Shown: piece after piece, positions 1-64,000 of the stretch
Numbering within the stretch: position 1 is the stretch's first letter
Layout of the letters: every line of letters starts with the position of its first letter
Assembly (NCBI GenBank): GCA_963840495.1
Contig: CAWIZN010000047.1
Span: 89,485-153,484, forward strand
Reading direction: 5' to 3'
Origin: an uncultured Candidatus Rokubacteria bacterium
GTDB taxonomy: Bacteria > Methylomirabilota > Methylomirabilia > Rokubacteriales > CSP1-6
Length of the DNA: 64,000 nucleotides
Notes under the pieces: generated by a model
Seen by the model: only the letters and a program-made list of their open reading frames with translations
Database searches by the model: none
What the model was told of the DNA's origin: nothing
Made by a program: the position numbers and the translations under genes

Positions 1-765
1 CGCTCCGGCACATAGCCCTTGCCACCCTCCATCGGCTTGCCCACCGGAATTGCGGGAATCGTGACCCCCTCGCGCATCTCCCACCACTTGGGCTTCTCGA
101 AGGAGAACGGCGTCTCGCCATTGCCCTCGGTGATCGCTGACCGGGCGGGTCGAGAGGCGGTCATGCGCCTTCCGCGCGGACTGCACCTTGACCTCCGAGC
201 CCCACTCCGCCTCGCCGATGGCCTGACAGACGGCCTCGAGCGAGAGGAACTCCGGCTGGATCTTGGCGAGGGCGCCGAGCACCCGCGCCTCCGTGTGATC
301 CTCCCGGAAGACCCAGAGGCCCGAGAAGGAGGCCTTGGCCGGGATGAGGGCCAGGTTGTACGGCGCCTCCTTCTTGTGGATGTCCTTCAAGAGCTCTTCG
401 GGCTTCTGGAGCGACGTCATCAGCACGGTGCCGTTGGGGACGGTCAGCCTGTTGATCGGCTGGAGGCCATACCAGGCCCAGGACTCGACGCCCTTGGACA
501 GGGTGTCGTCGAGGCAGATGGAGACGTCGACTTCCTTGGGCTCGTAGCGCGCCATGTTCTGCTCGAGCTCTTCCTGACTGTCGGCGACGATGGCGAAGTC
601 CTTGGCCGGGATGCCGTTCCGCTGCGGGCTATCGCCGTAGCGGCCGAAGGCGATGCCCCACCGCCCCGCCTTGCGCGCCGACAACACGATGCCTCGGCAG
701 ATGCGGGCCGCCAGGTTCTTCTGGAAGATCCCGCGGTAGACCACTTCACACGTGAAATGCGCCAT
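1..765 (-). CDS. partial CDS (runs off window), possibly a 2-oxoacid:ferredoxin oxidoreductase gamma-subunit-like protein
   Basis: Own minus-strand translation from ATG 765-763 (absent from the ORF track because there is no stop in the window): MAHFTCEVVYRGIFQKNLAARICRGIVLSARKAGRWGIAFGRYGDSPQRNGIPAKDFAIV... GGGGAGG lies 5 nt upstream (771-777). Natural-looking sequence switches frame near 165-185 (..ITEGNGETPFSFEKPKWWEMREGVTIPAIPVGKPMEGGKGYVPE). The family call rests on loose motif resemblance only. Confidence 0.35.
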   Translation of the reverse strand, partial: MAHFTCEVVYRGIFQKNLAARICRGIVLSARKAGRWGIAFGRYGDSPQRNGIPAKDFAIVADSQEELEQNMARYEPKEVDVSICLDDTLSKGVESWAWYGLQPINRLTVPNGTVLMTSLQKPEELLKDIHKKEAPYNLALIPAKASFSGLWVFREDHTEARVLGALAKIQPEFLSLEAVCQAIGEAEWGSEVKVQSARKAHDRLSTRPVSDHRGQWRDAVLLREAQVVGDARGGHDSRNSGGQADGGWQGLCAGA

Positions 766-885
766 TGCTGCCTCCCCTGATTGTCTGGCCCGAATTGCTT
801 CGCTCGCCCGGATTGCCCTGCTGGTCGACTGGTCGGACCATAAGATGCCGAGACCGGCGTGTCAAGGAAGAAGTCCCCGCGGGGG

Positions 886-1467
886 TCAGCTCCGGCTTTC
901 GCTGACCATCCGCGCGAAGTAGTCGTGCACCTTCGTCTCGTCGGTCAGCTCCGGGTGAAAGGAGGCGACGAGCACCGAGCCCTGGCGGGCCATCACGCAC
1001 TCGTCCCGGTGGTGGGCCAGCGGCGTCACCGCCGGACCCAGCCGCCGGATGCGGGGCGCCCGGATGAACACCATCTTGAGCGGCCCCTGGCCCGCACCGA
1101 GGTCCCCCTCGCCGACCGTCTCGAAGGACTCCTTCTGGCGGCCGTACGCATTGCGCTCCGCCGTGATGTCGATGAGTCCGAGCGAGAACTGGGCGGGACT
1201 CTCGACGTCCCGGGCGAGCAGGATCAGCCCGGCGCAGGTGCCGAAGATGGGCTTGCCCGCCGAATGGAGCTTCTCGAGCGCCGGCACGAACTCCCACGTG
1301 TCGAGCAGCTTGAGGAGGGTCGTGCTCTCCCCCCCGGGCATGATGAGGCCGGCCACCTCGTCGAGCTGACCGGGCATCCGCACCTCGGTCGAGTCGACGC
1401 CGATCCGGTCGAGCGCCTGCCGGTGAAGGGCGAAGTCCCCCTGGAGCGCGAGCACGCCGATCTTCAT
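886..1467 (-). CDS. pdxT: pyridoxal 5'-phosphate synthase glutaminase subunit PdxT
   Basis: ORF 886..1500(-). MKIGVLALQGDF..., GKPIFGTCAGLILL and FHPELT are typical of PdxT. Start moved to ATG 1467, which has AGGAGG 8 nt upstream. Confidence 0.9.
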   Translation of the reverse strand: MKIGVLALQGDFALHRQALDRIGVDSTEVRMPGQLDEVAGLIMPGGESTTLLKLLDTWEFVPALEKLHSAGKPIFGTCAGLILLARDVESPAQFSLGLIDITAERNAYGRQKESFETVGEGDLGAGQGPLKMVFIRAPRIRRLGPAVTPLAHHRDECVMARQGSVLVASFHPELTDETKVHDYFARMVSESRS

Positions 1468-1667
1468 GCCGACCGCACCTCCTAATGTTAAGAACAGCAC
1501 GGCGCCGACCGGCCGTCGCCCGGTCGAGCCGGACGGTCCCGCCCGCCGTCGACGGCAGCGCGACGGCGGGCAGAACGGCTCCGGGCAGGTGATCGGCGGC
1601 CCCGTCGTCCACCGGCACGGGAAGGCCGGCGGGCAGCGCAGTGGGCGCTCGTCGGGTCCATCGGCTC

Positions 1668-2549
1668 CTACCAGCCGCGGGTCTGGAGCAGGTCCGACTC
1701 CTTGAGCTTCGACGTCTCGATGCCGGGCATGGCGTCGCCGAGATCCGCCGAGACCTTGGCGAGCACGTCGGGGTCCTTGTAGTGGGTCGTGGCCTGGACG
1801 ATCGCCCGTGCGCGCACCGAGGGATCTTCCGACTTGAAGATGCCGGAGCCCACGAACACCGCCTGGGCGCCGAGCTGCATCATGAGCGCCGCGTCGGCGG
1901 GCGTCGCGATGCCGCCCGCGGAGAAGTTCGGCACCGGCAGGTGGCCGGCCTTCGCGATCCAGCGGACCAGCTCGTAGGGCGCGCCGAGGTTCTTGGCCTC
2001 CGTCATCATCTCCTCGTCGCCGAGCATCGTGAGCCGCCGGATGCCCGACACGACGGCGCGCATGTGGCGCACGGCCTCGACGATGTTCCCGGAGCCCGCC
2101 TCGCCCTTGGTGCGGATCATCGCCGCGCCTTCGCCGATCCGCCGGAGCGCTTCACCGAGGTCGCGGCAGCCGCACACGAACGGCACCTTGAAGGCGAACT
2201 TGTCGACGTGGAAGTGCTCGTCGGCCGGCGTCAGCACCTCGGACTCGTCGATGAAGTCCACCCCGAGGGACTCGAGGATCTGGGCCTCGACGAAATGGCC
2301 GATCCGGCACTTGGCCATGACCGGAATGGTGACGGTCTTCTGGATCTCCTGGATCTTCTTGACGGGCGACATCCGCGCCACGCCGCCATCCTTCCTGATG
2401 TCGGACGGCACGCGCTCGAGGGCCATGACCGCCACGGCACCCGCGTCCTCGGCGATCTTCGCCTGCTCGGCATTGGTGACGTCCATGATGACGCCGCCCT
2501 TGAGCATCTCCGCCAGTCCGACCTTGAGCCTCAGTGTCCCGACTTCCAT
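1668..2549 (-). CDS. pdxS: pyridoxal 5'-phosphate synthase lyase subunit PdxS
   Basis: ORF 1668..2642(-). ...[37 protein letters not shown]...[18 protein letters not shown]... is unmistakably PdxS. Start moved to ATG 2549 ([11 protein letters not shown]). Confidence 0.95.
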
Positions 2550-3242
2550 GATGGTTGTCCTTTCACGTTGCTGACTGTGGTTGACTTCTCGCGCTGCTGT
2601 TGGGAGAGGCGGAGCTCGAGGTTGGCCCGGACATCGGGCCACTCGCGGTCGAGGATCGAGAAGCAGGCCGTGTCGCGGATGGTGCCGTCCGCGGCGGGCC
2701 GTTGGGCGCGCACGACGCCGTCGAAGCGGGCCCCGAGCCTCAGGATCGCCGCGCGCGATCGCTCATTGCGCGAGTCCGTCATCAGGCTCACGCGGTGGAC
2801 CCGCCATCGATCGAAGGCGTGTGCCAGCATCAGGAGCTTCGCCTCCGTATTGATCGCCGTCCGCTGGACGTCGGCGGCCAGCCAGGTCCAGCCGATCTCC
2901 ACGACGTCGGGCACCTCCTCGCCCCGCTGCAGCGGATGGCCCGGGGGCCAGGGCCAGAACTCGATATTGCCGAACCGTGTCGAGCCGACCACCCGGCCGC
3001 TCACCCTGTCCACCGTGGCGAAGGGCAAGGCCCGCCGCGCCGCCTGCAGCTCGAGCGCGGTCGCGACGTACTGCGCCATCTCGCCCTCGGTGTCCGGCAC
3101 GATCGTGAAGCCGTACGTCTCGCGCGGTCCCCGCGCGGCCGCGACCAGGGCGCCCGACGTGGTCGAGCGACAGGGGCTCGAGCCGCACGTGAGCTCCTTC
3201 GAGCTCCACCGGATGAAGGCCAGCGATCGCGGACGATGTCAT
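2531..3242 (-). CDS. GNAT N-acetyltransferase (RimJ/RimL-like), frameshifted as sequenced
   Basis: The body is ORF 2531..3100(-) (..[15 protein letters not shown]...[29 protein letters not shown]..). The typical N-terminus [29 protein letters not shown] sits in another frame starting at ATG 3242. Removing one G from the GGG at about 3150-3157 restores ..[30 protein letters not shown].. The ATG overlaps the upstream stop (ATGA). Confidence 0.75.
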
Positions 3243-4406
3243 CGGCCCAGCGCCTGGTCGAAGTCGGCCATCAGGTCGTTCACGTCCTCGAGCCCCACGG
3301 AGACGCGCACGAGGCCGGGCCCGATCCCCATCGCCGCCTGCTCCTCCGCGGACACGCGCCGGTGCGAGGTCCGCGTGGGATACGTCCAGGTCGTGGCCAC
3401 GTCCCCGAAGCTCGGCGCGAACTCGAGGAGCCGCGCGCGCGTCATCAAGCCCTCGACCGCGAGCGCGCCGCCGCGGAGATCGAGCGACAGCATCGCGCCC
3501 TGGATCCGGGGCATCAGCCGCCGAGCCAGCGCATGCTGGGGATGGGACGGGAGCCCGGGATGGTAGACGCGCGCGACGGCCGGGTGGCGCTCGAGAAATG
3601 CGGCCAGCGCGAGCGCGCTCGCGGACTGCCGCTCCATGCGCACCGCGAGCGTCCGGGCTCCGCGTGTCGCGAGCCAGGCGTCGAACGGGCCCAGGTTGGT
3701 CCCGGCCCGGATCATGGCGTCGCGCACCCGCGCCATCGCGTCCGCCCGGCCGAGCACCAGCCCCCCCGTCACGTCGCCATGGCCCGAGATGAACTTGGTG
3801 AGGCTGTGCATCACGATGCTCGGCGCCGTGCTCGATGGGCCGGAGGACGGCGGGCGAGGCCATCGAGGCATCCACGATCAGCTCGATGCGGCGCCGGCCG
3901 AGCTCGCCGGCGATGGCGGGCAGGTCGACCAGGCGCAGGAGCGGATTCGAGATCGCCTCGACGAAGACCGCCCGCGTATTGTCGCGGAGCGCCGCCAGGA
4001 TTCCCGCCGCATCGGTCGCATCGACGAAATCGGTGGCGATGCCGAGCCGCCGGCCCTCGTCCGCCAGGAAGGCGGCCGTCGTGCCGTAGAGGTCCCGCGC
4101 GGCGACGACGTGGTCGCCCCGCTCGAAGAGTCCGAAGAGGAGCGCGGTCGTCGCCCCCATGCCCGACGCACAGGCCACCGCCGCCTCGGCGCCCTCGAGC
4201 GCCGCCACGAGGTCCTCGAGCATCGTGTGATTGGCGGTCCCGTAGCGCCCGTAGACGAATCCGGGCTTCTTGTGCTCCCAGACCGACTCCACCGTGTCCA
4301 TGTCCTCGAAGACATACACGTTGGTCTGGTAGATCGGCGCGGTGAGCGGGCGACTCGCGGAGGGCACATCCCGCCCGCCGCGGGCCACGAGCGTCTCGAA
4401 GTTCAT
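3239..4406 (-). CDS. Cys/Met-metabolism PLP-dependent enzyme (cystathionine gamma-synthase/beta-lyase/sulfhydrylase family), frameshifted as sequenced
   Basis: N-terminal half comes from ORF 2763..4406(-) (MNFETLVARGG...YGRYGTANHTMLEDLVAALEGAEAAVACASGMGATT...). C-terminal half comes from ORF 3239..3871(-) (..IVMHSLTKFISGHGDVTGG.. with the PLP lysine). The junction is at about 3818-3822 (..PIEHGA|..IVMHSLTK). Confidence 0.8.
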
Positions 4407-4431
4407 CCCAGCATTCCCCCTCTCCCTGCGG

Positions 4432-5973
4432 CTAGACCAGCGGCACCGCGGACTGCCGGTCGCGGGCGCGGCGCTCGGGCTGCCGCTCCGCCTCGTGAAT
4501 GGTCTCGGCGAGGCGCTTGACCCCCTCGTCGATCTGCCCGACGGGCAGGGCGGAAAAGGACAGCCGGAGCGTGCCTTCTCCGGCGCCGTCCACGAAGAAC
4601 GCCTGTCCGGGCGTGAACGCGACCCCTCGCTCGGCGGCTCGATCGAGCAGGCCGACGGTATTCATGCGCTCCGGCAGCGTGACGAGCAGCGAGAAGCCGC
4701 CTTGCGTTTCCGTCCATTGGACCCCGGGCGGCATCCGGCGCTCGAGGGAGGCGAGCAGCGCATTGCGCCGTCGCCCGTACTCGCGCAGCACCCGCACCTG
4801 GTGGCGATCGAGCAGGCGCTGGCGACAGAAGTGATACACCGCGGCCTGGATGAGCGGGCTGGTGTGGATGTCCGACAGGTCCTTGGCCATCTCGAGCCGA
4901 TCGACCAGCTCGGGCGCCGCCACGATCCAGCCGAGACGCAATCCCGGGAACAGGATCTTCGAGAAGGTCCCGATATAGACGACGAGCCCCGTGCGGTCGA
5001 GCGCCTTCAGCGGAGCCGGGGGCCGTTCGGCGTAGAAGAGGGTGCCGTCGAAGCCATCCTCCACGACGGGGAGCCGGTGGCGCGCCGCCACCTCCAGGAG
5101 CCGCTGCCGCGCGGGCGCCGCCATCGTGAGACCGGTCGGATTGTGGGCGCTGGGCTGGCAGTAGACGAGCTTGGGCGACTGCCGCTCGAGGAGCCGCTCG
5201 AGGGCATCGGCGTCGAGCCCGCCCGACACCATCGGCACGGGCAAGAGCTGGGCGCCGAAGGCGCGAAACACCTGCATCGCGCGCGGATACGACGGCTGCT
5301 CGATGGCCACGAAATCGCCGGGGTCGAGGAGCGTTCGCGCGATGAGGTCGAACCCCTGCTGGGAGCCGTTGACGATGAGGATCTCCTCGGCGCGGGCCTC
5401 GAGACCGAAGCGCAGCAGGTAGCCGGCCAGGAATTCGCGCAGCGGGGGGTAGCCGCGCGCGGGATAGTACTGCAGCAGCTCCCGCCCCTCCTCGCGGATC
5501 ACGCGGTTGAGCACCCGGCGGAAGGCGTCGGTGGGGAAGAGGCCGCTGTCCGGCATGCCCCCCGCGAACGAGATCAGGCCGGGAGCGGGCCGCGGGCCGC
5601 GGCTCCATTCCTGACGCCGGCGCGCGTCCGCCGCGATGACCTGGGCGCTCTTGGACAGGAGGCCGGTCCAGTCGAAGCGCGGCGCGGCCGGGCGGGGCGC
5701 CTCCGCCGCGGGCACCTGGTCTGCCACGAAGGTGCCCTGCCCCACGTGCGCGCGCGCCCACCCCCCCGCCACCAGCTCGTCATAGGCGAGCGCCACCGTC
5801 GTCCGGTTGACGCCGAGGTCCCGCGCCAGCTCGCGGGTCGCGGGCAGCTTGGCGCCGGCTCCCAGGAGGCGCTGGCCGATCAGGCGCTCGATGTGGAGCT
5901 GGATCTGGCGCGCCAGCGGGAGCCGGCCCGCCCGATCCGCCCGCCTGTCAAGGGCAATCCTCATATGGGCCAT
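4432..5973 (-). CDS. MocR/PdxR-type regulator (GntR wHTH plus aminotransferase-like domain)
   Basis: ORF 4432..6072(-). The GntR HTH is ..LPATRELARDLGVNRTTVALAYDELVAGGW.., followed by a fold-type I aminotransferase-like domain (..YIGTFSKILFPGLRLGW..). Start set to ATG 5973 (MAHMRIALD). Confidence 0.85.
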   Translation of the reverse strand: MAHMRIALDRRADRAGRLPLARQIQLHIERLIGQRLLGAGAKLPATRELARDLGVNRTTVALAYDELVAGGWARAHVGQGTFVADQVPAAEAPRPAAPRFDWTGLLSKSAQVIAADARRRQEWSRGPRPAPGLISFAGGMPDSGLFPTDAFRRVLNRVIREEGRELLQYYPARGYPPLREFLAGYLLRFGLEARAEEILIVNGSQQGFDLIARTLLDPGDFVAIEQPSYPRAMQVFRAFGAQLLPVPMVSGGLDADALERLLERQSPKLVYCQPSAHNPTGLTMAAPARQRLLEVAARHRLPVVEDGFDGTLFYAERPPAPLKALDRTGLVVYIGTFSKILFPGLRLGWIVAAPELVDRLEMAKDLSDIHTSPLIQAAVYHFCRQRLLDRHQVRVLREYGRRRNALLASLERRMPPGVQWTETQGGFSLLVTLPERMNTVGLLDRAAERGVAFTPGQAFFVDGAGEGTLRLSFSALPVGQIDEGVKRLAETIHEAERQPERRARDRQSAVPLV

Positions 5974-6029
5974 TTTGGCCACAATTGTATCAGTGTAAAC
6001 CTCCAATTGGATGATTCTTCGCTCATCCA

Positions 6030-6059
6030 TTGACTCCTCGCTCAAGGTCTGGGTATCAT
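6030..6059 (+). promoter_or_regulatory. putative sigma70-type promoter TTGACT-18-TATCAT
   Basis: TTGACT at 6030-6035 and TATCAT at 6054-6059, in the mocR/CHAT-like divergent intergenic region. Read directly from the sequence. Confidence 0.4.
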
Positions 6060-6108
6060 CACCACCCTGCAACGGGCGCCCCCCAGGATCGTGCCAACGA
6101 AGGCCGTG

Positions 6109-6867
6109 ATGGCCGGCCCCGACGCGGGATCAGCCATGCCGGGCCTCATCGTCCTCGAATCGATGTGGAACAAGAAGGGCGGCCTTCTCGACGAGGAGCC
6201 CTCAGTCCTCCCTTACCTCAAGGCGATTTGCCAGTCGATGGCGTGGGAGGGCATCCCCGTCAACCTCGTCTACCGCCGCTTCTACAGCAATTACGATCTC
6301 GGCTTGCTCCTCGAGGAGGTGCGCCGGCGCCGCATCTTCCAGATCTGCTACATCGCCTCGCACGGCCAGCGGCGCAAGCTCGTCGGCTTCGGCGAAAAGG
6401 TGATCCGCCTGGAGAGCCTCATCGAGCACTGCCGCCCGAGTCCGCGCATCGGGTATATCTTCGGCGCCTGCGACTTCGTCACGCCCGACACCGCGCAGAA
6501 GTTCCTCGCCGCCACGTGCGCCCGCTTCGTCGCGGGCTACCAGAAGGCGATCCCCTGGACGGAGTCCATGCTGGTGGACTGCCTGTTTCTCTCCTACCTC
6601 CTCGGCGGCACGATGAAGTGGGTCCGCACCAAGCACGGCGACCGCATCCCGCCGCTCCGCGACCTCGAGGATTTCGAGATCACGCGGTCGCAGAACCCCC
6701 AGAAGGTGGCGGGCCAGCTCTACCGCGACTTCACGCTCTCCCACGACATCACCTTCTCGTGCTTCACGCTCGACCGCGGGCGCGGCCGCAAGCCCGTGCT
6801 CGTCAACTCCTTCGATCAGTACCGGCGAAGCGTCGAGCGGGCGCGCCGCCTCGTGCGCGACATCTAG
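6109..6867 (+). CDS. hypothetical protein with a CHAT/caspase-like His...Cys core
   Basis: ORF 6091..6867(+), GC3-rich. Alternating beta/alpha pattern with ..FQICYIASHGQ.. (His-Gly), then 36 residues later ..IGYIFGACDF.. (Cys), then ..ARFVAGYQKAIPWTESMLVDCLFLSYLL.., which resembles the post-Cys segment of CHAT domains. Start uncertain (GTG 6091, ATG 6109 with GAAGG upstream, or ATG 6136). Confidence 0.5.
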   Translation: MAGPDAGSAMPGLIVLESMWNKKGGLLDEEPSVLPYLKAICQSMAWEGIPVNLVYRRFYSNYDLGLLLEEVRRRRIFQICYIASHGQRRKLVGFGEKVIRLESLIEHCRPSPRIGYIFGACDFVTPDTAQKFLAATCARFVAGYQKAIPWTESMLVDCLFLSYLLGGTMKWVRTKHGDRIPPLRDLEDFEITRSQNPQKVAGQLYRDFTLSHDITFSCFTLDRGRGRKPVLVNSFDQYRRSVERARRLVRDI

Positions 6868-6890
6868 CAAGCTAGGCAGAGGAGGCAGCC

Positions 6891-7076
6891 ATGGCCCTCG
6901 GCGAAGCTCCGATCAAGGCCGCGGTGCGGTGGATCGAGGAGCAGCTTCAGGATCGTCCCGACGCCGACCGCGTCACGCTGGTGGACGAGGCGAGCCGCCG
7001 CTTCGACTTGACGCCGCTCGACGAGGACTTCCTCGTCCGACACATCGCCCAGCGAGGGTCGGACACCAAGAAGTGA
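6891..7076 (+). CDS. small hypothetical protein (61 aa)
   Basis: ORF 6891..7076(+). Strong AGGAGG about 6 nt upstream, 23 nt after the CHAT-like stop. Helical, acidic sequence MALGEAPIKAAVRWIEEQLQDRPDADRVTLVDEASRRFDLTPLDEDFLVRHI.. Confidence 0.5.
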   Translation: MALGEAPIKAAVRWIEEQLQDRPDADRVTLVDEASRRFDLTPLDEDFLVRHIAQRGSDTKK

Positions 7077-7194
7077 CCGACGCCCACACGAGCCGGGTCC
7101 AGGCCCACTTCGGCCGAGCCGCCGACGCCTACGTCGCGAGCGCGGGTCACGCGGGCGGCCCGGATCTCGACCCGTCTCCTGCTGCTTCGGGCGG

Positions 7195-7262
7195 ACCGGG
7201 ACTAGCGCAGGCGGCTGAGCCCGCTGCCGAGGGCGCCGCACCTCCGCGGATGGGCCTTTTCA
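7195..7262 (+). repeat. degenerate half-copy of the long-hairpin repeat (right arm)
   Basis: ggctgagcccgctgccgagggcgccgcacctccgcggatgggcctttt resembles the right arm ..gttgagc..gccgagggcgccaacgaagcagatgggccctt of the other copies. It overlaps the Smr stop. Confidence 0.3.
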
Positions 7263-7561
7263 GCAGCCTGCGTCGGGTCCCTTCAGGATGGCCACCGTGG
7301 CGCCCCAGCCGCCGCGCTCGGCGGGCGCGGTGAAGAACCGCACGACGAGCGGATGACGGGCGAGCAGGCCATGGACGATCGCCCGCTGGACGCCCTTCCC
7401 CCGCCCGTGGATCAGGCGCACCTCCGTGAAGCCTCGCCGGGCCGCCTCGCCGAGATACTCCTCGACGACGGACGGGATGTCCCGGGGCGCGAAGGCGTGC
7501 AGGTCGAGAGCGTCCTCGATGGGCAGGACGACGGGATCTGGTCGTCCATCTCGTCATTCAT
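7260..7561 (-). CDS. Smr domain protein, start region frameshifted as sequenced
   Basis: Own translation: ..DPVVLPIEDALDLHAFAPRDIPSVVEEYLGEAARRGFTEVRLIHGRGKGVQRAIVHGLLARHPLVVRFFTAPAERGGWGATVAILKGPDAGC*, a classic Smr pattern. This frame opens right after a TGA and has no start codon. ATG 7561/7549 (MNDEMDDQ..) lies one frame off, implying an indel at about 7530-7553. Confidence 0.7.
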
Positions 7562-7611
7562 GCCCGCGCCTGCCTCCGCTCATGGACGCCACGGGCGGCG
7601 GCGGATGCCGA

Positions 7612-7640
7612 TTGACAACGCTGCGGAGCCGGCCATAATG
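7612..7640 (+). promoter_or_regulatory. promoter TTGACA-17-ATAATG, leaderless geometry
   Basis: TTGACA at 7612-7617, a 17-nt spacer, ATAATG at 7635-7640, then 6 nt to ATG 7647. Confidence 0.55.
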
Positions 7641-7646
7641 CGGCTC

Positions 7647-8072
7647 ATGACTTCGGACGATCGCGACGTGGGGACCTGGCTTCAGGAGTTCGAAGCGGCG
7701 TGCCGAGCGCGGGACTTCGACACGGCTCGCCGCATGTTCGCGGAAGACGCGCTCGCCTTCGGCACGTGGGCGCGGGCCGTCCATGGCCTGGAGAACGTCG
7801 AGCGCGAGCAGTGGCGGAACGTCTGGCCGCGCATCCGGGAGTTCCGCTTCCAGGAGCAGCCGACGATCCGCGCGGGCGCCGACCTCGCCTGGATCGCCGC
7901 CGAGTGGTCGACCGAGGCCACCGGTGCCGACGGGAAGGCCTTCAAGCGGCCGGGCCGCGGCACCTTCGTCCTCGCCCGTCAGGACGGCCGCTGGCGCTGC
8001 GTCCACAGCCACTTCTCCCTGCTGCCGACCCAGTCGGAAACCGCTCACGGCCGCCTCGCAGACGGCCGATAA
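7647..8072 (+). CDS. SnoaL-like/NTF2-fold (DUF4440-like) protein
   Basis: C-terminal part of ORF 7353..8072(+): MTSDDRDVGTWLQEFEAACRARDFDTARRMFAEDALAFGTW...GTFVLARQDGRWRCVHSHFSLLP. Start set to ATG 7647 because the earlier ATG 7638 lies inside the -10 box. Confidence 0.72.
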   Translation: MTSDDRDVGTWLQEFEAACRARDFDTARRMFAEDALAFGTWARAVHGLENVEREQWRNVWPRIREFRFQEQPTIRAGADLAWIAAEWSTEATGADGKAFKRPGRGTFVLARQDGRWRCVHSHFSLLPTQSETAHGRLADGR

Positions 8073-8176
8073 GGGGCCATCTGCTCGTTGGCGCCCTCGA
8101 CCGGGCGCTCAACGTCGAGCGCTACGCCTCGCGCCCGGCCTTCGGGCGCCGCCTCGCATCTGACCCCTTCTCGGCC
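8068..8176 (-). repeat. long-hairpin intergenic repeat, copy A1 (reverse orientation)
   Basis: gataaggggccatctgc...ggcgccctcgaccgggcgctcaacgt..ctacgcctcgcgcccggccttcgggcgcc..gcatctgaccccttctcgg. Its first bases supply the TAA stop of the SnoaL-like gene. Confidence 0.8.
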
Positions 8177-8195
8177 GCCTGCCGCGCGCGAGCTC

Positions 8196-8218
8196 GGAGG
8201 GGCCTCGAGGCCCCCTCC
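8196..8218. repeat. G5/C5 mini-hairpin module
   Basis: ggaggggcctcgaggccccctcc. The same stem type recurs at 34184-34206, 47055-47075 and 51037-51059. Confidence 0.6.
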
Positions 8219-8225
8219 GGCCGTC

Positions 8226-9958
8226 CTATCCCTTCTCGACCATGTAGATGTGCTCGAGCATGCTGACGTAGATGTTGCCGTCGACGACGAACTCACCCGC
8301 CTTGTTCTTCTCGATGCCCTTGACCCACGGCTTGGCCGCGGCGTACCGCACCACCCAGGCCACCGGCACGTAGCCGACGTCCTGCTGCATGATCTCCTCG
8401 GCCTTCTTGTAGGCCTCGAGGCGCTTCTTGGGATCGCGCGTGTCGCGCCCCGCCTCGAGCTCCTTGTCGAAGGCGTCGTTGACCCAGGCCTGACGCCGGC
8501 CGGTGGTCTTCTTGCCGTAGAACGTGTCGAAGTACTCGTTGTGCGGGTCCGGGTAGTCCATGAACCAGCGGATCCAGACGAACTGCAGATCCTGCTTCCA
8601 CAGCCGCTCGCGGAACACGCGCGGCTCGAGCACCTCGAGGTCGACCTTCATGTTGAGGTTGTCGAGGAGCACCGCCTGCACGGCCTCGGCGAGGGGCTTG
8701 GCCCCGAGCGCCTCGTCCCGCATGGTCAGCGTGATCTTCGGCCAGTTCTTGCCGCCCTCGAAGGGCGTGCCCTTGAGATGATCGAGGGCGGCCTTCTTGT
8801 CGAACTTCTGGATGGCCTTGATCTTGGGGTCGTCGACGGCGCCGGGGAAGCCGGGCGGGATCATGGACCACGCGGGGATGGCCAGGCCCTGCGCTCACCT
8901 TGACGACATTCTCGCGGTCGACGGCCTGGGAGACCGCCCGGCGGACCTTCAGGTTGTCGAAGGGCGGCTTCGTCACCTGAGGCAGGAGGTACCAGGTCCC
9001 GGGGAACGGATAGCGGAAGACGTCCTTCTGCATCCGGGGGTCGGACTGCAGCCGCTTGAGGTCGCCGGCCTGCAGGAGCGTGAGGTCGAGCTCGTTGTTC
9101 TCGTAGGGCAAGGCCCCGGTGGCCACCGGGATGATCGGGATGATCACGCGGTTCAGGTGCACGTCCTTGGCGCCGAAGTAGTGCGGGTTCTTCTTGAGCA
9201 CGATCTGCTTGTTGTGGTCCCACGCCTCCAGCGTGAACGGCCCGTTGCTGACGAGGTTCCCGGCCTCCGTCCACTTGTCGCCGAACTTCTCCACCGCCAG
9301 CTTGTGGGCCGGCAGGGCGGCGAGGTAGGCGGCGAGCACGGGGAAGTAGCCCCGCGGTCCCTCGAGCGTCACCTCGAGCGTCCAGTCGTCCTTGGCGCGG
9401 ACCCCGACCTCCTTCGGGTCGGTGATCTTCTTCTTGTTGAAGGCCTCGCCGTTCTTGATGTCGTAGAGGAAGGAGGCATAGGGCGCGGCGCTGGCGGGAT
9501 CGAGCTGCCGCTTCCACGACCACTCGAAATCGCGCGCCGACACCGGGCGAATTGTCCGACCAGCGGCTGTCCTTCCGGATAGTGAACGTCCACACCGAGC
9601 CGTCCTTGTTGCCCTCCACCTTGGAGGCCATCCACGGCACCGCGACGAAGTCGGAATTGAAGACCATGAGCCCGGCGAAGAGCGCGGGCACACCCGAGCA
9701 GTACAGGTCCTTGTTGAAGTCGTGGCTCGCGGGATCGTTCTGGAAATACCCGCCGCCCCCGTAGCGGAACACCTGCTCCTTGGCGAGCTTCTCGCCGGGC
9801 CCGGGCTTGGTCGGCGTGGCCGCTTGCGCCTGCGTCGCGAAGCCGAGGCCGCCGAAGGCGGCCATCGCGCCCACCACCTTGAGGAAGTCGCGCCGGCCGA
9901 CGCCGATCGCCGAGAGGCGCTGCGCGAACAGGTCCAACTGCTCGTCAGGGATATGCAT
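8226..9958 (-). CDS. ABC transporter substrate-binding protein (peptide/nickel family 5), two frameshifts as sequenced
   Basis: Three consecutive frames: 8861..9958 (Tat-like signal MHIPDEQ..RRDFLKVVGAMAAFGG..), 8293..9693 (..PVSARDFEWSWKRQLDPASAAPYASFLYDIKNGEAFN..) and 8226..8864 (..MIPPGFPGAVDDPKIKAIQKFD...). Junctions are at about 9543-9547 (extra G in cccgg) and about 8888-8892. Confidence 0.85.
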
Positions 9959-9991
9959 GTCGATCTCTCCTTGTGAGTGTTCCGTGCGGGC

Positions 9992-10921
9992 TCATTTCAT
10001 CTTCGGGTCGAGGGCGTCGCGCACGCCATCCCCGAAGAAGGTGAACGAGAGCATGGTGACGGCGATGGCGATCGAGGGGAACACGCAGAGATACCAGTAC
10101 GAGCGCAGGAACTGCTGGTTCTCCCCCACCATCTGCCCCCACGACGGCGTCGGCGGGTTGATGCCGACGCCGATGAACGACAGCGCCGCCTCCGTGAAGA
10201 TCGCCTCGGGAATGCCGAAGGTGACGGACACCACGATCGGGGTGAGCGCGCTCGGCAGCACGTGCTTCGTGAGGATGCGCCAGAACCCGGCGCCGAGCGC
10301 CCGCGCGCCTTCCACGAACTCCTTCTCCTTGATGGCGAGCACCTGGGCGCGCGTCTGCCTGGCGATGCCCACCCAGCCCGTCAAGCCCAGCGCGATGAAG
10401 ATATTGATCAGCCCGGCGCCGAGCATCGACATCACGAGGATGACGAAGAGCAGCCGCGGAAAGGCGTACATCACGTCGATGAACCGCGTGAGCACGAGGT
10501 CGACGCGTCCTCCGAGATACCCGGCGATGGCGCCCATGGGCACGCCGATCAGCACGATGATGATCTGCGCGCCGAGCCCCACCAGCATCGACACGCGGGC
10601 GCCGTAGATCATCCGGGAGAGCACGTCGCGGCCGAGCTGATCGGTGCCGAGGGGGAACTCGCGCGACGGGAACTCGTAGATCTTCCCGAAATTGGCCTTG
10701 GCGTAGGGATACGGGGCGAGCACGTCGGCGAAGATGGCCACCAGGCACAGGAAGACGACGGTGATGCCGCCCACGACGGCGAGCTTGTTGCGGACCAGCC
10801 GGCGCCACGCATCGCGATACAGGCTCGAGCCGCGGGGCTTGGCGCGGGGCAGCGCCATCTCCCCCGCCGGCCCGCCCGGCAACGGCAGGCTAGTATCGGA
10901 TGCGGGGGTCGATAACGCCAT
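9992..10921 (-). CDS. ABC transporter permease (DppC/OppC-like)
   Basis: ORF 9992..10921(-), intact. The EAA-loop region is ..FVEGARALGAGFWRILTKHVLPSAL.. An alternative start is ATG 10858. Confidence 0.9.
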   Translation of the reverse strand: MALSTPASDTSLPLPGGPAGEMALPRAKPRGSSLYRDAWRRLVRNKLAVVGGITVVFLCLVAIFADVLAPYPYAKANFGKIYEFPSREFPLGTDQLGRDVLSRMIYGARVSMLVGLGAQIIIVLIGVPMGAIAGYLGGRVDLVLTRFIDVMYAFPRLLFVILVMSMLGAGLINIFIALGLTGWVGIARQTRAQVLAIKEKEFVEGARALGAGFWRILTKHVLPSALTPIVVSVTFGIPEAIFTEAALSFIGVGINPPTPSWGQMVGENQQFLRSYWYLCVFPSIAIAVTMLSFTFFGDGVRDALDPKMK

Positions 10922-11816
10922 AGAGGAGATCGACGGCGAGGTTCATGATCGCGAGGAACGCGCCGTAGAGCAGGACCACGGCCATGATCATCGGATAGTC
11001 GCGGCCCGTCATGGACAGCACGAAGAACCGCCCCATCCCCGGGACGCGAAAGATCGACTCCACGAAGAACGAGCCGGTGCCCACCGCCGCGAACATGGGT
11101 CCGAGCAAGGTCACCACGGGGATGAAGGCGTTCTTGAGGACGTGCTTCAGGATGACGGGCCGCTCCGCGAGCCCCTTGGCGCGCGCCGTCACGATGTAGT
11201 CCGAGCGGATGACCTCGATCATGCTCGATCGGGTGAAGCGCGCGATGATCCCGAGGGGGGCGAGCGCGAGCGTCACGGTGGGCAAGACCCAGTCGATCGG
11301 CGAGTTCCAGCCGCCGGTGGGGAAGATCGGCAGGATGAGCGAGAAGAGCACGATGAGGAAGACGGCCAGCACGAAGTTGGGCACGCTCACGCCGATGGTC
11401 GCCACCGTGACGGACAGGTAGTCCCACGAGCGATTCTGGTACACGGCGGCGAGCACGCCGAGCGTCACGCCCCCCGCGACGGCGAGGGCCAGGGCCATGC
11501 TGCCGAGCAGGAGCGAGACCGGCAGCGTCTCGGCCAGGATCTCGCGCACCGTGCGCGTCTTGTACACGAAGGACTGCCCGAAGTCCCCGCGGACGGCCTT
11601 GCCGATGAAGATCGTGAACTGCTGCCAGAGCGGCTTGTCGAGCCCGTAGACCTCGGCGAGGTTCTTCTGGGCGTCCGGTGAGAGGGGATTGGCGCCTTCG
11701 GCGACGGGATCGAGGGGGCTGCCAGGCGTCGCGTGCATCACGAGGAACGTGATGAGCGCCATGGCGAGCAGCGTGGGAACCAGCCACAGGAGGCGATACG
11801 CGGCGAAACGGAGCAA
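10890..11816 (-). CDS. ABC transporter permease (DppB/OppB-like)
   Basis: Last 308 aa of ORF 10890..13712(-): (M)LRFAAYRLLWLVPTLLAMALITFLVMH...DYIVTARAKGLAERPVILKHVLKNAFIPVV.. TTG start at 11816 with AAGAGGGGA upstream. The rest of the 940-aa ORF is antisense shadow. Confidence 0.9.
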   Translation of the reverse strand: MLRFAAYRLLWLVPTLLAMALITFLVMHATPGSPLDPVAEGANPLSPDAQKNLAEVYGLDKPLWQQFTIFIGKAVRGDFGQSFVYKTRTVREILAETLPVSLLLGSMALALAVAGGVTLGVLAAVYQNRSWDYLSVTVATIGVSVPNFVLAVFLIVLFSLILPIFPTGGWNSPIDWVLPTVTLALAPLGIIARFTRSSMIEVIRSDYIVTARAKGLAERPVILKHVLKNAFIPVVTLLGPMFAAVGTGSFFVESIFRVPGMGRFFVLSMTGRDYPMIMAVVLLYGAFLAIMNLAVDLLYGVIDPRIRY

Positions 11817-11911
11817 TGCACTCCCCTCTTGAGCCCATCCCGGAGATGGTTGGGTCACTATCGGCAATGGCCAGGGGGAAGTCAAGCGGGAAGTGGTATC
11901 CTGAGCCCCGA

Positions 11912-13778
11912 ATGAGCCCTGTCCTGACCATTCTTCCCGGTCGCCGCACCTCGACGTCAACCCGGAACGACCATCCTGAAGGCGGCGCACGCCGCCGGCG
12001 TCGACATCACGGCGACCTGCGGGGGGCGCGGTCGGTGCACGTCGTGCCGGATCAAGTTCGTCTCGGGCGCAGCACCGCCGCCCACCATCTCGGACCAGCT
12101 CCAGCTCGGCGAGGGGCTGGTCCGCGACGGCTATCGCCTCGCCTGCCAGTGCGCGGTGACCGCGGCGGCGACCGTCCAGATCGCCCCTGCCGTCGACGAG
12201 CGCAGCTTTCAGATCCTCGGCGGCGAGCGGCTGCCCGGCGCGCCGACCCCCGTGACCCTCGACGCCGGGATCGACAAGCAGGTCGTGCAGGTCACGCTCC
12301 CCAAGGACGAGCATCACCAGACCTCGGACCTCGAGGAGCTGCTGGCCGCCGCCGGCGCCTCCGTCGACGACGTGTCCGCCGACGTCTGGAAGACCCTTCC
12401 CGCCGCCCTCCGCGACCGCCAGGGCGAGGTCACCGTCACGCGCTTCGGCCGCCGCATCCTCGCCGTCGAGTCGGGCGACACCGCACTCCTCAAGTTCGGC
12501 CTCGCCATCGACATCGGCACCACGAGCGTGGTGACGACGCTGATGGAGCTGGCCTCCGGCGAGCAGATGGCCTCCGTCTCGAGCCTCAACCCGCAGGCGG
12601 TCTTCGGCGGCGACCTCATGTCGCGGATCGCCTTCGCGCAGGCCGACCCGGGGAACCTCAGAAAGCTGCAGACGCGCATCATCGGCCTCCTGAACCAGCA
12701 CGTCGAGCAGGTCACGCGCGACTCGGGCGTCCTCGCCAAGTGGATCTACAAGGTCGTGGTCGTCGGCAATACGTGCATGCATCACCTGCTCCTCGGCATC
12801 GACCCCTCCTATGTCGGCCTCGCGCCCTATGCTCCGGTGCTGCGCCACGCCGTGACGGTGTCCGCCCGGGAGCTGTTCCTCAAGGTCCATCCCGAGGCGC
12901 GCGTCTGCCTGCTCCCGCTGGTGGCCGGCTTCGTCGGCGCCGACGCGGTGGCCGTCGCCCTCGCCACCCGCATCGCCGACACGCCCGAGATCCGCATCGC
13001 GGTCGACATCGGCACCAATGGCGAGGTGCTGCTCGGCTCGCGCGAGCACCTCTGGGCCTGCTCGGCGCCCGCGGGCCCCGCGCTCGAAGGCGCGCAGATC
13101 CGCCACGGGATGCGCGCGGCGATGGGCGCCATCGACCGCGTCAGCGTGGCCGACGGCGACCTCCGTCTGCACACGATCGGAGAGGCCGCCGCGCAGGGCC
13201 TCTGCGGGTCGGGCATCGTCGACGCGATCGCCGCGCTGCTCGACGCGGGCATCATCGACTGGACCGGCCTCATCGACGTCGACGGCCGCGAGCGGCTGCC
13301 CGCGCCCCTGCGCGCGCGGGTGCTGATGCGCGGGGAGGAGCGCCTCGTCGTCCTCGCGCGGCCCGGGGAAGCGGGCGCCGAGCGGGAGATCGCCCTCACC
13401 CAGGAGGACGTGCGCCAGGTGCAGCTCTGCAAGGGCGCCATCGCCTCCGGCGTGGCGATGCTGCAGCACGTGGCCGGCGTCAGCCCCGACGACGTGAGCG
13501 AGCTGATGCTCGCCGGCGGCTTCGGCAACTACCTCTCGGTGCGGAGCGCGCTGCGCATCGGCCTCATTCCCCCGACCGTGCCCGAGGACCGGATCCGCTA
13601 CGTCGGCAATGCCGCCGCCCTCGGCGCCCAGCTCGCCCTGGTGTCGGAGCCCGAGCGGCGCCGCGCCGAGGCGATCGCGGCGTCGATCGACCACGTCTCG
13701 CTCGCCGCGCACCCGGACTTCCAGGACATCTTCGTCGACTGCATGAACTTCCCCGCCCCGGGCGCGTCCGTCCCGTGA
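11912..13778 (+). CDS. [2Fe-2S] ferredoxin plus ASKHA ATPase (DUF4445) protein, RACo/RamA-like corrinoid reductive activator; N-terminus frameshifted as sequenced
   Basis: Body is ORF 12156..13778(+) (..LAIDIGTTSVVTTL...VVVVGNTCMHHLLLG...AVDIGTNGEV...CGSGI..). Upstream in frame is the ferredoxin motif ..TILKAAHAAGVDITATCGGRGRCTSCRIKF..YRLACQC. ATG 11912 (MSPVLTILPGRR) is reached only through two 1-nt shifts, at about 11943-11948 and 11961-11966 (giving ..HLDVNPGTTIL..). Confidence 0.8.
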
Positions 13779-14747
13779 TGCTCCTCTTCCGTGATGCGAA
13801 TCGTCCGCTGATGCGACTCCCCGAAGGCCTCGTCGGCACCACGGTAGGCCCGCTCGTGCAGGAGATCGATGCGCGCTGGCTCATGGCCTATGCGGCGGCG
13901 CTCGGAGACGTCCATGCCGAATACCTCGACACGACGCGGCCCGAGGGCGTGATCGGCCACCCGATCTTTCCCGTTTGCTACGAGTGGCCTCTCGCGGTCG
14001 AGCTCCGGGCCGCGGCCATATCCGAGAGCATCGCCGTGCGCAGCGTCCACGCCACCCACGATCTCCGCCTCCACCGGCGGGCGCGGGCCGGCGATCGCCT
14101 GAGCACGACCGCCACCGTGATCTCGTCGGAGCCGCGCGCGCCAGGGGCCTACGTCGTCACCCGCCTCGAGACCGTCGACGCCGACGGCCGCTCGGTCAGC
14201 ACCACGGACTACGGCTCCATCTATCGCGGCGTGGAGTGCGAGCGGGCGGCGCTCCCGCCGCGCGTCGCCGGGCTCGCGGACTCGATGGGCGATGCCGGGA
14301 CCGTTCCGGAACCGGACCGCCGAGGTGATGGATCGCCGCCACGACGCGATTGGTCGGTCGAGGTGCCCGTCCCGGCGGGTCTGGCCCATACCTATACCGA
14401 GTGCGCGCGGATCTGGAATCCCATCCACACGGACAAAGCCGTCGCCCGGTCCGCGGGCTTGCCCGACATCATCCTGCACGGCACCGCGACGCTCGCCCTG
14501 GCGGTGTCCGCGGCGCTCGAGCGCGCGGGAGTGAACCCGGCCGCCGGCATCGCCCGGATCACCTGCCGCTTCACCGGGCATGGTGCCCCTGCCCTCCGTC
14601 ATTACCGTGGAGGGATGGAAGGCGCGGGGAGCCACGGGCGAGGGAGTGATCGCGTTTCAGGTGCTCGGTTCCGACGGCCGCCTCGTCCTCCGCGACGGGC
14701 GGCTCATCATGGCCGGGCCGCATGACCCCCAGGAGGCACGTGCATGA
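13778..14747 (+). CDS. MaoC-like double hotdog (dehydratase) protein, frameshifted near the C-terminus as sequenced
   Basis: Tail of ORF 11816..14725(+): MLLFRDANRPLMRLPEGLVGTTVGPLVQEIDARWLMAYAAALGD...ECARIWNPIHTDKAVARSAGLPDIILHGTATLAL.. After ..ITCRFTG (about 14575-14582) the natural sequence continues in another frame (MVPLPSVITVEGWKARGATGEGVIAFQVLGSDGRLVLRDGRLIMAG..*). The start overlaps the upstream stop (TGATG). Confidence 0.7.
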
Positions 14748-15752
14748 CCAAGTTCGAGCGTGTCCAGGCCGCCCTGAAGCGCGAGCCCACCGACCGGCCG
14801 CCCTACGCCTTCTGGCGTCATTTCCCCGACGTCGACCGCTCGGCGGCCGCGCTCGCCCAATCGACGCTGCGCTTTCACGAGCGCTATGGCTCGGACTTCC
14901 TCAAGGTCACTCCCACCGGCGGCTACGCGGTGGAGGACTGGGGCTGCGTGGAGAGCGACGAGGTCGCCCCCGACGGCCACCGCCCCTGCGCCCGCCACGC
15001 CGTCACGAGCTTCGATGACTGGAAGAAGATCCGGCCGCTGCGCCTGGAGTCGACGGGGTGGGGCGCTCATCTCGAGACCATCCTCCGCTGCGTCGTGGAC
15101 CGGCGCGCCGACTGCTCCACGCTGCCGACCATCTTCAGCCCGCTCTCCCTGGCGAGAAAGCTGTCGGGCGAGCGGCTCAACTACGACCTCAAGGAAAACC
15201 CGCAGGCCGTCACCGACGCCCTCGAGGCGATCACCGAGACGATCCTGACCTTCGCCGACGCCTGCTTCCTCGAGGGCGCGGAGGGCATCTTCTACTCCGT
15301 CATGGCGGCGAGCACGCGACCTGCACACCGAGGACGAGTACCGGCGCTTCGGCGAGCCCTACGACCGGCGCATCCTCGAGCACGTGCGGCCGAAGTCCAA
15401 GCTCACCGTCCTGCACTGCCACGGCTCGAACCTCATGTTCGACGTCCTCGCTGCCCTGCCCGCCCATGCGTGGAACTGGGACGACCGGCGGGCCGGGCCC
15501 TCGCTTCGCGACGCGCAGCGCCACGTGCCCGGCGCGGTGATCGGCGGGCTCGACCAGTGGGGGGCGCTCAGGGACGGGACGCCGGATGCCGCGAGCGCCG
15601 AGGCGCAGGATGCGCTCGCGCAGACGGGCGGACGCGGGGTCATTCTCGGCGCGGGCTGCGTGCTGCCGACCCAGACATCGGACCTGGCCCTGGTCGAGGT
15701 GATCAAGTCCATCGGCGGCCAGGTGAGGCTCGGTCTCATCCGACCTCAGTGA
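14744..15752 (+). CDS. uroporphyrinogen decarboxylase (URO-D) family protein, MtaA/CmuA-like methyltransferase candidate; frameshifted as sequenced
   Basis: ORF 14744..15796(+) gives the N-terminal half (MTKFERVQAALKREPTDRPPYAFWRHFP..FLKVTPTGGY..). ORF 15384..15752(+) gives the C-terminal half (..LTVLHCHGSNLMFDVLAALPAHAWNWDD..GAGCVLP..). The junction is at about 15308-15322 (..DLHTEDEYRRFGEPYDRRILEHV..). ATGA overlap with the MaoC stop. Confidence 0.7.
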
Positions 15753-15798
15753 CCGCGCGCTTCGCCGCCTCGCACGCACACGCCGGGCGCCCGTAGTC

Positions 15799-16605
15799 GT
15801 GGACACGCTCATCCTGAAGCTGGTCCTGACGCCTGCGCTGATCGGCATGGCGAGCCTCGCGGGCCGCCGCTTCGGTCCCGCGGTGGGTGGCTGGCTCGTC
15901 GGGTTTCCCTTGACCTCCGCGCCCGTCGCGCTCTTCCTGACGCTGAGCCACGGCCCCGCCTTCGCCGCCGCAGCCGCCGCGGGCACGATGGCGGGGACCG
16001 TCTCGCAGGCCGCCTTCTGCGTCGCGTATAGCTGGCTCGCCCAGCGCCATCGCTGGCCGCTGCCGCTGGCCGTGAGCAGTCTGGCATTCGCGGTGTCGAC
16101 CGCGGCGCTCGGGCGCGTCACCCTGTCCCCGCTCCCGCTCTTCGCGATCGTCGTGACGGCCCTCGCGGTGGCGCTGTATCTCATGCCCGGCGGGGGGCGC
16201 GTTCCCCGCGCGCCCAGGACGGACCGCGCGGGCGCGGTGGCGCCACCCGGCTGGGACCTGCCGGCGCGCATGGTCGTCGCCACCGTCTTCGTCGTGCTGC
16301 TCACCGGCATCGCGCCGGCGCTCGGCCCGCAGCTGACCGGCCTCCTCGCGCCCTTCCCGCTCTACGGCGCCGTGCTCGCCGTCTTCGCCCACGCGATCGA
16401 AGGATCGGGACCGGCGACCGCCGTGCTCCGGGGCATGCTCACCGGCCTCTTCGGCTTCGCGGGCTTCTTCCTCGTCCTCGCCACCTGCCTCGAGGACTGG
16501 GGGCTCGTCGCGGCCTTCGCGGCGGCGATCGCCCTGACGCTCGTGGTGCAGGGCATCGCCTTCTGGACGCTCAAGCGCGGACAGGCGCAAGCGCGGACCG
16601 TGTAG
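15799..16605 (+). CDS. hypothetical integral membrane protein
   Basis: ORF 15799..16605(+), GTG start. Several hydrophobic helices (..LVLTPALIGMASLAG.., ..MVVATVFVVLLTGIAPALG.., ..GLFGFAGFFLVLATCL..). Family not recognised. Confidence 0.6.
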   Translation: MDTLILKLVLTPALIGMASLAGRRFGPAVGGWLVGFPLTSAPVALFLTLSHGPAFAAAAAAGTMAGTVSQAAFCVAYSWLAQRHRWPLPLAVSSLAFAVSTAALGRVTLSPLPLFAIVVTALAVALYLMPGGGRVPRAPRTDRAGAVAPPGWDLPARMVVATVFVVLLTGIAPALGPQLTGLLAPFPLYGAVLAVFAHAIEGSGPATAVLRGMLTGLFGFAGFFLVLATCLEDWGLVAAFAAAIALTLVVQGIAFWTLKRGQAQARTV

Positions 16606-16642
16606 AGAGCGGCGACGGTGGGAGACGCAGCGGGCGGCAGCG

Positions 16643-17722
16643 CTACTTGGCGACGTTGAAGCGGAAGTGGCAGATCTCGCCGTCGCGGACGAGATAGTCC
16701 TTGCCCTCCAGGCGGAACCGGCCGCGCTCGCGCACCACCGCCATCGAGCCCTCGGCCGCGATCAGCTCGTCATAGCCCACGACCTCCGCGCGGATGAACC
16801 CCCGCGCGATGTCGGAGTGGATCGCGCCCGCGGCGTCCTGGGCGCGCGTGCCCTCGGGGATCGACCACGCGCGTACCTCGTCCTCGCCCACCGTGAAGAA
16901 GGAGAGGAGCCCGAGCAGCGTGTAGCAATCCTGGAGCACGCGCGTGATCGCGGGCTCGGCGAGTCCGAGGTCGGCGAGGAAGACGGCCTGCTCCGGCCCG
17001 GCGAGCTGCGCGACCTCGGCCTCGATGACCGCGGAGACCCAGCCGAGCCGCGTGCGCGGCCGCTTCGCGACCTCGGCGAGCCCGAACGCGTCCACCAGTC
17101 CCGACGCCCGGTCGATGTCCTTCTCGGCCAGGTTCAGGCAGTGCAGGATCGGCTTCTGCGAGAGAAAGGTGAAGCCGCGCAGGACACGCGCCTCGTCCTC
17201 GGGGAGATCCATCGCGCGGATCGGCGTCTCCCCCTCGAGCGCCGGCTTCACCTTGAGGAGCACGCCCTGCTCCCTGACGTCGGCGTCGGTCCGCTTCTTC
17301 TTGATCTGGGACTCGAGGCGCTCGAGCCGGCGCTCCACGACCTCGAGGTCGGCCAGGATCAGCTCGGTCTCGAGGTCGCCGATATCGCTCCGGGGATTCG
17401 GGGCGGCGCCCGCCGCGTCGGGAAACGCGCGCACGACGTGGAGGAGCGCGTCCGCGCTCCTGAACTCCTTGGCGTCGAGGCCCTGGCGGTCGCCCTTCGA
17501 GATGCCCGCGAGGTCGACGACCTCGAACGTGGCGGGGGTGGTCTTCTTCGGCTTGAACAGCGCGCTCAGGCGGTCCACCCGCTCGTCGGGCACGCGCGCG
17601 AGCCCCGCGTGCATCTCCGCGCGCGCGCCCTCGAACGACGAGGTCGCCACGCTCTGCCCCGTGAGGAGGTTGAACAGCGAGGTCTTCCCGCTCCGAGACA
17701 GCCCGATCAGTCCGATCTTCAT
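16643..17722 (-). CDS. ychF: ribosome-binding ATPase YchF
   Basis: ORF 16643..17722(-), intact. P-loop GLSRSGKTSLFN and the C-terminal TGS-like region ..FFTVGEDEVRAWSIPEGTRAQDAAGAIHSDIARGFIRAEV... Confidence 0.92.
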   Translation of the reverse strand: MKIGLIGLSRSGKTSLFNLLTGQSVATSSFEGARAEMHAGLARVPDERVDRLSALFKPKKTTPATFEVVDLAGISKGDRQGLDAKEFRSADALLHVVRAFPDAAGAAPNPRSDIGDLETELILADLEVVERRLERLESQIKKKRTDADVREQGVLLKVKPALEGETPIRAMDLPEDEARVLRGFTFLSQKPILHCLNLAEKDIDRASGLVDAFGLAEVAKRPRTRLGWVSAVIEAEVAQLAGPEQAVFLADLGLAEPAITRVLQDCYTLLGLLSFFTVGEDEVRAWSIPEGTRAQDAAGAIHSDIARGFIRAEVVGYDELIAAEGSMAVVRERGRFRLEGKDYLVRDGEICHFRFNVAK

Positions 17723-17835
17723 GAGGTGCTCATGCTACCATGCCGCCACCATGCCCGGGACCTCCCGCCGCGACGGCGTCGTCGCCAGCGCGTCGGTCGC
17801 CGGCGCGCCGCGCTCATGCACCGGACCCGCATAGC

Positions 17836-18321
17836 GTGGCGCATCCCCGCCCGCTCGACCTCCGGGGGACCGTCCTCGCGCTCATCCTCGCGGCGATCTG
17901 GAGCGCCAATCCGCTCGCCGTCAAGGTCGGCCTGGCGGACGCGCCGCCGTTCCGGCTCGCGTGGATGCGCTTCCTCCTCGGCGGGCTCGCGATCCTGGCC
18001 TATGCGTGGTGGACGCGCCACCGGGGCGTCTTCGACGTGCACCCGGGCGAGTGGCGCGTCCTGTGGTCGCTCGGCCTGCTCTTCGCCGTGCAGATCGGCC
18101 TCATGAACGTCGGCATCGCCAGGACCACGGCCACCCACGCCGCGGTGCTCGTCACCTCTTGCAGAATCTACCGGCCGAGCGCCCTCGCCACGTGCGCGCT
18201 CACGACACCGATCTTCGGCGTGCTCGCCTCGGCCGCCATCGCGGGCGAGGCACTCACGCCGACGCTGCTCCTCTCGGCCCTGATGGTGGCGGCGGGCATC
18301 GGCCTGACGACGCGGCGGTGA
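17836..18321 (+). CDS. DMT/EamA-family transporter, apparently shortened by an internal deletion
   Basis: ORF 17740..18321(+). EamA-like TM1-4 (..VLALILAAIWSANPLAVKVGL..PFRLAWMRFLLGG..GLMNVGIARTTATHAAVLVTS) jump through a short AT-richer junction (tcttgcagaatctaccgg) straight to a C-terminal helix pair (..TPIFGVLASAAIAGEALTPTLLLSALMVAAGIGL). About 160 aa, against roughly 290 aa for typical family members. GTG start at 17836. Confidence 0.5.
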   Translation: MAHPRPLDLRGTVLALILAAIWSANPLAVKVGLADAPPFRLAWMRFLLGGLAILAYAWWTRHRGVFDVHPGEWRVLWSLGLLFAVQIGLMNVGIARTTATHAAVLVTSCRIYRPSALATCALTTPIFGVLASAAIAGEALTPTLLLSALMVAAGIGLTTRR

Positions 18322-18334
18322 AGGGCGGGCGCGC

Positions 18335-18364
18335 TTGACCGCCGCGGCGGCCGCGCGGTAGCGT
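18335..18364 (+). promoter_or_regulatory. promoter TTGACC-18-TAGCGT, leaderless geometry
   Basis: TTGACC at 18335-18340 and TAGCGT at 18359-18364, then 6 nt to the queF ATG at 18371. Confidence 0.45.
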
Positions 18365-18370
18365 CGGGGC

Positions 18371-18736
18371 ATGCCGACCGCGCCATCCAAGCAGCTCGAC
18401 GTGGTGCCGAACCCTCATCCGGGCCGCGACTACGAGGTCCGCCTCGAGATCCCGGAGTTCACCTGCGTCTGTCCGATGACCGGCCAGCCCGACTTCGCGA
18501 CGATCCGGATCACCTATGTCCCCGACCGCCACCTGGTCGAGCTCAAGTCCATCAAGCTCTACATGTGGTCGTACCGGGACGAAGGGGCCTTTCACGAGGA
18601 CGTGACCAATCGCATCCTCGACGACTTCGTGGCCGTCGCCGCGCCCCGCTTCATCGAGGTGATCGGCGACTGGAACGTCCGCGGCGGCATCAAGACCGTC
18701 GTGCGGGCCACCCACGGCACGCGGCCGGAGATCTAG
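18371..18736 (+). CDS. queF: NADPH-dependent 7-cyano-7-deazaguanine reductase QueF
   Basis: ORF 18371..18736(+). The hallmark ..[17 protein letters not shown].. and ..[22 protein letters not shown].. Confidence 0.92.
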
Positions 18737-18741
18737 CCAGG

Positions 18742-18889
18742 AGCCCGTCGGAGAAACCCGCTAGAGCGGCTGAGAAAGGTCCAGATGCGAGGCGGCGCCC
18801 GAAGGCAGCACGGCGAGGCGTACGTTTCTGTACGTTGAGCCGGCTGCCGAGGGCGCCAACGAAGCAGATGGGCCCTTATCATCCTCTAG
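18742..18889 (+). repeat. long-hairpin intergenic repeat, copy A2
   Basis: agcccgtcggagaaacccg + ctagagcggctgagaaaggtccagatgcgaggcggcgcccgaaggcagcacggcgaggcgtac..tacgttgagccggctgccgagggcgccaacgaagcagatgggcccttatcatcctctag. The terminal CTAG carries the TAG stop of the minus-strand PAT gene. Confidence 0.85.
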
Positions 18890-19389
18890 CCGCCTGCGAG
18901 GATCTGCTCCATGATGATGACGTCGACCCACCGGCCGTCGAGCAGGCCCTGCTCGCGGTAGATTCCGACCCGCCGGAAGCCCAGGGCCTCGTAGAGCTGC
19001 ATCCCCCGCTCATTCGTCGGGAACGCCGCGAGGACCATCTTGTGGAACCCGATCCTCCGCGCCTCGTCGATCACCCGTGGGAGCAGCACGCGTCCCACGC
19101 CTCGGCCCCGCTCGTCGCGCTCGACGTAGATCGACAGGTCGGCGACGTGGTCATAGGCCGGCCGAGGATTGAACCGGTTGAGACTGGCCCAGGCGATGAC
19201 GCGCCCGTCGCGCTCGGCCACGAGCACCGGATGGCGCTCGCTCCGTGAGGTCAACCACTCCCGCCGCTCATCCGGCGTCCGGAGCTCCGTCTCGAGGGTC
19301 GCCACGCGATCCTCGATGCCCTGGTTGTAGATCGTTGTGATCGCCGCAATATCACCCTCGCCCGCCCGCCTCACCGTGATCGCGCTCAT
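18886..19389 (-). CDS. GNAT acetyltransferase, phosphinothricin N-acetyltransferase (PAT/Bar)-like
   Basis: ORF 18886..19425(-). MSAITVRRAGEGDIAAITTIYNQGIEDRVATLETELRTPDERREWL..., with the acetyl-CoA motif RGRGVGRVLL. Start set to ATG 19389. Confidence 0.82.
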   Translation of the reverse strand: MSAITVRRAGEGDIAAITTIYNQGIEDRVATLETELRTPDERREWLTSRSERHPVLVAERDGRVIAWASLNRFNPRPAYDHVADLSIYVERDERGRGVGRVLLPRVIDEARRIGFHKMVLAAFPTNERGMQLYEALGFRRVGIYREQGLLDGRWVDVIIMEQILAGG

Positions 19390-19426
19390 GCGATCAGAGT
19401 GAGGCAGGCGGGCGGCATCGTCCAAT

Positions 19427-20880
19427 CACTTGTGCGGATGCAAACGATTGGCGATCCTGTGCGTGTGCGGTTTGCTCAGCGCTGGGCGGGAGCGAACGGC
19501 GAGGCGGGAGCGAACGGGTTGGACCGGGAGGGCGCCGGCTCGGCCAGCACTCCGCGTACTTTCTTGGTGCGCGGGCTCCGGATGAACCGCGGCGCTTGGC
19601 CGCAGACCCGCGGCGTCACCGGCCAGGTCAGCGAGAGCCTGTTCGGCAGTCTGGACCTCCTCCCGCGTCCGCCGCAGTGCGGCCCGCTTCCACCGCGCTG
19701 GCCCAAGGTGTATGGCAACTCCACGAGCAGCAGATAGTGGATTGCGATTGTAACGAATGCGACCAGGACGAGAGCCATGATCTCAGCTGCCGGGCCGAGA
19801 TTAGGCAGCAGGCGCTCCAGGATGAGCGCCAAGCCTACTGGCCACGGCGCCCCCCGCATCCTGGCAGCCTGGAAGAGGCTCACAGCACCGAACGCCGCCA
19901 CCGACAGCAAGAGCCACCGCGCCGGCGGCGTCGCCGCCAAGAGGTTGTCACGACGCTCAGGGTCGACGGGCACGCTGTCGAGCTGCGAAGCAGCAAGCGC
20001 ACGGGCGAACCCGATGGCGGGCAGCAGCAGAAGGACGTCGACCGGAACGAGGATCAGCGCTTGGGCCGAGAGGACCACGCCGCGGCCGTCGAGCCCTGAG
20101 GTCTTCTGGTCGGCTGGCCATGATCCAGAGCTCGAATCGCGGCAAGCGTGATGACCTTAGCCACGCCGACATGGAGGGCAAAAGGCGTGACGGCCAACCA
20201 GCCATCAGCCACGCTGCTGTCGGGAAGCCATCTGCCGAGTCGGCGAACTACGTGCAGATAGTGGAACCCGGCGCGGAAGAAGGCGGGCACATCGTTTGCG
20301 GTAAGCGCTGACAAGCCGACGGCATAGGCTGCCAATATGAAGAACGACTCCGGGGTAACCAGGCGAGCCAAAAACGCCTCTGGGGTAAGCAGGCGATCCC
20401 AGAAGAGGGCAGGCTGGGCTCGCGACCTGACAAGAAGGGCGATCCACAAGACGAAGTAGGCGAACGCGACGAGGCCCGCGACGCAGCGGCGCGCACGAGG
20501 GCTCTTGTGCCATCCCGCGCCCACCTCTGTCCCGTGGAGGAAGAACAGCGCCCCGAGGACAGCCATTGCCGCACTCGCGACACCGAACGCCTTCTCTCGG
20601 AATCCGACGTCCAGCATCCCGAGCGCGATAGCGTCAGCAGAAAACCCTCGCGAGGCGCCGGACGGAACGCGGGAACGTCCTCTGACGTACGGCGCGCTGC
20701 ACTGCTGGCATCGCTGCCGCTGGCCACGTAGAGTACAGGCAAGGACGCTCCCGACCCATGGTCCCAGCTTCGGTCCGATCCTCGACGCCCCACCCACACC
20801 GCAAGAGCGGCGATGAGTGCCGTGACGATCAGGCGGGGCCAGTCGAACACCGGCCAGTTCAGCCCGCAGAGCGGCTCCAC
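19427..20880 (-). pseudogene. polytopic membrane protein of unknown family, spread over at least 3 frames
   Basis: The N-terminus VEPLCGLNWPVFDWPRLIVTALIAALAVWVG (frame of 20248..20880) continues naturally in ORF 20054..20797 (..AMAVLGALFFLHG..GLVAFAYFVLWIALLV..FFILAAYAVGLSAL..). It continues again in ORF 19476..20078 (..ILVPVDVLLLLPAIGF..LLLSVAAFGAVSLF..ALVLVAFVTIAIHYLLLV..), with a helical tail (..RWKRAALRRTREEVQTAEQALADLAG..) in yet another frame. The region is visibly lower in GC. Confidence 0.4.
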
Positions 20881-21186
20881 ACCGACACGCTCGAGCCCTC
20901 CGGGTTTCCGGAGTGAGTCCCTAGAGGATAGGTTCGCCTGCCGATTTTGAGGATAACCTGACGACCCGCGGAGGTCCTGCAGGCAATGGCGCAGGCCGTC
21001 AGTCCCGTGGCAAGGCCGCCATCAGGGACGCAAGTAGAGAGGCTACGGCAGCGGTAGGCGGCACAACGAAGGTCGTCGAGTCGTCCTCGGCGCTCGTGGT
21101 GTGACTCTGTGTGTAGAACGATCTGGCAAAGGCGCTCGGCCGCCCTCCCCCTAACCCCCGCTAAGAGGTTTTAACCCCAATCGGCC

Positions 21187-21232
21187 AAGTGCCATAACCT
21201 CTCGGTCACTGAAGTGCCAGTACCTCTCGGTC
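21187..21232 (+). repeat. tandem 21-bp direct repeat (2 copies, 25-bp period) upstream of the integrase remnant
   Basis: aagtgccataacctctcggtc (21187-21207) and aagtgccagtacctctcggtc (21212-21232), 19/21 identical. Confidence 0.65.
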
Positions 21233-21268
21233 GCTATGCTTGGAGAAAACACTTGGGAGTGAGGTGCG

Positions 21269-22340
21269 ATGAGTAAAAAGGCCCCCGGCGGAGGAGAACA
21301 GGCGGCGTGCCATGGTGGCAGCGGTTCGGGACGGCGCCTCGATGCGATCCGTGACACGGGCTCAGAAGGTGAGCCTGGCGACCGTGCAATGGTGGCTGCG
21401 ACGAGCCGGGCAGCGGTCCTTGGAGGAGGTCGATTGGAGCGACCATGCGCCGATTCCCGGACGGACTCGTCGAACTGATCCTCGGTAGAAGATGCCGTGT
21501 TGATCCTGCGCCGCGAGCTGAAGGAGACGAGTAATCTGGGCGAGTACGGCGCTCAGGCTCTCCACCGCGAGCTAGTGATACGAGGAGGCGCGACGGTGCC
21601 CGCGGTGCGCACCATCGGTCGAATCCTCGAACGCCGAGGTGCGTTGGATGGCCGGCGACGCGTGCCTCGACCTTCCGGCCTCGCCAGGCTGGCATCTCCC
21701 CGACTGCGAGGACGGACGCGCTGAACTCGACAGCTTCGATACCGTCGAGGGGCTCACTTTGGAAGGGGGTCTCCGTCTGGAGGTCCTCAATGTGGTCTCC
21801 TTGCACGGGGCTTGCCGGGCTCGTGGCCGCAGACGCTGGTGACCGCAAAACCGCGGTCGAGGCGCTCGTGGACACTGGCGCGAATTCGGACTGCCGACCT
21901 ATGCCGTCGACAACGACACCGTCTTCCATGGGAGCCACCACGGTCAGGATTCTCTCGGCCTCGTCGTGCGGACCTGCCTGCGGCTCGGGGTTACTCCGGT
22001 CTTCGCGCGGCCACAGGAGAGTGGCTTTCAAGCGGCCGTCGAAAATGTCAACGGCCGCTGGCAAGCCAAAGTTTGGGCTCGCTTCCACCATGCGTTGCTC
22101 GCCGCCCTTCAAGAATGTTCTCGACGTTATATCAGCGCCTACCGCAAGCGCGCCGCCGCCCGGATCGAGGCGCGCCTCCGCGGCGGCCGTTCCCGCCCGC
22201 CTGGCGGCCGGACTTGCAGGCCCATCCGGTCGGGACGGTCATCTACATCCGCCGCAGTTCGGAGGCCGGTGCCGTCAGCCTCCTGGGTCATAGCTTTGCC
22301 GTGGTGCGAGAGCTCCTGACACTTGACCGACACGGTGAGC
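21269..22340 (+). pseudogene. decayed DDE (rve-type) integrase/transposase
   Basis: Pieces lie in all three plus frames. HTH: ..RRRAMVAAVRDGASMRSVTRAQKVSLATVQWWLRRAGQRSLEEVDW.. Then ..ILRRELKETSNLGEYGAQALHRELVIRGGATVPAVRTIGRILERRGALDGRRR.. Catalytic-core-like: ..YAVDNDTVFHGSHHGQDSLGLVVRTCLRLGVTPVFARPQESGFQAAVENVNGRWQAKVW.. There are multiple stops and frame changes, and no matching right-end repeat. Confidence 0.6.
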
Positions 22341-22345
22341 CCGCG

Positions 22346-23152
22346 TCATTTCTTCACCCCGGCGAGAAAGGCGAGGAGCGCGCGGTTGAAGCGCGGCACC
22401 TCCTCGATGAAAAAGGCGTGCCCGCCGGGAAGGATCTTGAGCTTGGCATCGGGGATGAGAGCGGCCAGCCGCCGCGAGAAAACGGGCGGCGTCAGGATGT
22501 CGTCTCCACCAGCACGAGCGCCGGCGCCCGGAGCTTGCCCAGCTCGCGCAGCCGCGTCCCGTTCCACTCGACCAGCCCCCGGCCTTGCCGCTCGATCGCG
22601 TCGGCCTTGGTGGGGAACGGATAGGCGAGCGCACGCTTGACGGCGTCCGCCACGCGCGCGGAGTCGCCGAGGAAGGCGGGCGAGTAGAGCCACGGGAAGA
22701 GCAGGTGGCGGAAACGATCCTCGAGCGAGAGCTGGGGCGCCAGCGCGCGCCATGACTCGATCGTGCGCAGGAAGCGGCCGTCCCCCTCCGCCCACGTGCA
22801 GCACAGGGTGAGGCTCCTGACGCTCGCCGGGTACCGGATCGGCGAGCTCCATGGCGATGGTGCCGCCCATCGAGGCGCCGATCACGTGGGCGCGCTTCAC
22901 GTTCAGGTGATCGAGGAGCGCCCGGGCGTCCTCCGCCAGCTCGCCGGTCGCGTACCGCAGCTCGCGCGGCATGTCGGTCTCGCCCACCCCGCGATTGTCG
23001 AAGGTGATGACGTGATAGCGCGGCGAGAGGTCGCGTACCTGGAAGAGCCACCCGACGCCGGGTCCGCCGAGTCCGCTGATGAGGAGCACGGGGTCGCCGG
23101 CGCCATGCGTCTCGTAGTGCATGCGGATGCCGTTCACGGTCGCGTAGGGCAA
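22346..23152 (-). CDS. alpha/beta hydrolase, two compensating frameshifts as sequenced
   Basis: ORF 22346..23248(-) carries the N-terminus (..VNGIRMHYETHGAGDPVLLISGLGGPG...HVIGASMGGTIAMELA) and the C-terminus (..DDILTPPVFSRRLAALIPDAKLKILPGGHAFFIEE..). The middle roughly 110 aa reads naturally only in another frame (..IRYP..VRSLTLCCTWAEGDGRFLRTIESWRALAPQLSLEDRF..). Junctions are at about 22843-22850 and 22498-22505. TTG start at 23152 with GGAGG upstream. Confidence 0.75.
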   Translation of the reverse strand: MPYATVNGIRMHYETHGAGDPVLLISGLGGPGVGWLFQVRDLSPRYHVITFDNRGVGETDMPRELRYATGELAEDARALLDHLNVKRAHVIGASMGGTIAMELADPVPGERQEPHPVLHVGGGGRPLPAHDRVMARAGAPALARGSFPPPALPVALLARLPRRLRARGGRRQACARLSVPHQGRRDRAARPGAGRVERDAAARAGQAPGAGARAGGDDILTPPVFSRRLAALIPDAKLKILPGGHAFFIEEVPRFNRALLAFLAGVKK

Positions 23153-23171
23153 GGAGCGAAGCCTCCGGGCG

Positions 23172-24177
23172 TTAGAGCGTGAGGGCGACTTTGATCGAAT
23201 CGGGAGCGCGATGCGCCTCGAAGGCATCGGCGATTCGATCGAGGGCAAACCGGTGCGTGAGCAAGCGCTGCCCCTGCACCTGACCGGACGCGAGGAGCGC
23301 CATGGCCTCCGGGAACTCGTCCTGGTAGATCATCGAGCCGAGGATGCTGATCTCCCGCCGCACCACCCAGAAAAACTCGAGCTGGCTCGCCTCGTGGGGC
23401 AGCCCGGTCAAGACGACGCGCCCACCGGGCCGGCACAGCTCGACGGCCTGCCCGACGGCCGGCGCGGTGCCCGCGGTCTCGACGACCAGGTCGACCCCTT
23501 CGCGACCGGACAGCGCCCGCGCCGCCTCGACATGATCCCCCGCGTCCGTGGTGGCGACCGCGTCGGCGCCGAGCGCCCGGGCGAGCGGCAGCCGGCGCGC
23601 CGAACGCCCCACCGCGAGCACCCGGCACCCGCGCGCCTTGAGGACCTGGATGGCGAGGAGCCCGAGGGCGCCGACGCCCAGCACCGCGGCCGTCTCTCCC
23701 GCGCGCCGGCGCGCCGCGCCGCACCGCGCGGACCACGACGGCGAGGGGCTCGGTGAGGAGGAGCTGATCGTCGTCGATCCCGGCGGGCGCGGGCCAGCAG
23801 CAATGGGCGGGCAGCGCCACTTCCTGAGCGAAGCCGCCGTCCACGTCGATGCCCACCGCCGTTCGCGACAGGCAGAGGTTCTTGTTGCCCTCTCGGCACA
23901 GCGGACATACACCGCACGAGTAGTTGGGCTCGACCGCCACCTTGGCCCCGGGCGTGAGCCCGCTCACGCCGGACCCGAGGGCGAGCACACGGCCGATCAG
24001 CTCATGGCCCATCACGCGCGGGTAGTCGACGGCGCGATCGCCGTTCCAGATCCGGTAGTCGGTGCCGCACAGACCGGCGCCCTCGACCCGGATCACGGCT
24101 TCGCCGACGCCGGGCGAAAGCGACGGGCGGGTCTCGATCGTGAGATCTCTCGGCGCGTGGAGGACAGCCGCGATCAT
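23172..24177 (-). CDS. zinc-dependent alcohol dehydrogenase family (threonine/sorbitol dehydrogenase-like), frameshifted as sequenced
   Basis: ORF 23134..24177(-) gives the N-terminus (..GLCGTDYRIW..GHELIGRV..CGVCPLCREGNKNLC..). ORF 23172..23912(-) gives the C-terminus (..AGETAAVLGVGALGLLAIQVLKARG...). The junction is at about 23700-23725. Confidence 0.8.
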
Positions 24178-24202
24178 GGCCTTCGTATCCTATCGCACGA
24201 CC

Positions 24203-24352
24203 CTAGAGCCTGTCGGAGTGACCCGGCTAGAGCGATGAGAAGGGTCCAGCTGCGAGGCGGCGCCCGATGGCAGCCGCGAGGCGTACTCTCTGTACGTTGA
24301 GCCTGCTGTCGAGGGCGCCTACGCAGCAGATGGGCCCTTCTCATCGCTCTAG
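24203..24352 (+). repeat. long-hairpin intergenic repeat, copy A3
   Basis: ..agcctgtcggagtgacccgg + ctagagcgatgagaagggtccagctgcgaggcggcgcccgatggcagccgcgaggcgtac..tacgttgagcctgctgtcgagggcgcctacgcagcagatgggcccttctcatcgctctag. The terminal CTAG carries the TAG stop of the SDR. It lies between the co-directional SDR and ADH genes. Confidence 0.85.
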
Positions 24353-25110
24353 GCCGCGGAGTGACCGCCGTCGAGAAATACCGTTTGACCGGTCATGTAG
24401 CTCGACGCGGCCGAGGCCAGGTAGACGGCGAGCGGCCCGATCTCTTCCAGGTGGCCGGTGCGGCGCATGGGCACGTCGCGCAGCAGCCGCTCGCGGACCC
24501 TGGCCTGGTCGAACGCCTCCGAGTTCATGTCGGTGACGAACCAGCCGGGCGCGATGGCATTGACCTGGATATTGTGGCGCGCCCATTCCACGCCGAGTGC
24601 GCGGGTCAGCGCGATGACGCCCCCCTTGGACGCCGAGTACGCCGCATAGCCGGGCAGCCCGGCGGCGCCGAGCACGGAGGCCAGGTTGATGACCTTGCCG
24701 GATTCCTGCGCGATCAGCCGTCCCGCGGCGGCTCGGCAGCCGTTGAAGACGCCGATCAGGTTGACCTCGACGGTGCGCCGAAACTCCTCCGGCGCCATCT
24801 CGGCCACCGGCGAGACGCTCGCGACGCCCGAGTTATTGACCACGACGTCGAGCCGGCCCAGCTCAGCCTCCGTGCGCGCGATGAGCGCCTCCACCTGGGC
24901 GTAGTCCGCCACGTCGGTCGGCACGACGATCGCGCGGCGCCCGAGCGCCCGGATCTCGTGGGCGGTCTGCTCGAGCTCGGCCACGGAGCGCGCCGCCACC
25001 GCCACATCGGCCCCGGCGCCCGCCAGCGCCAGCGCCATGGCGCGACCCAGACCGCGGCTCGCGCCAGTGACGACGGCGACCTTGCCGTCGAGGGCGAAGG
25101 CGGAGAGGAC
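24349..25110 (-). CDS. short-chain dehydrogenase/reductase (FabG-like), start unresolved
   Basis: ORF 24349..25038(-) has the YxxxK site (YAAYSASKGG). The Rossmann motif ..FALDGKVAVVTGASRGLGRA lies in frame upstream of the first ATG (25038). No ATG, GTG or TTG occurs between it and the upstream in-frame TGA. Confidence 0.78.
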   Translation of the reverse strand, partial: VLSAFALDGKVAVVTGASRGLGRAMALALAGAGADVAVAARSVAELEQTAHEIRALGRRAIVVPTDVADYAQVEALIARTEAELGRLDVVVNNSGVASVSPVAEMAPEEFRRTVEVNLIGVFNGCRAAAGRLIAQESGKVINLASVLGAAGLPGYAAYSASKGGVIALTRALGVEWARHNIQVNAIAPGWFVTDMNSEAFDQARVRERLLRDVPMRRTGHLEEIGPLAVYLASAASSYMTGQTVFLDGGHSAA

Positions 25111-25114
25111 CGGC

Positions 25115-26902
25115 CTATCGATAGAGGGAATCGAGCTGGTCCTTGTGCTGCTCGGTGATGATCTTCCGCTTCACCTTGAGCGTCGGGGTGAGGAGGCCAT
25201 TGTCCACCGTGAAGTCCTCGGCCAGGATGAGGAACTTCTTCACCTTGGCGTAGGATTGCAGCTCGCCATTGCGCTCCTCCACGATGCGCGAGACGCGCTC
25301 GATCACCTTGGGGTGCTTGGCCAGCGCGGCCGGATCGGCGTTCAGAATCCCCTGCGCCTTGGCGAACTTGGCGAGCTCCTCGGGGTTGAGCGTGATCAGC
25401 GCGACCGGATAGGGCCGGCGATCGCCGTGGACCATGGCCTGGCTGATGAAGGGATCGCCCTTGAGGAGGTTCTCGATGTTCTGCGGCGCGATATTGATCC
25501 CGCCCGCGGTGACGATGAGGTCCTTCTTTCGATCGGTGATGGACAGGAAGCCCTCGGAGTCGATCGTGCCGATGTCGCCGGTGGCGAACCAGCCATCGGC
25601 CAGGAAGACCTCGGCGGTCGCCTCGGGCTTCTTGAAATAGCCCTTGGCGATATTGGGCCCGCGCCCGAGGATCTCGCCGTCCGCGGCGATCTTGAGCTCG
25701 ACGCCCGGCTGGGCCTGCCCCACGGTCCCGAACTTGAAGTGGTCCTCGCGGTTGAAGGTGAGCGAGGGGCAGGTCTCGGTGAGCCCATAGCCCTCGAGGA
25801 TCAGGATGCCCGCCGCGTGGAAGAACTCGGCGATCTCCTTGGACAGCGGCGCGCCGCCCGACACCGCGAAGCGCAGCCGCCCGCCGAGGGCCGCCCGCAT
25901 CTTCGAGAAGACGAGCTTGTCGGCCAGGCGGTGCTGGAAGGCGAGCCCGGACGGCACCGGCTGGCGGGCCTGCGCGAGCTTCGAGACTTTCTTGCCCACG
26001 CCCACCGCCCAGAAGAAGATCTTCTTCTTGAGCCCCTTCTCGGCGTCGGCCCGGGCAAGAATCCCCGCGTACACCTTCTCGAAGACGCGCGGCACGCTGC
26101 AGATGAAGTGGGGCTGGATCTCGGGGAGGTTCTCCCGGAGCCGGTCGATGCTCTCGGCGAACGCCGTGGTGAGACCCCGGTAGACCCCCGCAAAGGACTC
26201 GAGCCGGCCGAAGGAGTGCGCCAGCGGCAGGAAGAGGAGATGGACGTCGCCTTCCTTCACGCGCAGCGTCTGCTCCGAGGACTTGAGCATGAAGACGTGG
26301 TTGCCGTGGGTCTGGACCACCCCCTTGGGCGGGCCCGTCGTGCCCGAGGTGTACACGATCGTCGCGATGTCGTCGGGCAGTCCTTCGGCGACCCGGCCGG
26401 CCAGCTCGCTCTTGAGCGCGTCGGCGCGGTCGCGGCCGAGCTGGCGCAGCGCCTCCCAGGTGAGCACCCAGGGCTCCTTGCCCTGATAGCCCTCCATCAC
26501 CACGACCTGCTCGAGGCCGTCCATCTTGTCCTTCACCTCGGCCACCTTCGCGAGCTGGGCTCCGTCCTCGACGATGAGCGTCTTGATCCCCGCGTCGTTG
26601 ACGATGTACTGGATCAGATCCGGCGGATAGCTCGGGTAGATCGGAATGGTCCGGGCGCCGGCCGAGAAGACGGCGAAGTCCGCGTGGACCCACTCGGGCC
26701 GGCTCGCCGAGAGCACCCCGACCGCCTCACCCTTCTTCCGCCCGAGCGCGATGAGGCCGAGCGCGACCTCGCGCGTGATGTCGCCCATCTCTCGCCACGA
26801 GAGCGTCTGCCACGCGCCCCCGCGCTTGAACCGCTGGGCGGGACCGCCGCCGCCTCGCTCCACGCGCGCCCAGAACATCCGTGCCAGAGTGTCGTCGGCC
26901 AT
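25115..26902 (-). CDS. fadD: long-chain-fatty-acid--CoA ligase (AMP-dependent synthetase)
   Basis: ORF 25115..27001(-), intact. AMP-binding motifs ..IVYTSGTTGPPKGV.., ..GYGLTET.., ..TGDIG..DRKKDLI.. Start set to ATG 26902 (MADDTLARMFW) with GGGAGAG upstream. Confidence 0.9.
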   Translation of the reverse strand: MADDTLARMFWARVERGGGGPAQRFKRGGAWQTLSWREMGDITREVALGLIALGRKKGEAVGVLSASRPEWVHADFAVFSAGARTIPIYPSYPPDLIQYIVNDAGIKTLIVEDGAQLAKVAEVKDKMDGLEQVVVMEGYQGKEPWVLTWEALRQLGRDRADALKSELAGRVAEGLPDDIATIVYTSGTTGPPKGVVQTHGNHVFMLKSSEQTLRVKEGDVHLLFLPLAHSFGRLESFAGVYRGLTTAFAESIDRLRENLPEIQPHFICSVPRVFEKVYAGILARADAEKGLKKKIFFWAVGVGKKVSKLAQARQPVPSGLAFQHRLADKLVFSKMRAALGGRLRFAVSGGAPLSKEIAEFFHAAGILILEGYGLTETCPSLTFNREDHFKFGTVGQAQPGVELKIAADGEILGRGPNIAKGYFKKPEATAEVFLADGWFATGDIGTIDSEGFLSITDRKKDLIVTAGGINIAPQNIENLLKGDPFISQAMVHGDRRPYPVALITLNPEELAKFAKAQGILNADPAALAKHPKVIERVSRIVEERNGELQSYAKVKKFLILAEDFTVDNGLLTPTLKVKRKIITEQHKDQLDSLYR

Positions 26903-26913
26903 GGATCTCTCCC

Positions 26914-28421
26914 TCAGAGCTGTCTGCGGAGCTCTTTTTTCAGGATCTTCCCGATCGGGCTCTTGGGCAGTGAGTCCACAAAACGGACGTGCTTCGGACA
27001 CTTGAACCGTGCGAGCCGGGTCGCGCAGAACGCCATGACGTCATCGGCCGTCGCCGCCTCGCCGGGTTTGAGCACGACGAAGGCGAGGACGTCCTCGCCC
27101 ATCAGCGCATCCGGCATGGCGATCACCGCGGCCTCCGCGGTCTTCGGGAAGGCGTAGAGCACTTCCTCGACTTCCCGAGGGTAGATATTGAACCCGCCGC
27201 GGATGATGAGGTCTTTCTTTCGCTCGACGATGTAGAGGAAGCTCGTCCTCGTCGAGGCGCCCCATGTCGCCCGTGTGCAGCCACCCCTCGCGGATGGCGC
27301 GCGCCGTCTCCTCGGGGCTCCGATAGTAGCCCACCATCACGTTGGGCCCCTTCACGCAGACCTCGCCGACCTCGCCGGCGGGCAGATGCCGGCCATCGTC
27401 GTCCTGGATGGAGACGCGCACGCCCGGAATCGGCTGGCCCACGGAGCCGAGCTTCCTGACGCCCGACAGCCGATGGGCCGAGACCACGGGCGACGCCTCG
27501 GTGAGGCCATAGCCCTCCATGAGCTTGCCCCCGAACTTCCGCTCGAACGGCTCCACGATCTCGACGGGGAGCGGTGCGGCACCGGATCCCCAGACGCGCA
27601 TCGTCCGCGTATCGAAGCGGTCCGCCTCGGCGTAGTTCAGCAAGTAGAGGAACATGGTCGGGACGCCCGCCATGCTCGTCGCCTTGAAGGCCTGGATGGC
27701 CGCGAGAACCTCTTCGGGATTGAACCAGCGGAGGAGGCACGCCCGCGTGCCGAGGATGTGGCCCGCGTTCATCACCGTGAGGCCGTAGGAATGCGACAGC
27801 GGCAGGACCGCGACGCCCCAGTCCGTCCGGTCGAGCTCGGTAGAGCGCGGCCGCCGAGCGCGCGTTGGACTCGAGGTTGTCATGCGAGAGCGCCACGCCC
27901 TTGGGCACCCCGGTGGTCCCCGACGTGTAGAGGATCACCGCGAGGTCGTCGGCGCCGCGCTCCTCGGTCGGGAACGACTCGGGCTCCCCCGCGATCTCCC
28001 CGGCGAACGAGAGGGTGCGGCCGTCTCCCCCGCCGTCCACGAGCAGCACGTGGCGAAGCGTGGGCATGACGCCGATCTGCGCGTCGACTTTCCAGAGCAT
28101 ATCGCTCGAGGTGATGACGACCTTCGACTCGGAGTCGGCGAGGATGTGCGCGACCTCCGCGTCGCCGAGCAGGAAGATCACCGGGACGATCACGCCGCCC
28201 GCCCTCAGAATTCCGCCGTAGCTCTGCAGCACCTCGGGACAGTTGGGCAGCATGACCATGACGCGGTCGCCCGGCTCGACCCCGAGGCGGCGCAACGCAT
28301 TGGCCACGCGGCCCGCCGTCCGGTGCTGCTCGACGTTGGTGTACTGCCGCCCCTCGAAGGCGAGCGCGACGTATTCGCCGTACTTCTCGAGGCTCTCCTC
28401 CACCAGGCGCGTGAGTGACAT
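26914..28421 (-). CDS. acyl-CoA synthetase (AMP-binding), two frameshifts as sequenced
   Basis: Three frames: 27123..28421 (MSLTRLVEESLEKYGEYVALAFEG...ILYTSGTTGVPKGVALSH..), 27041..27883 (..WGVAVLPLSHSYGLTVMNAG...EGYGLTEASPV...WLHTGDMGRLDED) and 26914..27162 (..LYAFPKTAEAAVIAMPD...PKSPIGKILKKELRRQL). Junctions are at about 27838-27845 and 27236-27243. Confidence 0.82.
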
Positions 28422-28573
28422 CTCGGGCTCCGGAGCTCGGGATCCAGGGGGTTAGGGCAAGCGACAACCCTATAGCATGACGGGGATAACGCAACGCAAG
28501 AAAAGTGCCCCGGAGCGAAGATCGCATGAGGTGCTTCAGAACCGGCGGTTGGCCGGTGAGAACCGCGCCGGAC

Positions 28574-29068
28574 CTACCGCTCCCGCCGCTTCTCCAGTCG
28601 CTCTTCCAGAGCGCGGAGCTGCTCGCGCAGGGCGAAGACCTCGTCGCGGAGGGCGTCGCCTTCCGCGGCCTCGGTCCGCTTCTCCGGCTTCGGCTCGGCG
28701 GGCGTGCCGTGCAGCCACCCGGCCCGCGAGGCCCATTCGCGGAGCACGCGGTCGGACTCGCGCTGGCTCGTCATGATGCCGTCGAGGCTCGACTTGAGCG
28801 AGCGCTGGACGAAGTCCTGCCACGCCTCGCCGTGCTTGATGAGCTGGTGGAGGAAGGCGGTGGGCAGCGTGGCGCGGCGGTTCCTCTCGTTCTCGAGAAT
28901 GATCTGGGCGAGCGTGACCGAGGTCAGGTCTTCCCCCGTGGACACGTCGACGACCGAGATCTCCTTGCCCGCGCGGATGAGCTCTTCGAGCTCTTCGAGC
29001 GTGACGTACCGGCTCTCTTGCGTATCGTAGAGCTTGCGGTTCGAGTAACGCTTGATCACGTACGCCAT
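28574..29068 (-). CDS. phaR: polyhydroxyalkanoate synthesis repressor PhaR
   Basis: ORF 28574..29137(-). MAYVIKRYSNRKLYDTQESRYVTLEELEELIRAGKEISVVD..GEDLTSVTLAQIILE.. is the PhaR N-terminal DNA-binding domain pattern. Start set to ATG 29068. Confidence 0.82.
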   Translation of the reverse strand: MAYVIKRYSNRKLYDTQESRYVTLEELEELIRAGKEISVVDVSTGEDLTSVTLAQIILENERNRRATLPTAFLHQLIKHGEAWQDFVQRSLKSSLDGIMTSQRESDRVLREWASRAGWLHGTPAEPKPEKRTEAAEGDALRDEVFALREQLRALEERLEKRRER

Positions 29069-29288
29069 GGCGAACGTCAGTCTAACACCGCGCGTTAGTC
29101 GCGACAAGGCGGGCAGGCGGTCAATTTGCTTCGCCATACTTCGTTACTCGGTCGCCAGCGACGCTCAACGGCTACACTGCCAAGTAGTCGCCTCGCATCG
29201 CTGGCTCCCTCGTGCCTCGTCTGGCTCGCAACTTGCCCCGTGCCAAACTGACCCACTACCCCCGGACGAGCCGGGAGTGGTTGCCTGG

Positions 29289-29849
29289 TCAGGTTCGGTC
29301 GGCGGCGTCGGGCAGCACCGAGAGGCCCAGGGTCATCCACATCGCCGTGGCCTGGGCGGCCCAGGTCCACGGGTTGAGCGTCCACAGGGCGACGAGGCTC
29401 GCGGGCTCCGCCGGCCTTTCGTAGAGGACGGGCGTGCGCGACGGCATGACGAGCGCTTCCCCCGTGAGGACGTCCTCGCCGCGCTGGTTGGTGCAGACCG
29501 TCCGGAGGCGCATCCGGTTCTTGACCCGGTTCGTCTCGAGGACCTCGACGCGCGCGCGAATCACGTCGCCGAGCTTCACCGGGCGAAGGAACTTGAGATC
29601 CTGCGACAGGTAGATGGCGCCCGGCCCGGGCAACCGCGTCCCGATCACGGCGGAGATCAGGCCCGCCGTCCAGATCCCCGGGGCGATCGGCTCTTCGAAT
29701 TGCGTCGCCGCCGCGTACGCCGGATCGGAGTGCACGGGATTGTAGTCGCCGACCGACTCGACGAAGCCGGCGATGTCGGCGTCGGAGGCCCGGCGCGCAA
29801 TCTCCGCGACATCGCCCACCTCGATGGCGTCGATCGTGAGGCCGATCAC
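29289..29849 (-). CDS. phaJ: (R)-specific enoyl-CoA hydratase, MaoC/PhaJ-like
   Basis: C-terminal 186 aa of ORF 29289..30986(-): VIGLTIDAIEVGDVAEIARRASDADIAGFVESVGDYNPVHSDPAYAAATQFEEPIAPGIW.. The GTG start overlaps the upstream stop (GTGA). Confidence 0.78.
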   Translation of the reverse strand: MIGLTIDAIEVGDVAEIARRASDADIAGFVESVGDYNPVHSDPAYAAATQFEEPIAPGIWTAGLISAVIGTRLPGPGAIYLSQDLKFLRPVKLGDVIRARVEVLETNRVKNRMRLRTVCTNQRGEDVLTGEALVMPSRTPVLYERPAEPASLVALWTLNPWTWAAQATAMWMTLGLSVLPDAADRT

Positions 29850-30367
29850 GCGCGCGCTGCCTTGACGGCGGCGGTCAGCTCGCGGAGCTCTTTCACCACC
29901 GCGTCGAGGCGATCCTCGAGACCGTCGACCTTGTCCTCGAGCTGCACGATCTGCGCCGCCACGCCGATCACCTGGCTGCGCGAGGGCAGGCCGAGGCCCG
30001 CGAGCCCCGCGTCGATCTGCTGCTCGGCCGCCTTCTTGACCGGCCCCGACGTGTTGAGGAAGCTCTCCATCTGCTTGCCCATGGCCTGGGCGAAGGTCTC
30101 GGTGCCCATGGCCTGCTCGAGCACCTTGGACCACGCGGCGATCCACTGATCGAGGAACTGCTTCCACTGGCCCATCAGGTCCGCCGACGGCGGCCCCTGG
30201 GTCATCACCTTCGACCACGCCGCCATCCCCTGGTCCATGAAGGGCCGCCAGAACGACTGCGGATCCGCCGGCTGTCCCTGCCCGAGCGTCCGCAGCCAGG
30301 CCTGGGAGCCCTCCTCCACTTGCCGCTTCCAGAGATCGAAGAGCTGCTGACCGCCCGTCTCCGCCAT
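29846..30367 (-). CDS. small PHA synthase partner subunit (PhaE/class-IV PhaR-like), W/Q-rich
   Basis: ORF 29846..30367(-). W/Q-rich N-terminal half, with the C-terminal motif ..LGLPSRSQVIGVAAQIVQLEDKVDGLEDRLDAVVKEL.. typical of PhaE-type subunits. Lies 12 nt downstream of phaC1. Confidence 0.6.
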   Translation of the reverse strand: MAETGGQQLFDLWKRQVEEGSQAWLRTLGQGQPADPQSFWRPFMDQGMAAWSKVMTQGPPSADLMGQWKQFLDQWIAAWSKVLEQAMGTETFAQAMGKQMESFLNTSGPVKKAAEQQIDAGLAGLGLPSRSQVIGVAAQIVQLEDKVDGLEDRLDAVVKELRELTAAVKAARA

Positions 30368-30379
30368 GGCGCGTCTCCT

Positions 30380-31480
30380 CTACGACCGGGCCGCCAGCCA
30401 GGCGGCGACCTTGGGCCAGCAATGGGTCGAAGCGCCCCGGCCGGCGATGAGCGAGATATGGCCGCCCGGGAGCTCGAGGTATTCCTTGTCCGTGCTCGAC
30501 ACCGCGTCCATCAGCGCCTTCACGCAGGCGGGCGGCGCGATATTGTCTTCCTTCGCCCCCACGGCGAGCACCGGGCAGGCGATGGCCGAGAGCTTGACCG
30601 GCCGCCCGCCCATCACGAGCTCGCCCTTGACGAGCTTGTTCTGCTGGTAGAACTCCTTCACCCACTGGCGGAAGAACTCGCCCGGAAACGGCAGGTACTC
30701 GTTCGCCCACTTGTTGAGGGCGTTGAAGCCCGCGACGTACTCCGGATTCCACAGATTCCACCAGAGGTTCACGTTGGTGCTGAGGTCCATCGTCGGCTTG
30801 AGGAGCTTGAAGCCGAGCTTGACCATGTCGGCGGGGATGGTGCCGAGCGTGTCCACGTACTTGTCGACGTCGAAGTAGCGCGCGTCGAGCCACTGGCCGA
30901 ACATCCCCACCTGGGAGAAGTCGATGGGGCCCGCCATGTCGATGTAGTTCTTGAGGGGGAACTCCGGATGCGTGGTCAGGAAGCACGCCGACAGCGGCGC
31001 GCCCATGCAGTAGCCGAGCACCGACATCTCCGACGCCCCGGACGACTCGAGCGCCTTCCGGGCGAGCCGCGGCAGGATCTTCGTCACCGCGTCCTCCACC
31101 GTGAGGCTATTGTCCTCCGGGCCGAACACGCCCCAGTCGACGAGGTAGAAGTCGAAGCCCTGCTGGGTCATGTGCTCGATGAAGGATGCCTTGGGCATCA
31201 GGTCGAAGATGTACGGCCGGCTGATCCCGAGATTCGGCACGAAGAGCAGCGGGGTGCGGTAGGTGCGCTTGGAGGCGTACCGCCAGAGCCGCGACTTGTT
31301 CTTGCGGTAGATCTCCTCCCGAGGGGTGGGCCCGACCTCGGGCTCCTTCGGGTTCATGACCATCTCGCTCCAGTGCTTCATCCGGAGGAAATTGCGGCGC
31401 GTGTCTTCATCGAGGCGCGCCATCACTTCGGCGGACATGGCCGGCATCTCGGGCATCATCGTGAACAGTTGATCTTTCAT
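30380..31480 (-). CDS. phaC: class III poly(R)-hydroxyalkanoate synthase PhaC (copy 1)
   Basis: ORF 30380..31609(-). About 366 aa with lipase-box-like GYCMGA, plus ..LLFVPNLGISRPYIFDL.., ..FYLVDWG.. Start set to ATG 31480 with GAGGGGGAG upstream. Confidence 0.9.
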   Translation of the reverse strand: MKDQLFTMMPEMPAMSAEVMARLDEDTRRNFLRMKHWSEMVMNPKEPEVGPTPREEIYRKNKSRLWRYASKRTYRTPLLFVPNLGISRPYIFDLMPKASFIEHMTQQGFDFYLVDWGVFGPEDNSLTVEDAVTKILPRLARKALESSGASEMSVLGYCMGAPLSACFLTTHPEFPLKNYIDMAGPIDFSQVGMFGQWLDARYFDVDKYVDTLGTIPADMVKLGFKLLKPTMDLSTNVNLWWNLWNPEYVAGFNALNKWANEYLPFPGEFFRQWVKEFYQQNKLVKGELVMGGRPVKLSAIACPVLAVGAKEDNIAPPACVKALMDAVSSTDKEYLELPGGHISLIAGRGASTHCWPKVAAWLAARS

Positions 31481-31656
31481 ATGCTCCCCCTCGGTGCTGA
31501 CCTTCGGTGCTGCCCCTCGGTGCTGCCCCTCGGGCGCCATCGGCCTGGGTGGACTCGCCTGCTCGCTCGCGGCGTCGCCATCGTACCGCAACATGACGCC
31601 GTGCGGCAATCAATAGCCGGCGCCTCGGCGGCGCCCCTCCGCTATACTGGCGCCCT

Positions 31657-32226
31657 ATGCCGTCACCCTCCGCGGACGGACGGGCCTATCCTCGGGCCGT
31701 GACGCTCGCCGACGGCGGGACCGTCTCCCTGCGCCTCATGTCGACGGACGACGGGGACCGTCTCGTGGCCTTCGCCCGCGAGCTGCCGCCGGACGATCTG
31801 CTCTTCCTGAGCGTCGACATCACCGATCCGGAGGCGGTAGGGCGCTTCATCGAGGGCCTCGAGGCCGGCCGCATCGTCGGGGTGATCGCCGAGGACGCCG
31901 GCGTGACGGCGGGCTACGCCGCGCTCCTGCACCACGGCGTCACGTGGCAGCGCCACCTGGGGGAGATCTTCATCCAGGTGAGCTCGCGCCATCGGTCGCG
32001 CGGGCTCGGCCGCGCGCTCGCGACCGAGATCTCGGCGATCGCCCGCGACCTCGGGCTGCGGAAATTCATCGCGCGCATGACGCCCGATCAGAAGGGCGCC
32101 GTCAGCACCTTCGAGCGCCTCGGGTTCAAGACCGAGGCGCTGCTCCAGGACTTCGTGATCGACGCCGACGGCCGGACGCGCGACATCCTCGTGATGGCGC
32201 GCGATGTGCCGGCCGCCGCTCCCTGA
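31657..32226 (+). CDS. GNAT acyltransferase, storage-synthase-linked subfamily (GNAT-1)
   Basis: ORF 31657..32226(+). ..AYPRAVTLADGGTVSLRLM..LPPDDLLFLSVDITDP..GYAAL..RSRGLGRAL..ARMTPDQKGAVSTFERLGFKTEALLQDFVID.. TATACT at 31643-31648, 8 nt before the ATG. Divergent from phaC1. Confidence 0.8.
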   Translation: MPSPSADGRAYPRAVTLADGGTVSLRLMSTDDGDRLVAFARELPPDDLLFLSVDITDPEAVGRFIEGLEAGRIVGVIAEDAGVTAGYAALLHHGVTWQRHLGEIFIQVSSRHRSRGLGRALATEISAIARDLGLRKFIARMTPDQKGAVSTFERLGFKTEALLQDFVIDADGRTRDILVMARDVPAAAP

Positions 32227-32240
32227 AGAGGAGGACAGCC

Positions 32241-32651
32241 ATGACGACCGAACCAGGCAAGCCAGGCCCGCAACAGGCGCAACAGATGTGGGAGGCCGGC
32301 GCGCGCTCGTTGAGCGAGGGCTGGCAGCAGGCGCAGTCGTTCTGGAACACGGTCGCGCGGAGCTGGAGCGAGGCGGCGGGCACGATGATGGGGCAGCTCC
32401 CGCGCTCCGGGCCGGCCATGTCCTCCGAGGCCCTGGCCGCGTGGCGCGAGCTGAACGAAGCGGCCTTTGCCGTCGGACAGGCCTGGATGCGCCTGCCGCT
32501 GGCGCTGTCCTCCGGCGCTCCGCCCGCGGAGCTTCAGGCGGCGGTCACCCGGCTGACGGAGGCGCAGGGCCGCGCCTACAAGCTCTGGATGGAGGCCATC
32601 CAGAAGATGGGCGAGATGGCCAAGCCGGGGAGCGGCCCGCGGTCCTCGTGA
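32241..32651 (+). CDS. W/Q-rich phasin/PhaE-like small protein
   Basis: Last 136 aa of ORF 31944..32651(+). AGGAGGA lies 6 nt upstream of ATG 32241. MTTEPGKPGPQQAQQMWEAGARSLSEGWQQAQSFWNTVARSWSEAAG.. resembles in composition the N-terminal halves of the two PhaE-like proteins. Confidence 0.5.
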   Translation: MTTEPGKPGPQQAQQMWEAGARSLSEGWQQAQSFWNTVARSWSEAAGTMMGQLPRSGPAMSSEALAAWRELNEAAFAVGQAWMRLPLALSSGAPPAELQAAVTRLTEAQGRAYKLWMEAIQKMGEMAKPGSGPRSS

Positions 32652-33085
32652 GCACCCCCGCACCCGCACAGAGAATCGAGGCCGACTTTTTCCGCGCGCT
32701 CAATGCGCTGGTGGAGCCGGCCGTGCGCGCGGGCTGCGGCTCGCCCGGCCTTCTGCCCACCGGATTGATCGTGCTCGAGACCACGGGGGCCAAGAGCGGG
32801 CAGCCGCGTCGCGTACCCCTCCTCGCCACGGTCTTCGACGGCTGCGTCTTCATCGGCACCGTGCGCGGCGCGCGCTCGCTCTGGGTGCGCAATCTCGTCG
32901 CCGAGCCTCGCGCGCGCTACTGGGTCGCGGGACGCGAGCACCGCGGGCTCGCGCGGATCTTCGATCCGGGACGCCCCCTGCCCGCCACCGACGGGCTGCC
33001 GCCCTTCGCCCGCGCCGTGGCGGACGGGCTCCTGCCGCCTGCCACGCTGTGCGGCTGGACCTTCGCCATCATCGTCCCGGAGTGA
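32648..33085 (+). CDS. deazaflavin(F420)-dependent nitroreductase-family protein
   Basis: Tail of ORF 32204..33085(+): ..FFRALNALVEPAVRAG...VLETTGAKSGQPRRVPLLATVFDG..FIGTVRGARSLWVRNLVAEPRARYWV.. The GTG start overlaps the upstream stop (GTGA). Confidence 0.68.
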   Translation: MSTPAPAQRIEADFFRALNALVEPAVRAGCGSPGLLPTGLIVLETTGAKSGQPRRVPLLATVFDGCVFIGTVRGARSLWVRNLVAEPRARYWVAGREHRGLARIFDPGRPLPATDGLPPFARAVADGLLPPATLCGWTFAIIVPE

Positions 33086-33127
33086 CGTCGATCGACTGGC
33101 TCGCGCGGCGCTTTCTCTGAGGTCGCG

Positions 33128-34027
33128 GTGAGGGTCCTGGTCAGCGGAGCCACCGGGCTGATCGGCTCAGCCCTCGTCGCGCGCCTCGGCCAGACGGGCC
33201 ACGCGGCCATCCGCCTGGTGCGCACCGACCCTGACCCCGGCGGAACCGACGTGCGCTGGGACCCGGCGGCAGGCGCGCTCGACTCAGCACCCATCGAGGG
33301 GCTGGACGCCGTGGTGCATCTCGCGGGCGAGGACATTGCGAGCGGCGCCTGGACGGACGCCAAGAAAGCCCGCATCCGCGCGAGCCGCGTGGACGCCACC
33401 GCGCTCCTCGCACGGACCGTCGCCCGCCTGTCCCGTCCGCCCGCCGTCCTCGCCTGCGCGTCGGCGGTGGGATACTACGGCGACCGGGGCGACGAAGTCC
33501 TGACCGAGGAGAGCGCGGCGGGGACGGGCTTTCTCGCCTCCGTCTGCCGCGACTGGGAGCAGGCGGCGGCGCCCGCGAGCGAGGCCGGCATCCGCGTGCT
33601 GCACCTGCGCTTCGGCGTGGTCCTCGACCCGTCCGCGGGGGCGCTGTCCAAGATGCTCGGCCTGTTCCGGAAGGGCATGGGGGGGCCCATCGGGGGCGGG
33701 CGCCAGTACGTGAGCTGGATCGCGCTCGACGACGCGGTCGGCGGCATCCTGCACGCGCTGTCGACACCGGCGCTCTCGGGGGCGGTGAATGTCGCCGCGC
33801 CCGCTGCCGTCACGCAATCCGAATTCGCCGCGACCCTCGGTCGCGTGCTCGGGCGGCCGACCCTGCTCAGCGTGCCCGCGTTCGGGGTGCGGCTGATGCT
33901 CGGCGAGATGGCGGGTGAGACGATCCTGGCCAGTCAGCGCCTCGTGCCGGGCCGTCTCCTCGCGACCGGCTACACGTTCAGGTGGCCCGCGCTCGAGCCC
34001 GCGCTCCGCCACCTGCTCTCGGCCTGA
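33128..34027 (+). CDS. TIGR01777-type epimerase family protein (YfcH-like, SDR plus DUF1731)
   Basis: ORF 33128..34027(+). MRVLVSGATGLIGSALV.., ..RQYVSWIALDD.., and the C-terminus ..LLATGYTFRWPALEPALRHLL. Confidence 0.85.
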   Translation: MRVLVSGATGLIGSALVARLGQTGHAAIRLVRTDPDPGGTDVRWDPAAGALDSAPIEGLDAVVHLAGEDIASGAWTDAKKARIRASRVDATALLARTVARLSRPPAVLACASAVGYYGDRGDEVLTEESAAGTGFLASVCRDWEQAAAPASEAGIRVLHLRFGVVLDPSAGALSKMLGLFRKGMGGPIGGGRQYVSWIALDDAVGGILHALSTPALSGAVNVAAPAAVTQSEFAATLGRVLGRPTLLSVPAFGVRLMLGEMAGETILASQRLVPGRLLATGYTFRWPALEPALRHLLSA

Positions 34028-34086
34028 GCGTCAGACCATCGCCGCGCTCGCCGCCCGTCACGCCCGAAACCATGCCCGCGAGGATG

Positions 34087-34210
34087 TGTGTCGGAGTAGG
34101 CGACATGGACTCACGTGTCAGCGTCTGGCGTTCCGCTTCGAGCGCCGGCTCCGCCGGCGCAATCCCTCCTGGGGGGAGGCATCGGAAGGGGGGCGAAGCC
34201 CCCTCCGAGG
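34087..34210 (-). repeat. mosaic repeat B2 (GTCGGAGTA module plus GC palindrome plus G5/C5 hairpin)
   Basis: gtgtcggagtagg...ttcgagcgccggctccgccggcgcaatccctcctggggggaggcatcggaaggggggcgaagccccctccgagg is the reverse complement of 51034-51123, with one internal insertion. Confidence 0.75.
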
Positions 34211-34622
34211 GACTTAGCTTAGGCTAGCTAGCCGAGCGGACACATTCATGGATGCTATGCGACGACGGATTGCGAGGGTGGTCGTCGTCCATGGATGTCT
34301 ACTGACGTGATTTGGCACCCATTGCCGAGCGAGGTCGAGATGCAGAGCATGCGTATGGCGACTCGCGTTACTGACTGCCGTCGGACGATCGGCACTGAGC
34401 CGACGCGGCAGCGACGAAGGTCGAAATGTTGGACGAGTGTGATCGCCGCCACCTGTCAATGCCAGCGGATTGCGGCGTATGATCTGCGACGTCGAGTTCT
34501 GACGGGGGAGTGCCCGTGTCCTGAGTGTTGCCTCGATCCTGCCGCCTGCAGCTTCTGGCCGCCGGGCTTGCGAGGTTTCACGTTCCATATCTCGCAGATT
34601 CGACTCAACGAAAAGGTGCAGG

Positions 34623-34886
34623 TCAGAAACGATGCCGATGAAGACCATCCGCGTCGTCGATCGTGTATTTCATTTCCGCGGGGGCGAGGCGCCAGTTCAC
34701 CGCCACGTTCACGGCATTGATCTTGCCGCCGCCGAAGAGAACCTCGAAGTACTCCGGGCCGTTCTTGTCGAGGAAGGCGACGCGGTCCTGGGCAGCCACG
34801 CCCTCGGCGGCGAGCGCCCGAGCGACGCGGCTCGAGCGCCCGTCCATCTCGGCATAGCTGATCGTCCGCTGGCCGTACGTGATCAT
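34623..34886 (-). pseudogene. 5' fragment of an acyl-CoA synthetase gene
   Basis: ORF 34623..34886(-). MITYGQRTISYAEMDGRSSRVARALAAEGVAAQDRVAFLDKNGPEYFEVLFGGGKINAVNVAVNWRLAPAEMKYTIDDA is a typical AMP-binding N-terminus. It then breaks off into an AT-richer, non-coding-looking stretch. Confidence 0.65.
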
Positions 34887-34964
34887 CGGCCGGCCGCCGC
34901 GCGCTCTCGCGTGGGTGCGGACGACATTGGCGAGCGGTCCATGCCTCGAGGTGAGAGGAGGGCG

Positions 34965-35838
34965 TCATGCCGCGCCGCCGAGCCAACGCTCGGCCGTCTC
35001 GACGAAGCGCCCGGGTGCTTCGAGCTGGGGGACATGGCCGATCGCGTCGAACACCTCGAGCTTCCAGTCCGGCCGTCGCCGAGCCAACTCGCGCGAGGAT
35101 GCGATCGGCACGAGCCGATCGCCCGCGCCCTGGATGATGAGGCAAGGCGCGGTGACGCGGTCCACCATCGCATAGAAGCGGCGCCGCCGGCGCAGGGCCG
35201 ACCAGCAGCGAGCGCGTCGCATCGAGGAACGCGTCAGTGGCCCACGGCATCCGCGCGAGGCGGTCGGCCGCGAGAGCCACGTGGGCGGCCCGCACATCGG
35301 GCGCCACGCGGCTCGGATCCACGCAGCAGAGGCGCAGCATCTCGCGAACCAGGCCCTCGGCCCCGAGCCGCGCCGCGCGCCGCCGCATGTACCACGGGCC
35401 CAGCCACGGCATCGCGTAGGTGGCGAACACCGCCAGGACCTCGAGGTCGATGCGCCCTCGGCGCGGCGTCGGCTGGGCGGGCGCGGCCAGGATGAGGCGT
35501 GACACGCGCTCGGGCTCGGCCGCGGCCTCCATCAAGGCGAGGAGGCCGCCCATCGAGTTCCCCACCACGATGGCCGGGCCCGCAATGACCGAAGCGAGGA
35601 AGCGGTCGAGGAGATCCCGCTGCGCCGCCAACCCCGTCGAGCCCTTGACCGGCGGGGTCTCGCCGAAGCCGGCGAGATCGAGCGCGACGACCCGGTACCG
35701 GCGGGCAAGAGACGGCCCCACGCCGAGCCAGTTGATCGCCGATCCGCCGAGTCCGTGCACCAGCACCATGGGCGCCCCGGAGCCCCCGAAATCGATGTAG
35801 TGCACCGGCACCCCGAGGTCGATAACGCGCTGATCCAT
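34965..35838 (-). CDS. alpha/beta hydrolase, frameshifted as sequenced
   Basis: ORF 34456..35943(-) gives the N-terminal part (MDQRVIDLGVPVHYIDFGGSGAPMVLVHGLGGSAINW...VVGNSMGGLLAL..). ORF 34965..35297(-) gives the C-terminal part (..FYAMVDRVTAPCLIIQGAGDRLVP...GHVPQLEAPGRF..). The junction is at about 35192-35204. Confidence 0.75.
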
Positions 35839-35878
35839 CACTTGGACCCGGCAATAACGCGACGCAGCAAAATATCGC

Positions 35879-35906
35879 TTGACCGAATGACGCACCGTGT
35901 TATCCT
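35879..35906 (+). promoter_or_regulatory. putative promoter TTGACC-16-TATCCT upstream of the phasin gene
   Basis: TTGACC at 35879-35884 and TATCCT at 35901-35906, about 110 nt before ATG 36016. Confidence 0.35.
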
Positions 35907-36015
35907 CGCCTACGTGAGCAAGCAGCGGGTCACCGCAAAGCAACGCGTCCAGGTCAAACCAGTTCGGAGCCGGCAGTCGCCCGTCGCGGCCAGAGCCGGC
36001 ACAAGGAGCACGACG

Positions 36016-36479
36016 ATGTCCACGACAAAGACCCAGCCCCAGGCGACCACCGAGTTCCCCCCCTCAACCAGATCGGCGGCAAGGCTCTCGATGCCGTCTC
36101 GGCGCTCGCGGAGGCCAATCAGCGGGTGGTCGGCCAGCTGATCGAGCTGTCCGCTTCGGCTGCCGCGGATCGGCTCCGCACGCTCGGCGAGCTGCAGTCG
36201 GCCGCGCTCGACGCGGCCCGGGGCGTGTTCACACCGATGAATCCGCGCGAGGCCTTCGAGGAGCTTCGGCAGGACCCCTTCGCGTGGTACCGGAAGGGCG
36301 TCGCCTCGATGCTGGACGGCACCCAGCGCGTGTTCAAGCTCTTCGAGACCAATGCCCAGATCGTCTCCCGCAATACCGAGCGCTTCCAGGGCACCGCGGA
36401 GCGGACGGGCAAGGAGATCGAAAACGCCGTGAGCACCTGCACGAGCCGGCTCCGCGAGATCTACGGCACCCGCAACTAA
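36016..36479 (+). CDS. phasin-family protein, frameshift in a C7 run as sequenced
   Basis: ATG 36016 (AAGGAG upstream) gives MSTTKTQPQATTEFPP. After the C7 run (36057-36063) the natural sequence continues in the frame of ORF 36126..36479(+): ..LNQIGGKALDAVSALAEANQRVVGQLIELSASAAADRLRTLGELQSAALDAARG... Confidence 0.7.
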
Positions 36480-36543
36480 CACGATCGGCCGCGCGCGGGC
36501 CGCTCGGACGAGATCCGGCCTACCGATCGTTCCGAGCGGCCCG

Positions 36544-37143
36544 CTACGGCTCCAGGGCTTCACTGACCCCATACGCATCCATCTGCGACTGGAACCGCGC
36601 CACGTCATGGCTCAGGACCAGCAGATCGTGCTTCTTGCCCTCGCGGTCCTTGACGTGGTCCCGCAGGAGCGCCTCCGGCCGAAACCCCATGCCTTCGAAC
36701 ACCGCGATCGCGCCCTTCTGGTCCACCGTCATCTGCGCCACCATCTTCTCGATGCCGAGCTCGAGGGCCAGCGCAAAGGCCTCCTGGGTGAGCAGCCGAC
36801 CGAGTCCCTTGCCCCGCATCGCCCCGGAGACCAGCACCCGCAGCTCGGCGACGTGCGGGGACCAGTCGAGCTGCCCGCGGTCGACGGCCGCGTACCCCTG
36901 CACCACCCCATCGCGATCCGCGAGCAGGGTCGTGACCGCGCCGCGCTCGATGGCGTCGACCCAGGCGTCGATCACGGCAGGCCGGGTGATGTCGACGGGC
37001 AGGAAGAGCAGGTCGTGTCCGGGCAACGCGCGCGAGAACGCGAGCAGGGCCGCCCGGTCCATCCCGTTCATGGGGCGGAGCGTGACCATCTCCCCGCCGA
37101 GCGAGACCTTCCGCGGATAGGCGCGGCGCTCCCGGGTGCTCAT
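36544..37143 (-). CDS. GNAT acyltransferase, storage-synthase-linked subfamily (GNAT-2)
   Basis: Last 199 aa of ORF 36544..37773(-). MSTRERRAYPRKVSLGGEMVTLRPM..LPGHDLLFLPVDITRP..GYAAV..RGKGLGRLL..AQMTVDQKGAIAVFEGMGFRPEALLRDHVKD.. The ATG overlaps the phaC2 stop (ATGA). Confidence 0.8.
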   Translation of the reverse strand: MSTRERRAYPRKVSLGGEMVTLRPMNGMDRAALLAFSRALPGHDLLFLPVDITRPAVIDAWVDAIERGAVTTLLADRDGVVQGYAAVDRGQLDWSPHVAELRVLVSGAMRGKGLGRLLTQEAFALALELGIEKMVAQMTVDQKGAIAVFEGMGFRPEALLRDHVKDREGKKHDLLVLSHDVARFQSQMDAYGVSEALEP

Positions 37144-38225
37144 ACCGAGCGCTCCGAGAGCCAGGTATCGAGCTGGGGCCAGAGTCGTCGGCTGGCATTG
37201 GGCCCCGCCACGAGGCTCACGTGACCGCCCTTGAGCAGGAGCTCCTTCTTGTCGGCGCTCCCGACCATCGCCACGAGATCCTTCGCCGACGCGTAGGGGA
37301 CGATGTGATCGTGCTCGGCCATGACGTGCAGGAAGGGCACCGTGATGCGCTCGAGCACGACCGGCCGGCCGCCGAGCACCAGCTCGTTCTTGTACAGCCG
37401 GTTCTCCCACATGAGCTCCTTGACCGTCTGGCGGAAGCACTCGCCGGGAAACGGGATCTGGTCCGCCGCCCAGCGGTCGAACATGCGATAGCCCTTCACG
37501 AAATCGTCGTTCCACATATTGTCCCAGAGGCGCACCTGCCCGGCCAGGCGCGCCGCCGGCTTCAGCATCTCGAACGACGCGTACATCAGCTCGGGCGGCA
37601 CGTTGCCCAGCGAGTCGACGATGCGATCGACGTCGAAGTAGCGCTTGTCGGTCCACTGGCTGAACAGCGTCATCCCCTCGAAGTTCACCGGCGTGGTGAA
37701 GCAGGCGAGGTTCTTGACCGGGCCGTCCGGGTGCAGCGCCTCGTACAGCACCGCGAGCAGCCCCCCCATGCAATAGCCGATCATGGAGACATCGGGCTCG
37801 CCGCTGTCGCGCCGGATTCGCTCGAGGCAGTCGGGGATGAAGTCGAGGACATAGTCTTCCAGGCGCAGGCGCTTGTCCGCCGGGCGCGGCACGCCCCAGT
37901 CGATCATGTAGACGTCATAGCCCTGGCGGAGGAGGAACTCGATGAAGCTCTGGCCCGGCGTGAGATCGAGGATATAGGCCTTGCTGACCAGCGACATCAC
38001 GAGCAGCACCGGCACGCGGTACACCTCCGGCGCCAAGGGCCGGTAGTGGTAGAGGCGCAAGGTCCCGCGGGCGTACACGACGTCCTTCGGCGTCAGTCCC
38101 ATCTCCGGGGCCCCGGCCGACAGGTACTCGAGCCCCTTGACGTTGCGGAGGAGCGCGCGCTCCACCTCCTCGCGCACCCGGGTCTCGATGACGATCTCCG
38201 CCGGCGCGGCGCCCGGCGCCGTCAT
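37140..38225 (-). CDS. phaC: class III poly(R)-hydroxyalkanoate synthase PhaC (copy 2)
   Basis: Last 361 aa of ORF 37140..39404(-). MTAPGAAPAEIVIETRVREEVERALLRNVKGLEYL..., ..VLLVMSLVSKAYILDL.., ..VYMIDWG.., and the box GYCMGG. The ATG overlaps the upstream stop (ATGA). Confidence 0.9.
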   Translation of the reverse strand: MTAPGAAPAEIVIETRVREEVERALLRNVKGLEYLSAGAPEMGLTPKDVVYARGTLRLYHYRPLAPEVYRVPVLLVMSLVSKAYILDLTPGQSFIEFLLRQGYDVYMIDWGVPRPADKRLRLEDYVLDFIPDCLERIRRDSGEPDVSMIGYCMGGLLAVLYEALHPDGPVKNLACFTTPVNFEGMTLFSQWTDKRYFDVDRIVDSLGNVPPELMYASFEMLKPAARLAGQVRLWDNMWNDDFVKGYRMFDRWAADQIPFPGECFRQTVKELMWENRLYKNELVLGGRPVVLERITVPFLHVMAEHDHIVPYASAKDLVAMVGSADKKELLLKGGHVSLVAGPNASRRLWPQLDTWLSERSV

Positions 38226-38638
38226 GTGCCGCGACTCTCGCCGGCCGGTGTCGTCCCCGTTCCAGAGGCCGGCTGCTTCGTCCGCGGCGGCCGCATCGCG
38301 GCCGCGGTGGCGCCATCGGTCGGCGCCGCGCTCGTTCCGGCGGCGGTGAGCATCCGCTCGATCCCGGCCAGCCGGTCCTCGATCATCGCCAGCCGGTCCC
38401 CGAGGGTGAGGATGTCCGTGCGCGTCGGCATATTGAGCGCGCCGAGATAGCGGCTCATGCTCTCGGCCATGTTCTTCTGCATCATGACGTACGTCTCCAT
38501 CATGCGGCCCATCCACTGGGAGTACTGATCGGACCCCATGGCCTGGTTCAGGAGGGCATTCCATTGCTGCTCGGACTGGCTGATCCAGGAGCGCCACGCC
38601 GCCACCGGATCGGGAATGGGAGATGCCGGGTCCGCCAC
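38222..38638 (-). CDS. small PHA synthase partner subunit (PhaE-like), copy 2
   Basis: ORF 38222..38689(-). ..VAAWRSWISQSEQQWNALLNQAMGSDQYSQWMGRMMETY.. and ..LNMPTRTDILTLGDRLAMIEDRLAGIERML.. GTG start at 38638 with GAAGGAGGGG upstream. Confidence 0.6.
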   Translation of the reverse strand: MADPASPIPDPVAAWRSWISQSEQQWNALLNQAMGSDQYSQWMGRMMETYVMMQKNMAESMSRYLGALNMPTRTDILTLGDRLAMIEDRLAGIERMLTAAGTSAAPTDGATAAAMRPPRTKQPASGTGTTPAGESRGT

Positions 38639-38705
38639 GATGCGCCCCTCCTTCGGGTGTAAAGTGCCCCGGACCCGCCTCCCAGTCAATAGCCGGGCGG
38701 GACGC

Positions 38706-38735
38706 TTGATGCCGCCACGGCGCGCGCACTACAAT
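38706..38735 (+). promoter_or_regulatory. promoter TTGATG-18-TACAAT
   Basis: TTGATG at 38706-38711, TACAAT at 38730-38735, then SD GAAGGAGG (38748-38755) and ATG 38763. Confidence 0.5.
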
Positions 38736-38762
38736 GGCGTGCCCCACGAAGGAGGACCGATA

Positions 38763-41700
38763 ATGCCGAGCCGCAACCCGCTCGACCCCATTCCGCACCC
38801 GCCGAGGACGCCGTGGCTCGGCAATCTTCTGTCGCTCGGCGCGACCTCGCCGGTGCAGAACATGGCCAAGCTGGCCCGCCAGTACTGGCCGATCTACTGG
38901 CTCGACATGCGCGGCAAGCCCCTCGTCGTCGTCTCCGGACACGAGCTGGTGGACGAGCTCTGCGACGAGTCGCGCTTCGACAAGAGCGTGCGCGGCGCCC
39001 TCCGGCTCGTGCGGAATTTCGCGGGCGACGGCCTCTTCACCGCGTACACGCAAGAGCCGAACTGGTCGAAGGCGCACAATATCCTGCTTCCGAACTTCAG
39101 CCAGCGCGCGATGCAGGGCTATCACGCGATGATGCTCGACATCGCCGAGCAGCTCGTCCTGAAGTGGGAGCGGCTCAACGCCGACGACGAGGTCGACGTC
39201 GTGCACGACATGACCTCGCTGACCCTCGACACGATCGCGCTGTGCGGGTTCGACTACCGCTTCAACTCGTTCTACCGCGAGACGAACCACCCCTTCGTCG
39301 ACGCCATCGGTGGGCGCGCTCAGCGGCACCATGGAGCAATCGGGGCGGCTGCCCCTCGAGGACCTGATCCGGAAGGACCGCGATCGCAAGCTGCGCGCCG
39401 ACATCCGTCACATGAACGAGACGGTCGACGGCATCATCCGCGAGCGCCGGGAGAGCGGCGAGGATCTGGGACGGAAGCAGGACCTCCTGAGCTACATGCT
39501 GTCCGGCGTCGACAAGAAGACGGGCGAGCGGCTCGACGACCTCAATATCCGCTACCAGATCATCACCTTCCTGATCGCGGGCCACGAGACGACGAGCGGC
39601 CTCCTGTCCTTCGCGATCTACGCGCTCCTGAACAATCCGCACGTCCTCGCCCGGGCCTACGACGAGGTCGACCGCGTGCTCGGCTCGGACCCGTCGCGCA
39701 CGCCGAGCTATGCGCAGGTCAACCAGCTCACCTACGTGTCCCAGATCCTGAAGGAAACGCTCCGGCTCTGGCCCACCGCGCCCGCCTTCGCGCTGGCGCC
39801 GCACAAGGACACCGTGATCGGCGGCCAGTACAAGATGAAGAAGAGCTACCAGATCGTGGTGCTCGTCGGGGCACTCCACCGCGACCCCGCCGTGTGGGGA
39901 GAGAACGCCGAGGTCTTCGACCCCGACAACTTCAGCCGCGAGGCCGAGCGCGCGCGGCCCGCCAATGCCTACAAGCCCTTCGGCAATGGCCAGCGAGCGT
40001 GCATCGGCCGCCAGTTCGCCCTGCAGGAAGCCACGCTCGTCCTCGGGATGATCCTGCAGCGCTTCAAGCTGATCGACCACAAGCGCTACCAGCTCAAGAT
40101 CAAGGAAAGCCTCACCATCAAGCCCGACGGCCTCACGATCACGCTCAAGCGCCGGACGTCGGCCGACCGCCCCGACATCGCGCGGCCCGCCGCGGTGACC
40201 GTGGCCGCCGCCGCGGAGCCCGCCGCGGCGGCGAGTCCTGACCGCCATGGCCACTCGACCCCGCTGCTCGTGCTGTACGGGTCGAATCTCGGGACGGCGG
40301 AGGGCCTCGCCCGCCAGATCGCCGAGGACGGCCTCGCCCAGGGCTTCGCCGCGACGGTGGCCCCGCTCGACGACTACGCGGGGCGGTTGCCGAGAGAGGG
40401 CGCCGTCATGATCGCCACCGCGTCGTACAACGGCACCCCGCCCGACAACGCCGTCCAATTCTGTGACTGGCTGCGCGGGGGCGCGCTCGAATCCGGAGCG
40501 CTCGAGGGCGTGAGCTACGCGGTCTTCGGCTGCGGGAACCAGGATTGGGCCTCGACCTTTCAGGCGATTCCCCGGCTCATCGACGACAAGCTCGCGGCGT
40601 ACGGGGCTCGGCGCATCACGCCGCGGGGCGAAGGCGATGCCCGCGACGACTTCGATGGGCAGTTCCACACCTGGTACAAGCCGCTGTGGAACACGGTCGC
40701 CGCCGAGCTCGGCATCGACCTCGAGGGGCGCGGGACGCCGGCCAAGGAGCCGCTCTACACCCTCGAGATCGTGCCCGGACAGCGCATGAGCCCCTTCGTC
40801 GACTCCCTCGGGGCACGGGCCATGGCGGTGACGGTGAACCGCGAGCTGCACCGGCGCGACGGCCCCCAGCCCTCCGATCGATCGACGCGCCACATCGAGC
40901 TCGAGCTGCCGGCCGGGGCGAGCTATCGCGCCGGCGACCATCTCGGCGTCATCGCCCACAATGCCGAATCGCTCGTCAAGCGCGTGGCTGCCCGCTTCGG
41001 CTTCGAGCACGACGCCTTCGTCCGCCTGCGCCGGACCGGGGCACGCAAGTCGTTCCTGCCCGTCGACGAGACGATCTCCGTGTACCGGCTCCTCGGTGAC
41101 TACGTCGAGCTCCAGGACGTGGCCACGCGGAGCCAGATCCAGACGCTCGTCGAGCACACCGAGTGCCCGTGGACCCGTCCGCGGCTGGCCGCGCTCGCCG
41201 GGGACGACGAGGCGAGCACCGCCCGCTACAAGGCGGAGGTGATGGCCACGCGCAAGTCCCTCGTCGATCTGCTCGAGGAGTACCCCGCCTGCGCCCTGCC
41301 GTTTCACGTCTATCTCGAGATGCTGGCCCCGCTCGCGCCGCGCTACTACTCCATCTCCTCCTCTCCACTGCGCGACGAGCGCCACCTGAGCATCACCGTC
41401 GGCGTGGTGGACGCCCCCGCCCGCTCCGGGCGCGGGACCTATCGCGGCGTGTGCTCGAACTATCTGTGCCATCAGGAGGACGCGACCGTCATCTACGCCT
41501 TCGTGAAGGACACCAAGTCGGCGTTCCGCCTGCCCGAGGACGCCGCCACGCCCATCATCATGATCGGCCCCGGCACGGGCCTCGCCCCGTTTCGCGGATT
41601 CCTCCAGGAGCGCGCCTGGCTCAAGAGCCAGGGCACGCCGGTCGGGAGATCGATGCTCTTCTTCGGCTGCCGCCATCCCGAGCAGGACTTCCTCTACGCC

Positions 41701-42012
41701 GACGAGCTGGCGGCCCTCGCCCGCGACGGAGTCACCGATCTCAAGGTCGCGTTCTCCCGGCTTCCCGGCGAGAAGAAGATGTACGTCCAGGACCTGCTCC
41801 TCGAGGAGCGGGACGCCGTGTGGCAGATGATCGAGAGCGGCGCCGTCGTCTACGTGTGCGGCGATGCGAGCCGGATGGCGCCCGACGTGCGGCGTGCGTT
41901 CGCGGCCATCCATGCGCAGAAGACCGGCGGGGGCGAGGCCGCCGCCGATCGGTGGCTCGATGAGCTGACGGCGGAGAACCGCTACCTCGTCGATGTCTGG
42001 GCCGCGAGCTGA
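38763..42012 (+). CDS. self-sufficient cytochrome P450-NADPH reductase fusion (CYP102/BM3-like), one frameshift as sequenced
   Basis: ORF 38538..40241(+) gives the N-terminus (MPSRNPLDPIPHPPRTPWLGNLL...). ORF 39310..42012(+) gives the remainder (I-helix AGHETTS, heme loop FGNGQRACIGRQFA, flavodoxin-like and FAD/NADPH domains to ..YLVDVWAAS). The junction is at about 39308-39310 (..HPFVDAI|VGALSGTMEQS..). Confidence 0.9.
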
Positions 42013-42071
42013 TCGAGCTCGCCGCCGATCCCCGCAAGCCGCGGCACCAGCGGCGCCTCGCCCTCACCGTC

Positions 42072-43292
42072 TTGCTCGCCGCCGCGGCCCTCGCCGTGGC
42101 CGTGTTCCCTTGGCGGGGCAGATGGTGGGGCGGATGGATCCTCGCCATCGCCGAGGCCGGGGTCGTGGGCGGCCTCGCCGACTGGTTCGCCGTCACGGCG
42201 CTCTTCCGCCATCCGCTCGGCATCCCCATCCCGCACACCGCGCTCATCCCCGCCAACTGGCAGCTCATGGCCGCGCGCGTCGGCGGCATGGTCGGCGGCC
42301 GCATCCTGACCACCGAGTACGTGACGCGCGAGATCTCGCGCGTGGACGTGGCGAGCCTTCTCGCCCAGGTCGCCGCGCGCGTCAAGCCGGCCGACGTCGA
42401 GCCGCTCGTGGCGACCGTCGCGCGCTGGGCGGCGGCCCAGCTCCCGGCCGGGTCGGCGACGGAGCTGGTGTCCTGGATTCGGCGGCTCCTCCTGAGCCGC
42501 CCGGTCGCGCCCGTGCTCGCGGAGATCATCGACGTGGCGCACCGAAATGGATGGGACCAGCGCCTGGTCGAGGCGCTGGCCCGGACGCTGGTCGAGACGC
42601 TGGACCGTCCCGACGTTCGCGACGCGGTCGGCGAGCTGGTCGACGAGGTCGTCGGCAGCTATCGCCAGCGCATGGGCCTGTACCCGGGCTTCCTGATCCG
42701 CGTCGCCAATATCCTCGGGTTGATCGACCGCGACCGCCTCGTGTCGGCCCTCCGCGCGGCGCTCGCGAAGGTCGCCGACGATCCGGACGATCCGCTCCGG
42801 CGGCGCCTCTCCGAGGCGCTGGCCGAGCTACCGGGTCGCCTGCGCACCGAGCCCGACCTGGCCGCCCGTGTCGAGGCGACCAAGACCGAGCTCCTGACGA
42901 GCCCCGCGCTCAGCGGGCTCATCGAGGACGCCGCCGCTGGGCTGCGCCGTGCCCTGGTCACCGATCTCGGGAGCGATCGGTCGGAGCTGGTGGCGTGGAT
43001 CACCGGCCAGATCGAGCGGGCCCGCGAGACGCTGGTGTCGGACGCAGACGTTCGAAAGAGCCTCGACCGCTGGCTCAAGCAGCACGCCGCAACTCTCGTC
43101 GAACGCTACCAGAATCATCTGGCCGCATTCATCGAGCGCGGCGTCCATGCGCTCGGAGCGGAGGGCGCGGTGCGGCTCATCGAGGAGCACGCGGGCGACG
43201 ATCTCCAGTACATCCGCGTCAACGGCACCGTGGTCGGCGGCCTCGCGGGCGGGGGGATCTACGGCCTCCACCTGCTCCTCAACTTCCTGTGA
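42072..43292 (+). CDS. DUF445-family membrane-associated protein
   Basis: ORF 42072..43292(+). ..GGLADWFAVTALFRHPLGIPIPHTALIPAN.. and the C-terminus ..LQYIRVNGTVVGGLAGGGIYGL.. are typical of DUF445/YjiN-like proteins. TTG start is uncertain. Confidence 0.72.
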   Translation: MLAAAALAVAVFPWRGRWWGGWILAIAEAGVVGGLADWFAVTALFRHPLGIPIPHTALIPANWQLMAARVGGMVGGRILTTEYVTREISRVDVASLLAQVAARVKPADVEPLVATVARWAAAQLPAGSATELVSWIRRLLLSRPVAPVLAEIIDVAHRNGWDQRLVEALARTLVETLDRPDVRDAVGELVDEVVGSYRQRMGLYPGFLIRVANILGLIDRDRLVSALRAALAKVADDPDDPLRRRLSEALAELPGRLRTEPDLAARVEATKTELLTSPALSGLIEDAAAGLRRALVTDLGSDRSELVAWITGQIERARETLVSDADVRKSLDRWLKQHAATLVERYQNHLAAFIERGVHALGAEGAVRLIEEHAGDDLQYIRVNGTVVGGLAGGGIYGLHLLLNFL

Positions 43293-43320
43293 GCTCCGTT
43301 TCGAGGGCCGACCCCTCGAG

Positions 43321-43881
43321 TCACTCGCGAGGCCAGCCGGCCGTGTCCGGCGCGTCGCGGCGAAGGAGGCTCTCGGCGATCGCGCGGCGGATGACGCGCT
43401 TGACGTCGCGGCCGGTGAAGTCGCCCAGGAGGAGCGTCGTGTAGTGGGTGGCGTCCTCGAAGCGCTTGCCGAAGGCGATCAGCCGGTCGATGCGGGCGGC
43501 CGTCGCGGGACGAGCCGCGAGGACGTCGGCGAGGCCCGACAGGAGCGTCATGGTGAGGACAGGCGGCTGCAGCGACTCGAGCACCTCGAGCACGGTCTCC
43601 TCGCGCCCCTGCTCGGCGAGATAGGCAGCGGCGGCGACGCGCGCGGTGTCGGTCGGGCCGAAGCGGAGCACGCCCTCGAACAGCGGCGTGGCGTCGAGGC
43701 CATACCCGCGCGCGAGCTGGGCCATGAAGTCGACGCTCTTTTCCCGCGAGCCCCCCTCGAGCCCGAGGAGCTCGCGATAGACCCGCATCGCCTGCTCGGG
43801 CCCCTGGAGAAACCGCGACATCATGCCGACGAACTGGTTCATGTCGAAAGGCGGAAACGGAGAAGCCGGCTCGGGCGCCAT
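43321..43881 (-). CDS. hypothetical protein
   Basis: ORF 43321..43881(-), natural-looking composition (MAPEPASPFPPFDMNQFVGMMSRFLQGPEQAMRVYRELLGLEGG...). Family not recognised. Confidence 0.5.
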   Translation of the reverse strand: MAPEPASPFPPFDMNQFVGMMSRFLQGPEQAMRVYRELLGLEGGSREKSVDFMAQLARGYGLDATPLFEGVLRFGPTDTARVAAAAYLAEQGREETVLEVLESLQPPVLTMTLLSGLADVLAARPATAARIDRLIAFGKRFEDATHYTTLLLGDFTGRDVKRVIRRAIAESLLRRDAPDTAGWPRE

Positions 43882-44032
43882 GCCGCGAGTATGAGCCCCT
43901 GAAGGCCAGTGTCAACCCGTCGCGCAACGCTGCGCGGCTGCCGCGGCGTGGAGCCCTTTCATTGAGCGGGGACGCGCGACTATACTCGTGGCTCGACCCC
44001 GCGATCCGTCGCCGGCCGGAGGACAGCATCCA

Positions 44033-46099
44033 ATGACGCAGCCGAGCCTCAACCGTCGCCTCACCACGATCGATTCCACCTTCCTCTATCTCGAGAAGGC
44101 CGAGCAGCCCATGCACATCGGAGGCTGCATGCTCTACGAGGGCCGCGTCTCCCGCGAGGAGCTGGCGCGCCTGCTCCTCGACCGACTCCATCGGCTGCCC
44201 CGCTACCGGCAGAAGGTCGTGTTCCCCCCGTTCACCCTCGCGCATCCGACGTGGGAAGACGACCCGGACTTCGACATCGCTCACCACATCGACGAGGTCA
44301 CGCTGCCCGCCCCCGGCGACGACCGCACGATGGCCGAGATCGGCGGCCGCGTGTACGGGGGGATGCTGGATCGCGGCCACCCGCTCTGGAAGCTGATCCT
44401 GCTCCAGGGCCGATCCGACGGCCATACCGCGATCGTCTGGAAGATCCACCACGCGATGATCGACGGCATGTCCGGGGTCGACTTGACCATGGTGCTTCAC
44501 GATCTGACACCCGACGCCGAGCCCCCGACCCCGCCGGCGGCGCCGTGGCAGCCTCGTCCGCTGCCCGATCCGATCACCCTGCTGCAGGATGCCGTGCGCG
44601 ACCGCTTGACCGAGGCCGCCCAGAGCTTCACCGACTCGGCATTCGGCCTGCTCCGCCCGACCGAGATCAGCGCGCGCGCCCGGCAGCTCACGGGGGCCGT
44701 CACGACCGCGCTGCCCTCCTTGCTCAAGCCGGCGCCGAGCACGCCGTTCAATGCCCCGCTGTCGACCGAGCGCCGCTTCGCCTGGCATGGCCTGCCCTTC
44801 GCGGACATCCGCGCGATCCGCTCCGCGCTGGGCGGCACCGTGAACGACGTCGTGCTCGCCATCCTGAGCGGCGCCCTCGGCCGTTACCTCCGCGCGCGGG
44901 GCCTTCCGACCGAGGGCGTCGAGCTGCGCGCGATGTGCCCGGTGAGCATGCGCAGGCCGGACGAGCGCGGCGCCCTCGGCAACCTCGTGTCGATCATGAT
45001 CGCCCCGCTCTATGTCGGCATCGCCGATCCCGTCGCGCGCCTCACGGCCGAGCGCCAGGCCATGGAGCGGCTCAAGGGCGAGGATCAGGCGGGCGGGCTC
45101 TACTCGCTGCAGCAGCTCATGAACGGCGTCCCCGCCGCGTGGCAGGCGCTCGCGGGCGCGATCACCATCCCCCAGACCCTGTTCAATACGGTCTCCACCA
45201 ATGTGCCGGGACCGCAGATCCCGCTCTATCTGGGTGGGCGCCGCCTGCTGAACTGGATTCCGCTCGGGATCTGCTCGACGGGCGTCGGCCTGTTCGTCGC
45301 CATCCTGACCTATGACCGGCGGCTCACGTTCGGCCTCACCTTCGACCCCGCGCTCATCGCCGACGGCTGGGAGATCGCCGATCACCTGCGCCTGGCGTTT
45401 GCGGAGCTGCGGAGCGCCGCCGAGGCGGCCCAACCGGCGGCCTTCGCGGGGGTTGCGCGCACCCGCGGCCGCGGTACTCGCGGACGCGGCGGCCGCGGCG
45501 CGATAGGCACGCCGATGCCGACCGCGGACGCCCCGGGCACGCGCCGCGCCTACCCGCGCGCCATCACGCTCGACAGCGGCACCGCCATCACCCTGCGATT
45601 CATGACCGCCGCCGACGCCACCGCCGTCGTCTCGTTCGCGAAGAGCCTGCCCGCGGACGACCTCCTGTTCCTGCGCACGGACATCACGAGCCCCTCCGTC
45701 GTCGCGCAGTGGGTGAAGAACCTCGCGGCGGGGCGCACCGTCACGGTCATCGCCGAGGCGGGCGGCGAGATGGCCGGCTATGCGAGCCTGCACCACCACG
45801 AGACGAGCTGGCAGCGCCACCTGGGCGAGATTCGCATCCAGGCGGGGCAGCGCTATCGCTCGCAGGGCCTCGGACGGGGGCTCGCGGGAGAGGTCTTCGC
45901 GCTGGCCACGGAGCTGGGGCTGCGCAAGATCGTCGCGCAGATGACGGTCGATCAGAAGGGCGCGATCGCCACCTTCGAGCGGCTCGGCTTCCGCGCCGAG
46001 GCGCTCCTGTCGGATTTCGTGATCGACCGCGACGGGCGCACGCGCGATCTCATGATCATGGCCTACGACGTCGACGGGTTGACCGAGCACCTGGACTGA
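44033..46099 (+). CDS. wax ester synthase/diacylglycerol acyltransferase (WS/DGAT), read as one ORF with a C-terminal GNAT (GNAT-3)
   Basis: ORF 43988..46099(+). MTQPSLNRRLTTIDSTFLYLE.., catalytic HHAMIDG, ..NVPGPQIPLYLGG.. Then an R/G-rich linker and the GNAT domain. Start set to ATG 44033 (GGAGGA 10 nt upstream; a TATACT -10 lies at 43981-43986). Confidence 0.88.
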   Translation: MTQPSLNRRLTTIDSTFLYLEKAEQPMHIGGCMLYEGRVSREELARLLLDRLHRLPRYRQKVVFPPFTLAHPTWEDDPDFDIAHHIDEVTLPAPGDDRTMAEIGGRVYGGMLDRGHPLWKLILLQGRSDGHTAIVWKIHHAMIDGMSGVDLTMVLHDLTPDAEPPTPPAAPWQPRPLPDPITLLQDAVRDRLTEAAQSFTDSAFGLLRPTEISARARQLTGAVTTALPSLLKPAPSTPFNAPLSTERRFAWHGLPFADIRAIRSALGGTVNDVVLAILSGALGRYLRARGLPTEGVELRAMCPVSMRRPDERGALGNLVSIMIAPLYVGIADPVARLTAERQAMERLKGEDQAGGLYSLQQLMNGVPAAWQALAGAITIPQTLFNTVSTNVPGPQIPLYLGGRRLLNWIPLGICSTGVGLFVAILTYDRRLTFGLTFDPALIADGWEIADHLRLAFAELRSAAEAAQPAAFAGVARTRGRGTRGRGGRGAIGTPMPTADAPGTRRAYPRAITLDSGTAITLRFMTAADATAVVSFAKSLPADDLLFLRTDITSPSVVAQWVKNLAAGRTVTVIAEAGGEMAGYASLHHHETSWQRHLGEIRIQAGQRYRSQGLGRGLAGEVFALATELGLRKIVAQMTVDQKGAIATFERLGFRAEALLSDFVIDRDGRTRDLMIMAYDVDGLTEHLD
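45515..46099 (+). other. GNAT-3 module (domain of, or separate gene after, the WS/DGAT)
   Basis: MPTADAPGTRRAYPRAITLDSGTAITLRFM..LPADDLLFLRTDITSP..GYASL..RSQGLGRGL..AQMTVDQKGAIATFERLGFRAEALLSDFVID.. It begins like GNAT-1 (MPSPSADGRAYPRAV..). A TAG in the +1 frame ends 8 nt before this ATG (45504-45506). Confidence 0.8.
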
Positions 46100-46149
46100 G
46101 CCCGGGCACTGGCGGCGAGCCTCAGCGTCGGCTCGGACTGCACGCTGCC

Positions 46150-46945
46150 GACGCTGCGCCGGCAACCGAGCGCCGCCGGCCGGGGCCGCGAGCGCGGCCA
46201 GGCGCTCCGCGATGATCCGGTACACCTTCGGGTTCCACGCCAGTCCCACGTGGGTGCCCGACACCTCGACGTCAGCCTCGGCATCGTCATTGATGCACGA
46301 CCGCCAGTCCACGATGCCGTCCGTCTTGGTGTAGATCGCGATCTGGGGAACAGAGGACGGCAGCGGCGCCTGGAGCGCCTTGACGGTGTCGCACTGACAC
46401 GCCGCGGTGAAGCAATCCGGGCGATCGTCCCGCTGCTCCGCCCGGCTCCGGATGCGGGCGCGCACCGTGCTCGCCGCTTGCATCACGAGCGGATGCGACC
46501 GGATGCCACGGAACGGAGACCCGAGCGTGATCACGGAGGCGATCCGGTCCGGGCGGCGCACCGCGGCCGAGCGCGCCAGCATGCCTCCAAGGCTGTGGCC
46601 GATGAGATGCACCGGGCGGCCCGTCGACGCCCGCGCCTCCTCGACCGTGCCGAGCAGTCGCCCGACCAGGACATCCAGGCACTCCGCGTTTCTGCCGATG
46701 CGCGAGAGAAAGGGCCGGTAGCCGATGCGGCCGAGCCAGAAGTACATCTCGAGGAGATAGACGTCGCTGCCGAGGAAGCCGGGCACCACGACGACCGGCG
46801 CCCCGTCACCGCGGGGGATGCCGCACCCGTACAGAACGGGTGAGGTTCGAAGGGCCAGCCAATCGAAGCCGAACAGCGCCTCGCGCCAGATCGGGACGGA
46901 AGCCGGCCGCTCTTCCACATCGAAGTGCACCGTCGAGCGCGCCAT
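46150..46945 (-). CDS. alpha/beta hydrolase, lipase/esterase-like; 3' end unresolved
   Basis: First roughly 255 aa of ORF 43259..46945(-). ..VVVVPGFLGSDVYLLEMYFWLGRIGYRPFL.., nucleophile box GHSLGG, ..ITLGSPFRG.., ..GTHVGLAWNPKVYRIIAERL.. The frame has no stop and continues as antisense shadow of the WS/DGAT gene, so the low coordinate is a guess. Confidence 0.7.
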
Positions 46946-47054
46946 GAGTTCGAACCCCCTCCCGCGTCCTTGCGGCGAGTACCACGCAGAGTGTCACACA
47001 GATGACGCACCCTGGCAAATGTATAGCGCGGCGCGCATTCACGGGAGAGGGCTA

Positions 47055-47075
47055 GAAGGGGGCAGCGCCCCCTTC
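47055..47075. repeat. G5/C5 mini-hairpin module
   Basis: gaagggggcagcgcccccttc, immediately left of repeat A4. Confidence 0.6.
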
Positions 47076-47084
47076 CGGTTCGCG

Positions 47085-47251
47085 CTAGGAGCCTGTCGGA
47101 GTAACCCGGCTAGAGCGAGGAGAAGGGTCCAGCTGCGAGGCGGCGCCCGGCGGCCGCCGGCGCAGCGCGTAGCGCGTTTCTGACGGTCTGAGCCGTCGCG
47201 TGCTCGAGGCCGGCGCCGACGAACGCAGATGGGCCCTTCTCCTCGCTCTAG
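47085..47251 (+). repeat. long-hairpin intergenic repeat, copy A4 (longer, divergent centre)
   Basis: gctaggagcctgtcggagtaacccgg + ctagagcgaggagaagggtccagctgcgaggcggcgcccgg...gacgaacgcagatgggcccttctcctcgctctag. The terminal CTAG carries the TAG stop of the SCP2 gene. Confidence 0.8.
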
Positions 47252-47568
47252 ACCTGGAACAGGCCCCCGATCTTCATCGCCAGGCCCATGTCGCCCTTGA
47301 GCTTGAGCTTGCCCGACATGAACGCCATCTGCCCCGACAGCTTGCCCCCGACCATGTCGAGCCAGTCCTGGGACGACATGGAGAGCGTGAGGCTGGGGGC
47401 CGCGGCCGCCCCCGGATTCACCGCGCAGGTCCCGTCCTTGATCACCGCGTTCCAGGTTCCGCCCTGATCGCCGGTGATGTCGTACTGGATGGTCGCGTTC
47501 ACTCCCGCGGCCTTCTCGGCGCGGAACCGGCCCGCCATCGCATCGAACGTCTCCTTGACTGTCGGCAT
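47248..47568 (-). CDS. SCP2 sterol/lipid-carrier domain protein
   Basis: Last 106 aa of ORF 47248..47949(-). MPTVKETFDAMAGRFRAEKAAGVNATIQYDITGDQGGTWNAVIKDGTC...GKLSGQMAFMSGKLKLKGDMGLAMKIGGLF. GGAGGAGGGG lies upstream. Confidence 0.8.
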   Translation of the reverse strand: MPTVKETFDAMAGRFRAEKAAGVNATIQYDITGDQGGTWNAVIKDGTCAVNPGAAAAPSLTLSMSSQDWLDMVGGKLSGQMAFMSGKLKLKGDMGLAMKIGGLFQV

Positions 47569-47603
47569 GAGAGTACCCCTCCTCCGGACGTTGTTCCGGA
47601 TCG

Positions 47604-48353
47604 CTAGAAGGTGAACAGATCCATTCCACCCGTGACCGTGAGCACGGCACCGGTGATGTACCGCGCGCGCTCCGAGCACAGAAACGCGATGGCGTGGGCC
47701 ACGTCCGCCGGCTCCCCTTCCCGCTGCATCGCCACGCGCTTGACCATCCGCTCGTACAGGGGCGAGAGATTCGCGTTGGGGCCGATGATGCCGGGGGCGA
47801 TCACGTTGGACGTCACGTTGTGCCGCGCGCCCTCGAGGGCCACCGACTTGGCGAATCCGATCACGCCCATCTTGCTCGTCGAGTAGGCGGCCTGGCCGAA
47901 GCCGCCCATCAGCCCCGCGATCGAGGCCATGCAGATCACCCGGCCCCACTTGCGTTCCCGCATGCCGGGGAACACCGCCTTGGTGACATTGTACGTTCCC
48001 GTCAGATTGATCTTCAGGTTCAGATCCCAGTCCTCGTCGCCCATGTCCTTGAGCTGGCCCATCGTGTAGATGAAGCCCGCATTGTTCACGCAGATGTCCG
48101 CGGGCCCGACCTCGCTCTCCGCCCGTGGAACGATCTCGGCGAGCGCCGCGCGGTCCGTGATGTCGACGGCATAGCCGCGCGCCGTCCCGCCGCCGCCGAC
48201 GATCTCGTTGGCCGTCTCGGCCGCGCCCTCTCCGTTCAGGTCGAGGATGATGAGCTTGCAGCCCTCCGCGGCCAGCGTGAGGCAGTCCTGCTTGCCGAGG
48301 CTTCGCGCCCCGCCCGTGACCAGTGCCACCTTACCCGCGATGCCGAGGTCCAT
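47604..48353 (-). CDS. short-chain dehydrogenase/reductase (3-oxoacyl reductase FabG-like)
   Basis: ORF 47604..48353(-), intact. GKVALVTGGARSLG, NNAG, YSTSK. Confidence 0.88.
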   Translation of the reverse strand: MDLGIAGKVALVTGGARSLGKQDCLTLAAEGCKLIILDLNGEGAAETANEIVGGGGTARGYAVDITDRAALAEIVPRAESEVGPADICVNNAGFIYTMGQLKDMGDEDWDLNLKINLTGTYNVTKAVFPGMRERKWGRVICMASIAGLMGGFGQAAYSTSKMGVIGFAKSVALEGARHNVTSNVIAPGIIGPNANLSPLYERMVKRVAMQREGEPADVAHAIAFLCSERARYITGAVLTVTGGMDLFTF

Positions 48354-48426
48354 CAGCTAGCTCGCTCCGCTCGCACTCATCTCGGATCCGCTCGCCTCGC
48401 CTTCGGCTGCGCCTCGCTCGCCGAGA

Positions 48427-48571
48427 ACCCGTCGGGAAACCCGGCTAGAGCGATGAGAAGGGTCCAGCTGCGAGGCGGCGCCCGAAGGCCGCACGCGAGG
48501 CGTAGTCGCTCTACGTTGAGCGTGCGGCCGAGGGCGCCAACGAAGCAGATGGGCCCTTCTCATCGCTCTAG
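48427..48571 (+). repeat. long-hairpin intergenic repeat, copy A5 (best-formed)
   Basis: acccgtcgggaaacccgg + ctagagcgatgagaagggtccagctgcgaggcggcgcccgaaggccgcacgcgaggcgtag tcg ctctacgttgagcgtgcggccgagggcgccaacgaagcagatgggcccttctcatcgctctagc. Outer stem of 19 bp and central stem ggccgcacg/cgtgcggcc. The terminal CTAG carries the TAG stop of the crotonase gene. Confidence 0.88.
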
Positions 48572-49341
48572 CGGCCCTTGAACTCTGCCGGGCGCTTGGC
48601 GAAGAAGGCCTGGATGCCCTCGCTCGCGTCGTCGGTCTTGAGCGATTGGACGAACGCGCGAATCTCGATCTCGATGGCCTGGTCGATGGGCGCCTGGAGA
48701 CCGTCGTCCACGGCCTCGATGATGAGCCGCGTGGCGACGGGCGGCCGCTTGCCCAGCTCGCGGCAGAGCGCCTTGGCGTCGGCGAGCGTCTCGCCCTCCT
48801 TCGAGAGCCGGTTGACGAGGCCGATGCGGTGGCACTCGGCGGCGGGGATCTGCGTGCCGAGGATGAGGTACTCGAGGGCCAGGCCTCGTCCGACGAGCCG
48901 CGGAAGGCGCTGGCTGCCCCCGAAGCCAGGCGTGATTCCCAGGTTCGACTCCGTCTGCCCCATCCGGGCGCCCTCCTTGAGGATGCGGATGTGGCAGCCC
49001 ATCGCGATCTCACAGCCCCCGCCCAGCGCATGGCCGTTGATGGCGGCCACCACGGGCTTGGGAAAGCGCTCGATCCGCCGCACGACGCTATTGCCGAACC
49101 GGATGAAGGTCGCCACATCGGGCCCCGAGAAGGCATTGCCGAGATCGGCGCCCGCGCAGAAGATCCTGTCGCCCCCTCCCGTGATGATGACCGACCTGAC
49201 CGCGCCGTCGGCCTCCACGTCGGACAGCGCCGCGTTCAGCTCGCGCATCAGCGTCTCGCTGATCGCATTGGCGGGCGGACGGTTGAGCGTGATCACCGCG
49301 TACGTCTCCTCGCGATCGAGGACGATGGTCTCGTACGGCAT
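48568..49341 (-). CDS. enoyl-CoA hydratase/isomerase (crotonase family)
   Basis: ORF 48568..49341(-), intact. ..ITLNRPPANAI.., ..FCAGADL.., ..AAINGHALGGGCEIAMGC.. Confidence 0.9.
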   Translation of the reverse strand: MPYETIVLDREETYAVITLNRPPANAISETLMRELNAALSDVEADGAVRSVIITGGGDRIFCAGADLGNAFSGPDVATFIRFGNSVVRRIERFPKPVVAAINGHALGGGCEIAMGCHIRILKEGARMGQTESNLGITPGFGGSQRLPRLVGRGLALEYLILGTQIPAAECHRIGLVNRLSKEGETLADAKALCRELGKRPPVATRLIIEAVDDGLQAPIDQAIEIEIRAFVQSLKTDDASEGIQAFFAKRPAEFKGR

Positions 49342-49380
49342 GGGAGCGCGTCTCCTTCTGTGGAGTGCGGATCGCGGGAG

Positions 49381-49978
49381 CTAGCTCGCGCCACGCGGCG
49401 CGGCAGCAGCGCCTTGCAGGAAGATGTCCACCACGGTGTCCGCCGTGCCGACGAGGTGGTAGCCGCGCTTGCCGAGCACCCACGAGGTCGCCATCTGATC
49501 CATGGCGCCGAAGAGCATCTTCGTGGCGACCTTCACGGGCAGGTCGGCGGAGAAGCGTCCCGGCCGCCGCGCCCTCCTCGAAGACGGAGGCGATCAGGGC
49601 GAAATACGCGGCGATCTCTTGGTTGGCCGGGCCGCGGAAGAGCTTCTGGCCCTGCCGCAGCTCCACCTGCACCACCTCGGCCAGCTCTGGGTTGTCCTCC
49701 AGGATCCGGAAATGGAGCCGGACGAGCCGCCGCAGCTTGGCGACGGCGTCGCGCTCCTCGGCAATGGCCTGGCGCACCGTCTCCACGAACCCCGCCATCT
49801 TCTCCCGGAAGAGCGTGATCAGGATCTCTTCCTTGGTGTCGAAGTACAGGTAGATGGTGCCCGCGGCGATCCCCGCCTCGCGCGCGATGTCGGAGACGCG
49901 CGCGTTGAAATATCCCTTTCGGGCGAAGACCCGAAGGGCGGCCTCGATGATCTGCTGTGGCTTCTCGGGATCGCGCAT
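49381..49978 (-). CDS. TetR-family transcriptional regulator, frameshifted as sequenced
   Basis: From ORF 49088..51202(-): MRDPEKPQQIIEAALRVFARKGYFNARVSDIAREAGIAAGTIYLYFDTKEEIL... After ..VFEEGAAAG (about 49552-49564) the natural sequence continues in another frame (RFSADLPVKVATKMLFGAMDQMATSWVLGKRGYHLVGTADTVVDIFLQG..*). Confidence 0.8.
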
Positions 49979-50056
49979 GACGAGCGGTGAACCGTGGTTC
50001 ATTCTAGGGAGGCCCCGTCCGCATGTCAAACTCGCGGCGCTTACCAGGCGCTCGCC

Positions 50057-50085
50057 TTGACTCACCCTGGCCGCCCGCGTACGAT
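50057..50085 (+). promoter_or_regulatory. promoter TTGACT-17-TACGAT, leaderless geometry
   Basis: TTGACT at 50057-50062 and TACGAT at 50080-50085, then 7 nt to ATG 50093. Confidence 0.5.
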
Positions 50086-50092
50086 CCCGCCC

Positions 50093-51028
50093 ATGCACAT
50101 CAAATACCGGATCGGGATCATGCCCGGCCCCTGGCCGAAGGGACGAGAGGGCGTCGATTTCCTGTGGGCGCTCACCGACTTCCTCGAGCGGAGCGGGATC
50201 GACTCGCTCTGGCTCTCCGACCGCCTGTCCTCGCCGACGCCTGTGCCCGAGGTCATGACGACGCTGGCCGCGGTGGCCGCGCGGACGCAGACGCTCAAGT
50301 TCGGCCCGAGCGTGATCGTGCTGCCCTACCGGACTCCGGTGGTGGCGGCCAAGGAGATGGCGACGCTCGACTGGCTCTCCCGCGGCCGCTTCTTCCCGGC
50401 GGTGGGCGTCGGCGTCGAGCTGCCGCGTGAGTTCGACGCCTCCGGCGTGCCGTTCAAGGAGCGCGGCCGGCGCACCGACGAGGCCATCCACGTCATTCGC
50501 CTGCTCTGGACCCAGGACGAGGTGAGCTTCCAGGGCGAGTTCTACAAGCTCGACCGCGTGACGATCTTTCCCAAGCCCTGGCAGACCCCGCCCCCCATCT
50601 GGATCGGCGGCAAGAGCGAGGCGGCCATCAAGCGCACCGCGCGGGTCGGCGACGGCTGGATGCCCTCGTTCATCACGCCCGAGGAGCTCCGTGTGGGAGT
50701 CGACCGCGTGCAGGAGCTGGCGGCCGCGGCCGGGCGCGAGGTGCCCGAAGACCACTTCGGCACGCTGATCAACTTCGCGATCGCGGAGAGCAGCGAGGCC
50801 GCCCTCGCCATGGCCCAGCCCTTCATCCAGCGCGGGCGCGTCGACGAGGCCACGATGAAGCAGTGCACGGCCTTCGGGCCGGTCGACACGGTGATCGCGA
50901 AGGTCGAGGAGTACGTGAAGGCGGGCGCGTCGAAGTTCATCCTGCGCCCCCTCTGCCCCTCCGAGCGCATGCTCGAGCAGCTCGCCGTCATCGCCGAGCA
51001 CGTGGCCCCCGAGTACCACCGCCGCTAG
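50093..51028 (+). CDS. luciferase-like monooxygenase family oxidoreductase (probably an F420-dependent LLM class)
   Basis: ORF 49994..51028(+) from ATG 50093. MHIKYRIGIMPGPW..., ..LWLSDRL.., ..SVIVLPYRTPVVAAKEMATLDWLSRGRF..GVGVG.., ..IWIGGKSEAAIKRTARVGDGWMP.. Confidence 0.82.
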   Translation: MHIKYRIGIMPGPWPKGREGVDFLWALTDFLERSGIDSLWLSDRLSSPTPVPEVMTTLAAVAARTQTLKFGPSVIVLPYRTPVVAAKEMATLDWLSRGRFFPAVGVGVELPREFDASGVPFKERGRRTDEAIHVIRLLWTQDEVSFQGEFYKLDRVTIFPKPWQTPPPIWIGGKSEAAIKRTARVGDGWMPSFITPEELRVGVDRVQELAAAAGREVPEDHFGTLINFAIAESSEAALAMAQPFIQRGRVDEATMKQCTAFGPVDTVIAKVEEYVKAGASKFILRPLCPSERMLEQLAVIAEHVAPEYHRR

Positions 51029-51033
51029 ACGAC

Positions 51034-51123
51034 TCGGAGGGGGGCTCCGCCCCCTTCCGATGCCTCCCCCGAACAGCGGATTGCGCCGGCGAAGCCGGCG
51101 CTCGAACACGGTTACTCCGACAC
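51034..51123 (+). repeat. mosaic repeat B1 (G5/C5 hairpin plus GC palindrome plus GTTACTCCGAC module)
   Basis: tcggaggggggctccgcccccttccgatgcctcccccgaacagcggattgcgccggcgaagccggcgctcgaacacggttactccgacac. It is the reverse-complement match of 34087-34210. The module gttactccgac is the complement of the gtcggagtaac found at the left edge of the A copies. Confidence 0.75.
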
Positions 51124-51200
51124 GCTCCTCGCCAGTCGAGGCCTCGTCGGCTGGCTCCGAGTCTGCCCCGACGTTCGCCCGGCCAGGATATACTGCGCGC

Positions 51201-52160
51201 ATGCGTCAGCCTACGGCGATTGCCCTCCTCGCGCTCTTTCTCTGCGGTTGCTCCGTGCTCTCGATCGACTTCCAGCCGCGTATCCGGCCCCTCGAGGAGG
51301 AAACACTCGAGGGCCACGGGCGCGCGAAGATCCTCCTCGTCGACCTCTCCGGCGTGCTCCAGGACGAGTCGGTCAGCTTCTCCCTCGGCGCTCCCCCGCC
51401 CCGCGTGCCTCTGCTCGCGCGGGTCCGCGAGGAGCTCGAGAAGGCCGAGAAAGACGACCGGGTCCGGGCGCTGATCGTCAAGATCAATAGCCCGGGCGGC
51501 ACCATCACGGCCTCCGACATCCTCTACCGCGAGATCGTCGAGTTCAAGGCGCGCCGGAAGATTCCGGTGACGGCGGTCATCATGGACGTCGGGGCCTCGG
51601 GCGGCTACTACGTGGCGCTGGCCGCCGACACCATCGTCGTCCATCCGACTTCGGTGACGGGGAGCCTGGGCGTCGTCATGCTCACGGTCAATGCCCAGGG
51701 CCTCATGGAGAAGATCGGCGTCGCCCCGCTCGCCATCAAGTCGGGGCCGATGAAGGATGCCGGCTCCCCCTTCCGCCCCCTCACCCAGCCGGAGCTCCAG
51801 GTGTTCCAGGGCGTCATCGACGACATGTACGGCCGCTTCGTTCGGCTGATCGCCGAATCGCGGAAGATTCCCGAGGAGCGCGTGCGATCGCTCGCCGACG
51901 GGCGCATCTACACCGCCCAGCAGGCGCTCGCCCTCGGCCTCGTCGACCGGATCGCCTACCTCGACGACGTCGTCCGTACCACGAAAAAGGCGCTCGGCGT
52001 CGATGAAGCGCGCGTCGTCATGTACCACCGTCCCCGGGAATATCGCGCGACGATCTACTCGGAAGCGGCGACCGTCCCCGGATCGAGCGGCGCCCTCGGG
52101 CAGCTCACGGGCTTCCTCGGTGGGCCCGGGCCGCGCTTCATGTACCTCTGGTGGCCCTGA
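51201..52160 (+). CDS. sppA: signal peptide peptidase SppA (36K type), lipoprotein-like signal
   Basis: ORF 51060..52160(+) from ATG 51201. MRQPTAIALLALFLCGCS.., ..ALIVKINSPGGTITASD.., ..MDVGASGGYYVALAAD.. TATACT at 51189-51194, 6 nt before the ATG. Confidence 0.86.
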   Translation: MRQPTAIALLALFLCGCSVLSIDFQPRIRPLEEETLEGHGRAKILLVDLSGVLQDESVSFSLGAPPPRVPLLARVREELEKAEKDDRVRALIVKINSPGGTITASDILYREIVEFKARRKIPVTAVIMDVGASGGYYVALAADTIVVHPTSVTGSLGVVMLTVNAQGLMEKIGVAPLAIKSGPMKDAGSPFRPLTQPELQVFQGVIDDMYGRFVRLIAESRKIPEERVRSLADGRIYTAQQALALGLVDRIAYLDDVVRTTKKALGVDEARVVMYHRPREYRATIYSEAATVPGSSGALGQLTGFLGGPGPRFMYLWWP

Positions 52161-52291
52161 GCGCAGGATGCTGAAAAAGGCCCATCTGCTTCGTTGGCGC
52201 CCTCGGCAGCCGGCTCAACGTAGAGCGACTACGCCTCGCCGGCTGCCTTCGGGCGCCGCCTCGCATCTGGACCTTTTTGAGCATCCTGCGC
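52161..52291 (-). repeat. long-hairpin intergenic repeat, copy A6 (reverse orientation, different outer stem)
   Basis: gcgcaggatgctgaaaaaggcccatctgcttcgttggcgccctcggcagccggctcaacgta..tacgcctcgccggctgccttcgggcgccgcctcgcatctggacctttttgagcatcctgcgc. It starts 1 nt after the sppA TGA. Confidence 0.85.
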
Positions 52292-52323
52292 GTTCTGGCA
52301 GAGGCGCCTAGGCTCAGCAGGCT

Positions 52324-53178
52324 TTACGTCTTCGTCTCGCTCGATCCCCGGAGCTGGTAGATCGCCTTGTGGCGGATGTGAGCGACGGGGCGCTTGCCCT
52401 CGGCCAGGAGCAAGAGGTCGAGCTCGACGAACTGGTGTCCCTTGCGCTCGAAGAGGGTCCCGACCCGCGCCCGCGTCTCGAGGCGCTCGCCGACGCGAAG
52501 CGCGCCCAGGTGCTGCCCCTCGCTCTCCGCGTGGATCCACGGGCTCACGATGACATTGCGGCTCAAGGCCCGATTGGCCTCGTGCAGATACAACCCGGGA
52601 TGGGCGGGCGCGGCCGGGCCGCCATAGAGCGCGAGCGGCTCGCCGACGCGGTCGAGGAAGGCCCGCGCCGTCGCCGCATCCAAGACAAGCTCGGGCGTGC
52701 CCAGCACGGGCCGGGCGGCCAGGACCTCCCGGCTCACCCGAGGGCGCTCGTCGGGCAGCGGCGCCGCGGGATAGTTCCCCGGATCCGGTGCCGCTGGGCT
52801 CGTGCCCTCCGTGAGGCCGAAGGTCGCCGTGGCGCACAGCTCACCGGCGCTGTTCACCGCGCGCGCCTCGATCATCACGCCCTGGCCCGTCAGCGAAGCC
52901 ACCGCGGCTTCGATCACGACCGGCTCGTCGAAGTAGATGGGGCTCAGAAAGCGCGCCCTGAAGGTGCCGCGCTCGAGCCACGGCACGCCGAGCGCGGCCA
53001 CGACGGGATGGGTCATCCACGCGTATACCGTCACGCCGGGCACGAGGCCGCCGCGAAAGCCGAGCTCGCGGGCGAGCCCGTCCTCGTGGATCTTGTTCTC
53101 CGTCACGTCCGCCGGCATCTGGGCGCTCACGCGGTGGCGGGGGAGCGTGCTGCCGGCGGCGAGCGTCGCGAGGCTCAT
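52324..53178 (-). CDS. MaoC-like/hotdog-fold protein
   Basis: ORF 52324..53217(-) from ATG 53178 (GGAGGA upstream). ..NKIHEDGLARELGFRGGLVPGVTVYAWM.. and a second hotdog half ..LYLHEANRALSRNVIVSPWIHAESE.. Confidence 0.68.
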   Translation of the reverse strand: MSLATLAAGSTLPRHRVSAQMPADVTENKIHEDGLARELGFRGGLVPGVTVYAWMTHPVVAALGVPWLERGTFRARFLSPIYFDEPVVIEAAVASLTGQGVMIEARAVNSAGELCATATFGLTEGTSPAAPDPGNYPAAPLPDERPRVSREVLAARPVLGTPELVLDAATARAFLDRVGEPLALYGGPAAPAHPGLYLHEANRALSRNVIVSPWIHAESEGQHLGALRVGERLETRARVGTLFERKGHQFVELDLLLLAEGKRPVAHIRHKAIYQLRGSSETKT

Positions 53179-53191
53179 CGGATCCTCCGTG

Positions 53192-53866
53192 TCACTTCTT
53201 CTCGATCCGGGCGCCATAGCCGCCCGCCCGGTCCTGCTGCTCGTTCCACTTGTCCCACTCGGCGTCGCGCTTCTCGCGCTTGAGCGTGCCCGTCTCCTTG
53301 GGCGCCCCCACCGGCGGCACGATCAGCGCCTGATCCTGCGCGAGCGCACGCTGCCACCCCTCTCCTGACACCGTCACTCCCCCGTGATACACGGCCACGA
53401 CGACGGAGCCGTCCGGGTTCATGCCGATGGTGGCCCCGCCGCCGCGGGCGGTGACGGTCGCGGGTCCCGCGCGCACCTCGATGTGAGTGGAGACCGGGCT
53501 GTTCGGCATGACGGACACCCAGAGCAGGCCGCCATCCATGCGCAGGCGCGTCGGGCCCGGGGTCACCGGTGCATCGTCGGCGGCGAAGACGATTTGAGTG
53601 CGAGCGCCGAGCCGGAGCGCCTGCCCGCTCGCGGTGAGCACGGTGAGGCGGCCCGCGATGGTGCGCACCGCGTCGCCCGCCGACAGCTCGTCCCGCAGGG
53701 CCGCCGCCGCCCACGGCCCCGACTTCCGCGACAGCTCGGCGCGGCCGCCGAGGGTCGCGATCTGCGCGGGCAGCTCCTGCGGCTGGGCCGCCGCGAGGCA
53801 CGGCCACGCGCCGAAGACGGCGGTGATGAAGGCGAACAGCAGCAGACGGCGTTCACGCGCGCTCAT
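53192..53866 (-). CDS. FecR-domain secreted protein
   Basis: ORF 53192..53866(-). Signal peptide MSARERRLLLFAFITAVFGAWPCLAAA, then ..ATLGGRAELSRKSGPWAAAALRDELSAGDAVRTIAGRLTV.. Confidence 0.68.
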   Translation of the reverse strand: MSARERRLLLFAFITAVFGAWPCLAAAQPQELPAQIATLGGRAELSRKSGPWAAAALRDELSAGDAVRTIAGRLTVLTASGQALRLGARTQIVFAADDAPVTPGPTRLRMDGGLLWVSVMPNSPVSTHIEVRAGPATVTARGGGATIGMNPDGSVVVAVYHGGVTVSGEGWQRALAQDQALIVPPVGAPKETGTLKREKRDAEWDKWNEQQDRAGGYGARIEKK

Positions 53867-54032
53867 GTGCGGGCTCGTACCCGGGACAGCGTAGCACGGG
53901 CAGCCGAGGATACTTGGCGAACGCGGGATCGCGCGCGGCGAGCCGGCACAACCAGAAGAGCGAGCCGCGGGCGGAGGTGACCTGGCCCGCGTGGCGGCAG
54001 TCGGCGCAGAGGCCCACCGCCGCGTCGGTCAC
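53853..54032 (-). CDS. small Cys-rich hypothetical protein (59 aa)
   Basis: From ORF 53853..54098(-). VTDAAVGLCADCRHAGQVTSARGSLFWLCRLAARDPAFAKYPRLPVLRCPGYEP. The GTG start overlaps the NUDIX stop (GTGA). Confidence 0.4.
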   Translation of the reverse strand: MTDAAVGLCADCRHAGQVTSARGSLFWLCRLAARDPAFAKYPRLPVLRCPGYEPAHERA

Positions 54033-54631
54033 CCCCGGCGCGCCTCCTCGGCGAGCATGTCGAGGAACTGCTTCACGATCCGCGCGGTGGCGCCCCACAC
54101 GAGGTCATCGGGTGAGACCTGGTAGAAGTACACCTCGTGGGACTCGCCCCCTCGCGTCCACGTCTCCGCGCGGAAGATCGCGGGATCCGCCAGCGTCTCG
54201 AGCGGGACTTCGATCACGCGCTCGATCTCGCGGCCGTCCGGCACGAAGTCCACGGCCTCGGTCACGATCCCGACCACCGGCGTGATGATGAACGGGGTCG
54301 CGCGCGTCTCCGTGTCGTCCAGGAGGCCCAGCACCTCGACGGCTTCGGCGGGCAACCGGATCTCTTCCCAGGCCTCGCGCAGCGCCGCCTCCACGCGCGA
54401 GGCGTCGCGCTGCTCGACCACACCCCCGGGAAACGAGAACTGCCCCTTGTGGTGCGGCACCCCGTCGGACTTCTTGGTGAAGACGAGGTGCGGGCGGCCG
54501 GCGTGCTCGGTGATCGGCACGAGCACGGCTGCCGAGACGAGGTCGCTGCGGTCGAGAGCCAGGCGCGGACGACGCGAGAGCCCCGCGTCGAGCCGCGCGC
54601 GCAGCTCGCGGAGCGCGGGGGAATCCGGCAC
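54029..54631 (-). CDS. NUDIX hydrolase (CoA pyrophosphatase-like)
   Basis: ORF 54029..54631(-). Nudix box GGVVEQRDASRVEAALREAWEEIRL. Confidence 0.8.
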   Translation of the reverse strand: MPDSPALRELRARLDAGLSRRPRLALDRSDLVSAAVLVPITEHAGRPHLVFTKKSDGVPHHKGQFSFPGGVVEQRDASRVEAALREAWEEIRLPAEAVEVLGLLDDTETRATPFIITPVVGIVTEAVDFVPDGREIERVIEVPLETLADPAIFRAETWTRGGESHEVYFYQVSPDDLVWGATARIVKQFLDMLAEEARRG

Positions 54632-54638
54632 CCGCGTC

Positions 54639-55418
54639 CTAGACGAACCGGCAGGCGACGCTGCCGAGGCGCGTGAACGACGCGCGGACGGACTCGCCCG
54701 CCTTGGGGCGCAGGATCTTGGAGATCGACCCCGTCAGCACGACGTCGCCCGGCCGGAGCCCGCGCCCCATCCGGCCGAGCGTATTGGCGAGCCACGCGAG
54801 CGAGTGCAGCGGATTGCCCATGACCTCGGCCGCGGTATTGGTCGCCACGACCTCGCCGTTCTGCTCGAACACCACGCCCTCGAGGGCCAGGTCGAGGCCC
54901 ATCACGGACGTGAGCGGTCGGCCGAGCACGATCGCATTGGTGGCCACACCGTCGGCGACCATGTCGACCCCGCGCGGCTTGCCCGCGAAGCGCAAGTCGA
55001 TGAGCTCGAGCGCCGGCAGCGCGCCCTCCACCGCGAGCAGCGCGGAGGCCGCGGTCACGCCCGGACCCGCCAGGTCGGCCTTGAGGAGAAAGGCGACCTC
55101 CGCCTCCACGCCGAGGCCCACGAAGCGCGCCGCGGGCACGGCATCGCCGCTGCTGAACACGCCCGACGCGAGCATGAAGCCCGCCGCCGGCTCGGTCACA
55201 CCGTAGGCCGCCTGCGCCGCGGCGCCGGTGAAGCCGACCTTCCAGCCGATCACCCGCTCGCCGCGCGCCACCACCGCCTGCTCGAGATTCCGCTGGATGT
55301 CGTAGGCCTCGGCGAGCGCCAGGCCCGGCGTGGCGTCCGTCAGTGGGGTCATGCGCTCGGGACCGAAGCGTCCGCGCAGGAGGTGCTCCACGACATTCGG
55401 GATCGACAGGGTGCTCAC
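54639..55418 (-). CDS. 2-keto-4-pentenoate hydratase / fumarylacetoacetate-hydrolase-superfamily hydratase (MhpD-like)
   Basis: ORF 54639..55418(-). ..LALAEAYDIQRNLEQAVVARGERVIGWKVGFT.. and ..GDVVLTGS.. Confidence 0.78.
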   Translation of the reverse strand: MSTLSIPNVVEHLLRGRFGPERMTPLTDATPGLALAEAYDIQRNLEQAVVARGERVIGWKVGFTGAAAQAAYGVTEPAAGFMLASGVFSSGDAVPAARFVGLGVEAEVAFLLKADLAGPGVTAASALLAVEGALPALELIDLRFAGKPRGVDMVADGVATNAIVLGRPLTSVMGLDLALEGVVFEQNGEVVATNTAAEVMGNPLHSLAWLANTLGRMGRGLRPGDVVLTGSISKILRPKAGESVRASFTRLGSVACRFV

Positions 55419-55696
55419 GCTCGGCTCCTTCTCCAGAATCGGGACGCGACGATGAAACGACGCCCAAGCCTACTCCCGGCGCGCGACGAGCCGCAAGCGG
55501 TGATTGACCAACCCGCTGCGCCTTGACAGGCCTCCGCCCAAGGCTTAGGGTCGCCCGAGCGCTCCGGCGCACGGCACGGCGCGCCCACCTGTTTTCAGTT
55601 CAAGGAGACCGGCCATGGCGGTTCGCTATTCGCGGCGCGATGATCTCGACCTCATGCTCCTGCGCGCGGCATCCGGCGCGCTCCTGGGCGGCCGTG

Positions 55697-56446
55697 ATGC
55701 GCGTGCTCGTGACGGGCATGAGCGGGCTCATCGGCGGCGCGTTGCGCACGCGGCTCGCGGGCGCCCACGAGCTCCGCGCGCTCAACCGCGGCCGGGTCGA
55801 CGGCGTGCCGTGCCACCAGGCGGACATCGCCGACCTCGAGGCCATCAGGCCCGCGTTCGACGGCGTCGACGTGGTCGTGCACCTCGCCGCCAATGCCCAC
55901 GGCTCGGCGCCGTGGGCCGACGTGCTCCAGCACAATGTCGTCGGCACCTACAATGTCTTCGAGGCCGCGCGGCTCGCCGGCGTGAAGCGCGTGATCTACG
56001 CGTCGAGCGGAGCCACCGTCAGCAACTACGAGCGCGACTTCCCGTACTCGGCGCTCGTGAGCGGGCGCTACGACGAGGTGGCGAGCTGGCCGATCTTGAC
56101 CCACGAGTCGCCGCTCAGGCCCAGTGGCCTCTACGGCGCGAGCAAGGTCTGGGGCGAGGCTCTCGCCCGCCACTATGCCGACGCGCACGGCCTGTCCATG
56201 ATCTGCCTGCGCATCGGCGCGGTGAACGCGGAGGACCGGCCGCTGGCGCCGCGACAGTACTCGGTCTGGTGCAGCCAACGCGACATCGCGCAGATGATCG
56301 AGCGCTGCATCGCGGCGCCCGAGAGCCTCCGATTCGACGTCTTCTTCGTCGTCTCCGACAACAAGTGGAGCTATCGCGATCTGAGCCATGCGCGCACCGT
56401 CGTCGGGTACGTGCCCTCGGACCGCGCGGAGGATCACCGGTCGTGA
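55697..56446 (+). CDS. NAD-dependent epimerase/dehydratase family protein
   Basis: ORF 55523..56446(+) from ATG 55697. MRVLVTGMSGLIGGAL.., ..YGASKVWGE.. Confidence 0.84.
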   Translation: MRVLVTGMSGLIGGALRTRLAGAHELRALNRGRVDGVPCHQADIADLEAIRPAFDGVDVVVHLAANAHGSAPWADVLQHNVVGTYNVFEAARLAGVKRVIYASSGATVSNYERDFPYSALVSGRYDEVASWPILTHESPLRPSGLYGASKVWGEALARHYADAHGLSMICLRIGAVNAEDRPLAPRQYSVWCSQRDIAQMIERCIAAPESLRFDVFFVVSDNKWSYRDLSHARTVVGYVPSDRAEDHRS

Positions 56447-56660
56447 TGACCGGGGCGTCCTGAGCTCGACTGTCGCCACGCGGCTCGAAGATCTCGACGA
56501 GGTGCTCGCGCTCCCCCAGCAGCCGGCGCACATCGAGGTCAGTGCACAAACTGTGCCGGCACCGTCCACCGCGAAGCGCCCTTGCAGGAATCGTTTGCCC
56601 GTTCCGACCTTCATCTGTACATTGATTGGGTCGCACCATCCCACAATCGAGGTCACTGAC

Positions 56661-56994
56661 ATGCTGGACAATTTGTTCAAGTCGTTCGATGGACTTCTGA
56701 AAGAGAAGCACAGTCTCAGTGCGAAGGCTGACCAGTTGGCGCGGAACGAACGGACAGCTTGTCGAGAAGCTGAGCCGCGCGCTGGCAGGGTCGGGCTACC
56801 GCGTGGTCCCCGTCTCCGATGCCGGTTCCGCCCCGGGCCGCGCGGGAGGCAAGATGCGGGGGCGGCGCAAGCGGCTGCAGTGCCCGAAATGCGAGCGGAC
56901 ATTCGCTCACCCGCTGCCGATGTCCCGGCATCTGAAGGCCACGCACAATGTCACGGTGGGCGGCAAGAAGAAGGGCCGGAGGAAGACCGCGTAA
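56661..56994 (+). CDS. small coiled-coil plus classical C2H2 zinc-finger protein with a basic tail, frameshifted as sequenced
   Basis: ATG 56661 (GAGG 8 nt upstream) gives MLDNLFKSFDGLLKEKHSLSAKADQLARNER. After about 56752-56756 it continues in the frame of ORF 56719..56994: QLVEKLSRALAGSGYRVVPVSDAG...RKRLQCPKCERTFAHPLPMSRHLKATHNVTVGGKKKGRRKTA. The spacing is C-x2-C-x12-H-x4-H. Confidence 0.55.
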
Positions 56995-57018
56995 CGCCCG
57001 GCCTCGCGCCGGCTGTCC

Positions 57019-57047
57019 TTGACCTGGGTAGCGCTCGGGGCTAGCCT
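57019..57047 (+). promoter_or_regulatory. promoter TTGACC-17-TAGCCT
   Basis: TTGACC at 57019-57024 and TAGCCT at 57042-57047, then 8 nt to ATG 57056. Confidence 0.45.
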
Positions 57048-57055
57048 CAAGCCTG

Positions 57056-58780
57056 ATGTACATCGGTCATTTCGGCCTGACTGAGCCCCCGTTCTCGATC
57101 ACGCCCGATCCCCGCTACCTGTACATGAGCGAGGCCCATCGCGAGGCCCTCGCTCATCTTCTCTACGGGATCGGGGAAGGCGGCGGCTTCGTCCAGCTCA
57201 CCGGTGAGGTGGGAACCGGGAAGACGACGCTGTGCCGGTGCCTGCTCGAGCAATTGCCCGCCCGGGTGGACGTGGCGTTCATCCTCAACCCGAAGCTCAC
57301 GGACGTCGAGCTTCTGGCCGCCATCTGCGACGAGCTTCGCATTCCCTATCCGGCCGGCACCACCAGCCGGAAGGTGTACGTCGACGCGCTCCACCACCAC
57401 CTGCTCGACGCGCACGGGCGCGGCCACCGCACCGTGCTGATCATCGACGAGGCTCAGGATCTCGCCCCGGACGTGCTCGAGCAGATCCGGCTCCTCACCA
57501 ACCTCGAGACCACCACGCAGAAGCTCCTCCAGATCATCCTCATCGGACAGCCGGAGCTCATCCGCATCCTCGAGCGCGAGGACTTGAGGCAGCTCGCCCA
57601 GCGAGTCACCGCGCGCTATCATCTCCGGCCATTCACCGAGCCCGACACGCGGGCCTACATCGCGCATCGCCTGGAGGTCGCGGGCGCGAAGGAAAAGATC
57701 GTGAGCGACGCGGCCACGCGCGCGGTGCATCGCGCCTCCCGCGGCATCCCCCGGCTGATCAATGCCATCTGCGACCGCGCGCTGCTCGGGGCCTTCAGCC
57801 AGGATCGCCGCCGCGTCACCGCCCCGACGGTCCGCCGGGCCGCGGGTGAGGTCCTGGGCGCCGCCGGGCCCCGCCGCGGCCGCCCGTGGAGGTGGGTGGG
57901 AGCGGCCGTCGCCGCGGGGGCGCTCCTCACCGGCGCCGCCATGCTGATCGGCCAGGCGAGGATCGGCCCGAGCGCTGGTGGGCCTTTCATCCCGTGGATC
58001 AAGCCCGAGCCGACCATGCCGGGTGCGCCGCCCGCCCGTCCAGTACCGGCGTCCCCGAGCGCCAGCATGACCTCGACGCCGCCGGACTCGAAGGTCACGG
58101 CGCCCGCGCCCGCGGCGGCCTTGGAAAAGAAGCCGGCCACGCCGGCATCGGTGACGCTCGGCGAGCTCCTCGCCGATCCCGGGGTGCGGGCCGACAAGAA
58201 ATCGGCCTTCGCAAGCCTCTACGCCCGCTGGCGGCTCGACTTCGATGGGGCGAAGACGACGCTCGGGTGTGAGCGCGGACGGGCGGAGGGACTCGAGTGC
58301 CTCTTCAAGACGGGCACCTGGGCAAAGCTCAGACGCTACAATGTGCCGGCGATCATCGAGCTGTCGGCGCCGAACGGTGACCGCAGGTACGCCACGGTCG
58401 TCGCGCTCGGCGAGGACACGGCGACGCTCGACTTCGGGGGCCGACGCTATGTCCTGCCCTTCAGCGAAGTCGATCGTTACTGGGAAGGCCCGTTCATCGT
58501 CCTGTGGAGGGCGGCCTCGGTCACCGCCTCCTCGATCGCGCCGGGGGCGCGCGGCAAGGACGTGGAGTGGGTTCGCCAGCGGCTCAGCGAGATGGACGGC
58601 GCCCCCGCGGGAGGCCGGCAGCGGGATGTCTTCGACGAGGACCTGCGCTCCCGCGTGATGGCGTTCCAGCGCGCCCGATCGCTGGTCGCTGATGGGATCG
58701 TCGGCGAGGAGACCCTGCTCCACCTGAGCGCCGGCGCGCGCGATCCGCGCATCCCGCGCCTGTCCGAGACGGGCTCCTGA
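57056..58780 (+). CDS. ExeA/GspA-type AAA+ ATPase with a C-terminal peptidoglycan-binding domain
   Basis: ORF 57056..58780(+). MYIGHFGLTEPPFSITPDPRYLYMSEAHREAL.., Walker A GEVGTGKTT, Walker B LIIDEAQ, a TM segment, a Pro-rich linker, and the C-terminus ..RVMAFQRARSLVADGIVGEETLLHL. Confidence 0.87.
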   Translation: MYIGHFGLTEPPFSITPDPRYLYMSEAHREALAHLLYGIGEGGGFVQLTGEVGTGKTTLCRCLLEQLPARVDVAFILNPKLTDVELLAAICDELRIPYPAGTTSRKVYVDALHHHLLDAHGRGHRTVLIIDEAQDLAPDVLEQIRLLTNLETTTQKLLQIILIGQPELIRILEREDLRQLAQRVTARYHLRPFTEPDTRAYIAHRLEVAGAKEKIVSDAATRAVHRASRGIPRLINAICDRALLGAFSQDRRRVTAPTVRRAAGEVLGAAGPRRGRPWRWVGAAVAAGALLTGAAMLIGQARIGPSAGGPFIPWIKPEPTMPGAPPARPVPASPSASMTSTPPDSKVTAPAPAAALEKKPATPASVTLGELLADPGVRADKKSAFASLYARWRLDFDGAKTTLGCERGRAEGLECLFKTGTWAKLRRYNVPAIIELSAPNGDRRYATVVALGEDTATLDFGGRRYVLPFSEVDRYWEGPFIVLWRAASVTASSIAPGARGKDVEWVRQRLSEMDGAPAGGRQRDVFDEDLRSRVMAFQRARSLVADGIVGEETLLHLSAGARDPRIPRLSETGS

Positions 58781-58792
58781 CGGGGCGTCGCG

Positions 58793-59733
58793 ATGTCCTA
58801 TATCCTCGACGCCCTCAGGAAAGCCGAGCAGAAGCGGCAGCTCGCGGCAAAAGTGCCGACGCTCGCCACGATCCATCGCCAGCCTGCCGCGGTCCGTCCG
58901 CCGATTCGCCTGCGGCTCTGGCCCTGGGTCGCGGGCGCCGTGATCGTCGTGAATGCCGGCGTCGTGACGTGGCTCCTGCTCCCGGCCGGGACGAGGTCCA
59001 CCGCATCGCTGGACAGGCCGGGCTCATTCTCGACGCCCGGCACCGCGGCGCCGTCCGCGCCCGGCGCGACGGCCTCCCCTGCGCCCGGCCCTCGGGCCGC
59101 GCCACTCACGGCCGACGGCCCTGTGCCCTCGGCGCCAGCCGCTCCCCGTGCCCCCGCGACGCCGGGTCCTCCCGTCGCCGCGCCTCCGGCTCCGGCCCGC
59201 GGGCCTGCATCGGAACCAGGTCGGGCGACAACCAACGCGGCCGAGACCAAAGTCCGGGGCTCGGCCTGCGCCGCCGCAGGCCGCGGTGAGCCCGATCAGC
59301 CCAGGTCCGATCAGAAGCCCCACACCGCCGTCGCGCCTGTTCCCCCCGCGTCGTCGCCGACCGCAGAAAAGCCCTCCCGGCGCCGCGCTCTCCGGCCACT
59401 CCCGCCGCACCGGAGCGGGCCGCCCCCTCGCCGGATCGGCCGGCCGTGGCCGCGATCCCGCCGGCGAATCAAGCCAGGCCGGCCGAGCGCGCGCCGGGAT
59501 CACCCGCCGGCACCGCACCTCAGAGCACGCCTCAGGGCGTGCAGGATATGGTGGCGAAATTGAAGCTGCAGATGGTGGTCTACTCGGACGTTCCGGCGGA
59601 GCGACTGGTCTTCATCAACAACCAGAAGTACGTCGAGGGCAGCTCGATCGACGGCACGCTTCGCGTCGAGAGCATCAATCCCGACAGCGCGGTCCTCAGC
59701 CACCAGGGCCAGCGCTTCGTCATCCGGCAGTAG
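58793..59733 (+). CDS. GspB/ExeB-like protein, at least one frameshift in the Pro/Ala-rich linker as sequenced
   Basis: ORF 58793..59563(+) gives the N-terminus MSYILDALRKAEQKRQ.. plus a TM segment. ORF 59446..59733(+) gives the C-terminal domain ..LKLQMVVYSDVPAERLVFINNQKYVEGSSIDGTLRVESINPDSAVLSHQGQRFVIRQ. The junction is somewhere in 59100-59450. Confidence 0.7.
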
Positions 59734-60087
59734 TCCGCCGGCGGCCTCCGAAGATCCGGTCCTTGACCCGGCCCGGCACCCAGCGCGCCAGTCGGCGCGC
59801 CACCGCCGCGACCGCGTCGAGTGAGGCCGGCTGACCCGGCCAATACTTCAGCAGCAGGGCCCGGTCGACGTGGTTCAAGAGCCCGTCGAGCACCAGCGCC
59901 ACGAGCAGGACATCATCGAGCAGGCCGACGAACGGGAATCACGTCGGGGATGAGGTCGAGCGGGCTCGCCAGGTAGAACGCCATCGCCGCGAGCACCAGC
60001 TTGGCCGACACGCGGGACCTGGCGATCGGTGAGGAGCGAGGCGATCATCCGCCCGAGGCGCGGCAAGAGCAGCGCCAGGCTCTTCAC
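59720..60087 (-). CDS. DUF1232 (YkvA-like) membrane protein, two frameshifts as sequenced
   Basis: Own three-frame reading: VKSLALLLPRLGRMIASLLTDRQVPRV | AKLVLAAMAFYLASPLDLIPDVIP | FVGLLDDVLLVALVLDGLLNHVDRALLLKYWPG.. This shows the hallmark PxDLIPDxIPxxGxLDD. Junctions are at about 60000-60012 and 59927-59939. Confidence 0.7.
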
Positions 60088-60094
60088 GCCCCTG

Positions 60095-62107
60095 TCACTC
60101 GAGCCGCTCCACCAGCACCTCGGCGATGTCGCGCGTCTTGATCCGGTCGCCGACCTCCTTCGCCTTCACCCCGTCCTCGAACATGGTGAGGCAGAAGGGG
60201 CAGGCGGAGGCGAGGATGTCCGGATTCACCTCCATCGCCTGCTCGACGCGCACCTGGTTCACGCGCCGCCCCTCGTGCTCCTCCATCAGCACCCGACCGC
60301 CGCCGCCGCCGCAGCAGAACCCGCGGGACCGCGACAGCTCCATCTCGACGATCGGTCCCTGCGTCAACGAGGCCAGGACGCGCCGCGGCTCGTCGTACAC
60401 GTCGTTGTAGCGGCCGAGGTTGCAGGCGTCGTGGTAGGTGATGCGGTCCGTCTGATCCCGCGCGACGCGCAGGCGCCCCGAGCCCACCAGGTCGTCGAGG
60501 AGCTGGCTGTGATGGATGACGCGGAAATGCCCGTCGAAGTCCGGGTACTCGTTCTTGATCGTGTTGAAGCAGTGCGGACAGGCCGTGACGATGGTCTGGA
60601 ACCGGTATTGCTTGAGCGTCTCGACATTGCCCTGGGCCAGGGTCTGGTAGAGATACTCGTGGCCCAGCCGCCGCGCCGGCTCGCCCGTGCAGCGCTCCTC
60701 GTTGCCGAGGATGGCGAAATCAACCCGGGCCGCCTGCATGAGCTTGACGAAGGCGCGGGCGACCTTCTTGTTGCGCTCGTCGAAGGAGCCATAGCAGCCG
60801 ACCCAGTAGAGATACTCGGCCTCGCGGACGTCGCTCATGACGCGGACGCCGAGGTCGGCGGCCCAGTCGGCGCGGGTCTGCCACGACATCTGCCACGGGT
60901 TGCCGTTGCTCTCCATGTTGCGGAAGGCCGGCTGCAGCTCCGCGGGGAAGCGCGACTCGGAGAGGACGAGGAAGCGCCGCATGTCCGTGATCTTCGGCAC
61001 GTGCTCGATGAAGACCGGGCAGGCGTCCACGCACCAGCGGCACATCGTGCACGCCCAGAGGACATTGTCGTGGATGACGTCGCCGACGAGCGCCCCGCCG
61101 TGGGCCGTCGCCGCCCCCGCCGGCGCACCGTTCTTGGTCCCGGCGACCAGGGCGGGCCCCTCCTCCATGATGCGCTCCTGCAGGTGCAGGATGAGCATCT
61201 TCGGGTCCAGCTCCTTGCCGCTCATGTTGGCCGGGCAGCGCGAGGTGCAGCGGCCGCACTCGGTGCAGTTGTAGGTGTCGAAGAGGTCCTTCCAGGTGAA
61301 CTCCGTGATCTCCCCCACCCCGAACGTCTCGGCGTTCTCGAGGTCCACCGTCCGGAACCGCCCCTTCGGCTCGAGCGTGGCGAAGAACACGTTGAGCGGC
61401 GCGGCGAGCACGTGCAGATGCTTCGAGTATGGCAGCCAGACCAGGAAGCCCAGCAGGAGCGCGGCGTGCAGCCACCACGCCGCGTGGAAGATCACCGCGA
61501 CCGCGCCGTGGGGCAGGCCGGCGAGCGCGCGCGCGATGGCCTGGCCGGCGAACTGCCAGTGGTCGCTCGGCGCCGGGGCGAGCACGATGCGCCCCGCGTC
61601 GGCCACGAGGTCCGAGACCATGAGCCCGAAGATCAGGCTCAGGATGAACAGGCCCTCGGCGGACAGCGTGAGGCGGCGCGGCCGCGTGACGATGCGCCGG
61701 AACGCCGCGTAGGAGACCGCGGCGATGACGAGGACGCTGAAGAGGTCCTGCAGGACGAGGAACGGACCGGTGTCGGACATGAAGGGCAGAAAGAACGACT
61801 CCGTGACGCCCTTGCCGAAGAACTCGACGGTGCCGAGGGTCAGGATGATGAAGCCCCAGAAGATGGTGGCGTGCATCAGGCCGGGCCAGAAGTCGCCCCC
61901 GATGAGCCGCGCCTGCCCGATCACGTAGACGAGGACCTTGCCGATGCGCGCCGGCAGGTGGTCCCATCGGGACGCCGGCTTGCCCTTGAGCAGGAGCCGA
62001 ACGAGGAAGGTCACCCGCCGCGCGAAGAGCACGACCGCAACCGCGACCATCGCGGCGAAGATGAGCCAGCCGGGAACGATCCCGTACCAGTGGTGAGACG
62101 GCAACAT
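60095..62107 (-). CDS. membrane-anchored (Fe-S) oxidoreductase: N-terminal multi-TM domain plus 2x[4Fe-4S] plus CCG domains (HdrD/DsrK-like)
   Basis: ORF 60095..62107(-), intact. CTECGRCTSRCP and CTMCRWCVDACP, with CCG-type motifs ..GFCCGGGGG.., ..ACPHCF.., ..ACPFCL.. Confidence 0.85.
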   Translation of the reverse strand: MLPSHHWYGIVPGWLIFAAMVAVAVVLFARRVTFLVRLLLKGKPASRWDHLPARIGKVLVYVIGQARLIGGDFWPGLMHATIFWGFIILTLGTVEFFGKGVTESFFLPFMSDTGPFLVLQDLFSVLVIAAVSYAAFRRIVTRPRRLTLSAEGLFILSLIFGLMVSDLVADAGRIVLAPAPSDHWQFAGQAIARALAGLPHGAVAVIFHAAWWLHAALLLGFLVWLPYSKHLHVLAAPLNVFFATLEPKGRFRTVDLENAETFGVGEITEFTWKDLFDTYNCTECGRCTSRCPANMSGKELDPKMLILHLQERIMEEGPALVAGTKNGAPAGAATAHGGALVGDVIHDNVLWACTMCRWCVDACPVFIEHVPKITDMRRFLVLSESRFPAELQPAFRNMESNGNPWQMSWQTRADWAADLGVRVMSDVREAEYLYWVGCYGSFDERNKKVARAFVKLMQAARVDFAILGNEERCTGEPARRLGHEYLYQTLAQGNVETLKQYRFQTIVTACPHCFNTIKNEYPDFDGHFRVIHHSQLLDDLVGSGRLRVARDQTDRITYHDACNLGRYNDVYDEPRRVLASLTQGPIVEMELSRSRGFCCGGGGGRVLMEEHEGRRVNQVRVEQAMEVNPDILASACPFCLTMFEDGVKAKEVGDRIKTRDIAEVLVERLE

Positions 62108-62169
62108 TCAGCGAATCCTCCGTTCGGGGCGACGATTGGGGCTGATACTGCGTGCGGCCCGGACGCTTG

Positions 62170-63132
62170 TCAAGGCCGCGCGAGCGTCGACGACAGGATC
62201 CGCGTGACGGCCGAGTACGGATCGAGCGCCCCGTCGGACACGACGGCGAGCGTGCGCGCGAGATCCGGATCGGCGTGCACGCGGGCCATGACCTGCGCCG
62301 TGAGCTCCTCGGCGAGGAGCGCTTCGAGCTCCGCCCGCCGCCGGGCCCGGCGCCGCGCATCGAGCGCGCCCGCCTCGCCGAGGGCCGCGCGGTGACGCAC
62401 GATGGCCTCCAAGACCTCCGCCACGCCCACGTCATTGACGGCCTGCGCGGCGAGCACCGGCGTCTCCCAGTCCACGTCCTTGGGACCCGCGCCGCTCGTG
62501 TACTGCAGGTGGACGCTGAAGCGGATATCGGCCATCAGGGCGTGGGCCCCGTCGCGATCGGCCTTGTTGACCACGAAGATGTCGGCCACCTCCATGAGCC
62601 CCGCCTTCATGGCCTGGATCGAGTCGCCGGACTCCGGCACCAGCGCGACGACCGTCGTGTCGGCCTGGCGGATCACGTCGAGCTCCGTCTGCCCGACGCC
62701 GACCGTCTCGAGGATGATCCACGGAAACCCGAAGGCGTCCATCAGCTTGATGACGTCGCCGGTGGCGCGGGCCAGGCCTCCGAGGCTGCCGCGCGTGGCC
62801 ATGCTGCGGATGAAGACGTCCGGGTCGAGGGTATGCGCCTGCATCCGGATGCGGTCGCCGAGGACCGCGCCCCCGGTGAACGGGCTCGACGGATCCACCG
62901 CGATCACCCCCACGGACGAGCCCCCGGTGCGCAGGCGAGCGGTGAGCCGGTCGACGAGGGTCGACTTCCCGGCGCCCGGCGGCCCGGTCACTCCGAGGAC
63001 ATAGGCGCGTCCGGTGTGCGGATGGACGGCGCGCATGATGTCGGGCACGTCCGGCAGGCGATTCTCGACGCGCGTGATGAGCCGCGCAAGCGCCAGCCGA
63101 TCGCCGCCGAGCATGCGCCCGACCAGGTCCAT
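62170..63132 (-). CDS. meaB: methylmalonyl-CoA-mutase-associated G3E GTPase MeaB/ArgK
   Basis: ORF 62170..63132(-), intact. GPPGAGKST, ..AVDPSSPFTGGAVLGDRIRM.., ..ETVGVGQ.., ..VNKADR.. Confidence 0.9.
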   Translation of the reverse strand: MDLVGRMLGGDRLALARLITRVENRLPDVPDIMRAVHPHTGRAYVLGVTGPPGAGKSTLVDRLTARLRTGGSSVGVIAVDPSSPFTGGAVLGDRIRMQAHTLDPDVFIRSMATRGSLGGLARATGDVIKLMDAFGFPWIILETVGVGQTELDVIRQADTTVVALVPESGDSIQAMKAGLMEVADIFVVNKADRDGAHALMADIRFSVHLQYTSGAGPKDVDWETPVLAAQAVNDVGVAEVLEAIVRHRAALGEAGALDARRRARRRAELEALLAEELTAQVMARVHADPDLARTLAVVSDGALDPYSAVTRILSSTLARP

Positions 63133-63277
63133 CGGCTAGGCTGAGGTGGATCGAGACGACGCGGAAGTCGGCACGCACGCGCCGATCTTAGCAGACTCCC
63201 CGCGACGCCGACCTCGCGTGATCGGCTCCGGTCGGCCGCGTCTCTTTCCTTTGCCGGTCCGGCCGGGCCGCGCGCGT

Positions 63278-63830
63278 ATGCTATTCGATACATGTCACGC
63301 ATCGGATACCTGTCGCGGGCCGCGCGCGGCGCGCGGCCCGTGGCTCGCGGCCCTGGTCGGCTTCGTCGTCTCCCTCCTCGTCCTCGTCCCGAACGCCGCC
63401 TCCCCTTACGACACCCGGAGCCTCACGGCGATCGTCACGCAGGTCGTCGACGGGGACACGATCTACGTGCGCGTCGACGGGCGAATCGAGAAGGTCCGGT
63501 ATATCGGGATGGACACGCCCGAGACCAAGCATCCGGTCAAAGGTAGAGAACCGGGCGGCATGGAGGCGACCGCCCTCAATCGCCGCCTCGTGATGGGCAA
63601 GACGGTCCGGCTCGAGCTCGATGTGCGGGAGCGCGACCGCTACCGGCGGCTGCTCGCCTACGTGTACGTGGGGGACCTCATGGTCAACGCGGAGCTGGTC
63701 AGGCTCGGCTACGCCCACGCCATGACGGTGCCGCCCAACGTGGCCCACGCGAGCCGCTTCGTGAGCCTCGAGCGGCAGGCGCGGGAGGCCGGCCGCGGCC
63801 TGTGGGCGGCCGTCCGCCGGGGGGCGATAA
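63278..63830 (+). CDS. thermonuclease (SNase-like) with an N-terminal TM/signal; stop lost as sequenced
   Basis: Own translation from ATG 63278 (not in the track: no stop before the window end). ..LAALVGFVVSLLVLVPNAASPYDTRSLTAIVTQVVDGDTIYVRVDGRIEKVRYIGMDTPETKHP...RYRRLLAYVYVGDLMVNAELVRLGYAH..ERQAREAGRGLWAA.. Removing one G from the G6 run (63819-63824) puts the repeat-borne TAA (63828-63830) in frame. Confidence 0.75.
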
Positions 63831-63934
63831 GGGGCCATCTGCTTCGTTGGCGCGCTCGTCCGGGCGCTCAACGTACAGAGAGTACGCCTCGCGCCCGGCC
63901 TTCGCGCGCCGCCTCGCAGCTGACCCCTTCTCGC
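63826..63934 (-). repeat. long-hairpin intergenic repeat, copy A7 (reverse orientation)
   Basis: gataaggggccatctgcttcgttggcgcgctcgtccgggcgctcaacgta..gtacgcctcgcgcccggccttcgcgcgccgcctcgcagctgaccccttctcgcc. Confidence 0.82.
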
Positions 63935-64000
63935 CGCCCGGCGCCGTTCCCACCGTGGACGAGTCGCCCGGAAAGACGGTGGCGTGGTTCCGTTCGAGCG

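Follow-up and report, generated by a model that had tools for sequence, protein, structure and literature searches.

Candidatus Rokubacteria, an abundant and uncultured group of soil bacteria, possess large genomes whose repeat content is, to our knowledge, essentially undescribed. The 64-kb stretch of Rokubacteria DNA analyzed in this study (hereafter, the window) has a G+C content of about 69.5% (65-73.5% per 2-kb window), and its cumulative GC skew is monotonic, with no sign change. The flagged repeat copy, designated A5 (48427-48571, +; fold of -117.8 kcal/mol), is located between an enoyl-CoA hydratase gene (48568-49341, -) and a short-chain dehydrogenase (SDR) gene (47604-48353, -). A5 consists of an extension (48427-48444), an inner CTAG (48445-48448), a palindrome that continues to position 48567, and a terminal CTAG (48568-48571) that provides the TAG stop codon of the hydratase gene. 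The rest of the insertion complex, 48354-48426 (-), separates A5 from the start codon of the SDR gene (48351-48353) and is made up of a CTAG (48357-48360) and one unit of a second small repeat that is rich in GCGAGC.

A sequence-only reading of this DNA had assigned A5 to an intergenic family of at least seven long-hairpin repeats, with a possible additional half-copy. Seven full copies and one decayed copy were found in the window, each full copy being an imperfect palindrome of 125-150 nt. A repeat search, an interval alignment, and a profile search each recovered the same seven full copies, all of them at, or a few bases from, the positions proposed earlier. By profile search, the copies were located at 8055-8182(-), 18765-18890(+), 24228-24350(+), 47112-47250(+), 48446-48569(+), 52159-52293(-), and 63818-63941(-); the slightly wider intervals of the earlier reading include a left-hand extension of approximately 22 nt. 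A 15-nt core, GCGAGGCGGCGCCCG, occurred seven times in the window when no more than one mismatch was allowed. The profile separated the two strands clearly (for A5, 123.7 bits versus 19.6 bits on the other strand), so that the orientation of the element is defined despite its near-palindromy. Orientation in the window was mixed, with four full copies and the decayed copy on the plus strand and three copies on the minus strand.

Genes flanking the copies were ordinary metabolic genes, as judged by Pfam analysis of the window proteins. Copy A1 (8055-8182, -; nhmmer score of 92.3 bits; fold of -106.4 kcal/mol) belongs to a subfamily with the outer stem GCAGGCGGCCGAGAAGGGG / CCCCTTATCGGCCGTCTGC and has ends that lack CTAG; its neighbors are convergent and were assigned by Pfam to a SnoaL-domain protein (7353-8072, +) and a fragment of a solute-binding protein (8226-8864, -). 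Copy A2 with its left extension (18733-18889, +; 116.8 bits) starts with an outer CTAG (18733-18736), followed by the extension, an inner CTAG (18761), and a palindrome (18761-18889) that closes with a terminal CTAG (18886-18889). The outer CTAG provides the TAG stop codon of a QueF gene (18371-18736, +) and the terminal CTAG provides that of a GNAT acetyltransferase gene (18886-19425, -); A2 is the whole spacer separating these two convergent TAG stops. Copy A3 with its left extension (24203-24352, +; 113.1 bits; CTAG at 24203, 24227, and 24349) terminates in the stop codon of an SDR gene (24349-25038, -), and on its other side lies the start of an alcohol dehydrogenase gene (23134-24177, -). 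Because both neighbors of A3 are on the minus strand, this context is co-directional, and the reverse complement of A3 would be present in the transcript. Copy A4, which has a left extension and a divergent apex (47085-47251, +; 48.5 bits; CTAG at 47085, 47110, and 47248), provides with its terminal CTAG the stop codon of an SCP2-domain gene. Copy A6 (52159-52293, -; 131.2 bits) represents the commonest subfamily (GCAGGATGCTCAAAAAGG / CCTTTTTCAGCATCCTGC) and lies between convergent genes for an S49 peptidase (51060-52160, +) and a thioesterase (52324-53217, -), and copy A7 (63818-63941, -; 102.3 bits) is of the same subfamily as A1. The suspected half-copy proved to be real: in the decayed copy (7202-7273, +; 24.3 bits, profile positions 80-137 only), the profile matched the 3' arm alone at 7215-7273(+) (E = 1.2e-5), and a CTAG plus the first ~12 nt of the left arm were fused to this 3' arm (a GCCGCACCTCCGC variant), which represents an internal deletion.

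A pattern scan of species-representative genomes detected the same family in at least 100 contigs, a count that includes two chance matches (L025 and L100). Nearly all of the matching contigs were from metagenome-assembled genomes of Candidatus Rokubacteria/Rokuibacteriota/Methylomirabilota from soil and groundwater; a few matching bins carried other phylum labels. Among the contigs with copies are Microflora Danica contigs 0.4-1.3 Mb in length. In the orientation of the earlier reading, the consensus of the commonest subfamily is CTAG-CAGGATGCTGAAAAAC-CC-GCAGGCTGCTCAAAAAGGTCCAGATGCGAGGCGGCGCCCGAAGGCCGCACGCGAGGCGTACTCCCTGTACGTTGAGCGTGCGGCCGAGGGCGCCAACGAAGCAGATGGGCCTTTTTCAGCAGCCTG-CTAG, and the element has a G+C content of about 68%. 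The two ends are mutually inverted, their commonest form being TA-GCAGGCTGCTCAAAAAGG ... CCTTTTTCAGCAGCCTGC-TA. The outer stem, GCAGGCTGCT.../...AGCAGCCTGC or the corresponding sequences of other subfamilies, forms the terminal inverted repeats, with 94% of cells paired, and the end sequences by subfamily are TAGCAGGCTGCTSAAAAAGG, CTAGAGCGATGAGAAGGG, and GCAGGCGGCSGAGAAGGG. Many copies have a second, outer left terminus ~22 nt upstream, short forms comprise the palindrome with CTAG directly at either end, and apical inserts of ~65 nt, homologous to one another, were encountered in several genomes. The density of the element was ~1 per 9 kb in the window versus ~1 per 70 kb in loci that had not been chosen for the element, and the high density in the window indicates a lineage-specific expansion. 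When the window was compared with Rfam, as the earlier reading had proposed, no family matched at gathering thresholds, and only two chance matches of 12-16 bits appeared at E values of up to 10. Moreover, there was no match to the consensus in PLSDB plasmids (blastn) or to the pattern in IMG/VR viral contigs, and a description of the family was not found in the literature on Rokubacteria repeats, on the core sequence, or on MITEs combined with stop codons and CTAG.

Every copy in the window was predicted to fold into a single hairpin with ~60 bp per arm (-86 to -118 kcal/mol), as had been claimed, and the stem variants quoted in the earlier reading (ggccgcacg/cgtgcggcc, ggcagccgg/ccggctgcc, and gNccgggcg/cgcccggNc) were all present. 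Its description of conserved internal loops needed partial revision: short loops are indeed constant, but the loop sequences that it quoted include a conserved 7-bp helix (GGCGCCC/GGGCGCC), and the true loops are short GA, GAA, GC, and AA stretches. Covariation was measured on 99 copies from about 100 contigs (an alignment named A2, distinct from copy A2); the 24 columns fixed by the search pattern are uninformative on covariation. RNAalifold predicted 39 pairs, 23 of which had compensated double changes. In a 50-pair structure, 95.0% of cells were paired, compared with 88.8% in shuffled alignments and 34-46% in slid controls. Changes on both sides were found in 30 of the 50 pairs (14.8 in shuffled alignments; 11-18 in slid controls) and in 273 cells (58.5 and 41-60, respectively), and the covariation score was 0.200 (0.084 and 0.03-0.06, respectively). 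On all five measures reported, the observed value was reached by none of 500 shuffles, and the compensatory stem changes noticed in the window copies hold on this larger set. The numbers of perfectly complementary variants (21 for the 10-bp outer stem and 16 for the 9-bp central stem) imply that the covariation was not produced by two or three subfamilies. As the earlier reading had argued, these are not plain sequence repeats, inasmuch as pairing has been kept through many independent compensated variants while the short loops stayed constant. Some of the covariation is likely attributable to copies exchanging with or replacing one another, and not to point mutations that were subsequently compensated. 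By whichever route the stem variants were produced, mismatched stems do not persist and asymmetric loops do.

The two strands of the element are not equivalent. The strand shown in the earlier reading was the better-folding one in 100 of 100 copies (mean of -108.8 versus -94.8 kcal/mol), and its greater stability results from three G.U pairs and from internal loops that contain only purines. These three pairs were G.U in 81-85 of the 99 copies, and the replacements found there were Watson-Crick pairs. By our reading of the consensus, the internal loops are purine on one strand (GA/GA, GA/GAA, GC/AA, GAA/GA, and GA/GA); the two arms consequently carry the same letters 5' to 3', which is the opposite of a palindromic binding site in double-stranded DNA. 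These combined features of G.U pairs and purine loops point to selection on a folded single strand. Among the variable pairs, G.U exceeded A.C (87 versus 49 cells; 22 versus 12 columns), an excess that was not significant by a sign test (p = 0.12). Given that Watson-Crick compensation is symmetric between the strands, the covariation in itself is no proof of a selected RNA.

Mobility of the element was assessed by comparing orthologous loci. A metagenome scan based on the hydratase gene yielded 80 orthologous loci of 78-99% identity. At about 75 of these, the hydratase stop codon abuts or overlaps the dehydrogenase start, and the stretch corresponding to 48354-48570 is absent (for example, ggccgcTAGTGGATCTCGG in L115 and ggccggTAGTGGACC in L123). 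The sequence at empty hydratase sites is ...GGCCGC TAG (0-8 nt) GTGGAYCTCGG, and that at filled sites is GGCCGC-TAG-(AGCGATGA ... GAGCTAGC)-TAG-TGGACC, with the right element end as ...GCTAGC. Only three of the 80 loci (L106, L107, and L119) had the element after the hydratase stop, and five further contigs with an identical hydratase protein were also filled. In the lineage of the window, the insert at the hydratase stop is 144-217 nt long, bounded by repeated (C)TAG, and modular, in that CTAG delimits each of its components, namely the palindrome, its extension, and a piece of a different small repeat. The stop codon of the SCP2-domain gene (...TTCCAGGTCTAG; GTCTAG) was examined as a second site by motif search in 38 orthologous loci, more than 30 of which were empty. 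This site was filled by three different subfamilies in the window (A4), L130, and L177, and a remnant was present in L106. The simplest interpretation of the SCP2 site is that elements inserted there repeatedly and independently, at one CTAG. Exchange between copies could in principle also place three subfamilies at a single site. Overall, the comparison of filled with empty sites showed that the element evidently inserts into pre-existing sites, where it is flanked by repeated TA, TAG, or CTAG, and that it is, on the evidence of these loci, mobile DNA and not a fixed RNA gene. The empty orthologous sites thereby bear out a MITE, one of the candidates listed in the earlier reading.

Turnover of the element among closely related strains was also apparent. 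Although the hydratase coding sequence of the window was 97-98% identical to those of L101-L106 (all differences in L101-L105 being silent), the inserts of these loci, 144-217 nt in length, were only 45-68% identical to that of the window. The central stem at the hydratase site was GGCCGCACG/CGTGCGGCC in the window and L101, and the copies of L102, L104, and L105 had a CAGCCGG-type left arm like that of A6. Moreover, the L102 copy was chimeric, with two arm types, and apical insertions were found in L103 and L105. At the A6 site, the window has a complete copy, L101 a partly deleted one, and L103 none. These patterns showed that copies have been gained, partly deleted, lost, and exchanged quickly among near-identical strains.

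The ends of the element coincide with a rare tetranucleotide. CTAG was present at the right end of 56 of 101 copies (0.5% expected), and TA at the right end of 76 of 101; about a quarter of the copies, including A1, A6, A7, and that of L177, lack TA or CTAG on at least one side. In the window, CTAG occurred 30 times versus 180 times expected from base composition, a six-fold under-representation; 14 of the 30 occurrences lie on element boundaries, and the remainder are mostly at gene ends. Stop codons of genes adjacent to the element were TAG in 82 cases (77%), TGA in 15, and TAA in 10, compared with 462 TAG, 429 TGA, and 83 TAA among all called ORFs. The stop codon of a neighboring gene fell precisely within the terminal CTAG of 25 copies, and within the outer-left CTAG of 15. 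These data showed that the preferred target is, as far as the element boundaries reveal, the palindrome CTAG, and that CTAG survives almost only at TAG stop codons. Insertion into the TA would convert C-TA-G into C-TA-[G...C]-TA-G. Because the element starts with G at both ends, such an insertion would rebuild TAG for a gene on either side; with the stop codon rebuilt, insertions would leave the gene undamaged and pile up at gene ends. The flanks of one copy, in L011 (C-TA...TA-A), fit a 2-bp duplication of TA better than a 4-bp one, with the qualification that CTAG is itself palindromic and that duplications of 2, 3, or 4 bp look alike in it.

Given that the copies lie next to stop codons, the hairpin might instead be kept mainly as a host RNA (a 3'-end stabilizer, an RNase III/RNase E processing site, or a bidirectional terminator), its mobility being ancient or incidental. 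Such a role would be consistent with the compensation of 23-30 pairs and the conservation of the loops across many metagenome genomes, and with the position of the element directly after stop codons. It would also agree with the avoidance of divergent promoter regions: when contexts were assigned with a simple GC3-based gene caller, the 44 fully classified contexts comprised 25 convergent, 18 co-directional, and 1 divergent. Furthermore, ERIC elements are known to alter the stability of neighboring mRNA in an orientation-dependent manner (PMC2229807), and the commonest subfamily has five A residues before and five T residues after the inner helix on both strands (AAAAAGG...CCTTTTT). However, six of the seven window copies lack these runs, copies with T runs are not depleted between co-directional genes (the contexts of T-run and non-T-run copies are unbiased), and a simple terminator scan found none. 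In co-directional contexts, the transcribed strand was the other, less stable, pyrimidine-loop strand in 14 cases versus 4, which, together with the strand-symmetric compensation and the nonsignificant G.U excess (p = 0.12), leaves covariation short of proof of a selected RNA. A host function is further disfavored by the roughly 75 of 80 orthologous operon junctions that lack the element and by its variable presence among strains whose flanking gene is 98% identical. We therefore regard maintenance mainly as a host RNA as unlikely. The same filled and empty sites within a conserved operon speak against integron attC-type recombination sites, which are single-stranded hairpins that follow gene cassettes. 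The element does resemble attC in being an imperfect palindrome of attC-like length directly 3' of ORFs, in having a stem structure better conserved than the stem sequence, and in containing a GTTGAGC motif that fits GTTRRRY. This motif, however, lies near the apex and not at the end, its RYYYAAC partner is missing, the copies occur in both orientations at spacings of 1-20 kb, surrounded by large metabolic genes of housekeeping type, and no integrase is present. An attC/integron identity was rejected on these grounds of context and core sites, and we consider it hardly credible.

Alternatively, the element could be REPIN-like, with a domesticated RAYT/IS200-type HUH (Y1) transposase mobilizing it in single-stranded DNA form, the folded hairpin being recognized on one strand and CTAG serving as the cleavage/target tetranucleotide in both flank and element end, with no true duplication; the earlier reading had listed such a substrate among its candidates. 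Conservation of strand-specific traits (the three G.U pairs and the GA/GA, GA/GAA, and GAA/GA purine loops), the greater stability of the same strand in every one of the 100 copies, and stems that covary without sequence conservation, as they do in REPINs (PMC3116915), would all be compatible with this route. Insertion beside a tetranucleotide that also ends the element would match the filled sites as well, and about eight copies terminate in CTAC, which is complementary to GTAG. On the other hand, REP sequences are defined by a GTAG or CGTC tag ending a palindrome of 20-40 nt, a REPIN being two inverted units (PMC3733652, PMC3116915). The present elements end in (C)TAG with no GTAG or CGTC tag (PMC3733652), and their arms of ~60 nt are not self-palindromic and hence not a doublet of REPs; membership in REP/REPIN was ruled out by these tag and unit criteria (PMC3733652, PMC3116915). 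In addition, the ends are mutually inverted repeats, as is typical of DDE-type elements, the mixed orientation of copies (5 on + and 3 on -) under a monotonic GC skew argues against lagging-strand-specific insertion, and a Y1 transposase was not seen among the window proteins scanned. Mobilization by an HUH enzyme thus appears rather improbable, and the RAYT/IS200 suggestion was not supported. Another possibility, to which we likewise attach only a small probability, is that the hairpin is a strand-specific single-stranded substrate of undescribed mobilization or processing machinery common to several small CTAG-targeting Rokubacteria repeats. The enzyme would then read one DNA strand of the 60-bp helix, including its tandem G.A loops, or the transcript form would be required for propagation, and unrelated small hairpin repeats would acquire their targeting to CTAG and stop codons through one system.

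Taken together, the repeats constitute a family of small mobile DNA elements in soil Rokubacteria, non-coding and not described previously. This family probably represents MITE-type miniature elements of the ERIC/Correia/RUP kind, whose movement would depend on a transposase supplied in trans from another locus of the genome. The likeliest mobilizer of these MITE-type elements, at somewhat less than an even chance, would be a putative DDE enzyme of the IS630/Tc1-mariner kind that duplicates TA within CTAG; an IS5- or IS701-like enzyme with a 4-bp CTAG duplication would be an alternative. It has been reported that IS630 duplicates TA within CTAG (PMC2577343, table 1, citing Tenzen and Ohtsubo 1991), and the pneumococcal MITE RUP has been attributed to IS630-Spn1 (PMC2229807). 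No transposase was found among the 20 window proteins scanned, and a scan of 1.1 Mb of related loci revealed no autonomous element whose ends matched. When the terminal 18-20 nt (with up to 3 mismatches) were sought in the same 1.1 Mb outside the known copies, no occurrence adjoined a transposase. IS110 was rejected as the mobilizer because, in L119, an IS110-type element had inserted secondarily into the apex and not at the element ends. A DDE transposase acting on double-stranded ends alone leaves the covariation of a 60-bp stem and the purine loops of one strand unexplained. The hairpin may be kept since its single-stranded folded form matters, either in a 3' UTR or intercistronic transcript or as a DNA strand during mobilization; effects on mRNA ends, if any, would be a by-product and not the cause of the family's existence.

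These findings have several implications. At ~1 copy per 9 kb, the element is relevant to metagenome assembly and binning in this lineage, and gene calling is affected by spurious ORFs inside elements and by stop codons within element ends. Copies could act as a strain-level marker, and the family supplies insertion sites, present in multiple copies, for an element of the IS110 (bridge-RNA) type. It also exemplifies what may be a near-harmless transposon, one that targets the genome's rarest tetranucleotide, left mainly in TAG stop codons, and rebuilds the stop on insertion. Moreover, stems that diverge fast yet remain complementary, combined with constant purine loops, offer a large natural data set on the maintenance of hairpins at the DNA versus the RNA level.

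When compared against the criteria for bacterial MITEs (Delihas 2008; PMC2229807), the family appears to qualify by its small size (<200 bp), non-coding nature, and many dispersed copies, its terminal inverted repeats, and its filled and empty sites with TA duplication; any transcripts of it would likewise fold into long stem-loops. Like ERIC/IRU (127 bp), it has a similar length, and the whole element forms one long imperfect hairpin (PMC2229807). Further features shared with ERIC are TA at the termini, target duplication, and filled and empty sites between strains (PMC2229807), as well as location in transcribed intergenic spacers beside stop codons in both orientations (PMC2229807). The two have no sequence similarity, however, and ERIC is A+T-rich whereas the present element has ~68% G+C. 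The Rokubacteria element is also locally far denser (1 per 9 kb) and has a specific target in the CTAG/TAG stop, stems that diversify quickly where the ERIC sequence is conserved, and a host in an uncultured phylum. Correia/NEMIS elements of Neisseria, MITEs of 107-155 bp, resemble it in TA duplication, transcribed hairpins, and size variants that arise from an internal segment, comparable to the long-apex copies observed here; they differ in having 24-26 bp ends and a non-palindromic interior with an IHF site and promoters, in contrast to the pairing throughout the present element. The likeness to REPINs lies in a long hairpin as the replicating unit with compensated stem variants within one genome (PMC3116915), and in hundreds of copies enriched between convergent genes (PMC3116915), but here the GTAG/CGTC tag is missing, neither arm is a small palindrome, and the inverted-repeat ends are bounded by (C)TAG. 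RUP of Streptococcus pneumoniae is likewise non-coding, about 100-150 bp long, and equipped with terminal inverted repeats and TA insertion; its link to a mobilizer rests on ends similar to those of IS630-Spn1, whereas a parent element was not found here in 1.1 Mb. The preference of IS630 for CTAG together with TA duplication would fit the pattern observed in the present study. Among known elements, the family therefore appears, on this comparison, to work most like ERIC and RUP.

The tetranucleotide CTAG, which is targeted by the main element (the 125-150 nt imperfect-palindrome hairpin), was six-fold under-represented in the whole window (30 observed versus ~180 expected), and nearly all of its occurrences there lay at stop codons or element ends. 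Across the loci, TAG was the stop codon of ~47% of called ORFs, a high share given a genomic G+C content of ~70%. CTAG or TAG stop sites were also occupied by a second small hairpin repeat of ~35-45 nt, unrelated to the main element and of the form CGGAGGGGGC-N4-6-GCCCCCTCCG. This repeat was found in the window at 8190-8215, 34172-34209, 47052-47088 and 51033-51070, and in metagenome loci L101, L103, L145, L147 and L158 it lay 3' of the TAG stop of the SCP2-domain gene. Given that it shared these sites and, in the window, was bounded by CTAG (47052...47088), several small palindromes seem to have the same target. At the junction between the enoyl-CoA hydratase and short-chain dehydrogenase genes, locus L117 was empty except for a tandem duplication of the 3'-terminal 20 nt of the hydratase gene (3263-3300; ...GGCAACTAG ACGAGTTCGAGGGCAACTAG CGGATGG), which may be the footprint of an insertion and excision at CTAG.

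The third small repeat had a ~41-nt unit (GGCGAGCCGCAGCCGRAGGCGAGGCGAGCGGAT...) and was found as single units, as tandem arrays, or inserted at the apex of main-element copies of the "long apex" variant type. It was located at 48361-48423 of the window, at L032:5961-6040, L048:257-340 and L040:5265-5420, at the apex of main-element copies in L018, L049, L105 and L130, and 3' of the hydratase stop in L110, L174 and L180. Its motifs came in an order similar to that seen in the main element's 5' arm (GCGAGGCG..CCGAAGGC..GCGAGGCG).

Two pairs of diverged direct repeats (31857-32156 versus 45721-46020, and 30828-31184 versus 37591-37947; 71-75% identity) lay inside coding regions of the window. These look like paralogous genes, with ORFs overlapping the latter pair matching alpha/beta-hydrolase/PhaC-type families, and are not related to the hairpin family. 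G+C content reached its window minimum (~65%) at 19400-22200, where the long ORFs 19476-20078, 20054-20797 and 21234-22112, all on the minus strand, had no Pfam match and failed a GC3 coding test.

Metagenome bins carrying the labels of other phyla also contained copies of the main element, some of them on several contigs: Acidoferrum (L005, L011, L042), Limnocylindria (L009, L012, L047, L048), Actinomycetes (L057), Binatia (L058), Sulfotelmatobacter (L064 and L091, which carried a clearly divergent subfamily), Planctomycetota (L083) and Chloroflexia (L094). Either mislabelling or contamination of the bins, or a genuine spread outside Rokubacteria, could account for these copies.

In L119 (metagenome contig WNGB01049741.1), an insertion ~1.57 kb long (3313-4885) interrupted the apex of the orthologous main-element copy, with GCACGC on one side and TCAACGTAC on the other. 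This insertion encoded a 373-aa IS110-family transposase (PF02371, E = 1.3e-15), followed 3' by ~365 nt of non-coding sequence. REP-type repeats are known targets of IS110-family elements, via bridge RNAs (PMC11208160, PMC12288879), and the main-element family may provide a multi-copy landing site for such elements in Rokubacteria.
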